DNA of 62,894 nucleotides, filler included, from an uncultured Methanosarcinales archaeon (GTDB lineage: Archaea; Nanobdellota; Nanobdellia; Woesearchaeales; GW2011-AR9), in the NCBI GenBank assembly GCA_964434885.1. It is 7 parts of 7 records of this genome, joined end to end, with 100 filler letters (N's around TTAATTAATTAA, not from the genome) between each part and the next. Parts side by side here need not be neighbours in the genome. Positions count along the whole stretch, not along the records: positions 39,754 to 49,277 come from CAYSWQ010000038.1; 6 more parts are not named here. One strand, 5' to 3'. The translations under genes and the position numbers were made by a program. Shown here one piece after another: positions 1 through 62,894 of this stretch. The notes beneath the pieces are model-generated. The model did not search any database. It was given only the letters and a program-made list of their open reading frames with translations, and had not been told where the DNA came from. Positions within the stretch are counted from its first letter, which is position 1. The number at the start of each line of letters is the position of its first letter.

Positions 1-57
1 ATTATGACCACCAAAAGTCATAATACTAACCGGAACTAAAAACGTGATAGTACAATC
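1..57 (-). ncRNA. candidate TATA-driven structured RNA, family C
   Basis: Minus strand TTGTACTATCACGTTTTTAG...AGT-ATTATGAC-TTTTGGTG-GTCATAAT; cut by window edge. Confidence 0.5.
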
Positions 58-163
58 AAACAAAAAAACCACAATCTTTATAAACCCCCTCAACTTCTAA
101 AAAGTAAAGATTTGTCGACGATAAAAATAATTGGTGATAATTAAATTTTAATCAAAATTTTAG

Positions 164-2479
<2,316 letters not shown>

Positions 2480-2480
<1 letters not shown>

Positions 2481-2572
2481 AAACAACGGAGGAAAATAAA
2501 ATGCCAGGTAAAGAAAATTGGAAATTTTCGGACCTGTCATTTTAAAACAACGGAGGAAAATAAAATGCCAGG
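2480..2572 (+). repeat. 29-bp direct repeat of RBS plus start region
   Basis: AAAACAACGGAGGAAAATAAAATGCCAGG at 2480-2508 and 2544-2572. Confidence 0.9.
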
Positions 2573-2801
2573 CTTTGATAAAAGTTTAGATAAAGAATTG
2601 TTTTCAGAAAGTGTAGAATTTGAAAAAAGTAGAATCACAGTTGCTGTTTTTTCTTATAATGAAAATACACCTAAATTACAATTGGGTAGAGAAAACAAAA
2701 ACGCTGAAGGAGAATACAATTTCGCCAAAATAGGTAGAATGACAAAAGAAGAAGTAGAAGCAATTCTACCTTTAATGGAAAAAGCTAAAAGTTTTCTTTA
2801 A
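2565..2801 (+). CDS. small protein, possibly PC4/YdbC-like ssDNA-binding fold
   Basis: GGAGG RBS; beta-strand-rich N-terminal half (VAVFSYNENTPKLQLGRE) then K-x-G-R-M-T-x-E-E helix, reminiscent of PC4-like proteins. Confidence 0.5.
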   Translation: MPGFDKSLDKELFSESVEFEKSRITVAVFSYNENTPKLQLGRENKNAEGEYNFAKIGRMTKEEVEAILPLMEKAKSFL

Positions 2802-2804
2802 TTT

Positions 2805-3320
2805 TTATTTTTCAATTTTCTCATAATCAAACTTCTTCAATTCTTCTTCAATATCTTCATAATTTTTCCCACACAACATTCCACCGGCAATAAATTCTTC
2901 TGAAGTTACATCAACTAAACAAAAATCCGGCATAGAAAAAGAATTCTTCTCTTCCAAACTATTAAATTCAAAATCAACCAAAATCAACCCATTTAACTCA
3001 TCCTGAAAAACATCTATCTCTGCAGTATGGCCTTGAAATGGATAAAAATATCTAATTTTACGCAGTCTTTTACCTTCCAATTTCCCACTTAACTCTTCAA
3101 ACTCTTCTGCAGTTAAAGTGGTTGTTTCTTCTTTTTGATGAGAGGGGTCATCATCAATTGGTTCTTTTTTAGTAATCTCATAATAATCTCCATTTTTCCT
3201 AATTCTCAAAGTAGGATGCACTGCATTAGTTGGTATATAAATATCAACAATCTCTTTGTGTTCACAATTGCTTAAATCAGGTAATTCTTTAGCCAAATAT
3301 GTTTTTTCGTGTTCTTCCAT
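2805..3320 (-). CDS. CYTH-domain protein (triphosphate tunnel metalloenzyme)
   Basis: N-terminal ExExK-like EEHEKTYL, LRIRK, K.R..Y, EIDVF, DFEF. Confidence 0.8.
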   Translation of the reverse strand: MEEHEKTYLAKELPDLSNCEHKEIVDIYIPTNAVHPTLRIRKNGDYYEITKKEPIDDDPSHQKEETTTLTAEEFEELSGKLEGKRLRKIRYFYPFQGHTAEIDVFQDELNGLILVDFEFNSLEEKNSFSMPDFCLVDVTSEEFIAGGMLCGKNYEDIEEELKKFDYEKIEK

Positions 3321-3364
3321 TTTAATTCAAAAGAATAATTGAAAATATAAATATCTTTGGGTTA

Positions 3365-3460
3365 ATAATATGTCTGCCCTGCCAAATGAGGTGCATTTTT
3401 TACTCGATGGTTTAGCCGCAAGAGTAAAAAATAACCGTGCCGTGCAGGCTGATATATTAC
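3365..3460 (+). ncRNA. candidate structured element, family A, copy 1
   Basis: Long nested hairpin; core TGCCAAATGAGGTGCATTTT...AAAATAACCGTGCCGTGCA matches the minus-strand element at 49186-49276. Confidence 0.55.
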
Positions 3461-3506
3461 TTACATTTTGAGTTAATTATTTAAACCCCAAAAATTTACT
3501 CAACCC

Positions 3507-4439
3507 ATGAAAAGAGGTAAAAAAATTTATGTAGTTGGCCACCTTAATCCCGATACAGATTCCGTCTGTTCTGCTATTGCCTATGCTCATTTCTTAAGAG
3601 AAAGACATAAACACAACATTATCGCATGTCGAGCTGGTTCATTAAATTCAGAAACTAAATTTGTTTTAAAGAAATTTAAAGAAAAAACACCTCAGTTACT
3701 AAAAGATGCAACTAATAAAAATATCATTATCTTAGATCATAACGAAATACACCAAGCAGTAAAAAACATTAGAGATGCTAATATTTTAGAGATCATTGAT
3801 CACCACCGAATTGGTGATGTCGAAACCATCCACCCAATTCCCTTTGAAAACGAACCACGAGGTTCTACTTCTTCAATCATCGCCGACCGATTTAGCTGGT
3901 TTAGAATTCCAATTTCCAGAAGATATGCAGGATTAATTCTCTCTGCTATCCTCTCAGATACTTTATTATTAAAAAGTCCCACCACTACTCCAAAAGATCG
4001 TTCTTGGGCTAGAAAACTAGCTAAAATAGCTAAAGTCGATATTCAAAAATATGGTAAAGAAATGTTAAGATCTGGTTGTGATATAAAAAACCATAGTGTC
4101 AACAAATTAATCTTAACTGATTTTAAAACATATCAATCACATGGCCACAAAGTAGGTATTGCTCAGATTCCAGTAATTGGTTTTGGAGACATAATGAAAA
4201 GAAAAACCAAACTTCTACATGAATTAAAAAGATTAAAGAAAAAAGGTAATTATCATAGTTTGTTTGCTTTAGTTACTGATGTCTTAGCTGCCAATAGTTA
4301 TCTATTTTATGAAGCAAATGAAAAAGAAGTCAAAAAGAAATTTAGGAAAAAAGTAGTAGAACCTGGAATTATGTACTTACCAAAAGTTGTTTCTCGAAAA
4401 AAACAAATCCAACACAAAGTTTTAGAGATGTTAAGATGA
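3507..4439 (+). CDS. ppaC: manganese-dependent inorganic pyrophosphatase (family II, DHH)
   Basis: GHLNPDTDS, LDHNE, IIDHH, ILSDTL, SRKKQ motifs. Confidence 0.9.
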   Translation: MKRGKKIYVVGHLNPDTDSVCSAIAYAHFLRERHKHNIIACRAGSLNSETKFVLKKFKEKTPQLLKDATNKNIIILDHNEIHQAVKNIRDANILEIIDHHRIGDVETIHPIPFENEPRGSTSSIIADRFSWFRIPISRRYAGLILSAILSDTLLLKSPTTTPKDRSWARKLAKIAKVDIQKYGKEMLRSGCDIKNHSVNKLILTDFKTYQSHGHKVGIAQIPVIGFGDIMKRKTKLLHELKRLKKKGNYHSLFALVTDVLAANSYLFYEANEKEVKKKFRKKVVEPGIMYLPKVVSRKKQIQHKVLEMLR

Positions 4440-4930
4440 AAATAGAAATCAGATATCAAAAAGTTTCTGATGCTAAAAGATTTTACGAAATCTTGAACAA
4501 TCCCAATTTTATCTATTTTTCAGCCAAGCCAAAATCTGTAGAAGATGAAAAGAAATGGTTAAAAGAAAACACAATAAAAAGAAAAAAGAACTTAGAATAT
4601 AATTTTTCAATCCTCCATAAAAATCAAGTAATTGGTGGCGCTGGAATCAAAATAGATCAACATCAAAATCATATCGGAGAAATTGGTTATTTTGTTGATG
4701 AACAATATTGGGGAAAGAGAATAGCCACTAAAACAGTTAAACTATTAGAAAAATATATCCAAACAAACACAAAAATAAAAAGAATTGAAATTCGTATGTA
4801 TCCCAAAAACAAAGGTAGTGAAAAAGTAGCCATCAAAAACAACTACAAAAAAGAAGGGTTACTAAAAAAAGCATTTAATCATAATGGTAAATTATTAGAT
4901 GCTTATTTGTATGCTAAAATTATAAGTTAA
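4436..4930 (+). CDS. GNAT N-acetyltransferase, RimJ/RimL family
   Basis: GEIGYFV..QYWGKRIA, N.GS.KV, Y.KEGLL motifs. Confidence 0.85.
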   Translation: MKIEIRYQKVSDAKRFYEILNNPNFIYFSAKPKSVEDEKKWLKENTIKRKKNLEYNFSILHKNQVIGGAGIKIDQHQNHIGEIGYFVDEQYWGKRIATKTVKLLEKYIQTNTKIKRIEIRMYPKNKGSEKVAIKNNYKKEGLLKKAFNHNGKLLDAYLYAKIIS

Positions 4931-4996
4931 ATTTCTAAAATAATCACCACTATAAAATTACAAAAAACTTATAAAGTAATCACTAATTTAGTAGAT

Positions 4997-5932
4997 ATGT
5001 CTTCAGAAAAAGATATTAATGAATTAGAATCAAAAATCTCAGAATTAGAAGCTCAAGCTAAAAAACTAAAACAACAAAGAGATTCTGCATTACACCATTA
5101 TTTTGATTCCAGCAACAAACTAGATGCACCCCTCCAAGCTAATGAATACCTAAACAGTGTTGGATTTCAAGATGCAATATCTTTTGATCCAACCGCCCCA
5201 GTAATGCAACAAGGAGAAGTGGATTGTGCAAGTAGAATTATAGATATATTAGATAATGAACAGACAGAAGTATTACAAGAAACATCTTCAGAGGAATCAG
5301 CTGCTATTCCATTCCATTATTGTCCACTAGTTAACGAAAATTTAGAAACTAAATTAGATAAAAAAGAAGTAACTTTTGCTTTAGTCAAAGATACTACTGC
5401 TACAGTTAAGAAAAGTCTTTATCAAAATGCCAAAAATTTTGCCACAATTTCAGGTCACGCTATCTTAGGATTACTACCAAATCAAATTCAAAGATATGTA
5501 GCTGGTAAACTTTATGATGATAAATCAAAAGCCCATGAAATTTCATTTCAAAGTAGTCTAGTTGAAGGTACAATTGGTACTGGCATGTTAATTGGAACAG
5601 AATATTCTTTAGTTACCGACTTGTTAACAAATCATACTGGAGGGCCATATGTACTTGCATCCATGGTTGTTTTCGCCTCCGGATTTGCTAGAGCAGCTTT
5701 AGTAAAGTCAGATTACTCCAACAACTCTTCAAATGGAACAGGTCATCCAATACTTGGAGCAATTTATCACCCTTGTCAACTTGCTGTAAAAACAATAACA
5801 CAATATATTCCAAATATAACAAGAGCAATAACTGGTAAGATAACTAACATTTACAGAAACAAAGAACAAGAATTATTAAGTTCAAACGAAACAAAATTAT
5901 TAGAAGAAGAAAATCCTAAATCTTCAAACTAG
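4997..5932 (+). CDS. hypothetical protein, N-terminal coiled coil plus hydrophobic segments
   Basis: 311-aa ORF preceded by TATA-like CTTATAAA; no recognised family. Confidence 0.6.
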   Translation: MSSEKDINELESKISELEAQAKKLKQQRDSALHHYFDSSNKLDAPLQANEYLNSVGFQDAISFDPTAPVMQQGEVDCASRIIDILDNEQTEVLQETSSEESAAIPFHYCPLVNENLETKLDKKEVTFALVKDTTATVKKSLYQNAKNFATISGHAILGLLPNQIQRYVAGKLYDDKSKAHEISFQSSLVEGTIGTGMLIGTEYSLVTDLLTNHTGGPYVLASMVVFASGFARAALVKSDYSNNSSNGTGHPILGAIYHPCQLAVKTITQYIPNITRAITGKITNIYRNKEQELLSSNETKLLEEENPKSSN

Positions 5933-8900
5933 TAACCTTACTAATCCCATGATCATTCATCGAAACACCATAAAGATTATCTGCTTCTGAAATAATTGAA
6001 TCATTATGGCTAATCATCAAATACTGTGCATTACCAGAATATGATCGAATCAACTTAGATAATGTTTCTGAGTTATGTTTGTCCAAAGCCGCATCAATCT
6101 CATCTAAGATGTAAAACGACGCAGGTTGATGTTCTTGGATAGAAAAGATGAATGATAAAGCGGTTAAAGTTTTCTCCCCACCAGATAAAGATTTAATATC
6201 CATAAACCTCTTTCCTGTTAATTTTACTTTAATACTCAAACCATCAGAAAAAGGATCTGAAGGATTATCTAATTCCAAATGAGCTGTTCCTTTTCTAAAT
6301 AAAGTACTAAAAATTCTTTTGAAATTATCATTAACAACATTAAAAGTTTTCAAAAATTGATCTTTCTTCTTAGTCTCAATCTCATTCATCATCATCATGA
6401 TGTCGCCTTTTTCTGTATACAAGCTTTTCTTTTTCTCCATTAATTTCATATATTCTCCTTCTACTTGTTCATAGATTTCTAAGGCTTTCATATTTACAGC
6501 CGACATTTGAGATAACATCACTTCAAACTTAGTAATCTCTTTCTGCAACTCCGCAGTTGATTTATTTTCTAGTAAAGGAGTATCTTTAAATCTTTTAAAT
6601 TCCTCGTTCAAAGCTGCTAATTTAGCTTTAACTTCAGCATTTTTCAAAGAATGTTTATTAGTCTCAATTTCAAAAGTTCTACTACGATCTCTTAATTTTT
6701 CAATCTCTTCTTCTCGTTGAGTTAATTCATTACTCAACTTTTCCCTTTTGTTAAATAATCCTTTATACTTAGAATAAAATTCAACACTTTCTTTCTCTTT
6801 TAATTTTAATTCTTTTTCTTGACTAACAACACTTTCTTTCAATCCACCTAATTCTTCTTTGAAAGACCCTTCTTCTTTTTGATGTTGTTTCAAAATATCC
6901 ATAATTTTTTCCTTCTCAGGTAAAATTAAAGTATTAACTTTCTCATCATCATTCTTAATCTCATTTTTCAAAGCTGCTAAATCTTCTCTAAATTTAGTTT
7001 TAGCTTCTTCAAAAGCACTTAGTTGTGCTAACAATCTTGGATTTTTTAATTGTGAAGCTTTGGTTTTAGTTGATTGTCTAGCTGTTTTTAAAGTAGCCAA
7101 ATCTTTATTGATTAAAACAATATTTTTTTGCATCTGTGATAATTTGCCATCCACTTCATCCAAACCAGATTCTAGTTCTTTTTGTTGATTCTTAGAAACA
7201 TCCAAATCAGAAGTATCTAAATGCAAAACTTTCTCCATAGTAATAATCTCCCCTTCCATTTCAGAACGAGCAGTTCTCAACCTATTAATTTCTTGTTCAT
7301 TTGCTTCTCTTTTTGTTTCAATCGCGGAAACTAAAGACATTGCTTCTCCCAAAGAAGCTTCAATTGCTTTTAACTTATCTTCTTCATCTTTCTCTGAAAA
7401 AGAAGTTGTTGACTTCTGTCTAAATCCTCCTCGCATTACTCCACTACTTTCAGCTAAATCTCCATCCAAAGTAGCCATTCTCACTTTACCAATTCCAATT
7501 TTCCGAGTAGTATCTACATCATCAACAATCAAAGTATCTCCAAAAACAAAAGCAAATGCTTTTTTATAACGCGCATCAAAACTAATCAAATCTAAAGCAA
7601 AACCATGTGCTCCCTGTAATTTAGCATACTTTCTACTATCTCCAGAAATTTCCCTATATCTAATTCGATTTAAAGGAATAAATGAAGCAGAACCAAGTTT
7701 GTTTCTCTTCAAATATTTGATACATTCACCAGCAACTCGATCATCATCTACTACAATAAAATTTGTTTTTGCTCCTGCTGCATTCTCTAAAGCACAAGAA
7801 TATTTTTTATTTACTTTTCCTAATTGGGAAATAACTCCATGAATGCCTTTGATTTTCTTCTTTTGGTCTAAAACACTTTTTACAGCTCGATTATGAAATA
7901 ATTTCTCCTGTACAGATAAATTTCGAGCATTTAACTTAGCTTGTTGTTCTTGTAACTCTGTTGATTTTTTACGAGCATTTCCAATTTGTGCCGCCAAACT
8001 ACTATCTTCATTCAAACACTGATTTAACTTAGAAGTCATATGTTTAAATTCAGACTTTTTATTCTTCAATTCAACAATCTTTCCTTTATTTTCTTTCTCA
8101 ACTTCTTTAACTTTAGCTATTTTCTCATGTAAAGTTTGTAATTGATATTCAATCTTATCTTTCTCTCGAAATAAATTTTGTTGTTCTTGTCTAATCTGTT
8201 GAATCTCTTCTTGTTTCTTTTCAATTAAAATATCTTTGTCTTCAATTTCTTTCTCTAAATCTTCAGAATCTTCTAACTTATGTTTTTGTTTAAAAGCTGC
8301 AATCTTTGCATCAATTTCTTTTTGTTGTGTAGTTTTGGATTCTAATTGTTTATTCAAATTAATTTTTTCTTTTTCAAAATCTTTAATCTTCTTATCATGA
8401 TCTTTCAATTCATTATCAAATTGCATTTTCCTCTGTGCAATTTTTGATAATTCATCTTTCAATGTAGAAATCCTAGTTTTATCTTCTGCTAATTTAACTT
8501 TTAAATCTTCTAGTTTCCGATGAACTTCTATTTGTTGTTTTTCTCCTTTCTGTTCAATTTCTTGATTCAAGGCTTTAATCTGATCTTTACTATTTTGAGT
8601 ACTCTCTTTTATCTTTTCAATCTTATTAGAAATTTCTTCAATTTTATTCTTGTAATCTCCAACTTGAGAATCATATTTCGCTTTTTCTTTATCTAATCCT
8701 TCAATTTGTAAATGTAAATGGGTTGCTTTATTAGAATCAGATTTATCTTTCAAATCTTTAAATTTTAATGCTTGATCTCTATCTTTCTTCAATTCCCTCA
8801 AATAAGTTTTTCGCTCTTTCAAAATTATCTCAGAATTATTCAACTTATCTTCCACCTTATTCATTTCCAATAAAGCCTTGTGTTTCTTTTCTTCATAAAT

Positions 8901-9407
8901 AGATACATCACTAATCCCTTCAATAATCTTTCTTCTCTCAGTATGGGCCATATCTACAAAACGATTAATATCTCCTTGTAAGATAATATTATATCCTTCT
9001 GGATTGATTCTTGCTGTCGCCATCAAATCTAAAATTTCTCCCCGTGTATGTTTCTTTCCATTTATCTTGTAAACACTACTTCCTTTCTTAGAAATCGTTC
9101 TCGACAAAACAATTTCTTTATCTTCTTTTGGAAAAATTTTATTTTTATTACAAAAAGCAATCTCTACTGTCCCTTTACTAGCAGGAGATTTTTTCTTTCC
9201 CCCATTGAAAATTAAATTAGCTGCTTTTTCTGCTCTCATAGATTTAGCTGATAATCTTCCTAAAACAAAACAAATCGCATCACTTACATTACTTTTACCA
9301 GAACCATTTGGACCGAGAATACAATTAAATTTTCCATCAAATAAAACATCTGTTTTATGTGCAAAACTCTTGAAACCATGAATTGAAAGCCTATTTATCT
9401 TAGTCAT
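5916..9407 (-). CDS. smc: chromosome segregation protein SMC
   Basis: Walker A GPNGSGKSN, long coiled coils, hinge GVMRGG, signature LSGGEK, Walker B LDEIDAALD. Confidence 0.96.
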   Translation of the reverse strand: MTKINRLSIHGFKSFAHKTDVLFDGKFNCILGPNGSGKSNVSDAICFVLGRLSAKSMRAEKAANLIFNGGKKKSPASKGTVEIAFCNKNKIFPKEDKEIVLSRTISKKGSSVYKINGKKHTRGEILDLMATARINPEGYNIILQGDINRFVDMAHTERRKIIEGISDVSIYEEKKHKALLEMNKVEDKLNNSEIILKERKTYLRELKKDRDQALKFKDLKDKSDSNKATHLHLQIEGLDKEKAKYDSQVGDYKNKIEEISNKIEKIKESTQNSKDQIKALNQEIEQKGEKQQIEVHRKLEDLKVKLAEDKTRISTLKDELSKIAQRKMQFDNELKDHDKKIKDFEKEKINLNKQLESKTTQQKEIDAKIAAFKQKHKLEDSEDLEKEIEDKDILIEKKQEEIQQIRQEQQNLFREKDKIEYQLQTLHEKIAKVKEVEKENKGKIVELKNKKSEFKHMTSKLNQCLNEDSSLAAQIGNARKKSTELQEQQAKLNARNLSVQEKLFHNRAVKSVLDQKKKIKGIHGVISQLGKVNKKYSCALENAAGAKTNFIVVDDDRVAGECIKYLKRNKLGSASFIPLNRIRYREISGDSRKYAKLQGAHGFALDLISFDARYKKAFAFVFGDTLIVDDVDTTRKIGIGKVRMATLDGDLAESSGVMRGGFRQKSTTSFSEKDEEDKLKAIEASLGEAMSLVSAIETKREANEQEINRLRTARSEMEGEIITMEKVLHLDTSDLDVSKNQQKELESGLDEVDGKLSQMQKNIVLINKDLATLKTARQSTKTKASQLKNPRLLAQLSAFEEAKTKFREDLAALKNEIKNDDEKVNTLILPEKEKIMDILKQHQKEEGSFKEELGGLKESVVSQEKELKLKEKESVEFYSKYKGLFNKREKLSNELTQREEEIEKLRDRSRTFEIETNKHSLKNAEVKAKLAALNEEFKRFKDTPLLENKSTAELQKEITKFEVMLSQMSAVNMKALEIYEQVEGEYMKLMEKKKSLYTEKGDIMMMMNEIETKKKDQFLKTFNVVNDNFKRIFSTLFRKGTAHLELDNPSDPFSDGLSIKVKLTGKRFMDIKSLSGGEKTLTALSFIFSIQEHQPASFYILDEIDAALDKHNSETLSKLIRSYSGNAQYLMISHNDSIISEADNLYGVSMNDHGISKVTSLKI

Positions 9408-9458
9408 TATTCAACCTCTTTAACTTTACACCTAATACTAAAAAGTTTTTGTTTTCAT

Positions 9459-9968
9459 TTATAAATGTTGTTGTTTTGAGGTGTTTATAATCATAACTTG
9501 ATAGAATTCAGTCCGCTCTGCTCTTTCTCTATAATGGTTAAGTGACAATCCTGTACGAGAAATAGGTAATGCTACATTAGTACGATAAATGTCCCCTGTC
9601 GCAGGTGGATTAAGTAATTCTTTTTGAACCTTTTCGGCCAGCAAAAAAGAGTTCATAATTCCTTCAAAAGCATATTCTCTGTCTGGAGCTAAACTAATAC
9701 ACCATCCAAAATCATCCCCCCTATCCAAATTTTTTTTAACTATGTATCTTTCGCCTTCTGAAAGCAATTGTTGAGCTGTCTCTTGATATTCAACAGAATC
9801 CTCACAATAAATACGCATTACTGCCTCTGCAACATTCCAAACATATCTTAAACAATCTTCACTTCCAACTGGTATATCGGACTTACTAGTATACCCTCCA
9901 TACTTTTTCTTTTTCTTTGATAATTCTAATTCATCAAAACACACACGAACTAATCCTTTGAATCCCAT
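9459..9968 (-). CDS. hypothetical protein
   Basis: 169-aa ORF overlapping the nfi 3' end. Confidence 0.5.
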   Translation of the reverse strand: MGFKGLVRVCFDELELSKKKKKYGGYTSKSDIPVGSEDCLRYVWNVAEAVMRIYCEDSVEYQETAQQLLSEGERYIVKKNLDRGDDFGWCISLAPDREYAFEGIMNSFLLAEKVQKELLNPPATGDIYRTNVALPISRTGLSLNHYRERAERTEFYQVMIINTSKQQHL

Positions 9969-10468
9969 TCTATCCCTCCAACAACCTTCTTCACTTTCTT
10001 CTTCGCCACTTTATGCGCAATATGAATTGGTTCTGGTAATTTATGTGGTGGTTTGATAGAATCTTGAACGACTTTTAAACAAGAACCTAATGAAACCATA
10101 TGTCCTGGACTGATATACAAAGGAGAAGCATGTTCTTTTGTTTTAATTTCAAAACCAGCTAATTCTGTTCCCAAGTAAACTTTATTCCCTTCAATTCGAC
10201 CAGCAAAAGATTTCTTCAAAACCCCTATTGTTGGAATATTCAAAGACAATCCCAAATGAGAAGCCAATCCTAACTTCCGAGGATGTAATATTCCTGCCCC
10301 ATCTACTAAAATTATATCTGGTTCATTCTCTAATTTATTAATCGCTTCAATTATCGCTGGCATCTCTCGATAAGCTAAAAAACCAACCACATAAGGCAAA
10401 GGATCAGATAAAACAAAAGACTTCTTTTCTATTAAATTCATTGATGGATATTCACAAACCACTACTGA
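9950..10468 (-). CDS. nfi: endonuclease V (5'-truncated by contig end)
   Basis: PYVVGFLAYRE, DIILVDGAGILHPRKLGLASHLG, PTIGV, KLPEPI. Confidence 0.92.
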   Translation of the reverse strand, partial: SVVVCEYPSMNLIEKKSFVLSDPLPYVVGFLAYREMPAIIEAINKLENEPDIILVDGAGILHPRKLGLASHLGLSLNIPTIGVLKKSFAGRIEGNKVYLGTELAGFEIKTKEHASPLYISPGHMVSLGSCLKVVQDSIKPPHKLPEPIHIAHKVAKKKVKKVVGGIEWDSKD

Positions 10469-10568
10469 NNNNNNNNNNNNNNNNNNNNNNNNNNNNNNNN
10501 NNNNNNNNNNNNTTAATTAATTAANNNNNNNNNNNNNNNNNNNNNNNNNNNNNNNNNNNNNNNNNNNN
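10469..10568. other. artificial contig-join linker
   Basis: 100 nt of N with central TTAATTAATTAA (all-frame stops); identical linkers at 20338-20437, 30030-30129, 39654-39753, 49278-49377, 58813-58912. Confidence 0.97.
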
Positions 10569-11323
10569 ACTGGATCAAAGATGTGTTTGATTTCTTCGAA
10601 AGGATCTGCTTTTCCACCTGAAGTAATAGTTTCTCCTGGCATTCCTGCTTTTAATCCACCAATTCCAATGATATTTCCACATGGAACATTGTCTACAATT
10701 TCTTTCTTTGCCCCATTATAGATATATACTTGTTGGATTCGAGAAGGCATATTGGCCATATTGAGGAAAACTTCTTCTCCTTTCTTCATTGTTCCACTAA
10801 ATAAACGACCGGCAGCAATTTCTCCTGCTTGTGGATCAACTACAACCTTAACAATTACAAAAAACATTCTTCCTTCTGGATCACATTTAATTAATGATTT
10901 CCCATCAGTACTTTCCATATCTCCTTGCCACAATCTTGGAATTCTATATTCTTGAGCTTGTTGTGGGTCTGGATGATGTTCAATTGCCATATCCAAAACT
11001 ACTTCGTGAATTGGAGTTTTCTTAGCCAAAGCCTTAACCTTCTCCTTTATTTCATCATCAGTTCCAGTATATGCATCAATAATTTCTTTGAAAGAAACTC
11101 CTTTTTTCTTCATATAATCTAAACTAATTCCCCAATTATGGAAAGCTGAACCAAAAGCCACAGTTCCCGCTTCAATAGAAACTTGCCATTTTTCTTTGTA
11201 TTCTTCTGGAGCTACAGCTTTGATAATTTTGTTGACAGAAGCAATTTGTTTAATGAACCTTTCTTGCATCTGTTCTGGAGTTAATTTCAATTCCTTAATT
11301 AACCGATCTACTTTATTAATAAA
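10569..11323 (-). CDS. fusA: elongation factor EF-2, middle part (3'-truncated by contig end)
   Basis: Resumes at FINKVDRLIKEL; AFGSA, GRLFSGT; archaeal EF-2-like. Confidence 0.9.
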
Positions 11324-11487
11324 TTTATTCCATATATACAAATTATTTTAATGATGATACAGAATTAATAGATTATAGATATATTTGGGATTTTATATGT
11401 AATCCAAAAAGAGATGGAGGTGTTTTGTTTAAAAATGGAATAAATTTATTAATACTTAGAAATCCTAATGATGATATNNNNNNNNNN

Positions 11488-11927
11488 TTATTAATAAAAA
11501 GAACTGGTTTAACTCTCTCTTTCAAAGCTTGTCTTAAAACAGTCTCTGTCTGAGGCATTGCTCCTTCTGAAGCACAAATTAACACAATTGCTCCATCAAC
11601 TGCTCTCATTGCCCGAGTAACGTCTCCTCCAAAATCAACGTGTCCTGGGGTATCAATTAAATTAATTAGAAATTCTTTATCTTCTACATTATGAACCATC
11701 GAAACAGATGCTGAATCAATTGTGATTCCTCTTTCTTGTTCATCTTCATGAAAATCTAATTTACAGGCTTTCCCTGCATCTTCTTCACTCATCATTCCAG
11801 CACCAGCTAGTAAGTTATCAGAAAAAGTAGTTTTTCCGTGATCAATATGTGCACAAACTCCTAGATTTCTAATTCTAGTAGGTTGCTTCATTAATCTTGT
11901 TACTTTATCCACCATTCGTTCTGCCAT
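11488..11927 (-). CDS. fusA: elongation factor EF-2, N-terminal G domain
   Basis: [34 protein letters not shown], then an internal 10-N gap. Confidence 0.93.
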
Positions 11928-12028
11928 TTTATATTTACCTCATATAATTGTTATAGAATTCACGAAATAATGTTCATTTAAATAGGTTTTGGTTAAATTG
12001 TAATTTTTATTACTTAACTAACACTAGA

Positions 12029-12490
12029 TTATTCTCTATCTAGTTGCTTATTGGGCTGATCAGAACCTAAGTTCAAGTAACCAAATTTAACTGCTTCCTC
12101 CAAAAGATCCATTCCAGCCATTAAATAAATTCCACGTAAAGGTAAATCTTTCACTTTTTCGGTATCAGCAATATGATCTCGATGGATTGATTCGCCCCAT
12201 TGGTAAAAAATATTGGCAGCAGTAAAAATAAATGAATCTGCTTCACTCCATTCAACCCCAATATGCTGCCTATACTTAATTATCTCTACCATAGTTTCTA
12301 ATCCAGATTCATCTTCAACTGGTTGATATCCTTCAACTAATTGAGTCATAAATTGTTTTCCTGCATCTGTTAAATAACGTTCTTGACCAGGTTCAACCAA
12401 ACCTTTTTCTTGTAAATTTGAAATTACCTTATCATAAATAATCCTTTCCTGATCTATAATTCCAGTTATCTTTGAAGATTCCATCACCAC
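12029..12490 (-). CDS. hypothetical protein
   Basis: 153-aa ORF; L.EKGLV...YLT..GK resembles a winged-helix wing. Confidence 0.5.
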   Translation of the reverse strand: MVMESSKITGIIDQERIIYDKVISNLQEKGLVEPGQERYLTDAGKQFMTQLVEGYQPVEDESGLETMVEIIKYRQHIGVEWSEADSFIFTAANIFYQWGESIHRDHIADTEKVKDLPLRGIYLMAGMDLLEEAVKFGYLNLGSDQPNKQLDRE

Positions 12491-12567
12491 CAGAAAAAAA
12501 TCAATCAGTTATAAACGTTTTGGTCTTTCAAAGATCAAATAAAAACAACAAATAGAAAAAAATTAAA

Positions 12568-13047
12568 TTAAAAAACATGCTTTTCATGCACTGTCTGATA
12601 AGTATGTAATTCTTTCTCTTCAAACCACAACTTAACTTCTTCTTTAGCTTCAGCCACATTTCCAGAAGCATGGATTAAATTCTTAATTGCAATCCCTTTG
12701 CCATCAGTATATTCATAAGAATGGTGGGCATAATCTCCTCTAATGGTTCCTGGCAAAGCACTTTTTGGCTCTGTTCCACCAACCATCTTCCGTACTAATT
12801 CCACAGCATGCAATCCTTCTAAAACCATTGCTAACACTGGACCTTCTGTAATCATTTTCTCTAATCCAGGATAAAAAGATTTTTCAACATGGGCTGCATA
12901 ATGCTTCTTCGCAAATTCCTCACGAACCCACACCATTTTCATCCCTACAACTTTCAATCCAGCATCTTCAAATCGGCTTAACACTTTTCCCATTAAACCT
13001 CTCTGTACTGCATCTGGTTTTAATAAAACCAATGATCTTTCCATCAT
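12568..13047 (-). CDS. ndk: nucleoside diphosphate kinase
   Basis: KPDAVQRGL, PGTIRGD, NLIHAS. Confidence 0.96.
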   Translation of the reverse strand: MMERSLVLLKPDAVQRGLMGKVLSRFEDAGLKVVGMKMVWVREEFAKKHYAAHVEKSFYPGLEKMITEGPVLAMVLEGLHAVELVRKMVGGTEPKSALPGTIRGDYAHHSYEYTDGKGIAIKNLIHASGNVAEAKEEVKLWFEEKELHTYQTVHEKHVF

Positions 13048-13241
13048 TTTTTACCACCTTCTTTCTTATGTTCTTTACGGTAGGCTTCTGTCCATTTAAC
13101 CTTAAGAGATTTACGACCTAATTTAAGTAGGTTCTTTTCGCATTTCATTGAACAGAAATTATTGATTTTTCCACTAGCATAAGCATAGATTTTTCCAGTT
13201 CCTTTTTTGATTGATGTTCCACAAAAAGTACATTTAGGCAT
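13044..13241 (-). CDS. rpl24e: 50S ribosomal protein L24e
   Basis: MPKCTFCG..GTG..FCSMKCEKN..R...VKWT; true start at ATG 13241. Confidence 0.93.
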   Translation of the reverse strand: MPKCTFCGTSIKKGTGKIYAYASGKINNFCSMKCEKNLLKLGRKSLKVKWTEAYRKEHKKEGGKK

Positions 13242-13242
13242 T

Positions 13243-13533
13243 TTACTTCCTCCGACCGCCTTTTCGACCGCCACCCAATCTCTGAGCTTCCATTTCTGTT
13301 TCTAGTAACATCAAGATATCTCCTAATTTAACTGGACCACGAACATTTCTTCTAAGAGTCTTGTTCTTATCTCGTCCATCTAAAATCTTACATAATACTT
13401 GAGTGATGTCTCCTTTAGTACCTTGTCTAGTGATTATTTCTTTGACTTCAGCGGGAATACCAGCAGGAAATTTAATTTCACCTTCGGTTTTAGTTTCCTC
13501 GCCTTTTTTTCCTTTTTGAAAATTTTTTGCCAT
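13243..13533 (-). CDS. rps28e: 30S ribosomal protein S28e (N-terminally extended)
   Basis: G.ITQV.CKILDGRDK..RRNVRGPVKLGDILML.ETEMEA. Confidence 0.93.
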   Translation of the reverse strand: MAKNFQKGKKGEETKTEGEIKFPAGIPAEVKEIITRQGTKGDITQVLCKILDGRDKNKTLRRNVRGPVKLGDILMLLETEMEAQRLGGGRKGGRRK

Positions 13534-13540
13534 TTTTTAA

Positions 13541-14011
13541 TCACTCTGATTTTTCAGCCGGAGCTTCTTCTTTAGCAGGAGCTTCTTCTTTCTTCTCCTC
13601 AACTTTTTCTTCTTTAGCTGGTTCTTCTTCCTTTTTTTCTTCTTTTGACGCTTCAGATTCTTTCTTCTCTTCTTTAGGTTCTTTTCCAGCCATTAATTCA
13701 GAAACTACTTTTTCAACACCAGCTTTACCTTCTCCTTCTTTAACAATTGCTACTGCCGCAGTACCAACACCTAAACCTGCAGCTGCTCCTAATGCTTCTT
13801 TTGCCTTAACTTCAAAGCAAGCAACATTCTTATCTTGACATAATAATGGCAAGTGCATTACAATTTCTTTAGGATCAACATCACTAGCATATACAACTAA
13901 TTTAGCTTGACCTTTTTCAATTGCTTTAGTGGCTTCATTAGCCCCTTTTCTAATTTTCCCGGAATCCCGAGCTACTTCAATTAATTCCAATACTTTTGAT
14001 TCATCAACCAT
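13541..14011 (-). CDS. rpl7ae: 50S ribosomal protein L7Ae with acidic C-terminal tail
   Basis: GKIRKGANEATKAIEKG.AKLVV.A.DVDP.EIVMHLP; position in the L7Ae-S28e-L24e-ndk operon. Confidence 0.95.
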   Translation of the reverse strand: MVDESKVLELIEVARDSGKIRKGANEATKAIEKGQAKLVVYASDVDPKEIVMHLPLLCQDKNVACFEVKAKEALGAAAGLGVGTAAVAIVKEGEGKAGVEKVVSELMAGKEPKEEKKESEASKEEKKEEEPAKEEKVEEKKEEAPAKEEAPAEKSE

Positions 14012-14050
14012 TTTATTTTTCCCTCGTATAATTTTAACCTAGAATCTAGA

Positions 14051-14077
14051 ACCTCATCAGTAACCTGATTCATAGGT
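14051..14077 (-). promoter_or_regulatory. kink-turn in rpl7ae 5' UTR (L7Ae autoregulation)
   Basis: Minus strand ACC-UAU-GA-AUCAG-guua-CUGAU-GA-GGU: C-stem, 3-nt bulge, tandem G.A pairs, NC stem; TATA TTTATAAA at 14103-14110. Confidence 0.8.
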
Positions 14078-14141
14078 GTTTAATAGCTTAAAATTGGTTT
14101 GTTTTATAAAGTTATCTTAAAAATAAAAGAAAATAAAAAAA

Positions 14142-15971
14142 TCAATTAAACCAACCACTCACTTTCAGAAAGATCTTAGCTAATCCTAACTTAACTTTAT
14201 TCCCTACCGTTACTGCTTTATATGTAATTTTTCCTTCCTCTAATGCTTTCTCCAAAGTTTTCATCGGTTCTTTAGAATTCTGAATTTCTTGCACAGTTTC
14301 TTCCGTAGTATAAACATTCAAGGTCGGCTTATTCAAAACCTTTTGACTCAACCCTTTTAACTTACCTTTCTCAGTTACTGCCCCAAATGAAATCTTTTTC
14401 TTATTCTTCAAAATAATATACACATTAATTCTTTCATCTCCAAATAAAGCTTGAGCAAAAGTAGGCAATTCCACCATCTTCATTTCACTTAGTTGCATTC
14501 CCAATACTTTCTGAATTACTTGCCAATCAACTTCTCCACTAGTAACTTGAACAGATGGCCATCCTCCTGGGCATTGTTTTACCTTATCAAATTTATTTCC
14601 CATTCCAGTAATCTTAGTAGAAGTTCCACAATCAAAATCCACTCCATTTCCAGAACCAACATTAGAATCAACTTTCAATTTATTGTCTGCTCCTTCTAAA
14701 ACAACACCACCTATTTTATTGCCTTTAACATTATTCTTATACAATGCACCAGTACTAGCATGTACTCCAATTCCAATAGAAAAACCTTCAAACTTACAAT
14801 TCTTCAAAGTAATATCTTTCTTCCAATCTAAATAAACCCCATATGTTTTAACTTTACTTTTTTTAAACAATGAAGAAATTGTTTTACCTTTTACACTATG
14901 CCCATTACAATCAATCTCTACTTTGTCCACATTAGGATTAAAACAAACCCAATTTGGCAAACCATCTTTTCCACCAACCATATCACTAGCAGTTAAATCT
15001 TTAGTCAACTTATACGTTTTACCAAGTTGCCATCCTTCTTTAGGTTCACAAGAAGACAACTGAATGTCTTTCTTGAAAGTATAATGTTCACCAGCAATTG
15101 GCCAATTCCCACAAGATTTTACATTGACAAAAATATTCTCTGTCCCATACCGATTGTTCAATGCCTTCTCCTGACAAAAATAATCTTGGTATTTACTATC
15201 AGCAACAAAATTATTTGTTAAATTAACATAATCTGAATTGTCTACAACTACCCCATAATCAAACCCAGTAATTTTACAATTTTTAACTGTCACATCTGAT
15301 CTATCTTTAATTGATATTCCTCTTAACCCATTTACTTTCTTCAAATTCTTAATCCAATTACCTTGACAATCAATAATTACATGATCTTTATTTGGATTTA
15401 AACAAAATGAATTTATTTCGTCTTTCAAAAATAAGTTACCTTTCAAAGTATAAGTTTTCCCTTCTTCCCACTTATCAAAACCACAATCAATTTTATTCAA
15501 AACTTCGGCCTTAATCATTTTAAAATCAGTTTTACAATCATATATTGGAATCCCTAATGCTCCAGCTTGCACATAAAAACAAGTTCCATCATCTGCTGTC
15601 ATCTTATAGCTTTTCTTTTTCAATGAATTAATATCAATATAACTATTCTTAACATTATCATAATACTTCTCAGATTTTATTGAACATACTTTTTTCCCAC
15701 ATGCCCCAAGAAGATAATACTCTCCCCCTTGTTTAGGAGTTAAATAAAACAAAATATAATTCTGACCAGAATATTCAAACAAAGAATAATACTCTTTATC
15801 TACCCCTACAAAAACAGGATGTTTATCATTATAATTCACAGAACCCATTTTACTTTTATCAATATTCTTTAACAATTTTCCTTCAGCTCCTAAAACACTA
15901 GAAACCAATAATAAAGCCACCAACAATAAAATAATTTTTTTCATAAGTATCACCAACAAAAATCCAAACAC
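14142..15971 (-). CDS. secreted/surface protein with right-handed parallel beta-helix repeats
   Basis: Signal peptide MKKIILLLVALLLVSSVLG; two repeats with IDC.G...GI.....VTVKNCKI.GF..G. Confidence 0.7.
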   Translation of the reverse strand: MFGFLLVILMKKIILLLVALLLVSSVLGAEGKLLKNIDKSKMGSVNYNDKHPVFVGVDKEYYSLFEYSGQNYILFYLTPKQGGEYYLLGACGKKVCSIKSEKYYDNVKNSYIDINSLKKKSYKMTADDGTCFYVQAGALGIPIYDCKTDFKMIKAEVLNKIDCGFDKWEEGKTYTLKGNLFLKDEINSFCLNPNKDHVIIDCQGNWIKNLKKVNGLRGISIKDRSDVTVKNCKITGFDYGVVVDNSDYVNLTNNFVADSKYQDYFCQEKALNNRYGTENIFVNVKSCGNWPIAGEHYTFKKDIQLSSCEPKEGWQLGKTYKLTKDLTASDMVGGKDGLPNWVCFNPNVDKVEIDCNGHSVKGKTISSLFKKSKVKTYGVYLDWKKDITLKNCKFEGFSIGIGVHASTGALYKNNVKGNKIGGVVLEGADNKLKVDSNVGSGNGVDFDCGTSTKITGMGNKFDKVKQCPGGWPSVQVTSGEVDWQVIQKVLGMQLSEMKMVELPTFAQALFGDERINVYIILKNKKKISFGAVTEKGKLKGLSQKVLNKPTLNVYTTEETVQEIQNSKEPMKTLEKALEEGKITYKAVTVGNKVKLGLAKIFLKVSGWFN

Positions 15972-15990
15972 TAATTTTATATAAATGTTT

Positions 15991-16521
15991 TCAAGAAACC
16001 AAAGCTCTTAACTCTTTAATGTTCTTATAAATATTATACTTAATCTCTTTAAATTCTTTTAACTTATTCAGAAATTCCCCACCTAAACTTTTTTCCCTAT
16101 CCAAATCAAAAGCAAGTCCTTTAACTTTACAATACAACTTAACTTCTTCCCTAGTCAATGGTTCTAAAATATTAAAAAACTCATTTTTCCCCAAATTCAT
16201 TTTCCCTGAAAACAATTCAGATAAAAATTTCTCCTCAATTTCATCCATTACAACACCAACTACAATTTTATCATACTTCTCACTCTTAAACTTACCCACT
16301 TTATCCTTAATAGAAATATTCAATGGCAAATCCCCAACTGCCGCTTTCAACAAAACCTCTTCCAACTTACCAACAACCAAAACATAATCTCCTTTCTTAA
16401 ATAACTTACGACCAAGATGTTTCTTAACCCTTTTCTCAACATTCCTAACCAAACATTTAGAACAAATATTTCTATCTAAATGAATTAATTTTCCTTTCCC
16501 TGAACAAATATAACATTTCAT
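15991..16521 (-). CDS. degenerate TtcA/Ncs6-like protein
   Basis: N-terminal CxxC...CxxC, VEKRVKK, PL.REEV..YC; no SGGKDS PP-loop. Confidence 0.5.
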   Translation of the reverse strand: MKCYICSGKGKLIHLDRNICSKCLVRNVEKRVKKHLGRKLFKKGDYVLVVGKLEEVLLKAAVGDLPLNISIKDKVGKFKSEKYDKIVVGVVMDEIEEKFLSELFSGKMNLGKNEFFNILEPLTREEVKLYCKVKGLAFDLDREKSLGGEFLNKLKEFKEIKYNIYKNIKELRALVS

Positions 16522-16658
16522 TTTTAACCTTAAATAAAGCAAATTTTTATATATCTTATCTTATTATTTAATTAGTAACTACTTTAAAATACTAAAACCA
16601 CCGAAACATTTATATATATGTACTACTCTTGAGTAAATTACATCTATCACCTCTTTTT

Positions 16659-16688
16659 CCCCAGCAAGGCTTTCGGGTCTTGCAGGGG
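16659..16688. terminator. GC-rich hairpin with UUCG loop
   Basis: CCCC-A-GCAAGGCT-TTCG-GGTCTTGC-A-GGGG just downstream of the Lon-like gene stop. Confidence 0.6.
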
Positions 16689-16695
16689 TTTATAT

Positions 16696-18495
16696 TCATC
16701 TATTCTTTTTTTGTTTCTTTTTCAATATACCAAGCAATGTTTTCTTCTTAGCTTTACGTTGTTTAACTACTTTTCTCGTGTAATAAATAAACATCATCAA
16801 AAAAACACCCATCAAAAAACCAAAAAATAAAAACACAAAATCACGGTACTTTTGTAACCATTTTGTTCCCAAAATCAACTTAGGCTTATCAAAATAAATA
16901 TCTAGTCCACTCATCTCTAAAGCATATTCTAAATATAACAACCCAGAATGTTTATCCTGCTCTGCTAAAGAATTTGCATATTGATAGTAAGAATACCCCA
17001 ATATCGGAAATACATTTTGATTATCAGCAATCACATTCAAAGTTGCTTTATTTTTACTTTTAAAGAAACTATCTAAATTTTCATTACCTAAACCCATTGC
17101 ATTCAAAATCGCATTTGCTTCTGCTTTTGCTTGCACTGCTTTCATCAAACACAAATCATATTCTTTTAACGCCAAATTCTGTTTGGCTTCATTAATCTTA
17201 TCTTGGATATGTTTTATTCTAAACAAACCAAAAATCAAATCCACATATTGATATCTTTCTTCACTTTCAGAAATTTTCTGTATACAAGAAATCTTTAATT
17301 TTTCTGGATTCAAAACAAACTTTTTCCCAGACATCTGAAAAAAATACATCCAAGAAACTGCTGAAAAAAATCTTTCTTGGGCATAAGCTAAAGAATAATA
17401 CTTATTTTTACTTCGAGCAAATTCCTTCACTTCTTTCTTAACATCATTTAAACGATCTTTAACAATCATTAAAGTTTGTAAATCAGAAATTGTGTCAATT
17501 TTTTCCTTCTTCAATTTTTGCTCCAAAAAAAGAACTTTCCGGTTTAACAATTCAATTTCTCGAATTAAATTACCTGTTCCTTTCTTGCCTTTCTTATAAA
17601 TCAATTCTTGAATTAAAATATTTGCTCCAAAACAATAACTAGCAGAAGAATAATAATCTTTATTCCCAATAGCCAAATCAGAATTATTAATCTTTTCTTG
17701 AATTGAATCATACTCACTACTATTAATTTCAAAACGAGCTAATTTCTTCCTTAATTCTAATGTTCTTTCACATAATAATCCATTTAAATCTTTCATAATT
17801 TTAGAATACTCTTCATTAATCTTAACTTCAGTTACTTCTTTTTTTAATTTTTTTCCGGTCAAACTATAAACTAATTCATTCAAATTTCCTACTTCGTCTA
17901 CCTTAAAACTTAAATTATTCTTACTATAATTCACCAAATCAATAGTCTTATTTCCTTGTTTATGTTGACGGCTTCCAGTTGAAATTAATACTTTAGTTAA
18001 CCCATTCTTAGCAGCAGCTTCAATCTTTTCTTTAGTCCCCCCTACTGGCCCTAAAATCCCCCCAGAATTAATTGTTCCAGTTACAGTAACTTTATCATCA
18101 TATTTCAAATTTAATAAAGCAATTGTTGTTAAAGCAGACATTGCTGCTCCAGCTGAAGGTCCTCCTATAATATTTGAATTCGCTTTAATTGTATAAATAA
18201 AATCATAACTTTGACAATTTAACTTAAAATAATTACAAGCAATATCTTTAGCAAACCTGGTAGAAATTTGAGTATCCATTTTTGTTAGTGGAAACGTTTC
18301 CAAAAATACTCTTCCTGAACCTGGTTTTAATTCTACATACAAATCTGCAATACTCCCACCATAAGTCGCATTGTTTGTTTCTTGCACCGCTAACAATTTC
18401 ATTCCATAAACTTTTCCATTATTTGCACTCAAAACAAAACTAGAACAAACTAAACAAACTATCAACAATAAAACCATTTGCCCCTTTTTCATCAT
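16696..18495 (-). CDS. archaeal membrane-anchored Lon-type (S16) serine protease without ATPase domain
   Basis: Signal peptide; GGPSAGAA (catalytic Ser); TGTINSGG.LGPVGG..EK (catalytic Lys); C-terminal TM. Confidence 0.85.
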   Translation of the reverse strand: MMKKGQMVLLLIVCLVCSSFVLSANNGKVYGMKLLAVQETNNATYGGSIADLYVELKPGSGRVFLETFPLTKMDTQISTRFAKDIACNYFKLNCQSYDFIYTIKANSNIIGGPSAGAAMSALTTIALLNLKYDDKVTVTGTINSGGILGPVGGTKEKIEAAAKNGLTKVLISTGSRQHKQGNKTIDLVNYSKNNLSFKVDEVGNLNELVYSLTGKKLKKEVTEVKINEEYSKIMKDLNGLLCERTLELRKKLARFEINSSEYDSIQEKINNSDLAIGNKDYYSSASYCFGANILIQELIYKKGKKGTGNLIREIELLNRKVLFLEQKLKKEKIDTISDLQTLMIVKDRLNDVKKEVKEFARSKNKYYSLAYAQERFFSAVSWMYFFQMSGKKFVLNPEKLKISCIQKISESEERYQYVDLIFGLFRIKHIQDKINEAKQNLALKEYDLCLMKAVQAKAEANAILNAMGLGNENLDSFFKSKNKATLNVIADNQNVFPILGYSYYQYANSLAEQDKHSGLLYLEYALEMSGLDIYFDKPKLILGTKWLQKYRDFVFLFFGFLMGVFLMMFIYYTRKVVKQRKAKKKTLLGILKKKQKKNR

Positions 18496-18545
18496 ATCCT
18501 AAATAAACAAGATTTATTTAAATCTATCTAAAACAAAAAAACAAA

Positions 18546-19109
18546 CTAAATCATCATCCCGTATTTTTTATTCTTAGCAGTCATTTTAATAAAATAGTTT
18601 AGTCTTTTTTTGAAAATTTCAGGACGATCTCTAGCGTTTTCTATCCATTCAATACGAATACGTTTGTAGGGTTCAGAGAATTCATTAAAATTATTCCAAG
18701 TATTTTTATCTTCTTTCAATAAATTAAGGACATCTTCTTTTACAACACATTTTACATTTTTAGAAGATTTTTCAAAGGCATGTTCAACAGCCTTAAGACC
18801 ATGAAGTGTCATCTTCTTATCTTTAATTAGCTTGTGAATTCTCTCCTTATTAAGTTGTGAAAGATTACTTTTTGGTCTTCTTGGAGTGAATCTCTGAGCA
18901 AAACTTTTTTCATCTATACTTTTAACTGTACTGTCTATCCAACCATAACAAAGCGCTTCTTCCACTGCATCATTGTAAGGGATCCTTTTTATGCCAGATG
19001 ATTTTCTATAATAAATAAGCCAAATTTCTTTTTCTTTATTGTAATTTTTAGCTAGCCATATACGCCATTTTTTCCTATCAGCCACATAGAGTGTTTTTCC
19101 CAAGTCCAT
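18546..19109 (-). CDS. YdeI/OmpD-associated family protein
   Basis: WR.WL, AVEEALCYGWIDS, QRFTPRRPKS..S..NKER. Confidence 0.88.
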   Translation of the reverse strand: MDLGKTLYVADRKKWRIWLAKNYNKEKEIWLIYYRKSSGIKRIPYNDAVEEALCYGWIDSTVKSIDEKSFAQRFTPRRPKSNLSQLNKERIHKLIKDKKMTLHGLKAVEHAFEKSSKNVKCVVKEDVLNLLKEDKNTWNNFNEFSEPYKRIRIEWIENARDRPEIFKKRLNYFIKMTAKNKKYGMMI

Positions 19110-19173
19110 ACATTCTCAATTAATGTTTAAATATATAAAAATATCTTATAACCAACCAATAAAAAAACTAATT

Positions 19174-19629
19174 TTATTCAACAATTCTAATCTTATCAAT
19201 ATCTCTAAACCTAACTTGAATCTTCTGTCCAGTTTTATGTTTCTGTAACATTACTTTATTTCCCAACAATAATTTAACCTGGTATCTTTCTCCCTCAAAT
19301 TCTACTTCATCATGTTTTTTTAATCCAATACTTCGGAACAAAACCGTCAACCGATAAACTTCTTTACCTCCCTTTCTCCCCCATAATGAAGAAGTAACAT
19401 TATAATCTCCACCAAACTTAGTTTGCAATCTTTTTCCTAAAGCACGAGTAAATTGATTATCGGCTAAATAAAAATCAACTCCTCCTTTAACTGTCATTGC
19501 TTTAGCTAATGGAATTTCATGTTTGTCAATCTCAGCTCGAACATATTCAATAATCTCATCCGCACAATCTCTTAACTGCAATACTGCTTCAAAATAACTA
19601 GGGTGTTTGCCTTCTAAAGATCTTACCAT
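19174..19629 (-). CDS. NMD3-related protein (short form)
   Basis: YFEAVLQLR, GGVDFY, L.G...GKEVYRLTVLFR. Confidence 0.75.
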   Translation of the reverse strand: MVRSLEGKHPSYFEAVLQLRDCADEIIEYVRAEIDKHEIPLAKAMTVKGGVDFYLADNQFTRALGKRLQTKFGGDYNVTSSLWGRKGGKEVYRLTVLFRSIGLKKHDEVEFEGERYQVKLLLGNKVMLQKHKTGQKIQVRFRDIDKIRIVE

Positions 19630-19670
19630 AAATTAAGAAATACTTGTTCCTTTTTTAACTTTTTTGTAGA

Positions 19671-20234
19671 TTAAAGTTTTTTACAATCATACATACTTAA
19701 ATCAATTTCCAAACTATGTATTGTGTTCAAAGCAGATTCTAATTTCTGAATTGCCAATAAGACCCTTTCCGGCCCATGTTCAGAATAATTCAAACCATCT
19801 CCTGACCACCCAGTTAAATTATCTGGACAAGTCAAATAAAAACCCCTAACTCCTCGTTTTCCAAAAGTTAAAGTACTTTGTTCATCTACCCCTTGATATT
19901 GTCCACCAAACCCAATTGATTCTAATACTCCGAATAACAATGGTCTTCTAGATTCAGATTTAATAAATGGATGAACTGAACTACCAATCACTTTCTCTTC
20001 ATCAAGAGTAGAAGATCTATCTTTACCCATTATAGGAATATCTACTTCAATATACAAGTTATCATCCAAACCATAATTATACTTAAGATACACTGAAGAA
20101 GGCTCCAATTCAACTTGCTCTCTCCTATTAAATTCATTCTGAACACAAGTATATCCTTTTCCTTTTAATCCTAAATGTACTTGTTTCCATTTCTCATCCG
20201 CTTCTTTCAATTCCAATACACTTTTCACTTCCAT
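19671..20234 (-). CDS. hypothetical protein
   Basis: ORF; likely start ATG 20234 downstream of a minus-strand TATA. Confidence 0.5.
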   Translation of the reverse strand: MEVKSVLELKEADEKWKQVHLGLKGKGYTCVQNEFNRREQVELEPSSVYLKYNYGLDDNLYIEVDIPIMGKDRSSTLDEEKVIGSSVHPFIKSESRRPLLFGVLESIGFGGQYQGVDEQSTLTFGKRGVRGFYLTCPDNLTGWSGDGLNYSEHGPERVLLAIQKLESALNTIHSLEIDLSMYDCKKL

Positions 20235-20284
20235 ATCTTTTTTACTCAATTCAAATATATAAGTATTATGACTCAATAATCAAC

Positions 20285-20337
20285 TTGTAGTATCACGTTT
20301 TAAGGGCACAGTATAATACATCTTGGTGATGTATTAT
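20285..20337 (+). ncRNA. candidate TATA-driven structured RNA, family C (second copy at 1-57, minus strand)
   Basis: TTGTAGTATCACGTTTTAAG...AGT-ATAATACATC-TTGGT-GATGTATTAT; cut by contig end. Confidence 0.5.
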
Positions 20338-20437
20338 NNNNNNNNNNNNNNNNNNNNNNNNNNNNNNNNNNNNNNNNNNNNTTAATTAATTAANNNNNNN
20401 NNNNNNNNNNNNNNNNNNNNNNNNNNNNNNNNNNNNN

Positions 20438-20807
20438 GTTTGAGATTGGTTTAACTTTAGGAACTGAAGCTTTTGTACCGGTAGCAACAGATTTTTTAGG
20501 TTATGATGCTTTAGGAAAAATGAAAGAAATTGTTGCCAAAATAAATGAACACTATAATCACAATATTAAAATAAGCAAAATTATTCCAACATTATTTGAT
20601 AGAAGAAATAAAATTTGTAAAAATATGTTAGCTAAAATGCAACAAGATTTTCCTGCTTTGATGGCCTATCCAATCAGGTATAATTCCAAGTTAAAAGAAG
20701 CACCAATGATTGGGAAATCAATTTTTTCTTATGCGAAATCGAGTGCAGGAGCAGAAGATTATAATCGTTTGGTTGACGATGTGATTGAGATGGAATGGGC
20801 TGTTTAA
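20438..20807 (+). CDS. ParA/Soj family ATPase, C-terminal part
   Basis: IIPTLFDRRNK, IRYNSKLKEAP..GKSIF.Y...S.GAEDY. Confidence 0.85.
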
Positions 20808-21928
20808 CCAAACACCTTTTCAAAAAAACTTTTGCTTGGTTTTTCTTCTTTTAATTGTTTAATTAATTCTTTTTGTTTTTTCGATAATTTTTTAGGTACT
20901 TGAATAGTAACTCTTACCATTTGATCTCCAGCCCCGGGGTGATTTAAGAAAGGAATCCCTTTGTCTCTCATTCTAAAAATTGTTTCTGATTGTGTAGCAG
21001 GAGGTATTTTTAATTTAGCCTTGCCATCTAATGTGGGGACTTTTATTTCATCACCAAGACAAGCTTGAGTGAAAGAGATAGGAATAGTTAAATGAATATT
21101 ATTGTCTACTCTTTTGAAAACTTCATGTTGTTTAATATAAAGAAAAATGTATAAATCACCACTGGGTCCTCCTCTATCTCCGGGTTCGCCTTCTCCAGCA
21201 ATTCTTAATCTATTATTATTTTCTACTCCTGCAGGAATAGTAACTTCGATTTTTTTCTTTTTTCTGACTACTCCTTCTCCATGGCATCCAGAACAAGTTT
21301 GGTTAGGTACTTCCCCTTCTCCCTTACAATAATGACAAGGGGCAGTCTGTTGAAAATAACCAAAAGGAGTTCGCTGAGTTTTTTTAAGGTAACCTGAACC
21401 ACTACAATGAGTACATCTCTGAAAGTTCTTTCCACCTTTACCTTTACAATCAGGACAATGTTCTAATTTGTTTAAATCAATATTTTTTTTAGCTCCGTGA
21501 AAAGCATCTTCTAAAGTGATTTCTAAATCATATTGTAAATCATGACCTCTTCTTCTGGATCTTCCTCCTCCCCCTCCAAAAAGTTGGTCGAAGATATCTC
21601 CAAAACCAGAACTAGAACCGCCAAAACTGCCAGATCTAAACTTAGACATAATATCTGAAAAATCAAAACCTTGGAATCCTTCAAAACCAGAAGCTTGTTT
21701 AAATGCATCAGGATCTCCATACTGGTCGTACTGACTTCGTTTTTGTTCATCCCCCAGAACAGCAGCAGCTTCGTTAATTTCTTTAAATTTTTCTTCGTAT
21801 TCTGTTTTTTTATCTTCAGGAGCTCTATCTGGATGATACTTCATTGCTAACTTTTTGTAAGCTTTCTTAACTTGTTCTTTAGTAGCGTTTTTATCTACTT
21901 TTAGGGTTTTATAATAGTCTTTTGCCAT
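20804..21928 (-). CDS. dnaJ: molecular chaperone DnaJ
   Basis: J domain with HPD, G/F-rich region, four CxxCxGxG repeats. Confidence 0.97.
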   Translation of the reverse strand: MAKDYYKTLKVDKNATKEQVKKAYKKLAMKYHPDRAPEDKKTEYEEKFKEINEAAAVLGDEQKRSQYDQYGDPDAFKQASGFEGFQGFDFSDIMSKFRSGSFGGSSSGFGDIFDQLFGGGGGRSRRRGHDLQYDLEITLEDAFHGAKKNIDLNKLEHCPDCKGKGGKNFQRCTHCSGSGYLKKTQRTPFGYFQQTAPCHYCKGEGEVPNQTCSGCHGEGVVRKKKKIEVTIPAGVENNNRLRIAGEGEPGDRGGPSGDLYIFLYIKQHEVFKRVDNNIHLTIPISFTQACLGDEIKVPTLDGKAKLKIPPATQSETIFRMRDKGIPFLNHPGAGDQMVRVTIQVPKKLSKKQKELIKQLKEEKPSKSFFEKVFG

Positions 21929-24900
21929 TGATTTCCTCTGCCAATTGTATTGGGTTTATATTTATTTTGGAAAATATTTGATTTTCATATTCTTTTGATT
22001 TTTTGATGTGGTATTCCCAATATTCAAGGGGTTTGTTGTAATGTTGTTTTAAATAGTTGTAACGTTGATCATGTGAAACCACTTTATTTTGGAAAGTTAC
22101 TGAATCAGCATAAGCAACAATTAAATCTTCCCAATTTTTTTCTCGATAATAATTGGAACAGTTGAGAATTGTTTCAGCTAATTCTGGATATTGAGGTTTG
22201 AAAAATTCATAAGCAATCTGGTCTTCTTTCAAACCAGGGTATTTTTGGATTAAATTATTTCGAGTGTTTATTTGTTCTGGAGTGAAATCGTTGTTGTGGA
22301 AAGGTGTTTCTTGATTAATGTCAATAGCTGTGATTTTGAAGAGATCATGAAGTAAAGCTGCTCGACTGACCAATTCGACGTTGATTTTTACTCCAGAGCC
22401 CGATAATTTATTGGCTAAGAAAACAGCTACTTCTCTTACTTTTTCACAGTGTTGTTTGATGTTTTCAGGAACTTTGTATTTCTGGAAAAGTTCTTGACAT
22501 TGTTGTTCGGTTGGGAGGTCGATTTTGTTTATTTTTTTGACTGTTCCTTTGTTGGCATCAACTTCGACTAGGTCTCCGTCTTTGAATATTTCTGTTCCAT
22601 ATTCAGTACCAACAATACAAGGTATTCCGAATTCTCTACTAACAACTGCAGCATGAGACATCATTCCACCTTGATCAGAAACAATAGCTGAAGCTTTATG
22701 ACATAAAACCATTAGCTCTGGACTAGTTGTTTGTGCTATAAGAATATCTCCTTTTTCCATTCGGGAATTAATTTTACTTACTTCTTCAGTATCAACCATC
22801 ATCGGAGCAATTGTGACTTTACCAGTTACTTTCCCTTTATTAGCAATTGTTCCATTAATAGAATCTCTTTCTCCACCTTTTATCACTTCTTTGGATAATT
22901 GGGTGGCTTTTTCATGCGATAAACTAAAAGTTTTACCATCAATAGAAATTAAAGCGGTTGCTTTTTTTCTTTTATTAATTATTTCCTCATCAACTTTTTT
23001 CCCATCATAGAGAGCCATTAATTCATTAGAATAAAGATAATTGGCACTATCTTCATCATTATAATACTTCTTTGAAAGAGAAGCCATTGTGTTTGGAATT
23101 ATTCCACCAACAAAAGCAATTTTGTTTAAAGTTTGCCTACCCCAAACTTTCAACTCATACATATCATTCAAGTTTTCTTTAATAGTTTGATCATTAGTTT
23201 CTTGCATTTTTTGATAAGCTAAATCAATGTAAGGAAATTCAGTGAACCCGTAATAATACCAAAATTTCCTCATTTTTTCTAAAAGAACTTTTAATTCTTC
23301 TTTACTAATCTCTTCTGGAACAGAATCATATTTCGGAAATACATCTTTGTATAAATGATCTAAGAAAGATCTAAAAGTTTTAGCATATTCTTGATATTTT
23401 TTTTTGCTACTAAATAATTTTAATCCTTCTTGTAGGCATTCTTCTTTTTTACTCTTATCCATGAAAGTATACCATTCTCCTTTTTGTTGTGATAATAAAG
23501 ATTCCTCCTCTTCGGAATTTTGTACTAAAAGAATATTTCCCCTACCCAATGAAGTCCCAGCAAATGCTTCGTGATTAAAACAGGAAATATTAAATTTGCC
23601 TCTGAAAAGGTTGCTGTACTTTTTTAAATCAATATTAAGTCTTCTAACAACTTCATTTTCAGCATCTACTTCAATTAACTCCCCTTCCTTGAAAGTTGTT
23701 GTAGCTCTTTCTGTTCCAACAACACAAGGGATTCCAAATTCTCTAGAGATAATTGCCGCGTGAGAGAGCATCCCTCCTTCATCTGTAACAATTGCCCCTG
23801 CTTTCATAGCAATATCCATGACGTTAGGTTGAGTCATTTGAGTAACTAATATTTCTCCTTTCTGAAAAGATTTTCTTAATTCTCTTAATTGTTCAATGTT
23901 GTTAGATTCTAGAATTCTGGCTTTACCAACCAATTTACCTGCATTTGCTATTCTCCCTTTTAATTCATCAGTTTCTTCTTCTTTATACAAATTTTTTAAT
24001 TCTTGTTTAGCCAATTGTTCTGCTTCATCACCAGATTTAAAAATAATTTTTCCTTCTTTCAACATTCCAACAAAACAATTCTTTCTATTCTTTTTCTCTT
24101 CATTGGATAATTTTGTTCCATTTAATAATTCTCTAATCTCATTAATCAAATAATATTTATTAATGTCTTGGATTGATTCACCTGTTCTTTTAGAAATTTC
24201 TTCAAATAGGGGAATTAAGTAGAAATCAGTACCTGCCCAACAAGACTTCAAGTCAATTCGGCTTAAAGCAACTTTTTGTACAAATTCAACTGCTTGTTTT
24301 GCTTCTGGTTTAGTATTGATTATTTTTTCTTGTTTTTCTTTAAGTTCCCTTTTCTCTTCAAGAATATTTTTTACTTTTATATTTTCTTCATCATTATTAT
24401 ATCTTTGAGTTAATGTATCAATAACATCTTCTTTTGAGAAATGTACTGCAACAATCCAAGGGTGTTTTTCAGTATGTTCAATTAATTTTTCAACAGAAAA
24501 TTCTTCCTGTAAAAGTTTTTGCCAATCTAATAATTCTTTATCAACTGGATCTAATTCTGAAGGTAACATTAAAGTAGATAATTGTTCACCAGAAAATTGT
24601 TTCTCAACTTCTTTATTTAAGTGCAATGTAGTTTGTGCTTGGCTTGCCCTAAAATAACTAATGACTTGAGACCAATTACTGGCAGTTTCATTAAAAATTA
24701 AAAATAATTCTTCATTAGATAATTCTGAAAAACTAGTTTCTTTTAACATTTTCAATAATTTTTGGTGTTGGTTATACACACCATCTACTTCTTGGAAAAA
24801 TTTTTTAGTGTACTCTGGATTCAGGAAAAGTTTACTTCTTTCTCCATCTTCTTCTAGATCTTTATTAGAATGATAACAGAATATTCGATTGTTTCTGGAA

Positions 24901-25025
24901 ACAGAAATTACATTATTGAGTTGATTCCATAAAATGTGTCTTAATTTGAGAAGAGCATTAAGATTCATTTCAATAGTAAAATGTGTTTGATGATTACTCC
25001 AAAGAAAAGTGTATGGTGATTTCAT
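21909..25025 (-). CDS. multidomain protein: two PEP-utilising mobile (phospho-His carrier) domains plus C-terminal HD domain
   Basis: TDEGGMLSHAAIISREFGIPCVVG and SDQGGMMSHAAVVSREFGIPCIVG; C-terminal H...AALLHD...YAD. Confidence 0.8.
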   Translation of the reverse strand: MKSPYTFLWSNHQTHFTIEMNLNALLKLRHILWNQLNNVISVSRNNRIFCYHSNKDLEEDGERSKLFLNPEYTKKFFQEVDGVYNQHQKLLKMLKETSFSELSNEELFLIFNETASNWSQVISYFRASQAQTTLHLNKEVEKQFSGEQLSTLMLPSELDPVDKELLDWQKLLQEEFSVEKLIEHTEKHPWIVAVHFSKEDVIDTLTQRYNNDEENIKVKNILEEKRELKEKQEKIINTKPEAKQAVEFVQKVALSRIDLKSCWAGTDFYLIPLFEEISKRTGESIQDINKYYLINEIRELLNGTKLSNEEKKNRKNCFVGMLKEGKIIFKSGDEAEQLAKQELKNLYKEEETDELKGRIANAGKLVGKARILESNNIEQLRELRKSFQKGEILVTQMTQPNVMDIAMKAGAIVTDEGGMLSHAAIISREFGIPCVVGTERATTTFKEGELIEVDAENEVVRRLNIDLKKYSNLFRGKFNISCFNHEAFAGTSLGRGNILLVQNSEEEESLLSQQKGEWYTFMDKSKKEECLQEGLKLFSSKKKYQEYAKTFRSFLDHLYKDVFPKYDSVPEEISKEELKVLLEKMRKFWYYYGFTEFPYIDLAYQKMQETNDQTIKENLNDMYELKVWGRQTLNKIAFVGGIIPNTMASLSKKYYNDEDSANYLYSNELMALYDGKKVDEEIINKRKKATALISIDGKTFSLSHEKATQLSKEVIKGGERDSINGTIANKGKVTGKVTIAPMMVDTEEVSKINSRMEKGDILIAQTTSPELMVLCHKASAIVSDQGGMMSHAAVVSREFGIPCIVGTEYGTEIFKDGDLVEVDANKGTVKKINKIDLPTEQQCQELFQKYKVPENIKQHCEKVREVAVFLANKLSGSGVKINVELVSRAALLHDLFKITAIDINQETPFHNNDFTPEQINTRNNLIQKYPGLKEDQIAYEFFKPQYPELAETILNCSNYYREKNWEDLIVAYADSVTFQNKVVSHDQRYNYLKQHYNKPLEYWEYHIKKSKEYENQIFSKININPIQLAEEINGKRLL

Positions 25026-25672
25026 TATAAATTAAATTCTCCTTTAGTACGTTCAATTACTTTTGGAACTAGTGTTTCTTTCATGTAATTAATTGCTTCT
25101 TGGTATTTTTCAAAATGATTACAAAAAGGATTTGGTACTCCTTCTTCTACTTGGGCATATTCAGCAATAGGAATTATCTCTGGTGTAGGTTCTCCTGTTT
25201 TTGTGTAAATGTTTCTTGTTAATTCAGCAGTTGAATCAGTAACAGGTAAAACTAAATCAAATCTTTTAGTTGGATCTAATGGTTGATGATATTCTTTATG
25301 ATGTTCTGGAAGTATTCCAGTTTGGGCCAATGCTGCATTTCTAAAAGCAACCTCGACGTCCATTAAATAATTAAAACATTCATCAACTTCTTGAGGGTCT
25401 GCTTCTAAACCTTTTTCTTTCACACTAAGAGCCAAATCTTTTAACCTACCAAGATAAATATCATTATCTAATCCTTGAGAAATACATTTAATCTGAGCAT
25501 TAACATAGTTTTTTCCAGTTGGTTCATTAACTGGATGTTTACCTGCTCCACTAGAAGAAAAAATTAATCTTCCTTCTAGGCCTTCAACCTTAACTAGTTC
25601 ATTCCCAATGATTTCTATGGCTGGGCTTCTCCCACCATTGCCATAACAAACGGCATGTAATTCTGTAACCAT
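25025..25672 (-). CDS. low-molecular-weight phosphatase (LMW-PTP/ArsC/YwlE-like) homologue
   Basis: P-loop VCYGNGGRS (Cx5R), SSSG, DLVLPV, VPNPF in place of DPY. Confidence 0.65.
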   Translation of the reverse strand: MVTELHAVCYGNGGRSPAIEIIGNELVKVEGLEGRLIFSSSGAGKHPVNEPTGKNYVNAQIKCISQGLDNDIYLGRLKDLALSVKEKGLEADPQEVDECFNYLMDVEVAFRNAALAQTGILPEHHKEYHQPLDPTKRFDLVLPVTDSTAELTRNIYTKTGEPTPEIIPIAEYAQVEEGVPNPFCNHFEKYQEAINYMKETLVPKVIERTKGEFNL

Positions 25673-25707
25673 CTTTAAGTTCAAAAAAGAAAGATTAAAT
25701 AATCTTT

Positions 25708-27648
25708 CTATTTCTTTTCTTCCTTCTTTTCTTCGAATTCAGCATCAACTACTGTTTCGTCGGTGTTTGATTCTGGTTTCTCAGATTGAGGGTTTGCTCC
25801 GTTTGGTCCAGGACCTGCTTGACCATTGGGATTTGGTCCTGCTCCATTAGCACCAGCTTTTGCTTGTTCTGCTTGTTGAGCTGCAGCTGCTTCTTGATAC
25901 ATTTTAGTACCAATTTCTTGCATCACTTTATTCAGCTCTTCAATCTTAGCATTGATAGTTGCTGGTTCTCCAGTTTTTCTAGCTTCCTCAAGTTCTTTGA
26001 CTTTCTCTTCAATACTTTTCTTAGTATCTTTGTCAACTTTGTCTTTGAACTCATCCAACATCTTCTTAGATTGGTGGATTAAAGAGTCGGCATTGTTTTC
26101 AGCATCAATCTTTTCTTTTTTCTTGTTGTCAGCTTCTGAATTTTTCTCTGCTTCAGCTTTCATCTTTTCGATTTCGTCCTGACTCAAGTTTCCAGTACCA
26201 GTGATTTTGATACTTTGTTCCTTAGCAGTTCCTAGATCTTTAGCAGAAACAGAAACGATTCCATTAGCATCGATGTCAAAGGTTACTTCGATCTGTGGGA
26301 CTCCCCGAGGTGCGGGAGGGATTCCCACTAGATCAAATTGTCCTAGAACTTTATTGTCTGGAAACATTGGTCTTTCTCCCTGAGCAACTCTAATAGTTAC
26401 TGCTGGTTGATTGTCTGCCGCAGTAGAGAAGATCTGAGACTTCTTAGTTGGCACGGTGGTGTTTCTGTCGATTAACTTAGTAAAAACACTTCCCAAAGTT
26501 TCAATTCCTAGACTTAATGGAGTAACATCCAATAATAAGACATCTTTAACATCTCCAGCTAAAACTCCAGCTTGAATAGTTGCTCCCAAAGAAACAGCTT
26601 CGTCCGGATTAACAGATTTATCTCCTTCTTTGTCAGTCAACTTTTTTACAATTTCTTGTACAGCTGGGATCCTAGTTGATCCACCAACAAAGATAACTTT
26701 GTCAACTTCTCCACCAAAATCACTTAATGCTTGTTTAGTTGGACCTTCTAATCTTTTTAAGATAGAATCAATTAATTCTTCGAACTTAGCTCGAGATAAT
26801 TCTTCAGTCAAATGTTTAGGTCCGTTTTGATCTGCAGTAACGAAAGGAATATTGATCTCAGTTTTAGTTTTAGTTGAGAGTTCAATCTTGGCTTTTTCAG
26901 CAGCTTCTTTTAATCTTTGGACAGCAGTGTTATCTTTACGTAAATCGACACCAGTTGATTTCTTAAACTGGTCTGCTAAATAGTCAATAATTATTTGGTC
27001 AACATCGTCCCCACCCAATAAGTTATCTCCAGCAGTCGCTTTAACTTCAAAAACACCATCTCCCAATTCTAGAATAGAAACATCAAAAGTTCCTCCTCCA
27101 AAATCAAAGACTAAAACAGTTTGTTCTTTTTCTTGTTTATCTAAACCATAAGCTAAAGCCGCAGCAGTTGGTTCGTTAACAATTCTTAAAACATTTAAAC
27201 CAGCAATTTCTCCTGCATCTTTAGTTGCTTTTCTTTGGGCATCATTAAAATAAGCAGGAACAGTAATAACTGCATTATTAACTGGTTGTCCCAAATAAGC
27301 TTCGGCATCTTTCTTTAATTTTTGTAAAACCATGGCGGAGATTTGCTCTGGTGAGTATTCTTTGTCATCAATGGAAATCTTTTCGGTGGTTCCAATTTTT
27401 CTTTTAATACTCCTAATCGTTCGAGAAGGATCAACAATCGCTTGGTTTCGAGCAACTTGTCCAACAACAACCTCTCCTTCTTTAATATGTACTACACTTG
27501 GAGTAGTTCTTTGTCCCTCGGCATTCGGGATAATGTTTGATTTTCCAGCTTCCATTACTGCAACTGCGGAAAATGTTGTACCCAAATCAATTCCAATGGT
27601 AGCACCATTAATTTTTTTATCTTTATTTTCAGTTGTTTTATCTTTCAT
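25708..27648 (-). CDS. dnaK: molecular chaperone DnaK
   Basis: [41 protein letters not shown]. Confidence 0.98.
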
Positions 27649-27667
27649 TTTATTTTACCTCGCTGTT

Positions 27668-28156
27668 TCAATTTTTATTATTATTTTGTTGGCCGTCACT
27701 AACTTTAACTTTAGCAGGCCGAATCACTTTGTCGTTTAACATAAATCCTTTTTGTAATTCTTCTATAATTGTATTTTCTGGTTTTTCTGAAGCGATTTTC
27801 ATTAATGCTTCATGATAATAAGGATTGAATTCTTGATTTTCGGTTTTTATTTTTTTAACTCCTTGGTTTTCTAAAACAGTGAATAATTGAGAATAAATTA
27901 ATTGAACTCCTTTGGTGAAATCTCTTTGATTTGTGTTGCTGTTTTTTAAAGCCAATTCAAAGTTATCTATGATAGGTAATATTTGTAAGATTGTTTTTTT
28001 GGAAGCAAATTGAGTGATTTCTTGAATTCTTTTTTCAGTTTGCTTGCGATAGTTTTCAAAATCAGCCTGATTTCTTTGTAATAAACTAGTTAATTCGGTG
28101 ATTTTTTCTTGTAATTTGTTGTTTTCTTTTTCCGTAGATTTTTCTTTTTTTACCAT
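27668..28156 (-). CDS. grpE: nucleotide exchange factor GrpE
   Basis: QADFENYRK, FNPYYHEA, LQKGF...DKVIRPAKVKV. Confidence 0.95.
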   Translation of the reverse strand: MVKKEKSTEKENNKLQEKITELTSLLQRNQADFENYRKQTEKRIQEITQFASKKTILQILPIIDNFELALKNSNTNQRDFTKGVQLIYSQLFTVLENQGVKKIKTENQEFNPYYHEALMKIASEKPENTIIEELQKGFMLNDKVIRPAKVKVSDGQQNNNKN

Positions 28157-28261
28157 TTTTATTGTTTTTGTTGATTTTAAGTCAACGTAGTAGTCTTAAA
28201 AGGCAACTAATATATAAACTTTTCGGGAAATCTTTAAATAATGGAGAATAATTCTTAGTTT

Positions 28262-28654
28262 ATGGCCAAACGGATTGTCGTTGTTAAGATCAGAAAAAAA
28301 CACCATAACAATGTTAATGAAGATCTTAGGTGGATGGGTAATTCTTTAGGTTTGTTTGGTATTCGTGACAAAGATAGTAGTTGTTTTAGAATGTTTATTG
28401 TATTGTTAAAAAATAGAGATAAAACTATCTCTTCTGATGAAATTGCTGAAAAATTGGGTTTAACTCGAGGTACAGTAGTACATCATTTGAATAAATTGAT
28501 GAATGCTGGTGTAGTAGTTAGGGAGAAAGGTGGTTATATTCTTCGTGAAAATTCAATGCAAGGCGTGATTAGAGATATGCAAAGAGACATGGAATTGATG
28601 TTTGGTGAATTGAAAAGAGCTGCTAAGGAAATAGATGAGAAATTGGGGATGTGA
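28262..28654 (+). CDS. winged-helix transcriptional regulator (ArsR-like), divergent from grpE
   Basis: SSDEIAEKLGLTRGTVVHHLNKLMNAGVV. Confidence 0.8.
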   Translation: MAKRIVVVKIRKKHHNNVNEDLRWMGNSLGLFGIRDKDSSCFRMFIVLLKNRDKTISSDEIAEKLGLTRGTVVHHLNKLMNAGVVVREKGGYILRENSMQGVIRDMQRDMELMFGELKRAAKEIDEKLGM

Positions 28655-28836
28655 TTGATAACTTAATCTGCACGACAAGCAAATATTTTTCCATTAAATT
28701 TTTTCTGTTCTTGATAGTAATGTTTTCGGCATAAATAACTCCGCTTTTTCCTTTATTTTTTTCTCCTAACATACCTGGATAAACTTCATATAAGCTTTAT
28801 TTTTATAAGTTCATTTATAATCACAATGGTTCTTTT

Positions 28837-29247
28837 TTATCTTCCACAAAAAATTTCCATAATCTCTTTTGTAGAATAAATTTTAACTTTATCTTGTTCT
28901 TTTAGTTTTTTATCATTTGACCAAATTGGAGAATTTCTTCTTAAAGCCAATGCAAAATACATGGCATCATTTTCATCAGGTGAAATTTCTAAAGATTCAT
29001 CAATAAAATCACAATATTCTTCGCTAGGAATGATTGTTATTACTTTCATTAATAAATGCATTAATTGTATGAAATTTTCAGGAGAGCGCTTTGATTTAAA
29101 TGATATCTCTTTTTTGTATTTTATAAATTCATCAATAATAAATTCTGGAGCAATTAATTGAAAACTTTTTTCAAAAGCCAAATCGGTGGTTACACCGTCA
29201 CGAATAAACATAGCAAATAAAATATTTGCATCAACTATTAATTCCAT
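28837..29247 (-). CDS. PIN-domain toxin (VapC-like)
   Basis: IVDANILF, PDENDAMYFALAL, WSNDKKL. Confidence 0.88.
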   Translation of the reverse strand: MELIVDANILFAMFIRDGVTTDLAFEKSFQLIAPEFIIDEFIKYKKEISFKSKRSPENFIQLMHLLMKVITIIPSEEYCDFIDESLEISPDENDAMYFALALRRNSPIWSNDKKLKEQDKVKIYSTKEIMEIFCGR

Positions 29248-29470
29248 GTTTTTCTTTGTGTCTTTTCCAAGCAGCAGATTTTACTTTTTTTCCTAATTCC
29301 AAAGCCTCTTTTTCAGTTAAAGTGCTGTCCTTAGTAAATTCTTTAAATTTTCTGAGCATTAATATTCTCTTTTGAATTGCTTCTCTAGCTACAGCACTCC
29401 AATTTATTATTTTAAATTCATCCATTTCAGATTTCAATTCTTCAGGGACTGACAAAGTTATACTAACCAT
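29231..29470 (-). CDS. ribbon-helix-helix antitoxin (VapB-like)
   Basis: MVSITLSVPEELK..M...INWSAVAREAI; overlaps the PIN gene. Confidence 0.8.
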   Translation of the reverse strand: MVSITLSVPEELKSEMDEFKIINWSAVAREAIQKRILMLRKFKEFTKDSTLTEKEALELGKKVKSAAWKRHKEKHGINS

Positions 29471-29577
29471 TTTTACCTCCGTTGATTATGTTTATTATGT
29501 GTGATATGTTTATTTATTTAAATGTTTTGGTAGTTTTTAGAGAAAATATTAAAAATAAACTAGTTCTTGGATTGAAA

Positions 29578-30029
29578 ATGCAAAAGACAAATGATGTTAT
29601 TGGATTAGGGAGTGCATTAATGGATTTTTTGATTGAAGTAGATGAAGATAAATTATTAGAGTTTAATTTGAAAAAAGGGGAGATGCATTTGGTAGAAGAA
29701 GAGAAAGCTTCTGAGATTTTACAAAAGATTAATGATTATCAATTACAAGTAGAATATGTTCCAGGCGGAAGTTCTGCAAATACTTTAAAAGGGATGGCTT
29801 TGCTTGGAAGTAAAGTTATTTTCTGTGGGAAGGTTGGTTCCGATGATCATGGTTTGTCTTACGAACAGCAAATGAATGGGCACGGGGTTGATTTAAGATT
29901 GGGTAAACAGGATTCTCTTACTGGGCATTCTATCTCATTTATTACTCCCGATTCTGAAAGAACGTTTGCAACCCATTTAGGAGCAGCGATTAATTTGGTG
30001 AAAGAAGATATTTTAGAAGAAGATATTGC
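29578..30029 (+). CDS. PfkB family (adenosine kinase-like) carbohydrate kinase, 3'-truncated
   Basis: GLGSALMD, GGSSANT, GKVGSDDHG, TPDSERT. Confidence 0.85.
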
Positions 30030-30338
30030 NNNNNNNNNNNNNNNNNNNNNNNNNNNNNNNNNNNNNNNNNNNNTTAATTAATTAANNNNNNNNNNNNNNN
30101 NNNNNNNNNNNNNNNNNNNNNNNNNNNNNGAAACCATGGTTTTATTTTTTTAAAGCCGTAATCAACAAATACTTTTACAATTATCATTTAGATAGTGATT
30201 TTATTGGTGAGATGGGAGGAGATGTGGCTTATTTGGGAAGGCAAATAAAATCTTTATTGAGTTTATACAAATATCAAGTTTCAGAAACACATCATCCTGG
30301 TAAAACAGAATCAAAAGAAGAAACAACATCAGAAGAAT

Positions 30339-31604
30339 CTAAAGAATCTGCCCCTGAAGATCCCACTGATTAATCTTATTAATTTTCACTCTTAATTTCT
30401 GACCTAATTTAAAATCACCTTCTACAATAACTGGTTTGTAAGATTGATTACGTCCAATCCACTGTTCATTTTTTCCTTTTTCAACCAACATTATCTCTAC
30501 TATTTTTCCCAACCACTTTTCATTATTTAATCTAGCAATGTTCCTAAAAATCTCACTCAACACGCGAGATCGTCTTTTAATTTCATCTCCTGGAATTTGG
30601 TTTTTCATTTTCGCCGCAGCAGTTTTTTCTCTGGCCCAAAAACGAGAAATATTCATTACTTCTGGACTCATTTGTCTAACCACACTTAAAGTATCCCAAT
30701 ATTGCCGATCTGTCTCCCCAGGAAAACCAACAATCATATCTGTAGCAATAGTAATCTCTGGAAAATTAGCTCTAAATTCTTTCACCAAATCAACAAACTC
30801 TTTAATAGAGTACTGTCGCCCCATCATCTTCAATACTTGATCATTTCCACTTTGTACTGGTAAATGTAAGAATTTGTAAATTTTTTCACTTTTGAAAAGT
30901 TCTAACATTTCATTTTTCATTTTTAACAAATGATCTGGATTCATCATCCCTACTCGAATCTTAAAATCATAATCTAACATCACTAATTCTTTCAAAAGCT
31001 CAGGTAAATTAGTTCCCAAATCAAAACCATAACAACCACCATCTTGGGCAGTTAACCAGATTTCCTTAACTCCTTCACCTAAAGCCTTTCGAACTTTCAA
31101 TTTAATCTCTTTAATTGAATAAGAAATCAATTCTCCTCTGGCAGATTTTGTTTTACAATAACTACATTTCCCCAAACAACCCCTACAAATAGGCACAATT
31201 TCAATCAACGGATTATCTCTAATCTTGGGCAATTCTAATTCTGGATTGTCTTCTTGCGAAAGATTACAGATAAAATTATCATTTAATGCTTCTTCTACTA
31301 CTTCCACAATATTATTAATTTGTTTAGTACCTACTAATGCCAAACCTTTAAGTTTCTCTGGACTAGCTTGCGCAACACAACCAGCTACAATGATTATTTT
31401 GTAAGTCCATTTGTACTTCTCAATCTCTTTTAACACTGAATTTTCAGAAGGCCCTTTAACCGTACAAGAATTTAAAATCAAAACATCTGCTTCTTCTGGA
31501 TTATTAACAATCTGAAATTTAGCTTCTTTCAACAACCCAGCCATCACTTCACTATCTGCTTTATTCAGTGAACAACCCCATGTTTTGATATGTATTTTTG
31601 TCAT
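30339..31604 (-). CDS. tRNA methylthiotransferase, MiaB/MtaB (archaeal e-MtaB-like) family
   Basis: TWGCSLN, NSCTVK, radical SAM CLGKCSYC, TDMIVGFPGET, C-terminal TRAM. Confidence 0.9.
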   Translation of the reverse strand: MTKIHIKTWGCSLNKADSEVMAGLLKEAKFQIVNNPEEADVLILNSCTVKGPSENSVLKEIEKYKWTYKIIIVAGCVAQASPEKLKGLALVGTKQINNIVEVVEEALNDNFICNLSQEDNPELELPKIRDNPLIEIVPICRGCLGKCSYCKTKSARGELISYSIKEIKLKVRKALGEGVKEIWLTAQDGGCYGFDLGTNLPELLKELVMLDYDFKIRVGMMNPDHLLKMKNEMLELFKSEKIYKFLHLPVQSGNDQVLKMMGRQYSIKEFVDLVKEFRANFPEITIATDMIVGFPGETDRQYWDTLSVVRQMSPEVMNISRFWAREKTAAAKMKNQIPGDEIKRRSRVLSEIFRNIARLNNEKWLGKIVEIMLVEKGKNEQWIGRNQSYKPVIVEGDFKLGQKLRVKINKINQWDLQGQIL

Positions 31605-31626
31605 AGAAGTTCAGAGAAATGTGGTT

Positions 31627-32652
31627 TTATAAAGTTTTGGTAGAATTAAACAAAACCCCTGGAAAAGGATTAAACATTCTTTCTTTATACACAACCCAAG
31701 TTTCATAGTCTTTAATGATTGAACTGAAATTAATTTTGATATCTTTAATCAATTCATGAAATTCATAATTATCTTTAACTACCACATAATTCTTGATATC
31801 CCAAGGACCAATCATTTTCTTCACTGCTGTAACTAAAGGATGATGTTCCATATAATAAAGAAACTTTTTCTCTTCTTTTTCTCCAATTGAAGTTCCATTA
31901 AAACAAAAAACATAACTTTGATATCCCAAACAAGAAAAATTTAAATGACATGTAAATCGTTCAATAATGCCTGATTTTACTAATTTCTTAATTCTTAATC
32001 CAATCGCATCTGCACTTAATTTCACTTTTCGAGCAATCTTATATGTGGAAATCCTAGCATCTTGACAAAGCAATGAAAGAATCTGCAAATCTTTTTCGTC
32101 CACTTCATAATTCAAATTTTTTGCAGAACTAACTTTTTCTGTTTCCTTAATCTTTAATTTTTTAACTTCTGGAAAACTAGGAGTTCCTTGTACATTAATT
32201 ACTCCTTCTGCTTCTTTTTTCAAAATCAATTCATCATACCTTCCCAAAAGCTGATGAGAAACCTGATCAAATTCCTGCAAATCTTTAGCTAATAAAACAA
32301 TTTCCAAGTCCCAGTTATCATTAAATTGAGTTACTCTAAAAACCCGAGGAGACTTTTCCAATTCCCTGTAAAATTCTTTTAGTTTTTCTCCCTTGGAATC
32401 ATCCAATAATAAAAGTAAATGGAATTGATAATATCTTAATTTTTGATAATTCAACCGAGAATAAGTTCTTAAGATTATTCCTCTTTCCTGCATCTTTTTA
32501 TACCGATATTGAACAGATTCTTTAGACAAACGTACTTTTTTAGCAATTGTGGTAAAACTTTGTCGTGCATTAATCATCAAATGATAAAGTATTTTTTTAT
32601 CTTTCAAATCCAATTTAAAGTAATTTTTATCGGCGAATTCTAGATTAACCAT
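31627..32652 (-). CDS. tandem Lrp/AsnC family regulator
   Basis: Two repeats of D..D.KIL..L..(N/D)AR.S...IA.KV.LS plus RAM domain. Confidence 0.85.
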   Translation of the reverse strand: MVNLEFADKNYFKLDLKDKKILYHLMINARQSFTTIAKKVRLSKESVQYRYKKMQERGIILRTYSRLNYQKLRYYQFHLLLLLDDSKGEKLKEFYRELEKSPRVFRVTQFNDNWDLEIVLLAKDLQEFDQVSHQLLGRYDELILKKEAEGVINVQGTPSFPEVKKLKIKETEKVSSAKNLNYEVDEKDLQILSLLCQDARISTYKIARKVKLSADAIGLRIKKLVKSGIIERFTCHLNFSCLGYQSYVFCFNGTSIGEKEEKKFLYYMEHHPLVTAVKKMIGPWDIKNYVVVKDNYEFHELIKDIKINFSSIIKDYETWVVYKERMFNPFPGVLFNSTKTL

Positions 32653-32780
32653 CTTATTTAATTACTAATGCCTATTTTATTATATAAATCTTTCGGCATT
32701 TATTTAAATTTATCTCGATTATTTAATATATTCCTTTCACCATCAAATAAGTAAGATAAACAATATGGAGTTGATGAAAA

Positions 32781-33230
32781 ATGGGAAGTAAATTTCACTT
32801 GGTGATGGCTGGATTGTGGGCAACTGCTAGTATATTTTCTGGTGTGTCTTATGGAACGAAACCACACACTCCAGAATTACAGATGATGAAAGCTACAGCA
32901 GAATATATTCAAGAATACAAAGGAGGAAATACTGCAGAAAGAAATCCAATGGATGCTTTGAAGAAAGCTCAAGAAGCAATCAAAATTGTAGGCGAAGGTG
33001 ATGTAAAAGTAGAAGGGTTATCTAAGTTAGAAAAAGACACCCTTTCTTTAGCTTCTAGTATGGACTCGAAAACACCACCTCAAATGTATGGGCCTGCATT
33101 AAAACAATTAGGGGAGAAAATGGAAGATGTTGCTGACCCCTATATGAGAAGTAATTTTAGTTTGGTAAACGCCACACTACAAGGTAGTTTGGCCCTTTTT
33201 AATTTAGGATTGTATATCAAAGGGGATTAA
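32781..33230 (+). CDS. hypothetical membrane protein
   Basis: Hydrophobic termini; GGAG RBS. Confidence 0.55.
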   Translation: MGSKFHLVMAGLWATASIFSGVSYGTKPHTPELQMMKATAEYIQEYKGGNTAERNPMDALKKAQEAIKIVGEGDVKVEGLSKLEKDTLSLASSMDSKTPPQMYGPALKQLGEKMEDVADPYMRSNFSLVNATLQGSLALFNLGLYIKGD

Positions 33231-33232
33231 AA

Positions 33233-34096
33233 ATGAAAAAGAAATCTTTACTAAAAAAACTGCAAGAGGACAATGGCCACGACTATTTGGGAACTGCTTT
33301 AGTTGTGAGAGGATCCAACTTAGAAAATAAGTTAGTTAAGATTGGAGAAACTCACAACGAAGTAAAAGCCGAATTAAATTACAACAAAGATACCTTCGCC
33401 CTATACCATGATGCTAGTGACATCTCTGACACTATCTTAGATACTTATCAAGAACTGATTGAAGAAGTTAGAAGCAGCAAATGGAAAGTGAAGAAGAATA
33501 GCAAAGCTCGGAAATTATTAAACCGAACTTCAGAGTGGTTTTATGAGGGGACAGATAGTGAAGATAGAACACTTATTGGTGGACTATTTAACTTTGCTTC
33601 GTTTGCCGTTTTTGGTCTTACTTCATTAGCAGTAGGAACAGCTTTACCATTAATTGGAGTCCCAGTAGTAGCAGCCGCAGGTTACGGAATCTTCCATCAC
33701 AGAACCAAACTAAAAGAAACAACAGCAAAATTCAAAGGAGATGAAATTAGATATTTAAAAGCAGTTCACGCATTGAATGCTTATGCTCAGATTATGGAGA
33801 AAGAAGTAGCTGATATTGAATATGATGATGAAGTTATTGCTGATTACTTAGTTGATAAGTATGGTAATGGTGGGATTCAAGAAGCAATTGACAAAGCTCA
33901 AAGAGAAGTAGCTCAAGTTAGAAACGCAACTGAGAAAATATTAACTACTGCTGGTATTGAACCTTGGGAAATGCCAGAAGATTATGTAATTTCTTCCCTA
34001 AGAAAAACATCTGTCTTAGATGAAATACTCAACCCAACTTACCAAGCACAATGTGTGGATGAAAAACCAACCCAAGAAGAAGTAGAGTTAAACTAG
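33233..34096 (+). CDS. hypothetical protein with central hydrophobic hairpin
   Basis: Two adjacent Gly/Ala-rich TM segments; co-oriented with the upstream ORF. Confidence 0.6.
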   Translation: MKKKSLLKKLQEDNGHDYLGTALVVRGSNLENKLVKIGETHNEVKAELNYNKDTFALYHDASDISDTILDTYQELIEEVRSSKWKVKKNSKARKLLNRTSEWFYEGTDSEDRTLIGGLFNFASFAVFGLTSLAVGTALPLIGVPVVAAAGYGIFHHRTKLKETTAKFKGDEIRYLKAVHALNAYAQIMEKEVADIEYDDEVIADYLVDKYGNGGIQEAIDKAQREVAQVRNATEKILTTAGIEPWEMPEDYVISSLRKTSVLDEILNPTYQAQCVDEKPTQEEVELN

Positions 34097-34807
34097 TTAT
34101 TTCAAAGTATAACCAACTTGTTGCTTCCCACCAGCATATGCTTGGTATAAGATTTCCTTCAAGGTTAAGGTAATTTCTCCGTTATAGGTGAAGCTTTCCC
34201 CTTCTTTCAGCCAATCTCCCCTAATATCATTTACCTTAATCTTGACGCGATCTCCTTCAAAATTATAGATTTGGATAATATAGTTCTTTTTGTTTAAGGT
34301 GATATTGCTAGTTTCCGTTAATTTTGTAACATACATTGTGTCTTTCACAACTTCTTCTTTTTTAGAATCATCTATTGCACTTGATTTAACCTCTACTGTT
34401 TTATTAACAGTCTCATTCTTCACTGGCTCAGGCAAACACTCCCCTTTCAAACAACCACCTGGACATCTCTTGGTATTAATCCAACCACAACTTTCAGTTT
34501 GATATCCCTTTTTATTCTCACTAATACACTTAAAACCAACTTCACAAACTTTACCTAGATTACATTTTCCATCCTTACATCCCAATCTACATTCTGTTTC
34601 TTGCGACCAATTACAATCACTTCCTAAATAACCTTTCTTCCACTTACCAATACACTTCCAACTTGCTTCACACTTGGAAGATTTATTCTCAACAACCAAT
34701 TTTGTTTGATTAACCACAGAAGCAGATTCATTCTCAACTTTCTGATCAACACTTCCAGTACAACCAATTAAAAAAACTAATATAAAAAAAACCACTAATA
34801 TTTTCAT
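34097..34807 (-). CDS. Cys-rich secreted lipoprotein-like surface protein
   Basis: LIGC lipobox; two C..WKC....KGY....C.W...C..GC..G.C repeats. Confidence 0.65.
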   Translation of the reverse strand: MKILVVFFILVFLIGCTGSVDQKVENESASVVNQTKLVVENKSSKCEASWKCIGKWKKGYLGSDCNWSQETECRLGCKDGKCNLGKVCEVGFKCISENKKGYQTESCGWINTKRCPGGCLKGECLPEPVKNETVNKTVEVKSSAIDDSKKEEVVKDTMYVTKLTETSNITLNKKNYIIQIYNFEGDRVKIKVNDIRGDWLKEGESFTYNGEITLTLKEILYQAYAGGKQQVGYTLK

Positions 34808-35706
34808 TTCTCCACCACATAAAATATTTCATTAACTTCATTGATAATCTTAAATGAATAACCCAAACGATCACACATTAATTCAATCCATTTACGTCGT
34901 GGTTTTTTCATCATTTTCCCAGAAACAGTTAGAGTAGGAAAACTAACTACAATAAATTTAGCAGGAATATTAGAAATTACTTCTTCACTTTTCTTATGCC
35001 CCTGACCACGATCAAGAACATCAGTCATTTTTAACAACAAACAAAGATCAACTGGTTTCAATTTCTTAATTTGATTTAATTTCAAATTATCTAATATTCC
35101 AGTTACTCCTTCAAAAGACTTATTGTTTTTACTCAAAACCCAAAAATATTTCTTCACTAAACTAATTTCTCTTTCATTAATATCATAAGCATAATACTTC
35201 AATTTACCTAACTTCATTAACGGTAAAGATAAAGGATTAATGCCACATCCCAAATCTAAAATACTTTTTGGTTTTCCAGTAATCTTAAACAACTTTGGAT
35301 AAAAGTGAGAATAAAAACCCAACCTTTCTTTTGTAGAAGAATGAGTTTCTAATAATTTTTTATGGATATCTACAACCTCCTTAGAAATGTTAAAATCCTT
35401 AAGGGGTGCCAACTGCCCCATCAACTCATCAAATATCTCTTCTCTTTTATCTAAATTCATTCCAAACAAACTATGGGCTCTTCTTAATTCAGCCCTTACT
35501 CTTTTAATAATCTCTTTATATTCTTTCGCTTTCGAAGTAAATTCTTTTTCTAGAAAACTAATTGCTTTGGCATTACTCGCCAAATGTTTTTTCAAATAAC
35601 TTTCAACAAAATTTTCCGCCAAATGCTGCAACTCTTTCTTTTTCTTAATGTCCTTAACCAATAACTCAACTTTTTCCGGTTTTATTTTCCGAGAACCTAT
35701 TTTCAT
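34804..35706 (-). CDS. ArmA/Rmt (FmrO) family 16S rRNA m7G1405 methyltransferase homologue
   Basis: HSSTKERL, ILDLGCGINPL, YAYDI, DLCLLLK, VVSFPT..SG; GAGGT RBS before ATG 35706. Confidence 0.75.
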   Translation of the reverse strand: MKIGSRKIKPEKVELLVKDIKKKKELQHLAENFVESYLKKHLASNAKAISFLEKEFTSKAKEYKEIIKRVRAELRRAHSLFGMNLDKREEIFDELMGQLAPLKDFNISKEVVDIHKKLLETHSSTKERLGFYSHFYPKLFKITGKPKSILDLGCGINPLSLPLMKLGKLKYYAYDINEREISLVKKYFWVLSKNNKSFEGVTGILDNLKLNQIKKLKPVDLCLLLKMTDVLDRGQGHKKSEEVISNIPAKFIVVSFPTLTVSGKMMKKPRRKWIELMCDRLGYSFKIINEVNEIFYVVEK

Positions 35707-35773
35707 TTTACCTCTTTTAATATAATTATCACAATACATTAATCTTTATAAATTTGTTGTTGGTAGAAAAACC

Positions 35774-36028
35774 ATGAGTCTCAAAATAATTATTGATGAA
35801 ATGGGAAATGATAAATACTCCCGGATGGAAAAGAAATTAGCAGAACTGGGAAGAGAAACTGGAAGTAAAACCTATAAACCAATGCGTGTTACAACAGTTA
35901 CTGAAATAAAAGGTACTATTTATTGTGGAGTCACCTTAACTGAAACTAAAGACTCTTCTCTTCCTTCAGAAGAACACAAAAAAAATCTCCGTCACTTCCT
36001 AGATTATTTAGTGGAATTAGAAGCTTAA
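35774..36028 (+). CDS. hypothetical protein
   Basis: 84-aa ORF after a TTTATAAA box. Confidence 0.45.
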   Translation: MSLKIIIDEMGNDKYSRMEKKLAELGRETGSKTYKPMRVTTVTEIKGTIYCGVTLTETKDSSLPSEEHKKNLRHFLDYLVELEA

Positions 36029-36068
36029 AAAAGTTAAATTTATAATAAACCATTATATTCTCTTTACA

Positions 36069-36701
36069 ATGAATCTAAAAAAAGCCTGGAATTTCTTTTG
36101 GCATAGTGATTCTCCTTGGAGTTGGCTAGCAAATATTGTGGTCGCTTTCGTTCTAATCAAATACTTAATCTACCCTCTCCTCGGATTAATAATGGGAACT
36201 GGATTTCCTATTGTTGCAGTTGTTTCCGAAAGTATGGAACACGGAGTACACAATAATGTTCTGTGTGGTCAACAATTAGTTAATTACCGAGATTCCTATG
36301 ACAATTATTGGAAAGTTTGTGGTGGTTGGTATGAAAAAAACAATATCACTAAAGACCAATTCCAAAAATTCTCTTTCAACAAAGGATTCTATAAGGGAGA
36401 TATAATTATAGTCTGGGGAACTAAACCCAAAAATCTGAAACTAGGAGATGTACTAATCTTTCAAGGCCATAAACCTCAACCTTTAATCCATAGAATTATA
36501 AAAACCGAACAAGAAAACGGAAAATATTATTTCTACACTAAAGGAGACCATAACTCAGATATTCTTCCAAATAGTATAGAAAGTAAAATTCCCGAAAACA
36601 GACTTCTCGGTAGAGGAATTATTAGAATCCCTTATTTGGGTTGGGTTAAAATTTTATTTGTTCAAGCTGTTAAACCTTTGGGAATTAATATCAATACCTA
36701 A
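36069..36701 (+). CDS. signal peptidase I, archaeal Sec11 type
   Basis: VVSESM (Ser), GDII, LIHRII (His), TKGDHN, IPYLGW. Confidence 0.88.
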   Translation: MNLKKAWNFFWHSDSPWSWLANIVVAFVLIKYLIYPLLGLIMGTGFPIVAVVSESMEHGVHNNVLCGQQLVNYRDSYDNYWKVCGGWYEKNNITKDQFQKFSFNKGFYKGDIIIVWGTKPKNLKLGDVLIFQGHKPQPLIHRIIKTEQENGKYYFYTKGDHNSDILPNSIESKIPENRLLGRGIIRIPYLGWVKILFVQAVKPLGININT

Positions 36702-36989
36702 TTATTGCAAATACAAATAAAAGTTCAAAAAAGCCCCAATGCCCCATAATGCAGAAGCAGAATAAGCTAAATGAGATCCTACTTTTGGTTTCTTTTCCAT
36801 CACATATTCAACACAAGAAGTCGCAAATATTTTAGTTAACAATAAAGCAGGAATATAATGGACATTTTCTGAAATCAAATGGATCAAAGGGTTTGCTTCT
36901 ACATCTATTCCATATTTCATCATATTCTCCGCAGTGAAAACTACATCTGCCAGACCAGTAGAGTACAAACATTTTCTTTCGAGACCCAT
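36702..36989 (-). CDS. small membrane protein (DUF5658-like)
   Basis: D..FT....G..EANP motif and hydrophobic helices. Confidence 0.5.
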   Translation of the reverse strand: MGLERKCLYSTGLADVVFTAENMMKYGIDVEANPLIHLISENVHYIPALLLTKIFATSCVEYVMEKKPKVGSHLAYSASALWGIGAFLNFYLYLQ

Positions 36990-37137
36990 AATAAAAAACC
37001 ACTTAACAGAATATAATCTCTATGCCCTCCCAATATAATAATTCACTGCCAGAATTTTTTATCAATTTGCAGTTTTATAGATATAAGACAATTAAAAACC
37101 AAAGCTTTTTTAAATACATATTAAATTCTCATTTAAA

Positions 37138-37485
37138 ATGATATTTTGTCCAAAGTGTGGGTCAATCTTAAGACCCAAAGAGAAATCAGGAAAGAAAATC
37201 TTCTGGTGTAATTGTGGATTTACTAAAGATTTAGAAGAAGAAAAGAAAGAATCTCAAGAAACACAGTTAGACGAAGAAAAAGTTGAAGAAACTAAACCTG
37301 AAGAAAGTAAAAGATTAGAAATTGTAGAAAAAATAGAAACTCATCCTAAAGTTAAAGCTGATTGTGGAAAATGTGGTAACAAGGAAGCTTATTATTGGAC
37401 ACAACAAACCAGAGCAGCAGATGAACCAGAAACTAGGTTCTTTAAATGCACTGAATGTGAACATACTTGGAGAGAGTATTCCTAA
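37138..37485 (+). CDS. tfs: transcription factor S (TFS/RpoM)
   Basis: FCPKCGSIL and C..CGN.EAYYW..QTRAADEPETRFFKCTEC.HTWREY. Confidence 0.95.
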   Translation: MIFCPKCGSILRPKEKSGKKIFWCNCGFTKDLEEEKKESQETQLDEEKVEETKPEESKRLEIVEKIETHPKVKADCGKCGNKEAYYWTQQTRAADEPETRFFKCTECEHTWREYS

Positions 37486-37982
37486 TGGAATTCAATTTTT
37501 ATCAACAATTAGAAGAATCTCAGATTTTTCAAGATTGGAAAAAAGATAATCCTAATGATTATTTAGTTCATTTCTATAATCAGATTAATAGTGCTTTTCA
37601 AACCAATGCCGATTGGGAAGTTGGTTTTTATAATCCAGATCAAGATAAGATTACTATTTTCATAATTGGAAATGAAATCTCAATCAAGCCACAAGAAGAT
37701 GCTTTCAAGAAAGAAGGGAAAGTAGAACAACTTAATCTAGAAAAAATCAAAGTAGATTTCGAACAATCTATCGAAGAATTTAAGAAAATAAAAGAAGATA
37801 AATATTCTCCCGAAGTAATGCTTAATGGATTTATTATTTTACAGAACTTCCAAGATAAACTAATGTGGAATGTCTCTTTCGCTTTAAAATCAATGAACAT
37901 TCTAAATGTAAAAATCAATGCCGAAACCAAAGAGATTATTTCTGACCAGGCCATTAATTTCATTGAAAGAAAATCTGGCTGA
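37485..37982 (+). CDS. hypothetical protein
   Basis: TAATG coupling to tfs; PepSY-like C-terminus (VKINAETKEI). Confidence 0.6.
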   Translation: MEFNFYQQLEESQIFQDWKKDNPNDYLVHFYNQINSAFQTNADWEVGFYNPDQDKITIFIIGNEISIKPQEDAFKKEGKVEQLNLEKIKVDFEQSIEEFKKIKEDKYSPEVMLNGFIILQNFQDKLMWNVSFALKSMNILNVKINAETKEIISDQAINFIERKSG

Positions 37983-38416
37983 ATTAAATGATGAAAGAAG
38001 CAAGTGAAGAATATATTAAGAAAATTACTAAAATGGGGGACGATCATTTTAAGAAATATGGTCGAAGAAAGATGAATCTGAAAGAATTTAATCAACTTTT
38101 TAAGTTAGATAAGATATAATTCTTTTCCCTATTGCAAATTATTTCTAGAGTAGTAAATCCATTTTATTTATTCTAGTGGTATCGGATTCCAGTATATATT
38201 TTGTAAAGCAATATTATTTATATATGAGCTACGCTTCTTAATTTTCATTGATAGATGTATACCAAAGGGGAATTAGAATACCAATTCCCTATGGTATTTT
38301 TTTTAGAAAGAGGTGGTTAAAATAGCAGATAAAGTTTCTTATAAGGCACAACAACAATGCATGGATTTAAATTCTTTCTTTGACAAAAAAGGAAAGAAAG
38401 TTGAAGAATCAGAGAA

Positions 38417-39103
38417 TTAAAATTCCATATATTTTTTTATTTCTTCATAAATTTCTTCATGGATAGAATCAATAGTTTTAGGTTGATCTCCTTCAAAACA
38501 AATTACTTTTTTCCAATTCTCAATAGAATCATTATTCAAGCAATAAAAATAAGCTTTCTCTGCATCTTGTAAATGACCAATGTCTGCTTCATGGATGTCT
38601 CTTTTTTCTCCCTGTGTATATTCACGAGCTTCTTTCATATCAACTAACTTCTGACCAATTTCAGGAGACATATGGATAAATAAAGTTAGATCTGGAATGG
38701 GGATATTCAATACACTATACTCGATTTCATTAATCCAATCAAGAAATTTTTGTCTTTCTTCATCAGTATTTAACTTACCTAATTGATGTCCCTTGTTAGC
38801 AGAAGTATAGCGATTAGCCAAAACTATTTTACCTTCTTCCAACCATTGTCTAATTTGAAAACTCGCTGCATAACGATCTAGAGCATAAAATAAAGAAGCT
38901 TGTTTAGCCTTAACTTCTTTTGCTCCACCAAACTCTCCTCGCAGATATCTTTCTACAAACTGAGAAGACCAATTCCCATATTGTGGAAAATCAGCTATTT
39001 CCACTTGATAACCTTCTTTTCTTAATCTTGCACATAATAAATTAACTTGAGTCCCTTTACCAGAACCATCAGTACCATCTAGAACAATAAATTTACCTCT
39101 CAT
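38417..39103 (-). CDS. tmk: thymidylate kinase
   Basis: FIVLDGTDGSGKGTQ, FYALDR, LANRY, PDLT. Confidence 0.9.
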   Translation of the reverse strand: MRGKFIVLDGTDGSGKGTQVNLLCARLRKEGYQVEIADFPQYGNWSSQFVERYLRGEFGGAKEVKAKQASLFYALDRYAASFQIRQWLEEGKIVLANRYTSANKGHQLGKLNTDEERQKFLDWINEIEYSVLNIPIPDLTLFIHMSPEIGQKLVDMKEAREYTQGEKRDIHEADIGHLQDAEKAYFYCLNNDSIENWKKVICFEGDQPKTIDSIHEEIYEEIKKYMEF

Positions 39104-39199
39104 AACCTCTAAAAAGAACAACTAATATTTAAATAATATTGTATTGGACATACTAAAGAATAAAAATCTATATATAGTTAAATCGAATTCCAAAGTTCA

Positions 39200-39653
39200 A
39201 TGAATAAAATTGTTTGCTTAGTGGGAATGTGTGGTTCTGGAAAAAGCGTAGTTGCTGATGAATTAATAAAAAATGGTTTTTTATTTGCTCGTTTTGGACA
39301 GATTACTTTGGATCTTGTAAAAGAAAAAAGTTTAGAACCTACTGAAGCCAACGAAAGAACCATTAGAGAAAATATTAGAAAAGAACATGGGATGGGTGCT
39401 TTTGCTATTTTAAATCTGCCGAAATTTAATAAATTATTAGAACAAGGTAACTTGGTAGCTGATGGATTATATAGTTGGACAGAATATAAAATTCTAAAAA
39501 AAGAATATGGAAATAGAATGACTGTTGTAGCTATTCTTACTCCACCAAAACTTAGATATTCTAGATTAACTGCTAGAACAGTAATTGATGAACAAATGCG
39601 TAATCGACCAATTAGCGAATCAGAAGCTCAAGCTAGAGATGTTGCTGAAATTG
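39200..39653 (+). CDS. P-loop nucleotide kinase (dephospho-CoA kinase-like), 3'-truncated
   Basis: GMCGSGKS, VADGLYSW.EY, RY.RL. Confidence 0.75.
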
Positions 39654-39753
39654 NNNNNNNNNNNNNNNNNNNNNNNNNNNNNNNNNNNNNNNNNNNNTTA
39701 ATTAATTAANNNNNNNNNNNNNNNNNNNNNNNNNNNNNNNNNNNNNNNNNNNN

Positions 39754-40265
39754 TGGTTGATAAGAAAGGCAATACTTATACTCAAAAAAGTTCTTCTGAT
39801 GAAATTAATGAAGCTAATGAATTTAAGAATGTAGTTGATAATTATTTGTCTTCCAAAGAAGGTAAAAATTTGGTTAGTTATTTGTCGGGTAAAGGAAAAG
39901 AACCTGCTGAAATAGTAAAATATGGTGCTGGGCCATTAGGGAAGAATACTGTGGCAGCAGTAGCAAAAAGTGATTTAGAAACTACAATTTTGGCTAATTA
40001 TCAAGATGGAAAAGGTTTTGATTGTAGAACTAAAGATTTTGCCAAATTGTATCAACTTAATCAGAAAGAAGCTCAAGAATATGTTTTGTCTCATGAGATA
40101 GTACATACTGCAAGGTATACAACAGAAAGAGGAACTGAGCAATTATTAGAAACTTATTTTACAGAATTAGCAGAGAAAAGTATAGGTAAAGAAAAAATTA
40201 AATATACAAAATTAGCTCAAGTTGCAAAAATAAGAAAAGAAGAAGCAAAAGAAACGGTAAATTAA
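39754..40265 (+). CDS. hypothetical protein with HExxH motif, 5'-truncated
   Basis: YVLSHEIVH...TE. Confidence 0.5.
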
Positions 40266-40486
40266 CTTTCCAAATCTTTTAACATTTTATCGATTTCATC
40301 AATATCTGCAGTGGTATCTAGGTCTTTTTCTAATTGATCAATATCTGATGTATCTACACTAGATTCAGTAGCAGAGCCTGTTGTGGTTGTTGTACTAGTA
40401 GATTTGCTTTTTTTATCCATAGTTAGACATCCTAACATTAATGTTGAAATCACAATCAAAGAAACTAATATGGTTATTTTTTTCAT
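40262..40486 (-). CDS. small lipoprotein-like protein
   Basis: LGC lipobox, Thr/Ser linker; GGAGG RBS. Confidence 0.65.
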   Translation of the reverse strand: MKKITILVSLIVISTLMLGCLTMDKKSKSTSTTTTTGSATESSVDTSDIDQLEKDLDTTADIDEIDKMLKDLES

Positions 40487-40537
40487 TTTGAAACCTCCTT
40501 TTAATTAAAAAGAAAAAAAAGAAATTTAAAAACTTTT

Positions 40538-41593
40538 CTATGAAATTACTACTGCTTTATCACTTTTAGCTTTCTTTTCTTCTACTTTAGCTTTTTCTGC
40601 TGCTTTTTTATCTTTAAGTTCTCCTTTTAATTCTTTTAGGATTTCTCTTAGATCTTTCTTAATGTCTTTAATGCTGTCTCTAGCTTTTTTCTGTAAAGCA
40701 TGTGCTTCTTTGATTGCTTTGTTTGTATCTTGAGCAGTTTTTGCTTCTTTGAATTTTGTTTTAGCTAAATTCCAGTTTTTCTTTGCTTCAGCTAATTTTG
40801 CTTTAAAGCTTTTCAAAGCAGCATCTAATTTAGTTGTATCTTGGCCTTTTGCTTTTAATCGGTCTCGAGCTGCAGTAAATTGTTTTTCCAATTGTTCAAT
40901 TTTTACAACTAAATTACCTAATTTAGCATTAACTAAATTACCTGCTCCTCTTTTCATCAAAGGTTTAGTTTTACTCCAAGATTTTTTGATAGATTGAACT
41001 GCGGCTTTAATTTCTTCATCTGTAGCTTCAGATTTATTCTCTAAAGTTGTTTTAGCTTTCTTGATTTCTTCAATTTGGGCTTTAACTTTAGCTAATAATT
41101 CTGTTTTTTCAATACTATCCATATCAGAATCTTCTACTCTATTTTGTAATTTATTTAGGTTTTCTAAGATTACATCAGATAAATGCATCAAGTTTTTCCG
41201 AGCGTGTTTCCGATATTCTTTTTTAGCACTACAATTGGTTTCTTTACAATCTTTTACTTTCTTTTTCCATTCTATAACTTTGTCTTTAGAGCCTTTGTAA
41301 TCTTTTTTTGCTTTGGCATAATTTGCTTTTATTCCCAAAAACTGTTCTCTTAACTTTTTTCTTTTTTCGTTAAGTTTTTGGATGGCAACTCTTTTTTGAG
41401 ATCCATTCAATTCTTTGTTTTGGGCAATCAATCTTTTTTCTTGGTTTACTTTTTTTACATCATCACCCATATGTAATCCAATTTTTTTGTTTTCTTTCTT
41501 TGCAGTATCAACTGCTTCTTCTGCTAAGGCAGCCGGAATCATTCCAACAATAAAGATTACTAATACTGCCAGCACACTTATTTTTTTTAGCAT
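40538..41593 (-). CDS. secreted Lys-rich coiled-coil protein
   Basis: Signal peptide ending ALA; long heptad helices; GGAGGTG RBS. Confidence 0.7.
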   Translation of the reverse strand: MLKKISVLAVLVIFIVGMIPAALAEEAVDTAKKENKKIGLHMGDDVKKVNQEKRLIAQNKELNGSQKRVAIQKLNEKRKKLREQFLGIKANYAKAKKDYKGSKDKVIEWKKKVKDCKETNCSAKKEYRKHARKNLMHLSDVILENLNKLQNRVEDSDMDSIEKTELLAKVKAQIEEIKKAKTTLENKSEATDEEIKAAVQSIKKSWSKTKPLMKRGAGNLVNAKLGNLVVKIEQLEKQFTAARDRLKAKGQDTTKLDAALKSFKAKLAEAKKNWNLAKTKFKEAKTAQDTNKAIKEAHALQKKARDSIKDIKKDLREILKELKGELKDKKAAEKAKVEEKKAKSDKAVVIS

Positions 41594-41884
41594 TTTTCAT
41601 GCACCTCCAAATGTTTATATTTTTTCATAAATATGGAGTTTCCCAGGATTTCTGGGAAGCCCCACATATCTTCCATACCTACTCTCTGGAGAAATTTCTT
41701 TATAAAGATACTTTCAAAAATACTTAATATAAAGCTTTATTTTGTCTTTTAAAACTTAAATAAGCTTAAAATTGGCTTTATTTGTTTATTGGGAGTAAAA
41801 TATTTACTTTTTTTTAATAAACTTGTTAATTAGTGATATTTTAATACCAATATCTTTTTATATCAGTATTAATCATGAGATAAA

Positions 41885-42772
41885 ATGAATCAAAATAAAT
41901 GGATATTAATGGGTATTTTTTTAATATTTGTGCCCATTATTCAAGCAGCAACAATTCATGGAACTTTGTATGATCTTAATTTAGATCCTGTAAAAGATGC
42001 ATTAGTTATAATTAATACAGTTCCACAGCAACAATATTTATCTAAAGATGGGACTTATTCTTTTGAAGTTTCTAAAGGAACATATACTTTGGTAGCAAAA
42101 AATCAAAATCTTTTGAGTAAAGATCAGGTCAAAATTGATAAAGAAGGTAAATTTGTTTATGATGTATTTATGTTAGATAGTTTTTCTGAAGAAGACCAGA
42201 TTTTTGCTGATGCAGGTTCATTAAATGTTAGCGAAGAAAAAAAAGGATTTGCTAAATATCCTTTATGGACTTGGTTATTGGCAATAGGAATGATTCTTAT
42301 TTTGATTGGTCGTGCAGTTTTGATTAAAAAGAAATTTGAGCGGAAAAATGGTAGTCAAGAGATAAAAGTGACAATGAAAAAGGAAGCAGAAAAGAAAAGT
42401 GATGTTTATGAGAAGAAAGAAGTTGAAGAAAAGAAAGTAGGAGAAGTAAGAGGTAAAGTAGGAACTGAAGAGAGAAAAGAGGGTCAAGTTGAAGAGAAAT
42501 TAGAAAATAATGAAGATAATATAGATGAAAATAAAGTTGGTGAAACATTAGGTGATGATAATTTTGAAGAAGAAGATGAAGAACCAGATTATTTGAACAA
42601 TACTTTAGATATAATTAAGAAGAATGAAGGTAGAATTACTCAAAAAAAGTTGAGAAAAGAAATGATGCATTTATCTGAAGGGAAAGTAAGCCTCATTTTA
42701 ACTGAATTAGAACATAAAGGTTTGATTGAAAAGGTTAAAAGAGGAAGAGGAAATGTTATTTTGTTGAAGTGA
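41885..42772 (+). CDS. membrane-anchored protein: extracellular beta-sandwich, TM, C-terminal wHTH (COG2512-like)
   Basis: Signal peptide; GRITQKKLRK...SEGKVSLILTELE.KGLIEKVKRGRGN. Confidence 0.75.
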   Translation: MNQNKWILMGIFLIFVPIIQAATIHGTLYDLNLDPVKDALVIINTVPQQQYLSKDGTYSFEVSKGTYTLVAKNQNLLSKDQVKIDKEGKFVYDVFMLDSFSEEDQIFADAGSLNVSEEKKGFAKYPLWTWLLAIGMILILIGRAVLIKKKFERKNGSQEIKVTMKKEAEKKSDVYEKKEVEEKKVGEVRGKVGTEERKEGQVEEKLENNEDNIDENKVGETLGDDNFEEEDEEPDYLNNTLDIIKKNEGRITQKKLRKEMMHLSEGKVSLILTELEHKGLIEKVKRGRGNVILLK

Positions 42773-42928
42773 GTTATTGGTTTTTAATTACAAGATAAGA
42801 AAGGGATTATTTTATCTTATTTCAAAGATTAAATTTTAACAATTTTTTTTATTCGAACATAATTATTTCTTACTTTTAACATACAAACTATCATAAAACT
42901 TATATATTTTGATTCTAAATAGTTTATT

Positions 42929-44176
42929 ATGGGGAAAGATTCTGAATGGGCACAATCAGATCAAATTGTAAATTTTTATTTTGATTTAGCCAAAAGAACT
43001 AAAAAATATTCTCGAGAACAAGAGAGAATTGCTACTACTAGATTAATAGATCAATATCGAGAATTGAGTAAATCTATTGTTGATTATGTTGTTTTTGAAA
43101 ATGAAGATTCTTTTGGAAATAATAGAAAAAAAGAAAATGATTTAGAAGTTCATTTAGGACTGAGGTATTTAGGAAAAGAATTTGAAATGAGAGGTCATTT
43201 TTATGAATTAGAAAGAAAAATTGTTAATGAAAAAGAGAAAGTAAAAAATTCTCAAAATGGAAATTCAAACAATTTAGAAAATCTAGCTGTTGAGGCATAT
43301 AATTTAATTCCTAAATCAGGTTGTAGTCGATCAAAAATAATAGGTATTTCTAGACAGTTGTTAGAGTATGGAGTTAATGCTTCAGATGATTCTGTTAATG
43401 AACAGAATATCAAAATTAAAAGAAGAATTAATACTATAGAAAGAATAGAAAATGGTTTGACTAATGCAAATATTTATTTGATAATTAGTATAGCTCGTAG
43501 ATATTCAGGAAAATCAATGCAATTATCTGATTTAATACAAGAAGGGATAATTGGTTTTATGAGGGGATTAGAGCATTATGACCCAAGTTTAGGATATCGT
43601 GTTTCAACTTATACTGGTTGGTGGATTCGTCAAAACATTGTTAGGGAATTAGTGAACCAAGATAAAACTATCAGATTACCTGTACATGTAGATACAGATT
43701 TAAATAAATTGAGAGATAGTGGGAGAATGTTAACTACAAGGTTAGAAAGAGGTCCAAATTTATTTGAACTTAGTGAAGATACAGGTTTATCAAAAGAGAT
43801 ACTTAAAAAGTTGATGGAGTTAAATGCAAGACAAGATAAATCTTTAAGTGATACTTTAGGTCAGACTGAAAACTTAACGTTGGAAGAAACAATTCCTTCT
43901 TCTATTCCTGGACAGGATCAGATAATTATGGATAAAGATATGAAAAAATATTTTGTTCGTATTTTAAAACAATTGCAACCTATTGAAGCAGGTGTTTTAG
44001 AAGAAAGATTTGGGTTAAATGGGAAAGTTCCTCAAACATTACAAGAAGTGGGTAATATGTATGGTGTTTGTAGGGAGAGAATTAGACAGATACAAGAAAG
44101 AGCTTTAAGAAAAGTTAGAATTAAAATTATTAAAGATAAAACATTTCCTTTACCTGAAGGACAATTAACTTTTTAA
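42929..44176 (+). CDS. sigma-70 family RNA polymerase sigma factor (RpoD/RpoS-like)
   Basis: Region 2 ANIYLIISIARRY, DLIQEG, YRVSTYTGWWIRQ, TIRLPVH; region 3; region 4 HTH TLQEVG.MYGVCRERIRQIQERALRK. Confidence 0.92.
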   Translation: MGKDSEWAQSDQIVNFYFDLAKRTKKYSREQERIATTRLIDQYRELSKSIVDYVVFENEDSFGNNRKKENDLEVHLGLRYLGKEFEMRGHFYELERKIVNEKEKVKNSQNGNSNNLENLAVEAYNLIPKSGCSRSKIIGISRQLLEYGVNASDDSVNEQNIKIKRRINTIERIENGLTNANIYLIISIARRYSGKSMQLSDLIQEGIIGFMRGLEHYDPSLGYRVSTYTGWWIRQNIVRELVNQDKTIRLPVHVDTDLNKLRDSGRMLTTRLERGPNLFELSEDTGLSKEILKKLMELNARQDKSLSDTLGQTENLTLEETIPSSIPGQDQIIMDKDMKKYFVRILKQLQPIEAGVLEERFGLNGKVPQTLQEVGNMYGVCRERIRQIQERALRKVRIKIIKDKTFPLPEGQLTF

Positions 44177-44201
44177 ATAACTTAGTTTTCTTAATATTAA
44201 T

Positions 44202-47200
44202 ATGAAATATTCAGTTTATAATCCGCAAGAATTAGAACCAGTAATCCAAAAGTTTTGGGAAAAAAATAAAATTAATGAAAAGACTAGAGAAAAGAATAAG
44301 AAAGGAAAAAAGTTTTATTATTTAGATGGTCCACCATATACTTCTGGAAGAATTCATTTAGGAACAGCTTGGAATAAGTCGATGAAAGATATTACTATTC
44401 GTTATCAGAAGATGAAAGGATTTAATGTTTGGGATCGGGCTGGTTTTGATATGCATGGTTTGCCAACGGCAATGAAAGTAATGGCCAAACACAACTTAAA
44501 AACTAAGGAAGATATTTTTAAATTTGGAATGGATAAATTCATCAAAGGTTGTATTGAATTTTCTCAGGAAATGATGGGAATTATGATTAAAGATTTTGAA
44601 AGATTAGGGGTTACTTTGGATTTTAAAGACCCGTATCAGCCAATAAGTAAAGAATTTATGGAAGGAGAATGGTGGTTTGTTAAAAAAGCATACGAACAAA
44701 AAAGACTTTATCATGGAGAAAAAGTAATGACTTGGTGTCAACATTGTGAAACTGCTATTGCTAAACATGAATGTGAATATGAAGAAGTAAAAGATAATTC
44801 TGTTTTTGTTAAATTACCAGTAAAAGGTAAAAAAGATGAATATTTAGTTATTTGGACTACTACACCTTGGACCTTACCTTTTAATCTAGCAGTGATGGCA
44901 AATCCAAAATTAGATTATGTTAAGGTGGAAGTGGAAGGGGGAAAAGAAAAGACAAAAGAGAAATGGATTTTGGCTAAAGCTTTAGCTGGCCCAGTTATTC
45001 AGGCAGTAGCTGATAAAAAGATGAAGATTCTTAAAGAGTTTAAAGGGAAAGAATTAGAAGGAATAGAATATGTTCACCCTTGGCAAGAAAACATTTCTAA
45101 ATTGAATGAAATTAAGAAAGAACATAAAAATACATTTACAGTAATTATGAGTGAAGAATTTGTAGATACGACTGCTGGTTCTGGATTAGTTCATTGTGCT
45201 CCTGGTTGTGGTCCAGAAGACCAACAAGCTTGTCAACCATATGATATCCCTCCATTTAATAGTTTAGGAGAAGATGGTTTTTTTCCAGAAAGTATGGGTA
45301 AATTTCATAGTTTACGTCCAAAAATAGATGATAATAAATTTATTGAAGATTTAAAAGAAAATGAATTTTTGATTGAAACTACAAAAGTAGATCACGAATA
45401 CCCTCATTGTTGGAGATGTCACGAACCGGTTATTTTTAGATTAACCCCACAATGGTTTTTGAAAATTGAAGATCTTAGAGAAGAGATGCTTAAAGATAAT
45501 GAAAAGGTAAATTGGGTTCCGGAAACTGCTAACAATGCATTTAAATCATGGGTTTCTAATCTTAAGGATAATTCAATTTCTCGACAAAGATTTTGGGGAA
45601 CTCCTTTACCAATTTGGACTTGTGATTCTTGCGAGCAAGTCGATGTTTTTGCTTCAGCTGAAGAATTAAAAAAGAAAGCAGGAAACGCTCCAGAAGATTT
45701 ACATATTCCTTGGATTGATGAAATAACTTATTCTTGTAAATGTAATGGAATGATGAAGAGAGTACCAGATATTATTGATGTTTGGGTAGATGCAGGAACA
45801 ACTTCGTGGAATTGTGTATATAATGATGCTAAATTAATTAAGGAATTGTTTCCAGTAGATTTAATTTTAGAAGCAAAAGAACAAACTAGGTTATGGTTTA
45901 GTATGTTGAGTATTTGTTCTCAAATTGCTTTGGGTAAAAATTGTTACAATAATGTTCATGTTCATGGGATGTTATTTGATATTGGCGGAAAAAAGATGAG
46001 TAAGTCTTTGGGAAATATTATTTCGCCAGATGAATTAATTGATAAGCATGGAGCAGATACTTTGAGATATTACATGGGTCAAACTAATGCTGGACAAGAA
46101 ATAAATTTTAGTTGGGATGAGTGTGCCAATAAAACAAGACATTTGCACATTATTTGGAATGTGCATAAGTTTTTAATTTCTTTAGCTAAGGAAAATAATA
46201 CTAATCCTTTTGAATTAGACAAAAAGTTAATGGGAGAGTTATTTAGTTTAGAAGAGAAGTATATTTTTTCTAAATTACATCAAACTGGACAAAAAGTTAC
46301 TCAATTATTTGATCAATTTAGATTAGATGAAACTATTGTTTTAATTGAGGAATTATTTTTGGAATTAAGTAGAACATATATTCAAATGATTAGGGATAAA
46401 AGTGTTTTGGGAAGTAAGGCAGAGAAAGATGTTTGTCTTTATACTATTTCTCAAACTTTGTTTCAAGCGATGAAATTATTTGCTCCAATTTCTCCATTTA
46501 TTACTGAGGCAATGTATCAGAATTTAAAAGAAGAATTTGATTTAAAGGAAGAAAGTATCCATCATTGTTCTTGGCCAGAATTTGACTCTAAAACTGTTGA
46601 TTTGGAATTAGAAGATGAAATGGAAATAGCTAAACAAGTAATTCAACAAGGATTAAATTTACGAGAGAAAGCACATTTAGGATTAAGGTGGCCGATTAAG
46701 GAATTAGTGGTTGCTAGTAGGGATAAAGGAACTATTAAGGCAGTGGAAAAGTTACGGGAAATTGTGGAAAAACAGGTCAATGTTAAAGGAATTAGTATTA
46801 TGGAAGAATTACCTGGAGTAGAGTTGAAAGTCAAAAGTGATTATAAAAAAATTGGTCCACGATATGAGAAATTAAGTCCCAAAATTATTGCTAAGTTAGC
46901 AATGGAGAGTCCAGAAACAATTTTAGGACATATTGAGAAAGAAGGAACATATAAATTTAAGATAGATGATACCCCAATAGAAATTAAAAAAGATGATTTG
47001 TTGATTGATAATCAAGTTCCAGAACCATATTTAGAAAGTAGTTTTCGAAAAGGATTTGTTTATATCAATACAGAAAGAAATGATATTTTGGATGGAGAAG
47101 GTTTTGCTCGAGAAATAATGAGATTAGTACAACAATTAAGGAAGGAAGCTGGTTTGGAGAAACAAGACCAGATTGAACTATTTGTTCAAGTTAGTTCTGA

Positions 47201-47357
47201 GTTACTTGAGAAAATTACTAAGTTTGAAAGTGATATTAAAGAAAAAGTTGGTGCTCAGGAAATTGAGTTAAGTAGTAAAGAACCAGCTAAAAAATTAAAG
47301 TTTTCTGCAGAAAAGAAAATTAAAAAAGAAGAAATTAAAATTTTGTTAGCTACTTAG
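44202..47357 (+). CDS. ileS: isoleucine--tRNA ligase (archaeal/eukaryotic type)
   Basis: DGPPYTSG.IHLGT, WTTTPWTLP, GSGLVH.APG, SRQRFWG, KMSKS. Confidence 0.96.
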   Translation: MKYSVYNPQELEPVIQKFWEKNKINEKTREKNKKGKKFYYLDGPPYTSGRIHLGTAWNKSMKDITIRYQKMKGFNVWDRAGFDMHGLPTAMKVMAKHNLKTKEDIFKFGMDKFIKGCIEFSQEMMGIMIKDFERLGVTLDFKDPYQPISKEFMEGEWWFVKKAYEQKRLYHGEKVMTWCQHCETAIAKHECEYEEVKDNSVFVKLPVKGKKDEYLVIWTTTPWTLPFNLAVMANPKLDYVKVEVEGGKEKTKEKWILAKALAGPVIQAVADKKMKILKEFKGKELEGIEYVHPWQENISKLNEIKKEHKNTFTVIMSEEFVDTTAGSGLVHCAPGCGPEDQQACQPYDIPPFNSLGEDGFFPESMGKFHSLRPKIDDNKFIEDLKENEFLIETTKVDHEYPHCWRCHEPVIFRLTPQWFLKIEDLREEMLKDNEKVNWVPETANNAFKSWVSNLKDNSISRQRFWGTPLPIWTCDSCEQVDVFASAEELKKKAGNAPEDLHIPWIDEITYSCKCNGMMKRVPDIIDVWVDAGTTSWNCVYNDAKLIKELFPVDLILEAKEQTRLWFSMLSICSQIALGKNCYNNVHVHGMLFDIGGKKMSKSLGNIISPDELIDKHGADTLRYYMGQTNAGQEINFSWDECANKTRHLHIIWNVHKFLISLAKENNTNPFELDKKLMGELFSLEEKYIFSKLHQTGQKVTQLFDQFRLDETIVLIEELFLELSRTYIQMIRDKSVLGSKAEKDVCLYTISQTLFQAMKLFAPISPFITEAMYQNLKEEFDLKEESIHHCSWPEFDSKTVDLELEDEMEIAKQVIQQGLNLREKAHLGLRWPIKELVVASRDKGTIKAVEKLREIVEKQVNVKGISIMEELPGVELKVKSDYKKIGPRYEKLSPKIIAKLAMESPETILGHIEKEGTYKFKIDDTPIEIKKDDLLIDNQVPEPYLESSFRKGFVYINTERNDILDGEGFAREIMRLVQQLRKEAGLEKQDQIELFVQVSSELLEKITKFESDIKEKVGAQEIELSSKEPAKKLKFSAEKKIKKEEIKILLAT

Positions 47358-47880
47358 ATTTACTACCAGAATAAAAGAATTTTTCGATAGAAACCTCTTG
47401 ATCTTTAAAGTTGCCGGAACGAGGGTGTTTGGAATGGTCACTATTACTTTCTGCAGGAGGTTGTTCTTGAGGTGGTTTTTCAGGTGTTTGAGTTTTTTCT
47501 GGAGTGTTGCTTCTGGCCATCTGTAATTCTTTAATCCGACCATTGATAATATCTATTTCTCCTCTTAAAGCATCAAAGCTGTTATTCATTTCTAAGAATT
47601 GATCGTTGAATTGTTTCATTCTTTTAACAATAAATTCGGTGTTTTTTTGTAGAATTTCTTTGATTTTTTCTTGACCCAACTCTGGAGTTTGTTCAGTGGT
47701 GTTTTCTACTCCACCAATTTCACCTTTAACTTCGCTTACTTGATTATTTAAACTTGAATAATCTTTTTTGGCTAAAATTTGTTCAGCCTGTTTAATGGCT
47801 TCTTCTTTGTCTGCAGCTAAACCTTGATTAACTAAATCCATAGCCAAAGAATTAATCTTCTGTACTCTTTCTACATCCAT
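47350..47880 (-). CDS. hypothetical coiled-coil protein
   Basis: GAGGTGA RBS; C-terminal HPRSGNF...VSIEKFFYSG. Confidence 0.65.
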   Translation of the reverse strand: MDVERVQKINSLAMDLVNQGLAADKEEAIKQAEQILAKKDYSSLNNQVSEVKGEIGGVENTTEQTPELGQEKIKEILQKNTEFIVKRMKQFNDQFLEMNNSFDALRGEIDIINGRIKELQMARSNTPEKTQTPEKPPQEQPPAESNSDHSKHPRSGNFKDQEVSIEKFFYSGSKSK

Positions 47881-47964
47881 CTGTAATCACCTCTAATTAT
47901 CATAACTTTAAAAAAAACTCTCACTTATTAATGTTTTCTATTCTTGGGGATATAATAAAAAAAA

Positions 47965-48309
47965 TTACCCACAAACAAGTGGGATTGAGAAAGGCAAAAT
48001 TTTAGCTGTCCCAAGGTATACTAAGACCAGGGCACCAATGATACCTATAAAGAACCCAATAAAGAAATATTTTGCTTCTATTGGTCCTAATTGTCCTTTT
48101 TTGTTTACTAATCCAGTTAAACCACAAACCAAGGGGATTTCAAAAGGAATAATTTTTTTGGTTCCCAAGAATACTAAAACCAAACCACCAATAATTCCTA
48201 CAAAAAAACCCATAAAAAAGAATTTTGCTTCAATGATACCTAATTGGGCTTTTTTGGAAATTTTTTTGATAGAGGTCAAACAATTATTTTTCAAATCCAT
48301 TTTTTTCAC
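47965..48309 (-). CDS. membrane protein made of two tandem class III signal-peptide-like units
   Basis: KKAQLGIIEAKFF...IPLVCG and KKGQLGPIEAKYF...IPLVCG. Confidence 0.7.
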   Translation of the reverse strand: MKKMDLKNNCLTSIKKISKKAQLGIIEAKFFFMGFFVGIIGGLVLVFLGTKKIIPFEIPLVCGLTGLVNKKGQLGPIEAKYFFIGFFIGIIGALVLVYLGTAKILPFSIPLVCG

Positions 48310-48536
48310 CTAATAATTTCATATTCTTTGATAATTAAAATTACAAACAATATCAATAATACTGCACCAGCAACCATATACCAAAGTCCTGGTAAAATAC
48401 TCATATTGCTAATAGATTGATACATTCCCCAAGCCATTACTATAAATCCTAGCCATAAAAATTTATCTAACACTAATTTCATTACCTGAAATTCTTGATC
48501 ATCAGTCATTCTTTTTTTGGAATTTTTTCTTGCCAT
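48306..48536 (-). CDS. small two-TM membrane protein
   Basis: GAGGTG RBS; EFQVMKLVLDKFLWLG. Confidence 0.7.
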   Translation of the reverse strand: MARKNSKKRMTDDQEFQVMKLVLDKFLWLGFIVMAWGMYQSISNMSILPGLWYMVAGAVLLILFVILIIKEYEIIR

Positions 48537-48545
48537 TTTTCACCT

Positions 48546-49100
48546 CTAAGCAGTCACCTTTAGAAAGAACTGCTTGGTTTCGTAATAGTAACTGGAACCT
48601 ATGCTAACCGCTTCGGTTTTACTACAATCGCTTGCTCCACATTTTATGCCTAAAGTACAGATATATGTGTCAGCTGCTAAACCATTTTCAGTTAAGATTA
48701 AACTATATCCTTTAGATTCACTTGCACCCACATTAGCTGAGATTGAAGCGAAAGTTGGTAAATTTTTAGTTACTTTGGTTCCTCCTTTTTGCAGACATTC
48801 AACTAAAGAAAATGTTGCTCCAGTAGCAGTCCCACTTCCTTTATTATAGAAACCAACACTCATTGTTTTTGATTTTTTTCTTCCAATAGAAACTGTTCCA
48901 GTAATAGTTATTGGATTACTGGCTGTTGGTTGGGCTTCCAGTTTAGTTACAGCAAATGCTTCTGGGAGTTTTTCTTCTGCTCCTTTAAAGATAGTTCTAG
49001 TTAAGGATAATCCCAAACCTAAAACTACAAAAGCAATAACCATAACTACAATTGCAGTTATTGATAAAGATAAAGAACCTTTTTTTGATCTAGCTATCAT
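48546..49100 (-). CDS. archaeal type IV pilin-like protein
   Basis: Class III signal KKG/SLSLSITAIVVMVIAFVVLGLG; GAGGTG RBS before ATG 49100. Confidence 0.75.
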   Translation of the reverse strand: MIARSKKGSLSLSITAIVVMVIAFVVLGLGLSLTRTIFKGAEEKLPEAFAVTKLEAQPTASNPITITGTVSIGRKKSKTMSVGFYNKGSGTATGATFSLVECLQKGGTKVTKNLPTFASISANVGASESKGYSLILTENGLAADTYICTLGIKCGASDCSKTEAVSIGSSYYYETKQFFLKVTA

Positions 49101-49185
49101 TATTTTTACACCTCTTTTTATTAATTTAAACAATACTTAATAATCTAGAACATTTTTTTTATATAAAAAGCTTTCTAAAAAATCG

Positions 49186-49276
49186 TACATATCTAGTTGA
49201 GTTTGCACGGCCCAGTGATTTTGTGATATTCTTCACAAAATGGGCCTCCATTGGCAAAACTAACTAAATATATGCT
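49186..49276 (-). ncRNA. candidate structured element, family A, copy 2
   Basis: Minus strand TGCCAATGGAGGCCCATTTTGTGA-agaata-TCACAAAATCACTGGGCCGTGCA inside a longer imperfect stem. Confidence 0.55.
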
Positions 49277-49377
49277 ANNNNNNNNNNNNNNNNNNNNNNN
49301 NNNNNNNNNNNNNNNNNNNNNTTAATTAATTAANNNNNNNNNNNNNNNNNNNNNNNNNNNNNNNNNNNNNNNNNNNN

Positions 49378-49940
49378 AGATGGCAGCAATGATGAAAAAT
49401 GAAGGATTATTAATTGCTAATGATATTAGTGGAGATAGATTACAAGCATTAGGTATTAATTTACAGAGATGTGGGGTGATTAATTCTTTAATTGCACAAG
49501 GAACAGGATATCGTTTCAAGGAAGGAAATTTTGATCGAATTTTAGTTGATGCTCCATGTTCAGCAACTGGAACAATTATGCGTTCTATAAAAACAATCAA
49601 CATGTGGAATCCAAAGATAGTGAAACATCTTTGTAGTATTCAGAAAAAATTATTGGAGACTGCATTTCAAAATTTGAAACCTAATGGGAGTTTAGTTTAT
49701 TCTACTTGTACTTTAGAACCAGAAGAAGATGAAGGAGTAGTTAGTTGGTTTTTAGATAAATTTGATAATGTGAAAATAGAAGAGATTAAGGAAGTAGATT
49801 TGCTTGGATTAAAAAGAAGTCCAGCAGTTTTAGAGTTTGAGGGTGTTGTTTTTAATCCCAGGGTTAAAAAATGTTTAAGAATTTGGCCTCAAGATAATGA
49901 AACAGAAGGTTTTTTCGTGGCTAAATTTAGAAAAAAATGA
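49378..49940 (+). CDS. RsmB/NOP2 family RNA m5C methyltransferase, 5'-truncated
   Basis: FDRILVDAPCS, LVYSTCT..PEEDE, GFFVAKF. Confidence 0.92.
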
Positions 49941-49995
49941 ATATTATGTTTCTAATAAAGAAATCTTTTTAATACTGACTTAATTTTAGAGCTAA

Positions 49996-51045
49996 ATGTT
50001 AGGGATTGATAAGGAGTTGAGAGAAAAGGTTGAAAAAAGACTAGGTGTTTTTAATAGGGTTCTTAAAACTTGCTTGAAAGCAAAAAATGGAGAGATTTTA
50101 ATCATTACAGATTATGGTTCAGGAGATAAACAATTGGCTGCAATGGTAGGTCATGGTTTTTACAAAGCAGCTTTGAAAAAAGGTTTTAAAACAGGAATTG
50201 TTTTTCAAGAAACTAAAAAAGGATTTATGCAGGCAGATAATAATGTAGTTAATACTTTAAATAGATTAGAGGACAAGAGCATAGTTGTTTTGAGTTTGTC
50301 AAATAAATTAGGTCGTTTAGGAATCTTGGGAAAAAGTTTTAGAAATTTTTGTAAAGATAAAAATTTAAGATTTATTTCTAGTTCTGGTTTAGGTGGAGTA
50401 AGTTCAGGACAGTTTGATATTTTTACTGAAGCAATTGATGTTAATTATAATCGAATGAGGAAACATGGAGTAAAATTAAAAAATAAATTGGATCGTGCTA
50501 AGGAGATTAAAGTTAAGACTGAGAAAGGAACTAATTTAACTTTTAATGTCGAAGGGATGGAAGCAGTTGCTAATGTTGGAGATTATAAAGAAGCAGGAAC
50601 AGGAGGTAATATTCCTGCTGGAGAAGTTTATATTCCTCCAAAAGGTTTGAATGGAGTTAATGGAAAATTAGTAATTGATGGAAGTATGCGTTGTGATGAA
50701 GGGACTATGTTGATGAAAGAACCTTTGGAATTGGAGATTAAAGAAGGCCGAATTGTTGAGATTAAAGGAATGCATAAGGCTTTATTAGAAAAAACTTTGA
50801 TGAGGAGAGAAGATCGAGCAAAATATCCAGAAAGAGTTAGATTGATTGGAGAATTAGGGATTGGTATTAATCCAAAAGCGGTTTTGATTGGTAGTTCTAT
50901 TTTAGATGAGAAAGTCTTGGGTACTGCTCATGTGGCTATTGGAAGTAATGCATGGTTTGGAGGAGATATTAGAACAATATTACATTTAGATCAAGTGATT
51001 TTAGCTCCGAAGATATTTTTGGATGGAGAATTGTTGAAGGTTTAA
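49996..51045 (+). CDS. aminopeptidase (thermophilic metalloprotease M29-like)
   Basis: GNIPAGEV, GELGIGINP, DEKVLGTAHVAIG, HLD. Confidence 0.85.
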   Translation: MLGIDKELREKVEKRLGVFNRVLKTCLKAKNGEILIITDYGSGDKQLAAMVGHGFYKAALKKGFKTGIVFQETKKGFMQADNNVVNTLNRLEDKSIVVLSLSNKLGRLGILGKSFRNFCKDKNLRFISSSGLGGVSSGQFDIFTEAIDVNYNRMRKHGVKLKNKLDRAKEIKVKTEKGTNLTFNVEGMEAVANVGDYKEAGTGGNIPAGEVYIPPKGLNGVNGKLVIDGSMRCDEGTMLMKEPLELEIKEGRIVEIKGMHKALLEKTLMRREDRAKYPERVRLIGELGIGINPKAVLIGSSILDEKVLGTAHVAIGSNAWFGGDIRTILHLDQVILAPKIFLDGELLKV

Positions 51046-51082
51046 ACAAAACATTTATCTAGTCTAAAAAAATTCTTTTTTT

Positions 51083-51517
51083 ATGAGAAAATTGATTTTG
51101 TCTTGGAAATTTTATTTGGGGGCAAGTTTAATTATCTTAAGTTTTATAATTGGGGCAATTACACATTTTACAATTATTATTTATTTTAACGACCATTTAT
51201 GGAGGTGGGTTTCTGTTGTTGCCTATATAATTTCTTGGCCAATGTTAATTATTGGTGCTTGGTGGGCGGGAAAAGAATTTGTTGAAAGTGTCAAGAAATA
51301 TTTTTCTTATCAGTTTTATAGTAGAAGAGTTAAAAAAGGAACTAGAAAAGTTTATCGTACAGCTAAAAATAAAACTAAGAATTTTGAAAATAAAGCCAAA
51401 TTGAAAGCTGCTTTGTTGAGAGAAAATACAAGAAAGAAAACTCAAAGATTGAAGGAAAAAACTAGTGAACGAACAAGAAAGATTAAAGAAAAAGCTAGAA
51501 GAATAATTAAAAAATAA
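51083..51517 (+). CDS. hypothetical membrane protein
   Basis: Two TM segments then a basic tail. Confidence 0.55.
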   Translation: MRKLILSWKFYLGASLIILSFIIGAITHFTIIIYFNDHLWRWVSVVAYIISWPMLIIGAWWAGKEFVESVKKYFSYQFYSRRVKKGTRKVYRTAKNKTKNFENKAKLKAALLRENTRKKTQRLKEKTSERTRKIKEKARRIIKK

Positions 51518-51518
51518 A

Positions 51519-52088
51519 TTATCTTTCTGTTACTTTTTCATCTGCTAAATTAACTAATCTTGAGGGCCTGGCTTTTTTCTCCCCTTCATAAATTATAAAA
51601 TTAACCTCTCTTTTGATTTCAGAATTTAAATTTTCTAAAGATGTCATAAATTCATGACCTGTTTTGTTGGCAGAAGTAGTGACGATAGGAACACCTAATT
51701 CAGATACTAATTCTTGTAACCAGTGATCTGGCATTCTGATTCCGACAGTGTCGTCTTTGGTATTTGGAATATTTTTGGCTATACCATCTTTCTTTTTTAA
51801 TTTTGTAATTAAAGTATATGGTCCTGGAAGTTCATTCATCCATTTAGAAAAAGTAGATGAATCCGCACAGTTATCTTTGATCCAATCTTTAGAAGGGACC
51901 CAAACTGAAAAAGGAGTATCTGGTCGATCTTTTAATCTTCTTATTTCTTTTACTGCATTGGGGTTTAAAGCATTACAACCTAAACCATAAATCGTGTCTG
52001 TAGGATGAATAAATACAGCACCATCTCTAATCTTTTCAATTATTTCTCTTTTTCGTAAACGTAATTCGTGTTTGGTTAAGATTTCCAT
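51519..52088 (-). CDS. tsaC: L-threonylcarbamoyladenylate synthase (Sua5/TsaC/YrdC)
   Basis: PTDTIYGL, LKDRP, PGPYT, GIRMP, TTSAN. Confidence 0.92.
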   Translation of the reverse strand: MEILTKHELRLRKREIIEKIRDGAVFIHPTDTIYGLGCNALNPNAVKEIRRLKDRPDTPFSVWVPSKDWIKDNCADSSTFSKWMNELPGPYTLITKLKKKDGIAKNIPNTKDDTVGIRMPDHWLQELVSELGVPIVTTSANKTGHEFMTSLENLNSEIKREVNFIIYEGEKKARPSRLVNLADEKVTER

Positions 52089-52218
52089 ATAATAATTATA
52101 TTGATATTAACTTTATATATTTTTTGCTTTTGAGGTATATACTCTATAAACAGAACAGAGTTATTTAAAAATGGAGGTGTGATGGCCTGGCAAGAAGGTG
52201 AAACCAGGCCATCTGGAT

Positions 52219-52308
52219 TTAAATATAAACTTCGGCAAAATCATCAATTCCAGTTTGTCTGGAATCATATTTCCAAAGTAAATAGATTATTCTATCTCTG
52301 ATATTCAT
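52219..52308 (-). CDS. putative 29-aa small protein
   Basis: ATGA overlap with the upstream sORF, preceded by GGAGGT; MNIRDRIIYLLWKYDSRQTGIDDFAEVYI. Confidence 0.4.
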   Translation of the reverse strand: MNIRDRIIYLLWKYDSRQTGIDDFAEVYI

Positions 52309-52433
52309 CTTAACCAACCTCCAGACATTTGTAAATCAAATAATTCTTCTTTTGGAAGAACATTGCAAGTTCTTTTAGTTAGTTCAGTAATCTGTTTTTC
52401 AAACAATTTTTTTACAATCGAAACATCATTCAT
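52305..52433 (-). CDS. putative 42-aa small protein
   Basis: GAGGTGA RBS and TATA; MNDVSIVKKLFEKQITELTKRTCNVLPKEELFDLQMSGGWLR. Confidence 0.5.
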   Translation of the reverse strand: MNDVSIVKKLFEKQITELTKRTCNVLPKEELFDLQMSGGWLR

Positions 52434-52654
52434 TTTTTATCACCTCGTTTTGATGTATTCTTTGTGTGGTTACTTGTTTATAAGGCCTACCTGGGTTTGT
52501 CTACTTGTCCACTACTTTTTGTTTTAAGCTCAAAATGGGCTTATTTTCTTTAATGGTGGTTAAAATTGGCTTATTTTGGTGGACAAAATTAGTTGTTTTT
52601 TATGTCTAGTTGTTTGATAAGTATTAAAAATTGAGAAAGTTATAATGTTTGATA

Positions 52655-52924
52655 ATGGAAGAAATTATAGCTAGTCTTGGAAGACTTAAAAGAATGGCTC
52701 AACGTTATTTTCCTATCGTTAAGGCTGAATTAGATGAGATGATTGAAAGAAAAGTTGAATCTTCTGATGAAATTGAAAGAGTTTTAGATAATTTATTTAG
52801 TTATCTTCAATTAGGGATTGGAGATGAAGAATTTAAAAGACTTAATTCATATTATTCTGGAATAGATCCAAAAGGAGCTAAATTTTATACTGATTGGTAT
52901 AAGACAATGATATCAGAAGAATAA
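52655..52924 (+). CDS. hypothetical protein
   Basis: Helical ORF ending convergent on tRNA-His. Confidence 0.55.
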   Translation: MEEIIASLGRLKRMAQRYFPIVKAELDEMIERKVESSDEIERVLDNLFSYLQLGIGDEEFKRLNSYYSGIDPKGAKFYTDWYKTMISEE

Positions 52925-52927
52925 AAG

Positions 52928-53048
52928 GGCGGCTGGGGGGACTTACGAAGTGAAGCATTTTACTTCTTTCTTAGTCGAACCCCCTCCTCGAGCTGACTGC
53001 GATTTCTCACCACAGGCTCGAATACTGAACCGTTATACGACAGCCGCC
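52928..53048 (-). tRNA. tRNA-His(GUG) with two introns (37/38: 52995-53009; 59/60: 52942-52973)
   Basis: Encoded G-1, acceptor GCGGCTG/CAGCCGC plus C73, anticodon stem CGAGC/GCTCG, T stem GGGGG/CCCCC; BHB motifs at both junctions. Confidence 0.88.
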
Positions 53049-53063
53049 ATATTTTGTTTAGGT

Positions 53064-53747
53064 TTATGTCTTATTTTTTAAACATTTTGTATTTTTTCTG
53101 AAATAAATGTAATTTTTAATTTTATTTTTTTTGTATTTCATTTCAATATTATTTAAAACGAAATTAGTTAAAAATTCAAAATTTTTAGAAGAAACATAAA
53201 ATTCGGCCCTATAACTTTTACCTTTTATTCTTCTTCCTTTAACATACCCTCCCCCTATATTGGTATTTGAAGATACACCAATATTCAATTTATTTTTGAT
53301 AATTTTTATCAATTCTTTTTGATTGGTTCCGGAATTAATTCTTACTGCACATTGAGGATATTTTTTTCTTTTAATCCTTACATCTCCATCTCCATCTATA
53401 AGTCCTGCAAGATAAGCTCCAAATAATTTATTATCATTAATAATCCAAGACGGTGGAATTGGAGGATCTGAAAAATTAATTTCTAATTCTTTGAAAGTTA
53501 CCAATAATTTTTTACAACCAAAACAATAATCAATACATTTTCTTTTTTTATTATACCAAGTAGTACCTTTAACCCCAAATATTTTTTGTGATGATTCTTT
53601 GAATTTTTTTAACATAGGTATTGATTTTTCCCCAACACACAAAGAAATTCGGTAATAGTGTTGCTTCCTTTTTTTGCTAAATGCTTTTTTAAAGCATGCA
53701 TCAGTTTGAGCAACACCAACCCAATAAGCTAGACTTGTTGATTTCAT
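53064..53747 (-). mobile_element. free-standing two-motif LAGLIDADG homing endonuclease
   Basis: LAYWVGVAQTDA and AYLAGLIDGDG motifs; ends 15 nt upstream of tRNA-His. Confidence 0.8.
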
Positions 53748-53895
53748 TTTAGTTAATATGGATGTTAAATTACTTTATAAACTCCACCCAGGGTTGTCTA
53801 GTTGTCCACTACTTAAATATTAAAGCTTAAAATTGGGTTCTGGATGAGTTTTTTGCAAAAAGTTCCATAACATTTATATATTAGTAATGATTTGC

Positions 53896-53916
53896 TATTG
53901 ATAATCATTATCAATA
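53896..53916. promoter_or_regulatory. Fur-box-like palindrome
   Basis: TATTGATAAT-C-ATTATCAATA (10-1-10) containing GATAATCATTATC, between TATA box (53873-53880) and the fur ATG. Confidence 0.8.
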
Positions 53917-53933
53917 AGAGGTTTTTTATAAAA

Positions 53934-54329
53934 ATGGAAACACGAAACACAACTCAAAAAATCAAGGTTTTAAGTTATTTGAAAAGTGTAAAATCTCATC
54001 CAACTGCAGAAATGGTTTATTTAGCAGTTAAAAAAGAGTTACCAGCAATAACTTTGGCGACTGTTTATCGGAATTTGAACCAGTTGGCTGAACAGGGAGA
54101 AATTTTGAGGCTGGAAATTAACAAAGAATACCATTACGATGCAGATATGGAATACCATCAACATTGTGTATGTAATAAATGTGGAGTTATTATGGATTTA
54201 TTTCAGAAAGAAATTTCTAAGTATTGTTTGGGAAAAATTCAGATAAAAGATTTTCAACCTACTTCAGCAAATATTATTTTTCATGGGTTTTGTAAAAAAT
54301 GTTCAGGTGATCTAAATGTATCAAAGTAA
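53934..54329 (+). CDS. Fur/PerR family transcriptional repressor
   Basis: HPTAE, LATVYRNL, H.HCVC.KCG, GFCKKC; start at ATG 53934. Confidence 0.93.
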   Translation: METRNTTQKIKVLSYLKSVKSHPTAEMVYLAVKKELPAITLATVYRNLNQLAEQGEILRLEINKEYHYDADMEYHQHCVCNKCGVIMDLFQKEISKYCLGKIQIKDFQPTSANIIFHGFCKKCSGDLNVSK

Positions 54330-54453
54330 AGAAGTTATTTATCAAACGGAAACAAATGAAGATTCAAGTAGTTATTTGACTAATAAATACAAAGCGAATA
54401 AAAAATCTTGTAATGGGCGATGTGTTCCTTGTACTGGAGAATGTCGTTCTTAA
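54316..54453 (+). CDS. putative 45-aa Cys-rich small protein
   Basis: AGGTGA RBS; MYQSKEVIYQTETNEDSSSYLTNKYKANKKSCNGRCVPCTGECRS. Confidence 0.55.
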   Translation: MYQSKEVIYQTETNEDSSSYLTNKYKANKKSCNGRCVPCTGECRS

Positions 54454-54486
54454 GCGGAATTAATTAAATAAGTTAGGGGGTTAAAA

Positions 54487-54642
54487 ATGTATAATTCAAA
54501 TAATGGTGGATGGGTAAGTTATGAAAGTTCAAGTGTATATAAAGTTAGGCAATATAGTATGCCAGTGAGAAAGAGGTTTGTAAATGAAAGAGTATCTTAT
54601 GATTTGCAGGACCATAATCCTGCTAAATATAAGTGGAGGTAA
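54487..54642 (+). CDS. putative 51-aa small protein
   Basis: AGGGGG RBS; MYNSNNGGWVSYESSSVYKVRQYSMPVRKRFVNERVSYDLQDHNPAKYKWR. Confidence 0.5.
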   Translation: MYNSNNGGWVSYESSSVYKVRQYSMPVRKRFVNERVSYDLQDHNPAKYKWR

Positions 54643-54645
54643 AAA

Positions 54646-54774
54646 ATGATAAATGATACATACCAAATGGTAAGCGAGTTAAAATGTGATGAGTTGTATT
54701 TTTTGAGAAAAAAAAATCACATGAAAGGAAAAATTGTTAAAACAATGTTAGAAAATAAGTGTAGTTTTGAATGA
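54646..54774 (+). CDS. putative 42-aa small protein
   Basis: GGAGGT RBS; MINDTYQMVSELKCDELYFLRKKNHMKGKIVKTMLENKCSFE. Confidence 0.45.
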   Translation: MINDTYQMVSELKCDELYFLRKKNHMKGKIVKTMLENKCSFE

Positions 54775-54817
54775 ATTGAGAGAATAGGAATTGAATAATT
54801 ATATGTGAGGTATAAAA

Positions 54818-55393
54818 ATGGAAGAACAAAAATTAATTATTAATAAATTAGCCCCAAATTTTAAAGCAGAAGTATTTCATAATCAAGAAATTAGTAAAGT
54901 TAATTTATCAGATTATCAAGGTAAATGGGTAGTGTTATTTTTTTATCCGGCAGATTTTACTTTTGTTTGTCCGACAGAATTAGGAAGTTTAGCAGATAAT
55001 TATGATGCTTTGAAGAATATGGGGGCTGAAGTTTTGAGTGTTAGTACAGATACTGCTTTTGTGCATAAAGCTTGGCATGATAGTTCAGAGACTATTAAGA
55101 AAATTAGATTTCCGATGGTGGCAGATCCAACTGGAAATATTTGTCGAGCGTATGGGACTTATATTCCAGAAGAAGGATTAAGTTTGAGAGGAACATTTAT
55201 TATTGATCCAGAAGGTAAATTAAGAGCATATGAAATTAATGATAATAGTATTGGAAGAAGTAGTGTAGAATTATTGAGGAAAGTTCAGGCAGCTAAATTC
55301 GTTAGCGAGAATAATGGAAAAGTTTGTCCGATGAATTGGGAACCTGGAAAGGAAACTTTAAATCCGGGTTTGCATTTGGTTGGAAAATTATAA
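54818..55393 (+). CDS. ahpC: peroxiredoxin (alkyl hydroperoxide reductase C)
   Basis: FFYPADFTFVCPTE, resolving VCP..W. Confidence 0.95.
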   Translation: MEEQKLIINKLAPNFKAEVFHNQEISKVNLSDYQGKWVVLFFYPADFTFVCPTELGSLADNYDALKNMGAEVLSVSTDTAFVHKAWHDSSETIKKIRFPMVADPTGNICRAYGTYIPEEGLSLRGTFIIDPEGKLRAYEINDNSIGRSSVELLRKVQAAKFVSENNGKVCPMNWEPGKETLNPGLHLVGKL

Positions 55394-55416
55394 TTGTTAA
55401 TTAAAAGGTGATTAAA

Positions 55417-55554
55417 ATGGATGTATGTATTAAATGTGAGGACAAATTAAATAAAGGAAAAGAAGATGCATTGTATTATTGTGAACTATGTCGAGATAAA
55501 AAAGAGACGGAGTCAAAATTAAAAGAGGTTACTGGATTAAATATAGAAATCTAA
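55417..55554 (+). CDS. putative 45-aa zinc-finger microprotein
   Basis: AGGTGA RBS; MDVCIKCEDKLNKGKEDALYYCELCRDKK... (CxxC-x14-CxxC). Confidence 0.6.
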   Translation: MDVCIKCEDKLNKGKEDALYYCELCRDKKETESKLKEVTGLNIEI

Positions 55555-55566
55555 GGGGGAAATAAA

Positions 55567-55986
55567 ATGGTAAGTAAAGAAGAATTAGTTGAGTTGTTGA
55601 ATAAAGATTTGGAAAAAGAATATGGGGCTGCAATTCAGTATATCAATCATGCGACAGTAATGACTGGGGCTGAATTTGGAAGTATAATTAAAGAACTTAA
55701 AGTACATGTTACTGAAGAAATACAACATGCTTTGATTTTGGCTGACCAAGTTAGTTTTTTAGGAGGAAAACCAAGTGTTGATGTGGCTCAAATTAAATTA
55801 TCAGAAGATAATCGAGAAATGTTGCAACAAGATCTAGATGGCGAAGAAGATGCAATTGAGAGATATAAGGAAAGAATTCAGCAGGCAGAAGAATTAAAAG
55901 AATTTGCATTAGGTCAACAATTAAGAAATATTTTAGCTCAAGAACAAGAACATGCAATGGATTTACAAGAAGCATTGGGGAAATAA
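55567..55986 (+). CDS. ferritin-like (bacterioferritin-related) protein
   Basis: E..A..QY, EE..HA, E..AI..Y, QEQEHA di-iron ligands. Confidence 0.88.
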   Translation: MVSKEELVELLNKDLEKEYGAAIQYINHATVMTGAEFGSIIKELKVHVTEEIQHALILADQVSFLGGKPSVDVAQIKLSEDNREMLQQDLDGEEDAIERYKERIQQAEELKEFALGQQLRNILAQEQEHAMDLQEALGK

Positions 55987-55988
55987 AA

Positions 55989-56372
55989 ATGTCAAGTTTA
56001 AATGAAGTCTATAAATGTGCAGTTTGTGGGAATATTGTTGATATTATCCATGCAGGTACAGGTGATTTGATTTGTTGTGGACAATCTATGAATTTACAAA
56101 AAGAAAATTCAGTTGATGCAGCAGAAGAAAAACATGTTCCTGTAGTAGAAAGAGAAGGAAATAATGTTAAAGTAAAAGTTGGTTCAATCTTACATCCCAT
56201 GGATCCAGATCATTATATCGAATGGATTGAAATTAACATGGTGGAAGCTGGAAGAATAGCGAAGAGATTTTTGAAACCAGGAGATGCTCCAGAAGTTGAA
56301 TTTCATGCTCGAGGAGAAATAATAAAAATTAGGGCTTACTGTAATTTACATGGTTTATGGTTAGCTAAATAG
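55989..56372 (+). CDS. dfx: desulfoferrodoxin / superoxide reductase
   Basis: YKCAVCGNIV, CCG, EKHVP, HPM...HYIEWI, YCNLHGLW. Confidence 0.95.
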   Translation: MSSLNEVYKCAVCGNIVDIIHAGTGDLICCGQSMNLQKENSVDAAEEKHVPVVEREGNNVKVKVGSILHPMDPDHYIEWIEINMVEAGRIAKRFLKPGDAPEVEFHARGEIIKIRAYCNLHGLWLAK

Positions 56373-56381
56373 GAGGAAAAA

Positions 56382-56618
56382 ATGGCAAAAATAAAAGTAT
56401 ATTCGACTCCAACTTGTCCTTGGTGTCATAAAGTAAAAGCATTTTTGAAAGACAAAAGGGTAGAGTTTGAAGAAATTGATGTAGCAGCAGACCAAGAAGC
56501 AGCCAAAAAGATGGTTGAAAAATCTGGTCAGATGGGAGTTCCCCAAGTTGAGATTAACGGAAAGATGATTGTTGGTTTTGATCAAGCTGCATTGGAAGAA
56601 GAATTAAATAAAAAATAA
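56382..56618 (+). CDS. glutaredoxin/NrdH-like protein
   Basis: CPWC, SGQMGVP. Confidence 0.92.
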   Translation: MAKIKVYSTPTCPWCHKVKAFLKDKRVEFEEIDVAADQEAAKKMVEKSGQMGVPQVEINGKMIVGFDQAALEEELNKK

Positions 56619-56647
56619 TTTTTTATTTTTATTTTTTGAGGTGAAAA

Positions 56648-57268
56648 ATGTTTAAAAAAATATTATTTGTTGGTTTGGTTTTGTTGTTGTTGGTATTGTT
56701 AGTTAGTTGTGTTGGAACGACTCCTAAAATGAGTGATACTTCAAGTGATACATCTGCTAAGAAAGAGATGGTTGCTAAAAGTGAAACATCTACTAAAGAT
56801 ATTGTTGTTAAAAGTGAGACAAAGACATCGACTACAGATAGTGCTAAAAAAATAGATTGGAAACAAATGGAATTAACTGATGCAGTAACTGGCAAAAAAT
56901 TTAAAATTGCTGATTTTAAAGGAAAAGATGTTTTAGTGCAGAGTTTTGCAGTTTGGTGTCCGAAGTGTTTACGACAATCAAAAGAAATGGCTAAATTATC
57001 TGGAGTGGTTAAGGTTTCTTTAGATACTGATCCAAATGAAGATTTGAAATTAGTTAAAGGGCATGCAACTAAAAATAACTTTGATTGGAGTTTTGTTGTT
57101 ACGCCAGTAACTGTTACTAAAGAATTGATAGCTAAATTTGGTGTTGGAGTAGTTAATGCTCCTAGTGAACCAGTAATTTTGGTTTGTAAAGACCAATCAA
57201 CAAGACTTTTGCCGAGAGGTTTAAAAACTTCAACAGAATTACAAGGAGAAATTAAGAAAGGATGTTAA
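56648..57268 (+). CDS. thioredoxin-like (TlpA) lipoprotein
   Basis: LVSC lipobox; DFKGK.VLV.SFAVWCPKC. Confidence 0.8.
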   Translation: MFKKILFVGLVLLLLVLLVSCVGTTPKMSDTSSDTSAKKEMVAKSETSTKDIVVKSETKTSTTDSAKKIDWKQMELTDAVTGKKFKIADFKGKDVLVQSFAVWCPKCLRQSKEMAKLSGVVKVSLDTDPNEDLKLVKGHATKNNFDWSFVVTPVTVTKELIAKFGVGVVNAPSEPVILVCKDQSTRLLPRGLKTSTELQGEIKKGC

Positions 57269-57282
57269 AAGGGGTGTTATAG

Positions 57283-57987
57283 GTGGTAAGTACATTATTG
57301 AATTTGTGGCTTAGTTTTTTAGCAGGTTTATTTGCTCCATTGGGGGCTGTTTGTGTACTACCATTATACCCTGGTTTTTTAGCATATTTAGCAAGTCAAG
57401 TGAAAGCTAGTGAAGAAGAATCTTTGGGAGAAGAACCCAAAACTCAAAAATCTGTTTTTATTTTTAGTTTAATTATTGCCTTGGGAATTATATTGTCGAT
57501 GTTTATTTTCGGTTTGATTTTTACTTTCTTTTTACAAGCTTCATTAACGAAAGCAATAGGGATAATTTCTCCAATAGCTTTTGGGATTTTAGGAGTAGTT
57601 AGTTTGTTGTTGATATTTAATGTTGATTTTAGTAAATTTATGCCTAAGTTAAATGCACCAGTTAAGAAGAATCCTTATTGGACAAGTTTGATTTTTGGAT
57701 TGTTTTTTGGAGCAATTGTGTTGCCTTGTAATCCTGCTTCATTAGCAGTTTTGTTTGCGGTCAGTACTTCAATTACTACTTTTGTAATTAATCTGTTTAA
57801 TTTTGTGGTTTTTGGTTTGGGAATGGCCTTGCCATTGATTGTATTGGCAGTTGTTTCGGGTGCAAAAGGAGGAGCATTAATAAATTTTTTATCTGCTAAA
57901 AAAAGAATGATAAATTTAATTGCAGGAATAATTATGTTGTTGATATCATTGTATTATTTGATTTTTGTTTTTAAGATATTTGGATAA
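57283..57987 (+). CDS. CcdA/DsbD-family transmembrane electron transporter
   Basis: CVLPLYP and LPC motifs in a multi-TM protein. Confidence 0.85.
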   Translation: MVSTLLNLWLSFLAGLFAPLGAVCVLPLYPGFLAYLASQVKASEEESLGEEPKTQKSVFIFSLIIALGIILSMFIFGLIFTFFLQASLTKAIGIISPIAFGILGVVSLLLIFNVDFSKFMPKLNAPVKKNPYWTSLIFGLFFGAIVLPCNPASLAVLFAVSTSITTFVINLFNFVVFGLGMALPLIVLAVVSGAKGGALINFLSAKKRMINLIAGIIMLLISLYYLIFVFKIFG

Positions 57988-58002
57988 TGTTAGTTTGGAA
58001 GA

Positions 58003-58638
58003 ATGAAGATGGTTTCGATGAAAATTGGATTATTGATTGGTTTGTTTTTATTGATTTTTTTAATTGGGTGTTCTACAGAAATTGAAACTGAAAAGGTGAA
58101 AAAGATGGTAAATTTAACTGGAGAAAAAGCTACTTTTGCAGGAGGTTGTTTTTGGTGTATGGAAGCAGCTTTTGAAGGAATAGAAGGAGTGATTGATGTT
58201 GTTTCTGGTTATGCCGGAGAAGATATTTCTAAACCTACTTATGCTAAAGTTTCTACTGGGAGAACTAAATACAAAGAAGCAATTCAGATAACTTATGATC
58301 CTAAGAAAATTAGTTATAATGAAATAGTGGATATTTTTTGGAAGCAAATAGATCCTACTGATGCAGGTGGACAATTTACAGATAGGGGGCCACATTATAC
58401 AACAGCAATATATTATCACAACGAAAGTCAGAAAAAAATTGCTTTGGAATCGAAAAAAAAATTAGGTGAGTCTGGGAAATTTGATAAACCAATTGTTACT
58501 GAGATATTAACTTATAGTAAATTTTATTTGGCTGAAGAATATCATCAAGATTATTCTAAGAAGAAGGCATTACAATATAAGATTTATGAACAAGGTTCTG
58601 GTCGTTCACAATATAAGAAAAAAATATGGGAAAAATAA
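58003..58638 (+). CDS. msrA: peptide-methionine (S)-S-oxide reductase, lipoprotein-anchored
   Basis: FAGGCFWC, GQF.DRG, AEEYHQDY; N-terminal LIGC lipobox. Confidence 0.93.
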   Translation: MKMVSMKIGLLIGLFLLIFLIGCSTEIETEKVKKMVNLTGEKATFAGGCFWCMEAAFEGIEGVIDVVSGYAGEDISKPTYAKVSTGRTKYKEAIQITYDPKKISYNEIVDIFWKQIDPTDAGGQFTDRGPHYTTAIYYHNESQKKIALESKKKLGESGKFDKPIVTEILTYSKFYLAEEYHQDYSKKKALQYKIYEQGSGRSQYKKKIWEK

Positions 58639-59009
58639 AAAAATTAACCCATCATAGATTTTTTTATGTTGTCAAATTCTTGGTGCATTTCCATTTTACC
58701 TTTCATTTTATTCTGCCAATAAGTCATTGAAGCTTTAACTCCAGCTTGAGCAACTTTGCTTAAATGTTCATCAGCAGTTTGTAAGAAATGTTGTTTCATT
58801 TTTTCTTTTACTNNNNNNNNNNNNNNNNNNNNNNNNNNNNNNNNNNNNNNNNNNNNTTAATTAATTAANNNNNNNNNNNNNNNNNNNNNNNNNNNNNNNN
58901 NNNNNNNNNNNNTTATAAAGAAAATACCGGATTTGACATAAACATGACAGAATCTTTCTACACAAAGGAATCCAAAAATTGTGCTAGATTGATTTATGTT
59001 AAAAAAGAT

Positions 59010-59115
59010 GCCCTGGTAGTGTAGTTCGGCCTAGCATGAAGCCCTGTCGAGTAATTGTGCAGTAAGGCTTCGACTCGGGTTCAAAACAATCAACGTGAAA
59101 GTCCCGGCCAGGGCG
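59010..59115 (+). tRNA. tRNA-Asp(GUC) with two introns (37/38: 59050-59064; 59/60: 59086-59101)
   Basis: Acceptor GCCCTGG/CCAGGGC plus G73, anticodon stem AAGCC/GGCTT; BHB helices CTGT/GCAG and TTCA/TGAA. Confidence 0.9.
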
Positions 59116-59122
59116 TTACTAA

Positions 59123-59222
59123 GGGCCGGTAGCTTAGCTTGGAAGAGCGCTTGACTTTTACTGGCGTGAAATTCATGCTTTGAGAAATCAAGTGGTCGAG
59201 GGTTCAAATCCCTTCCGGCCCA
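59123..59222 (+). tRNA. tRNA-Lys(UUU) with canonical intron (59161-59186)
   Basis: Acceptor GGGCCGG/CCGGCCC, anticodon stem CTTGA/TCAAG, T arm GAGGG-TTCAAAT-CCCTT. Confidence 0.9.
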
Positions 59223-59240
59223 CTTTATCATTAACAAAAA

Positions 59241-59495
59241 ATGGCAAAAAAAGTCGTCAAAGAGATCAACATTACTCCTCACTATTTAGTACCTAAACAC
59301 ACTAAATTGAATGAGAAGGAAACTGAAAAGTTTCTAGAAAAATATAATATTTCTATTAAAGAATTACCTAAAATTTTGATTTCTGATCCAGCATTAGCTA
59401 ATATGGATGTTAAGCCAGGAGATGTTATTAAGATTGACCGAAAGAGTGAAACTGCAGGAAAAACAACATATTATAGGGGAGTAATAAATGGATAA
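59241..59495 (+). CDS. rpo5: archaeal RNA polymerase subunit H (Rpo5)
   Basis: H.LVPKH, LPKI..SDP, GDVIKI.RKS.TAG...YYR. Confidence 0.95.
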   Translation: MAKKVVKEINITPHYLVPKHTKLNEKETEKFLEKYNISIKELPKILISDPALANMDVKPGDVIKIDRKSETAGKTTYYRGVING

Positions 59496-60957
59496 ATCAA
59501 TCTTAGTAAAAAAATATTTTCAGGAACAGAAGTTTGTAGAGAGCAATATTCAGTCTTTTAACAATTTTATTGATCGAGGAATGCAAGAAGTAGTAGACGA
59601 AAATAAAGAAGTTGAACCTGCTATTATCCCACATAATATTGAAAAATTTAGAATTCGTTTTGGTAAAATTAAAGTTAATTTTCCAGAGATTACTGAAGCA
59701 GATGGAAGTAAAAGAAAAATTTATCCTGTAGAGGCTAGATTGAGAAAAATATCTTATTCTGCGTCAATTATGTTAGAAGTAAGTACTTATATTAATGATG
59801 TACAAAGAGAATCTTTTACAGCTGAAGTTGGTAAGATTCCAATTATGTTAAAAAGTAAATATTGTAATTTAAGTAATTTAGAACAATCTGAATTAGCAAA
59901 ACACGGAGAGGATCCTTATGATCCAGGTGGATATTTTATTGTTAATGGAACTGAGAAGGCAGTAATTACTGTTGAAGATTTAGCTTCCAATATTTTTGTG
60001 GTAGAGAAACAAGTAAAAGGGTTTAGAGGAAGAATTTTTTCTGCTCGTGGTTCATATAAAATCCCACATACTTTAGAAAAAGATAAAGAAGGACTTTATA
60101 CAATTTCTTTTACACGAATCAAAAATGTACCATTGGTTGTATTGATTAAAGCACTTGGTATTTTGAAAGACGAAGAAATCATGCAGGCTGTTTCTGGAGA
60201 AAAGATGTATGATGAAGTATTATTAAATTTATATGAATTTGTTGATATTAAAAATCAAGAAGAAGCATTAGATTATGTAGCAAAGAAAAGTGGAATGGTT
60301 CAGGCTAAAGAAGTTCGAATTGAAAGAACTCGAGAAACTTTGGAAAAATATTTGTTACCTCATATTGGAACTAACCAAAAGTATTGTTTGGCTAAAGCTA
60401 AAAACTTGTGTAAGATGTTGAAGAAGTTTTTAGAAACTGAAAAAGGACTAAGGGGTTTTGATGATAAAGATCATTATGCTAATAAGAGATTAAGAATGAG
60501 TGGAGATTTGTTAACGGATTTATTCAGAGTTAATTTTAAAGTTTTAGTTGGAGATATATTATATAACTTTCAAAGAATTATTAAAAGGGGGAAATTACCT
60601 AGCATTCGAGTTATTATTAGAGAGAAATTATTAACTCAAAGAATTTATTCTTCGATGGCAACTGGTCAGTGGGTTGGAGAAAGACAAGGTATTTCTCAAA
60701 GAATGGATCGAACTAATTTTTTGGCAATGATGTCTCATTTACAAAGAGTAGTTAGTCCTTTGACCACATCTCAAGAAAATTTTGAAGCTCGTGCTTTACA
60801 TTGTACCCATATTGGAAAATTATGTCCGATTGAAACTCCAGAGGGAACTAATATTGGATTAAGAAAAAATTTAGCTTTGCTTTGTAGTGTTTCTCAAAGT
60901 GCAGATGAAGAAGACATTTTGGCAAAATTAAAAGAAATTGGATTGAATGAAAAATGA
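59488..60957 (+). CDS. rpoB2: archaeal RNA polymerase subunit B'' (Rpo2N)
   Basis: GGYFIVNGTEK, DDKDHYANKRL, CPIETPEG.NIGLRKNLA. Confidence 0.95.
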   Translation: MDKSILVKKYFQEQKFVESNIQSFNNFIDRGMQEVVDENKEVEPAIIPHNIEKFRIRFGKIKVNFPEITEADGSKRKIYPVEARLRKISYSASIMLEVSTYINDVQRESFTAEVGKIPIMLKSKYCNLSNLEQSELAKHGEDPYDPGGYFIVNGTEKAVITVEDLASNIFVVEKQVKGFRGRIFSARGSYKIPHTLEKDKEGLYTISFTRIKNVPLVVLIKALGILKDEEIMQAVSGEKMYDEVLLNLYEFVDIKNQEEALDYVAKKSGMVQAKEVRIERTRETLEKYLLPHIGTNQKYCLAKAKNLCKMLKKFLETEKGLRGFDDKDHYANKRLRMSGDLLTDLFRVNFKVLVGDILYNFQRIIKRGKLPSIRVIIREKLLTQRIYSSMATGQWVGERQGISQRMDRTNFLAMMSHLQRVVSPLTTSQENFEARALHCTHIGKLCPIETPEGTNIGLRKNLALLCSVSQSADEEDILAKLKEIGLNEK

Positions 60958-62756
60958 CTGAAATTTATTTAAATAACAAATTTACTGGAACTGTGTCTGA
61001 AGGTCAGGCATTTGTAGATGATTTTAAAGATCAAAGAAGAAAAGGAGTGTATTCAGATAATACAAATATTTATTATGATAAAAAAGTAGAAGAGATTTAT
61101 ATTAATAGTTCTGAAGGAAGAGCACAAAGACCTTTGATTATTGTTAAAGAAGGAAAACCTTTATTGAATGAGAAACATATTTCTCAATTAGAAAGCGGAG
61201 ATCTTTGCTGGTCAGATTTAATTAGACAAGGAGTAATTGAAAAATTAGATGCTAGTGAAGAAGAAAATTGTTTAGTAGCACATACTGAAGAAGAATTGAC
61301 TGAAGAACACACCCATTTAGAGATAAGTTCAATGGTAATTTGTGGGTTAGCTACTTCAATGGTGCCTTTTGGAAATTTTAACCCATCATCTAGATTAATT
61401 ATTGGAAGTAAGAACCAGAAACAAGCAATTGGTTTTTATGCAGCTAATTTTACAGTAAGAATGGATATGGATAGTAGTATTTTACATTATCCACAATCTC
61501 CAATTGTAAGAACCAAAACATATGATATTTTTAATTATAATAACAATCCTGCAGGACAGAATTTAGTAGTAGCAGTAATGTGTTACGAAGGATTTAACAT
61601 GGAGGACGCAGTTATTTTGAATAAATCTTCTGTAGAAATGGGAATGGGAAGAAGTACTTACTTTAGACCGACTGAATCTGTCGAACTACGTTATGCGGGT
61701 GGTTTGACTGATGAAGTAGGAATTCCAGATAAAGAAATTAAAGGATATAGAAGTGAAAATGATTATAAATTTTTAGAAGAAGATGGAATTATCTATCCAG
61801 AAGCAAAAGTGAATGAAGGAAAGGTTATTGTTGGTAAAACAAGTCCTCCTAGATTTTTATCTAGTTTAGACGAATATAATTTGGCGGCAGCAACTAGAAG
61901 AGAAAGTTCAGTAGCTTTGAAACATGGAGAAAAAGGAATTGCAGATACTGTTTTATTAACTGAAGCCGAAGATGGAAGTAAATTAATCCAAGTAAGATTA
62001 AGAGACGAAAGAATCCCAGAAATTGGAGATAAATTTACCTCTCGACACGGACAGAAAGGAGTTGTTGGAATTTTAGCAGCACAAGAAGATTTACCTTTCT
62101 CTTGTAATGGAATCGTTCCAGATTTAATTTTTAGTCCACACGGAATTCCTTCGCGGATGACTGTATCTCATTTATTGGAGTTAGTGGGAGCTAAAGTTGG
62201 AGCTTTAGGGGGCCGAACAATTGATGGAACTGTTTTTGAAGGTGAAAAAGAAGCAGAGTTACGTAAAGAATTGTTAGAATTAGGTTTCCGTGATGATGGA
62301 ACAGAAATTTTTTATGATGGAAAAACTGGTCGAAGAATGAAAGGAAGAGTTTATGTTGGAAATATGTATTATTTGAGATTAAGACATATGGTAGCAAATA
62401 AAATGCACTCTCGAGCTAGAGGACCAGTACAATTATTAACTAGGCAGCCAACTGAAGGTAAAGCTAAAGAAGGAGGATTACGTTTGGGAGAGATGGAGAA
62501 AGATACTTTTGTTGCGCATGGAGCATCATTATTATTAAAAGAAAGATTTGATTCAGATAGTACAACAATTCCAATTTGTGAAAATTGTGGTTTGTTAGCT
62601 ACTGAGGACACATATAGAAATAGAAAACATTGTTTAATCTGTGGAGAAGACATTGAGATTAATTACATCGAAATGAGTTATGCTTTCAAATTGCTTTTGG
62701 ATGAATTCCGAAGTTTGGGAGTTTATTCAAACATCTCATTAAAAAATAAATATTAA
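60954..62756 (+). CDS. rpoB1: archaeal RNA polymerase subunit B' (Rpo2C)
   Basis: GFNMEDA, GDKFTSRHGQKG, RQPTEG..KEGGLRLGEME, C-terminal zinc finger. Confidence 0.96.
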   Translation: MTEIYLNNKFTGTVSEGQAFVDDFKDQRRKGVYSDNTNIYYDKKVEEIYINSSEGRAQRPLIIVKEGKPLLNEKHISQLESGDLCWSDLIRQGVIEKLDASEEENCLVAHTEEELTEEHTHLEISSMVICGLATSMVPFGNFNPSSRLIIGSKNQKQAIGFYAANFTVRMDMDSSILHYPQSPIVRTKTYDIFNYNNNPAGQNLVVAVMCYEGFNMEDAVILNKSSVEMGMGRSTYFRPTESVELRYAGGLTDEVGIPDKEIKGYRSENDYKFLEEDGIIYPEAKVNEGKVIVGKTSPPRFLSSLDEYNLAAATRRESSVALKHGEKGIADTVLLTEAEDGSKLIQVRLRDERIPEIGDKFTSRHGQKGVVGILAAQEDLPFSCNGIVPDLIFSPHGIPSRMTVSHLLELVGAKVGALGGRTIDGTVFEGEKEAELRKELLELGFRDDGTEIFYDGKTGRRMKGRVYVGNMYYLRLRHMVANKMHSRARGPVQLLTRQPTEGKAKEGGLRLGEMEKDTFVAHGASLLLKERFDSDSTTIPICENCGLLATEDTYRNRKHCLICGEDIEINYIEMSYAFKLLLDEFRSLGVYSNISLKNKY

Positions 62757-62766
62757 AACTTTGAAA

Positions 62767-62894
62767 ATGCCAGAACATATCCATAAAAAAATTAATAAAA
62801 TCACATTCGGATTTTTTTCTCCGAAAATGATTACTGATGCAGCAGCTGCGAAAGTAGTTACTCCTGAATTATATGATCGAGAAGGTAATCCAGT
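62767..62894 (+). CDS. rpoA1: archaeal RNA polymerase subunit A' (Rpo1N), start only
   Basis: I..ITFGFFSP.MI...A.AKVVTPELYD.EG.P following rpoB'. Confidence 0.88.
   Translation, partial: MPEHIHKKINKITFGFFSPKMITDAAAAKVVTPELYDREGNP

Follow-up and report, generated by a model that had tools for sequence, protein, structure and literature searches.

What is the short sequence that recurs at the ends of contigs in this archaeal genome, preceded by a TATA box and closed by a hairpin? The window, i.e. the whole stretch of DNA analysed here (62,894 nt), consists of contigs concatenated with spacers made of runs of 44 N and a linker, positions 1-10468 corresponding to contig C34 and positions 10569-20337 to contig C35. 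The genome is that of a marine archaeon of the Woesearchaeota type and comprises 66 contigs, 1.07 Mb and 31% G+C, with a coding share of ~86% according to crude gene calls. The initial annotation of the window had proposed a multicopy, TATA-driven small RNA with a variable insert, resembling a guide or bridge RNA, and had named a mobile-element end as an alternative.

Copies of the repeat and contig ends

Both copies of the repeat in the window were verified at their annotated coordinates, and both are located at real contig ends, reading outward. The hairpin is perfect over 10 bp in the C35 copy (20313-20322 pairing with 20328-20337) and over 8 bp in the C34 copy, with TTGGT in both loops. 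The TATA-like octamers (20256-20263 and 84-77, respectively) also proved to be placed as annotated, the first G of the repeat lying 24 nt past the octamer end in both copies. A genome search for the exact 11-mer of the repeat proposed in the annotation found further copies, nine in all within 1.07 Mb: C22 has one at its start, and the other eight are each 47-49 nt away from the end of a contig. This recurrence at contig ends is far beyond chance. Two subtypes can be distinguished. Subtype A comprises six left ends (C12, C15, C27, C35, C43 and C50), identical at all six contig ends, and subtype B comprises two (C33 and C34), while C22 opens with the same 55 nt as the latter and continues inward. 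Together with four right ends, these are the eight left ends of the two subtypes found in the genome.

The contigs overlap with the repeat over ~55 nt, made up of 52-54 nt of element and 1-3 common flank bases, four of the subtype-A ends being 2 nt longer. We infer that this is the overlap of a de Bruijn assembler with a k of 55. Both contigs do end at the base of the hairpin, as had been remarked, but they stop there because the assembly overlap ends there, and the four longer subtype-A ends run past this point. A short-read assembler breaks at the element because at least eight copies are present in the genome. The proposal of a multicopy element whose repeated downstream part breaks the assembly is supported, and the repeat as first described has an ordinary cause, an insertion sequence fragmenting a metagenome assembly. 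A 10-N gap within C35 (window positions 11478-11487) is a scaffolding gap and bears no relation to the element.

Two other contig-end features lie outside the window. The left end of C13 and the right end of C53 have ~60 nt in common that form a long inverted repeat, which is either another repeat family or a palindrome stopping the assembly. The last 60 nt of C17 contain two tandem units of ~26 nt before the contig end, each with a near-match to the 11-mer.

Identity of the element

Both copies are, with high likelihood, the left end of an IS481-family insertion sequence (IS), of which two subtypes occur, distinguished by a module in the inner part of the inverted repeat; this estimate is a joint one for the whole explanation, including the insertion at promoter edges described below. 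On this reading, the window contains two truncated elements:

20286..20337, + strand: left end, IS subtype A (element nt 1-52), truncated where C35 ends; it holds the inverted repeat, the leader and the first 2 bases of the transposase start codon.
1..54, - strand: left end, IS subtype B (element nt 1-54), truncated where C34 begins; same layout as subtype A, with the hairpin at ~1-24.

The whole element, 952 bp in length, is found in C22 (subtype B) and contains one transposase ORF of 288 residues. Pfam analysis of this ORF reports HTH_28 (residues 12-59), rve (residues 130-232) and rve_3 (residues 221-278) domains within a single frame, devoid of the frameshifted orfAB organization of IS3. 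The best NCBIfam model is NF033577, IS481 family transposase (E 3.6e-59), with 200.6 bits against a curated cut-off of 224, and the second-best is IS3 (104.5 bits). The candidate catalytic residues D138, D194 and E239 are invariant in eight relatives, with K246 seven residues after the glutamate; we take the three acidic residues to be the catalytic triad of the transposase. No IS110, Y1 or TnpB model is among the profile matches, the sole gene being the rve DDE transposase. Homologues of the transposase number 1138 at E <= 1e-20, mostly on contigs of ~1 kb, and the named ones are called 'transposase [Candidatus Woesearchaeota archaeon]', related records being labelled Woesearchaeota as well. 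Only one full transposase gene is present in the genome bin. The interior of subtype A is absent from the bin, and its transposase is known from ~30 C-terminal codons only, C29 carrying the last codons of a homologous transposase at the subtype-A right end. This interior is probably on a short collapsed contig, like most of the 1138 homologues.

The terminal inverted repeats are imperfect, span ~29 bp and start with TGT, with 16/30 matches in subtype A and 18/30 in subtype B. The right tip reads ...AGA (TCT on the other strand); several relatives end in ...ACA, which is usual in the IS481 family. The subtype-A right end is found, inverted, at three contig ends (C25, C29 and C45). Left and right ends can be paired by exact 15-bp target duplications in C35/C25, C50/C45, C27/C29 and C34/C22, and a fifth pairing comes from a right flank matching C33 in a contig of a public marine run. 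Exact 15-bp duplications are also present at 14 further loci of relatives with clean ends. According to the account in PMC10045372, archaeal IS481 members with 15-bp duplications exist and the family range is 2-15 bp. The features concerned are the following:

20304..20310, + strand: the annotated 'variable insert' (element nt 19-25), in fact an inner portion of the inverted repeat that is specific to each subtype; the same 7 nt are found inverted at equal distance from the subtype-A right end.
20271..20285, no strand: 15-bp target duplication, left copy, of the subtype-A element; the same 15 nt follow the right end at the end of C25.
55..69, no strand: 15-bp target duplication flanking the subtype-B copy; it recurs exactly after the right end inside C22.

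These data bear directly on the reading of the repeat as a small TATA-driven RNA family, in which a constant scaffold would carry a variable guide segment as in guide or bridge RNAs. A conserved 5' part followed by a short segment that differs between the two subtypes, hairpin arms that covary, and a TATA box at initiation distance are what such a family would display. However, the sequence runs unbroken into the gene of the HTH and rve DDE transposase, the ATG of which is in the hairpin. Bridge RNAs go with IS110-type transposases, and the transposase is of the rve type. The segment taken for a guide is mirrored in the right end of the same subtype, subtype B having its own 7-mer at both element ends, and hence belongs to the interior of the inverted repeat; moreover, it is neither related nor complementary to the 15-bp targets, which all differ and none of which contains the 7-mer. 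Rfam 15 returns only tRNAs and no family on the element ends, either for the whole window at the gathering threshold or for the nine end-bearing loci at E <= 0.01. A guide or bridge RNA is thus extremely improbable, and the alternative of a mobile-element end proves correct. Two other candidates were discarded: an IS200/IS605-type element (a type with subterminal hairpins that inserts beside a short motif), which the hairpin and a TGTA junction might suggest, is ruled out by the rve transposase and the 15-bp duplications, and a tRNA, rRNA or CRISPR leader is ruled out by the absence of any such feature downstream, which also disposes of the known rRNA/tRNA leader considered in the annotation.

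Two further copies deserve mention. One insertion represented in two collections (L037 and L120) has ATA instead of the transposase ATG and a weaker hairpin, and tblastn reports two in-frame stops (L120); this copy is decaying. In contigs of the public marine run, L001 13155-13196 is a diverged right-end copy with 5 differences in 40 nt, flanked in order by the duplication, a BRE-like 7-mer and a TATA box, which places the promoter on the right-end side.

Host promoters next to the element

The promoter grammar of the host was derived from ~1000 crude gene calls (ATG-only ORFs of at least 80 aa). The order is BRE, TATA box and ATG, and perfect TATA boxes peak 21-22 nt before the ATG, indicating that most genes are leaderless. 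A second class of genes exhibits a TATA-to-ATG distance of 40-45 nt together with a GAGGTGA-type Shine-Dalgarno motif. The BRE, which is A-rich, reads (C/A)(A/G)AAA and is followed by two bases and TTTAWAWA; downstream of the TATA box nothing is conserved. A BRE matrix was built from 128 host promoters.

When the eight left flanks are aligned at element base 1, they have nothing in common except for positions -30 to -16, which read T-W-T-A-T-A-A-A, then n-a-T-T-n-T-K, and are followed by the 15-bp duplication. Read on the opposite strand, the seven conserved bases that separate the TATA box from the duplication constitute a BRE. With the addition of six insertions in other genera, which brings the first set of left flanks to 14, the BRE score in the direction away from the element is positive in 14/14 (mean 2.76; host mean 2.23), against a mean of -3.93 toward the element; the scores at the targets are no stricter than those of ordinary host promoters. 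A divergent leaderless ORF starts 21-26 nt beyond the TATA box at 8/14 sites, a leadered ORF at 41-43 nt in two and a tRNA at 25 nt in one, and at C33 and C34 the 60 nt next to the TATA box contain no gene start. By motif order and strand, the flanking TATA box and BRE make up a host core promoter, serving a gene or tRNA whose transcription leads away from the element. In the window, the predicted features on the host side are:

20264..20270, - strand: host BRE, adjoining the duplication; score 4.1 against -1.3 on the element-serving side.
20256..20263, no strand: host TATA box, 22 nt from element base 1; 7/8 match to TWTAWAWA at the exact offset.
19671..20234, - strand: leaderless host gene, 187 aa from the ATG at 20234; the ATG is 21 nt from the TATA box, and transcription runs away from the element.
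70..84, + strand: host BRE (70-76) and perfect TATA box (77-84) beside the C34 copy; BRE score 2.6 away from the element against -7.9 toward it, the promoter pointing to rising coordinates.
203..2140, + strand: next gene after the C34 promoter, 645 aa; its start is 118 nt away, and the promoter is not assigned to it.

The TATA box is not a part of the element, being located outside the duplication in flanks that are otherwise unrelated, nor is it a forward promoter of the element, which is ruled out by the opposite strand of the adjacent BRE. Of the annotated 'TATA-driven' element, the TATA box at its distance is thus retained; the box belongs to the host, with its BRE on the element side and pointing away, and it might drive the element at most weakly, in the mirrored sense discussed below.

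Among the targets is the promoter of a 115-nt tRNA in C27 (12226-12340, - strand; identical to L028 1780-1894). This tRNA, presumably intron-bearing, is reported by Rfam (41.4 bits) and was missed by ARAGORN.

Position of insertions relative to promoters

The TATA pattern was fixed after the first eight flanks and is the textbook archaeal consensus, the later sets being tests of that pattern. A perfect TWTAWAWA is present at the exact offset in 7/14 of the first left flanks against 0.3% of intergenic positions, and a TATA match of at least 7/8 within +-1 in 12/14 against 2.2%. For an independent set, 401 genomes of the order provided 17 new loci, of which three were too near a contig end and two were repeats of earlier loci, leaving 12. 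The promoter is on the left in 7/12 (TATA match of at least 7/8), on the right in 3/12 (BRE and perfect TATA box adjoining the duplication) and on neither side in 2/12. These 10/12 compare with a null of 16.3% (p 6e-7), and the 7/12 with a perfect match with a null of 2.9% (p 1e-8); the null consists of the intergenic positions of this genome only, on either side, on both strands and within +-1, it is applied to other genomes, and related genomes are not fully independent.

Overall, 29 close-clade sites are available, namely the first 14, L036, L037, L060 and the 12 new loci, with G019 and L036 judged by eye. At 27 of them, distributed over ~20 genomes, the 15-bp duplication adjoins a promoter 7 bp from the TATA box; the other two, L117 and L127, lack a promoter at this spacing. 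At 21 sites the promoter is found next to the transposase start and at six on the far side only, 3/21 start-side sites also scoring at least 7/8 on the right. The transposase 5' end hence faces the promoter ~3-4 times out of 5. In the six right-side cases, all of which were checked, a host ORF starts 22-36 nt beyond the TATA box, at exactly 22 nt in four. C27, one of the three start-side sites that also score on the right and the left TATA box of which is 2 nt off, has a well-placed promoter on its right (C29) and may belong with the far-side group. Of the ten distant relatives with clean ends, L011, L012 and L050 exhibit the same arrangement, L042 and L048 are borderline, and L019, L038, L051, L052 and L063 have a TATA match of at most 6/8 on either side.

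The element family thus inserts with one edge of the duplication in contact with the upstream border of a BRE/TATA promoter, and the insertion leaves intact the core promoter of the host together with the 15 bases immediately upstream of it. An empty-site joint was not seen in contigs of the public DNA runs. The same distribution might in principle arise with no targeting at all, if insertion were random or directed to AT-rich DNA and the survivors were only those just upstream of promoters, in a genome with tiny intergenic regions. Indeed, ~86% of the genome is coding, every observed copy is a survivor, and a TATA-like octamer is found within +-1 of the required place, on either side, at 16% of intergenic positions. 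Selection accounts for an intergenic location, but not for a fixed distance, because the null is itself drawn from intergenic positions only, and against this 16% the duplication adjoins the BRE within +-1 bp at 12/14 and 10/12 sites. Furthermore, the spacing is equal in L011, L012 and L050 in spite of transposases that are only ~40% identical and of different element ends. Insertion without targeting is accordingly very unlikely, and targeting of promoter edges is the reading pursued here.

The transposase leader

Between the left repeat and the ATG is a leader of ~50 nt, and in C22 the transposase ATG is situated within the 3' arm of the hairpin. In the window, the corresponding feature of the C35 copy is:

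20312..20337, + strand: leader hairpin, its arms formed by element nt 27-37 and 43-53 and its loop by nt 38-42, with a Shine-Dalgarno motif GGTGA at 20325-20329 and a paired start codon (20336-20337 plus one base past the contig end).

A hairpin is present just before the ATG in 11/11 element copies from different genomes, with arm sequences that differ and, according to single-sequence folding, with the AUG paired in most. The z-scores of the single-sequence folds range from -0.4 to -6.6, and in only 4/11 copies do as few as 1/200 shuffles or fewer fold as well, so that the hairpin is supported by its recurrence across copies and not by any one fold. RNAalifold returns no common hairpin for a MAFFT alignment of the copies, since the arms do not align in register. 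The loop sequence TTGGT had been regarded as a conserved RNA feature; what recurs there is GGTG(A/G), spanning loop and arm, which is the Shine-Dalgarno motif of the host, in which GAGG, GGTG, AGGT and GTGA are the most enriched tetramers before ATGs. The spacing is also that of the host, GGTG starting 9-12 nt before host ATGs and 10-11 nt before that of the element (11 nt for the motif at 20325). Such a hairpin may damp the translation of the transposase. In one relative, L060, the leader region (837-922) contains a 28-nt insertion that folds into an additional strong stem-loop ahead of the hairpin at the start codon (-32.7 kcal/mol, z -6.6).

In bacteria, hairpins in the transposase leaders of IS10, IS50 and IS3-family members occlude the start site, and they typically fold in read-through transcripts only. 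The likeness resides in a stem-loop that holds both the ribosome-binding site and the start codon of the transposase mRNA. In contrast, the hairpin described here is wholly inside the element and would be present in every transcript.

Transcription and positioning of the element

How the transposase gene might be transcribed is linked to the orientation of the neighbouring promoter. TBP may bind the near-palindromic TATA box both ways, and a minority of complexes on the mirrored box could initiate at element nt 1-3, yielding a transposase mRNA with a ~50-nt leader; this would add to the promoter-edge explanation, and we regard it as a tentative possibility, with the balance somewhat against it. 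The interval of 22 nt between the TATA box and element base 1 equals the modal TATA-to-start distance of the host and would set the two starts ~52 nt apart, although it is also the sum of 7 and 15 and possibly a coincidence. Bidirectional promoters of Pyrococcus furiosus are reported to use a single TATA box for a sense and an antisense start 49-50 nt apart, both in vivo and in vitro (PMC6640164). The left neighbour is transcribed away from the element, which excludes read-through from the left, and inspection by eye of the window subtypes finds no internal TATA-like octamer at a usable distance before the ATG. A mirrored start would also suit the 21 sites at which the transposase 5' end faces the promoter. 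On the other hand, it would give antisense RNA in the six copies with a promoter only at the right end, no BRE is found on the element-serving side (the mean score of -3.93 given above), and in the relatives L005 and L006 a perfect TATA-like octamer can be discerned by eye inside the element, 19 nt upstream of the ATG. Furthermore, no RNA run is listed as containing the element sequence.

Regarding insertion, the transpososome would recognize the promoter, by its DNA sequence or by way of the TFB/TBP bound to it; the ordinary stringency of the target BREs is compatible with either. Of the two strand transfers, one would take place where the BRE begins and one 15 bp upstream of that point, so that the host core promoter would be kept, a safe site in a genome that is ~86% coding. 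A more specific proposal combines both processes: in an archaeal parallel to Ty3/TFIIIB targeting, promoter-bound TFB/TBP would position the element, which would dock on TFB at the BRE and cut at its upstream edge and 15 bp beyond, and in the preferred orientation the mirrored TATA box would give a weak transcript from the first bases of the element, with no promoter of its own being needed. Taken as a whole, this combination is rather unlikely. Structure prediction of the transposase with the TFB core and TBP returned a score of 0.00, in a run without control complexes, which counts neither for nor against such docking.

Relation to known systems and significance

The archaeal IS481 members ISMac4 of Methanosarcina and ISA0963-1 of Archaeoglobus resemble the present element in having a single DDE (rve) transposase, a left TGT, a length of ~1 kb and 15-bp duplications, as judged from their description in PMC10045372. 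They differ in that the description of these elements in that source mentions no target preference, whereas the present element adjoins promoters, and in that the transposase reported here scores under the NCBI IS481 cut-off. IS481 of Bordetella, like most bacterial IS481 elements, shares the transposase family and the overall layout. The Bordetella element uses a short palindromic target. Bacterial members mostly have 6-bp duplications, according to the summary in PMC10045372, in contrast to the 15 bp and the archaeal BRE/TATA promoter edge observed here. The bidirectional TATA boxes of P. furiosus are symmetric, with starts ~50 nt apart, close to the ~51-52 nt between the host ATG and element base 1; the promoters described in PMC6640164 nevertheless have a BRE on both sides, whereas the second BRE is missing here and the distance is measured on the sequence.

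Precise integration next to promoter complexes of the TBP/TFIIB type is a classic of eukaryotic retroelements. The yeast Ty3 integrase is positioned by TFIIIB (TBP and Brf1) at Pol III start sites. The resemblance lies in an integration that is precise to the base pair beside a TBP/TFIIB-type promoter, leaves the gene intact and amounts to a safe site. In contrast, Ty3 is a retroelement that integrates at the start site, whereas the present element is a DNA transposon located at the upstream BRE edge, for which a contact with TFB/TBP is only proposed. In the literature searched, which took in neither ISfinder nor the 2007 review of IS in archaea, insertion of archaeal transposons at promoter edges is nowhere described, and in a survey of archaeal IS from 2026 (PMC13343696) the words 'promoter' and 'TATA' are absent from the main text (0 occurrences). 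The present IS is probably a new IS481-family element, and its target rule was not encountered in that literature.

If the rule holds, it would account for the way in which a 1-Mb, ~86%-coding genome tolerates at least eight copies of the element. It would also offer a means of marking real promoters in uncultured archaea from sequence data only. Finally, a 288-aa protein together with TBP and TFB would constitute a simple system for studying factor-guided transposition, as well as divergent initiation from a symmetric TATA box.

Follow-up and report, generated by a model that had tools for sequence, protein, structure and literature searches.

The window, by which we mean the whole 62.9-kb stretch of DNA analyzed here, consists of seven contigs (C34 to C39 and C59) of a 66-contig MAG, joined by artificial linkers of 44 N, TTAATTAATTAA, and 44 N, with the last contig cut off by the end of the window. 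Its contig C38 (window positions 39754 to 49277; 9,524 bp) carries a sigma-70 family gene. The first-pass annotation had placed this gene between a COG2512-like gene and the gene for isoleucyl-tRNA synthetase on a single contig, and that arrangement held up: a DUF7343/MarR-like gene and ileS flank it, and all three genes are on C38 (Table 1). In the DUF7343 neighbor, an N-terminal CarboxypepD_reg-like domain scored below the Pfam cutoff, and the sequence, as judged by eye, is that of a putative membrane protein.

Table 1. Features of the sigma-70 locus, with positions counted along the window
Feature	Position	Strand	Evidence or remark
Artificial joint, left end of contig C38	39654..39753	.	44 N + TTAATTAATTAA + 44 N
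DUF7343/MarR-like protein, upstream neighbor	41885..42772	+	C-terminal DUF7343/MarR-like winged helix (Pfam)
TATA box of the sigma gene, CTTATATA	42899..42906	+	Starts at -30 from the ATG; 22 nt between box and ATG
Sigma-70 family gene, RpoD/RpoS-like (group 1/2-like), without region 1.1, 415 aa	42929..44176	+	Pfam, NCBIfam, RpoS alignment, AF2
Region 1.2-like helix, residues 11-31 (DQIVNFYF...SREQE)	42959..43021	+	Alignment with relatives; AF2
Sigma region 2, residues 181-246 (core-binding block DLIQEGIIGF; -10 recognition/melting block STYTGWWIRQ)	43469..43666	+	PF04542; alignment with solved RpoS
Sigma region 3, residues 258-329	43700..43915	+	PF04539, borderline
Sigma region 4 HTH, residues 346-397, with RERIRQIQERALRKVR	43964..44119	+	PF04545; alignment with solved RpoS
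TATA box of ileS, TTTAAATA	44172..44179	+	Starts at -30 from the ileS ATG; overlaps the sigma stop codon
Isoleucyl-tRNA synthetase (IleRS, ileS), downstream neighbor	44202..47357	+	TIGR00392, 774 bits against a cutoff of 621
Artificial joint, right end of contig C38	49278..49377	.	Linker

Domain structure of the sigma protein

The ATG at position 42929 is the only possible start of the sigma gene, because its frame measures just 417 aa from stop to stop. Pfam searches with the protein gave matches to Sigma70_r2 (PF04542; E = 5.9e-16, 58.5 bits against a cutoff of 24) and Sigma70_r4 (PF04545; E = 7e-13, 48.3 bits against a cutoff of 24.1), with a borderline match to Sigma70_r3 (PF04539; E = 1.7e-5, 25.3 bits at a cutoff of 25.3). 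The best sequence matches in the PDB were to solved RpoS and SigA (E = 7e-43), and the segment YRVSTYTGWWIRQ is aligned there to the block formed by regions 2.3/2.4 in the solved Escherichia coli RpoS. The regions 2 and 3 and the region 4 HTH recognized at first pass are confirmed, region 3 at the borderline. The AF2 model of the protein has a mean pLDDT of 77.2, with most 10-residue blocks in regions 2 and 4 averaging 84 to 96. When the model was compared with the PDB using Foldseek, the top 50 matches were bacterial sigma chains without exception (best E = 1.2e-15), and the fold matches that of E. coli sigma-70 in holoenzymes.

The protein lies nearest to the RpoD and RpoS models of NCBIfam, yet the only cutoff that it passed there was that of the sigma-70 superfamily (TIGR02937; 87.1 against 42.9 bits). 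It fell under every RpoD, RpoS, and SigA equivalog or subfamily cutoff, the best being TIGR02997 (214 against 384.5 bits), with the RpoS model (188.6 against 378.7 bits) and RpoD_Cterm (188 against 354 bits) likewise short. Its regions 2, 3, and 4 succeed one another as in bacterial group 1/2 sigmas (RpoD/SigA, RpoS) and include the signature motifs of regions 2.2, 2.3/2.4, and 4.2, and it shares with primary sigmas a helical N-terminal segment and a spacer ahead of region 2. Unlike the group 1/2 proteins, it has neither region 1.1 nor a significant region 1.2, and its gene stands behind an archaeal TATA promoter in a genome that lacks the bacterial core polymerase.

The N terminus calls for a more guarded description than the "complete" sigma-70 factor with a region 1.2-like segment originally proposed. 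Region 1.1 (PF03979) was not found in the protein by Pfam, and region 1.2 (PF00140) gave no Pfam match on residues 1 to 170 even at E ≤ 10. The region 1.2-like segment does align with PF00140-positive N termini of relatives and may correspond to region 1.2; the protein as a whole is better called near-complete and RpoD/RpoS-like, with regions 2, 3, and 4. AF2 places helices at residues 3 to 23 and 29 to 58; the 10-residue block means are 86 to 93 for residues 11 to 50, 55 for the first block, and 61 for the last. A weakly conserved spacer of about 120 aa follows the region 1.2-like helix.

Aligning 16 DPANN sigmas gave the consensus motifs DLIQEGNIGLM..KFSTYA.WWIRQ..IR.PVH and VTRERIRQIE.KAL.KLR. 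The window's sigma has Ile where this consensus has the Asn of EGNIGL. The window's sigma has retained the motifs for core binding, -10 melting, and -35 recognition despite fast evolution.

Genomic background and promoters

The genome is about 1.07 Mb in 66 contigs, with 92% completeness and 0% contamination. It contains TBP, TFB, TFE, a split rpoB, and RpoA1, and a profile search of it found no bacterial rpoB over its cutoff. A second sigma in the genome is ECF-type. The tetranucleotide makeup of the window's sigma gene falls at the 37th percentile among 826 same-size windows of the genome. Among 37 genomes of the family, 12 have a sigma gene as the immediate upstream neighbor of ileS, in the same orientation, and the relatives' contigs with this gene order include ones of 256 kb (G010:C4), 94.6 kb (G021:C41), and 45 kb (G022:C20 and G032:C28), which makes a chimera unlikely. 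The protein does not nest closely with any bacterium, its best bacterial matches showing 38 to 43% identity over 53 to 62% of the query. An identical protein is recorded on three contigs, the longest of 38,993 bp. Sampled words of a 3.5-kb stretch were found in six sequencing runs from two studies, one of which may be the source sample; no RNA runs were among those listed, and the exact 60-base sigma-ileS junction had no matches in metagenome contigs.

The octamer [CT]TTA[TA]A[TA]A starts at -32 to -29 in 150 of the 853 ORFs of the genome, against about 0 to 7 per position elsewhere. Given this genome-wide peak, the TATA box of the sigma gene, already noticed at first pass, has the spacing typical of leaderless promoters in this genome and did not arise as an AT-rich octamer by chance; its start at -30 would imply a leaderless or near-leaderless transcript. 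TATA-like boxes also occur at -34 to -28 in 13 of 28 sigma genes of relatives. A sigma-70-type promoter, TTGACA-N16-18-TATAAT, was found in 41 of the regions upstream of 844 ORFs, compared with 59.6 ± 6.8 after shuffling and 59 in antisense, and hence shows no excess. Ordinary composition, the ileS synteny in relatives, and a promoter that fits the genome speak mostly in favor of a native gene rather than a chimeric one. The sigma-70 family gene, with regions 2, 3, and 4, is thus genuine, intact, and native to a small DPANN genome, which is Woesearchaeota-like going by its IleRS relatives.

Distribution and divergence of DPANN sigmas

Sigma-70 genes are said to have been first noted in DPANN archaea by Rinke and colleagues in 2013, from single-cell genomes. 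The view that they occur in a few such genomes was understated. In a sample of 201 genomes from the phylum, 78 had Sigma70_r2 genes, and the same was true of 62 among the 151 genomes examined for the order (59 of 148 when three unpublished genomes are left out); the genes are spread across many families of the order as well as other orders of the class. This agrees with the relevant passage of Castelle et al. (2021; PMC8204110), which describes sigma-70 genes (fam00359) as prevalent in Woesearchaeota. Genomes carry several paralogues, with up to seven matches, and the relatives' sigmas have varied N-terminal extensions and fusions, including to an SNF2 helicase and an HTH; one fusion adjoins a serine recombinase.

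Within the family, the gene is dispensable. No match to the sigma protein query was found in 13 of 36 relatives, and the slot upstream of ileS is without a sigma in 13 of the 25 family genomes in which the slot was readable, no sigma stood elsewhere beside ileS, and no contig was cut. Split or shortened copies occur in G036 (a 264-aa fragment), G059 (288 + 87 aa), and G014 (266 aa). We considered whether the empty slots might hide divergent sigmas, and rejected this for seven genomes (G011, G024, G025, G009, G005, G031, and G032), whose unannotated slot ORFs, including a short ORF in each of the last four, gave nothing better than E = 0.004 against a DPANN sigma profile. The upstream neighbor was likewise rejected as an anti-sigma-like partner. 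Nearly all genomes of the order carry DUF7343, in multiple copies (145 of 151, or 143 of 148 once the unpublished genomes are removed), it adjoins ileS also where the sigma is missing, and no DUF7343-sigma adjacency outside the family was seen among the matches listed (150 of 422). The two genes have a common syntenic position, which does not imply a partnership.

The window's sigma has diverged far more than the adjacent synthetase, sharing 22 to 39% identity with family relatives compared with 47 to 72% for IleRS. Branch lengths were 0.6 to 5.3 changes per column for DPANN sigmas versus about 0 to 0.8 for bacterial sigmas. This extreme divergence would also fit relaxed constraint or an arms race. 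The backbone of the tree, in which the 24 bacterial rows were the best matches to the query rather than a balanced set of RpoD, RpoS, RpoH, and ECF proteins, was without resolution, and neither a bacterial donor nor a single archaeal clade was recovered. The window's sigma paired with a cyanobacterial sequence at a support of 91/86, below the star threshold. The ileS-linked sigmas did not form one clade (AU p = 0.036), so the orthology of the sigmas across the ileS slot is not established. As a minor possibility, two sigma genes may have stood in tandem in this slot since ancient times and now be undergoing differential loss.

The window's sigma adds to a kind already published for DPANN archaea, and as the phenomenon is already in print, we do not present it as a discovery. 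The passage of Castelle et al. on fam00359 (PMC8204110) places these genes on contigs with archaeal marker genes, in genomes with TBP, TFB, and TFE, and gives them neither an anti-sigma factor nor any known role. The present locus is alike in that its sigma-70 gene shares a contig with DUF7343 and a Woesearchaeota-type IleRS, and in that the genome encodes TBP, TFB, and TFE; it differs in that all nonidentical relatives of its protein are at most 43% identical in the protein collection searched. Four points go beyond that passage, namely that one family conserves the order DUF7343-sigma-ileS, that the TATA box starts at -30, that the sigma evolves much faster than IleRS, and that sigma-70-type promoters are not in excess, although the rest of the paper may cover them. 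Our literature search for functional work on DPANN sigmas found this paper only.

Sigma factors are regarded as a defining bacterial invention, and passages of two recent papers state that archaea have none (PMC12316311, PMC12993045). That roughly four in ten sampled genomes of one archaeal phylum retain sigmas whose motifs for core binding and DNA melting are intact is an unexplained exception. The window's gene offers a clean, testable example: it encodes a short protein, has an archaeal promoter of its own, lies in a fully archaeal background, and keeps a fixed genomic position in one family.

Proposed function

Our tentative reading, to which we give not quite an even chance, is that the product of this native archaeal sigma-70 gene serves the archaeon itself as an accessory, sigma-like regulator of transcription. 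DNA would be bound by region 4 and by regions 2.3/2.4, while the most plausible docking site for the conserved surface of region 2.2 would be the clamp coiled-coil of RNA polymerase, an element that is homologous between bacterial beta-prime and archaeal Rpo1/A'. The sigma would act alongside TBP, TFB, and TFE without replacing them, and would be one member of a fast-evolving, often duplicated, and often lost family of this archaeal class. Replacement of TFE at the clamp was considered and rejected, TFE being present in 57 of 61 relatives regardless of sigma. A complex prediction, run without controls, for sigma residues 150 to 250 with residues 1 to 345 of the RpoA' of a relative (G028) gave no answer either way (scores of 0.00 and 0.00); the relative's protein was a stand-in, residues about 38 to 258 of the genome's own RpoA' being unassembled.

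Several observations count against such a regulator. The simplest explanation for the retention of the -10-melting aromatics and the core-binding block would be a core enzyme of bacterial type, which this genome does not have. The absence of a sigma-70-type promoter excess, the dispensability of the gene, its extreme divergence, the Ile in place of the consensus Asn, and the failure of the ileS-linked sigmas to form one clade weigh in the same direction.

A more specific form of the idea, which we consider unlikely, is hybrid initiation in DPANN archaea of this class, in which sigma-like proteins (in this genome, one RpoD-like and one ECF-like) on the archaeal clamp coiled-coil would steer promoter choice alongside TBP, TFB, and TFE. 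If true, it would be the first case in which a polymerase of the archaeal or eukaryotic type selects promoters in the manner of a sigma system. Any action of these sigmas on the archaeal polymerase would change the view of the split between two initiation systems.

Alternative explanations

The sigma could instead be directed at a host, moved into a bacterial partner or prey where it would redirect the core RNA polymerase in the manner of phage-encoded sigmas. The region 2.2 block, the STY..WWIRQ segment, and the RERIRQI -35 helix would suit only a bacterial core and bacterial promoters, neither of which is evident in this genome (no bacterial core; no excess of sigma-70-type promoters), and very fast evolution would suit an interaction protein. 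Were the partner's polymerase the target, a symbiont would be controlling its host in a new way. We nevertheless favor an endogenous sigma-like regulator over an exported effector, as the wide spread, the paralogues, the ECF-type sigma, and the varied fusions fit it better; with their large cytoplasmic-type fusions to an SNF2 helicase and an HTH, these proteins look like an internal regulatory family. No signal peptide (N terminus inspected by eye) or secretion-linked neighbor was seen, and no cultured DPANN archaeon is known to have a bacterial host, a further point against the effector. On balance, we judge delivery into a bacterium improbable.

Patchy presence, frequent loss, the split or shortened copies in three relatives, and the very long branches are what would be expected of an evolutionary leftover, that is, a horizontally acquired sigma that drifts under weak or no selection and is transcribed without a specific role. 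Drift would, however, erase the diagnostic motifs, which are kept across 16 highly diverged DPANN copies. The window's copy moreover has an intact 415-aa frame and a well-placed promoter, and the family recurs in many families of the order and in other orders of the class. We therefore doubt that the gene is such a relic, and retain the endogenous regulator as the preferred reading.

MzaA, a sigma-70 family member from the MZA anti-phage system, was both the second-best NCBIfam match to the window's sigma (NF041931; 207.8 bits, E = 4e-61) and the only PADLOC match (PDLC02203; E = 3.3e-38). Together with the serine recombinase beside one relative's sigma fusion, this raises the possibility of a component of an MZA-like antivirus system or of an integrated element. 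The likeness to MzaA is confined to the C-terminal, generic sigma part (model positions 444 to 703 of 726), the score is far under the cutoff of 800 bits, and the first 440 or so residues of MzaA are unmatched. PADLOC gave no defense match for the DUF7343 neighbor, the sole neighbor scanned, and the gene stands between housekeeping genes in a position conserved in the family, all of which makes a defense or mobile-element role very unlikely.

The small size of the sigma contig (9.5 kb) in a 66-contig MAG, and one relative's sigma that looks bacterial (G050:C67, on a 6.6-kb contig of a genome with 6% contamination), could suggest that an error of assembly or binning attached a bacterial gene to archaeal DNA, but this is extremely improbable in light of the same gene order on long contigs of relatives, the ordinary composition, the low identity of the bacterial matches, the identical protein on three recorded contigs, the sampled words in runs of two studies, and TATA boxes placed at -30 for sigma and ileS alike, the latter overlapping the sigma stop codon.

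The sigma gene and its contig

The window is not one continuous piece of DNA. It is a pseudomolecule of contigs C34 to C39 and C59, ordered by size, from a 66-contig, 1.07-Mb MAG (completeness, 92%; contamination, 0%). An all-frame stop linker, TTAATTAATTAA, flanked by paired runs of 44 N, occurs six times, and gene neighborhoods should not be read across these artificial joints. The sigma gene does share one contig, C38, with the upstream DUF7343 gene and the archaeal IleRS gene (ileS), as the first-pass annotation had stated.

Coordinates of features in the window and in related genomes
Feature	Location	Strand	Remarks
Sigma-70 family ORF	42929..44176	+	415 codons, open
Contig C38	39754-49277		9,524 bp; bears DUF7343 gene, sigma, and ileS
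Artificial joints	10469-10568, 20338-20437, 30030-30129, 39654-39753, 49278-49377, 58813-58912		44N+TTAATTAATTAA+44N
rpoB (C59)	59929-62552		two ORFs, frames of 489 and 601 aa
RpoA1 (A')	62785-62892 (C59 end) and G000:C24:11867-13633		broken over two contig ends
Second sigma of this genome (G000:C19)	L002:1240-1716	-	158 aa, ECF-type; outside window
Giant sigma fusion (G020:C39)	L038:6699-11204		1,502 aa; two region 2 stretches, region 1.2, HTH_17
Helicase_C-sigma fusion (G036:C33)	L046:563-3658		1,032 aa; sigma regions 2 and 4
Sigma at S13-S4-S11 (G003:C30)	L039:6216-9500		directly upstream of ribosomal cluster
Sigma at S13 (G015:C5)	L068:436-3322		directly upstream of S13
Sigma of G050:C67	L030:4696-6057		6.6-kb contig; regions 1.1 and 1.2

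The stop-to-stop frame of the sigma ORF holds only 417 codons, so the ATG at 42929 is the only possible start. The protein matched Pfam Sigma70_r2 (E = 5.9e-16; residues 181 to 246) and Sigma70_r4 (E = 7e-13; residues 346 to 397), and its Sigma70_r3 match (residues 258 to 329) scored 25.3 bits, exactly the cutoff. The only NCBIfam model passed was the sigma-70 superfamily model TIGR02937 (87.1 bits versus a cutoff of 42.9). The highest scores under cutoff came from the RpoD/SigA, MzaA, and RpoS models, all far below it, with the RpoH, SigB/F/G, and FliA models much lower still. The closest solved proteins by sequence were E. coli RpoS and mycobacterial SigA (E ~7e-43; residues 175 to 397), and alignment with them showed that the DLIQEG block, STY..WWIRQ, and RERIRQIQ are kept; the signature motifs are conserved in a consensus of 16 diverged DPANN copies. 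An AlphaFold2 model built with 16 DPANN sequences had a mean pLDDT of 77.2, with good confidence in regions 2, 3, and 4 and weak confidence in residues 59 to 140 and 301 to 330, and when Foldseek was run with it against the PDB, the first 50 matches were bacterial sigma chains without exception. The protein lacks region 1.1. Its N-terminal segment, earlier annotated as region 1.2-like, is predicted to be helical and aligns with PF00140-bearing relatives; its own Pfam support is not significant, with no match at E<=10 in residues 1 to 170.

Archaeal background and promoters

The genome encodes TBP, TFB, TFE, a split archaeal rpoB, and RpoA1. None of its rpoB matches, including both ORFs in the window, reached the bacterial rpoB cutoff, and a split rpoB is common to many archaea. 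RpoA1 residues ~38 to 258, including the first helix and the tip of the clamp coiled-coil, are missing from the assembly. The adjacent IleRS passed the ileS model. Among 36 confirmed IleRS loci in the named collection, 29 were archaeal (42 to 64% identity) and 7 were bacterial (31% or less). The archaeal loci are named Candidatus Woesearchaeota, Nanoarchaeota, Nanoarchaeia, Nanobdellati, or plain "archaeon" in 22 cases; the other seven are TPA MAG records of an "uncultured Methanosarcinales archaeon" (L089, L090, L094, L095, L103, L105, and L107). Their IleRS proteins are 51 to 64% identical to the window's Woesearchaeota-type enzyme, some with a sigma gene upstream, and the names look like mislabels.

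The TATA box claimed before the sigma ATG was borne out: CTTATATA starts at -30, within the genome's own peak, since [CT]TTA[TA]A[TA]A starts at -32 to -29 in 150 of 853 ORFs and at about 0 to 7 per position elsewhere. Shine-Dalgarno words in the same ORFs form a separate peak at -14 to -9 (242 matches over six positions, maximum of 64 at one), and two start classes, leaderless TATA-type and Shine-Dalgarno-type, can be seen. For ileS, a separate TATA box, TTTAAATA, stands at -30 and shares bases with the sigma stop codon. In tetranucleotide composition, the sigma gene lies at the 37th percentile among 826 same-size windows.

A recurrent position upstream of ileS

Sigma coordinates were crossed with IleRS coordinates across the family, and ORFs upstream of ileS were annotated. 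Copies in this slot are two in tandem in G010 and G022, cut by a contig end in G013, 266 aa long in G014, and a 264-aa fragment in G036.

Occupancy of the position directly upstream of ileS
Arrangement	Count	Genomes
Sigma directly upstream, same strand	12/37 family genomes	G000, G010, G013, G014, G016, G019, G021, G022, G028, G032, G033, G036
DUF7343 upstream of slot sigma	7/11 slot-sharing relatives	G010, G016, G021, G022, G028, G033, G036
Sigma near ileS, other arrangement or 3.3 kb off		G026, G015, G004
Sigma-ileS order in another family, gene split		G059
No sigma in slot	13	G002, G003, G005, G009, G011, G012, G017, G018, G023, G024, G025, G027, G031
DUF7343 directly abutting ileS	5/13 sigma-less slots	G002, G003, G012, G018, G023
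Unreadable (contig ends or fragmented ileS)		G001, G006, G007, G008, G020, G029, G030, G034, G035

A chimeric or mis-binned contig is very unlikely, because several syntenic copies lie on long contigs (45, 94.6, and 256 kb), the promoter is archaeal, and the composition is ordinary. Sampled words of a 3.5-kb stretch were present in 6 sequencing runs from 2 studies, and 3 recorded contigs, of up to 38,993 bp, encode an identical protein.

The sigma protein query found matches in 35 of 60 relatives (23/36 in the same family and 12/24 in other families of the order). Pfam region 2 matched 62 of the 151 genomes in the order, the window's own included (59 of 148 without the unpublished G147, G156, and G167), and in 78 of 201 genomes of the phylum sample, other orders of the class among them.

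Divergence of the sigma proteins

Identity to family relatives is 22 to 39% for sigma and 47 to 72% for IleRS (49 to 72% when only the 11 relatives with a sigma in the slot are counted). The backbone was unresolved in a tree built from 236 columns of 54 sigma domains, of which 30 were from DPANN and 24 were the best bacterial hits, with end branches of 0.6 to 5.3 changes per column for DPANN and ~0 to 0.8 for bacterial rows. The window's sigma paired with a cyanobacterial sequence at a support of 91/86, under the star threshold. It does not nest closely within a bacterium; its nearest bacterial relative is at most 43% identical, so nothing points to a recent acquisition from a co-occurring bacterium. 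The 13 ileS-linked rows formed no single clade, and constraining them together cost 56 log-likelihood units (AU P = 0.036); both results speak against plain vertical orthology. Any one of three things could account for this: long-branch effects, differential loss among tandem paralogues of ancient origin, or replacement within the slot.

Possible function

The first-pass observation of a sigma-70 gene behind an archaeal promoter is confirmed, with the corrections made above on region 1.2 and on the makeup of the window, and its interpretation is partly supported. The gene's identity, its native placement, and the conservation of its signature motifs are established; what follows on function is inference. 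We favor an endogenous sigma-like regulator, because the family is widespread, with several paralogues per genome, an ECF-type member in this genome, and varied N-terminal extensions and fusions in relatives. This is how a family of regulators behaves, and not a lone exported effector. As to mechanism, the conserved region 2.2 block suggests contact with polymerase; the clamp coiled-coil, to which it binds in bacteria, has a homologous counterpart in archaeal Rpo1/A'. Against the regulator reading, the gene is often lost, and TFE, which works through the same surface of the clamp, is present whether or not a genome has sigma. Canonical TTGACA-N16-18-TATAAT pairs also showed no enrichment upstream of genes (41 regions; shuffles, 59.6 ± 6.8; antisense strand, 59). 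It is possible that the protein is instead an effector, or a drifting relic; a defense or mobile role is possible too, and the MzaA-like matches speak for it.

Sigma factors in DPANN single-cell genomes were reportedly first mentioned by Rinke and coworkers in 2013, and no functional work on DPANN sigmas was found in the literature searched. In its treatment of these genes, Castelle et al. 2021 (PMC8204110) reports that sigma-70 genes (fam00359) are prevalent among Woesearchaeota, excludes mis-binning via the phylogeny of co-encoded proteins, finds no anti-sigma factors, and leaves the mechanism unclear. The window's gene is of the same kind, and it is a very divergent addition to these already reported, still unexplained DPANN genes. 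The present analysis adds that, within one family, sigma has a fixed slot between DUF7343 and ileS, that its archaeal promoter stands at the distance usual for this genome, that sigma and IleRS contrast in rate, and that sigma-70-type promoters are not in excess.

Other sigma genes

The ECF-type sigma of this genome scored 85.8 bits on TIGR02937 (cutoff, 42.9). The sigma of G050:C67 fell among bacterial RpoD in the tree, its genome is 6% contaminated, and the contig may be bacterial contamination rather than the source of an archaeal sigma. The two sigma genes upstream of S13 would mark another position that recurs, in addition to the ileS slot. Just upstream of the helicase-sigma fusion lies a separate 125-aa ORF with an SNF2-related domain, cut by the contig start, and a serine recombinase is encoded ~3 kb downstream of the fusion.
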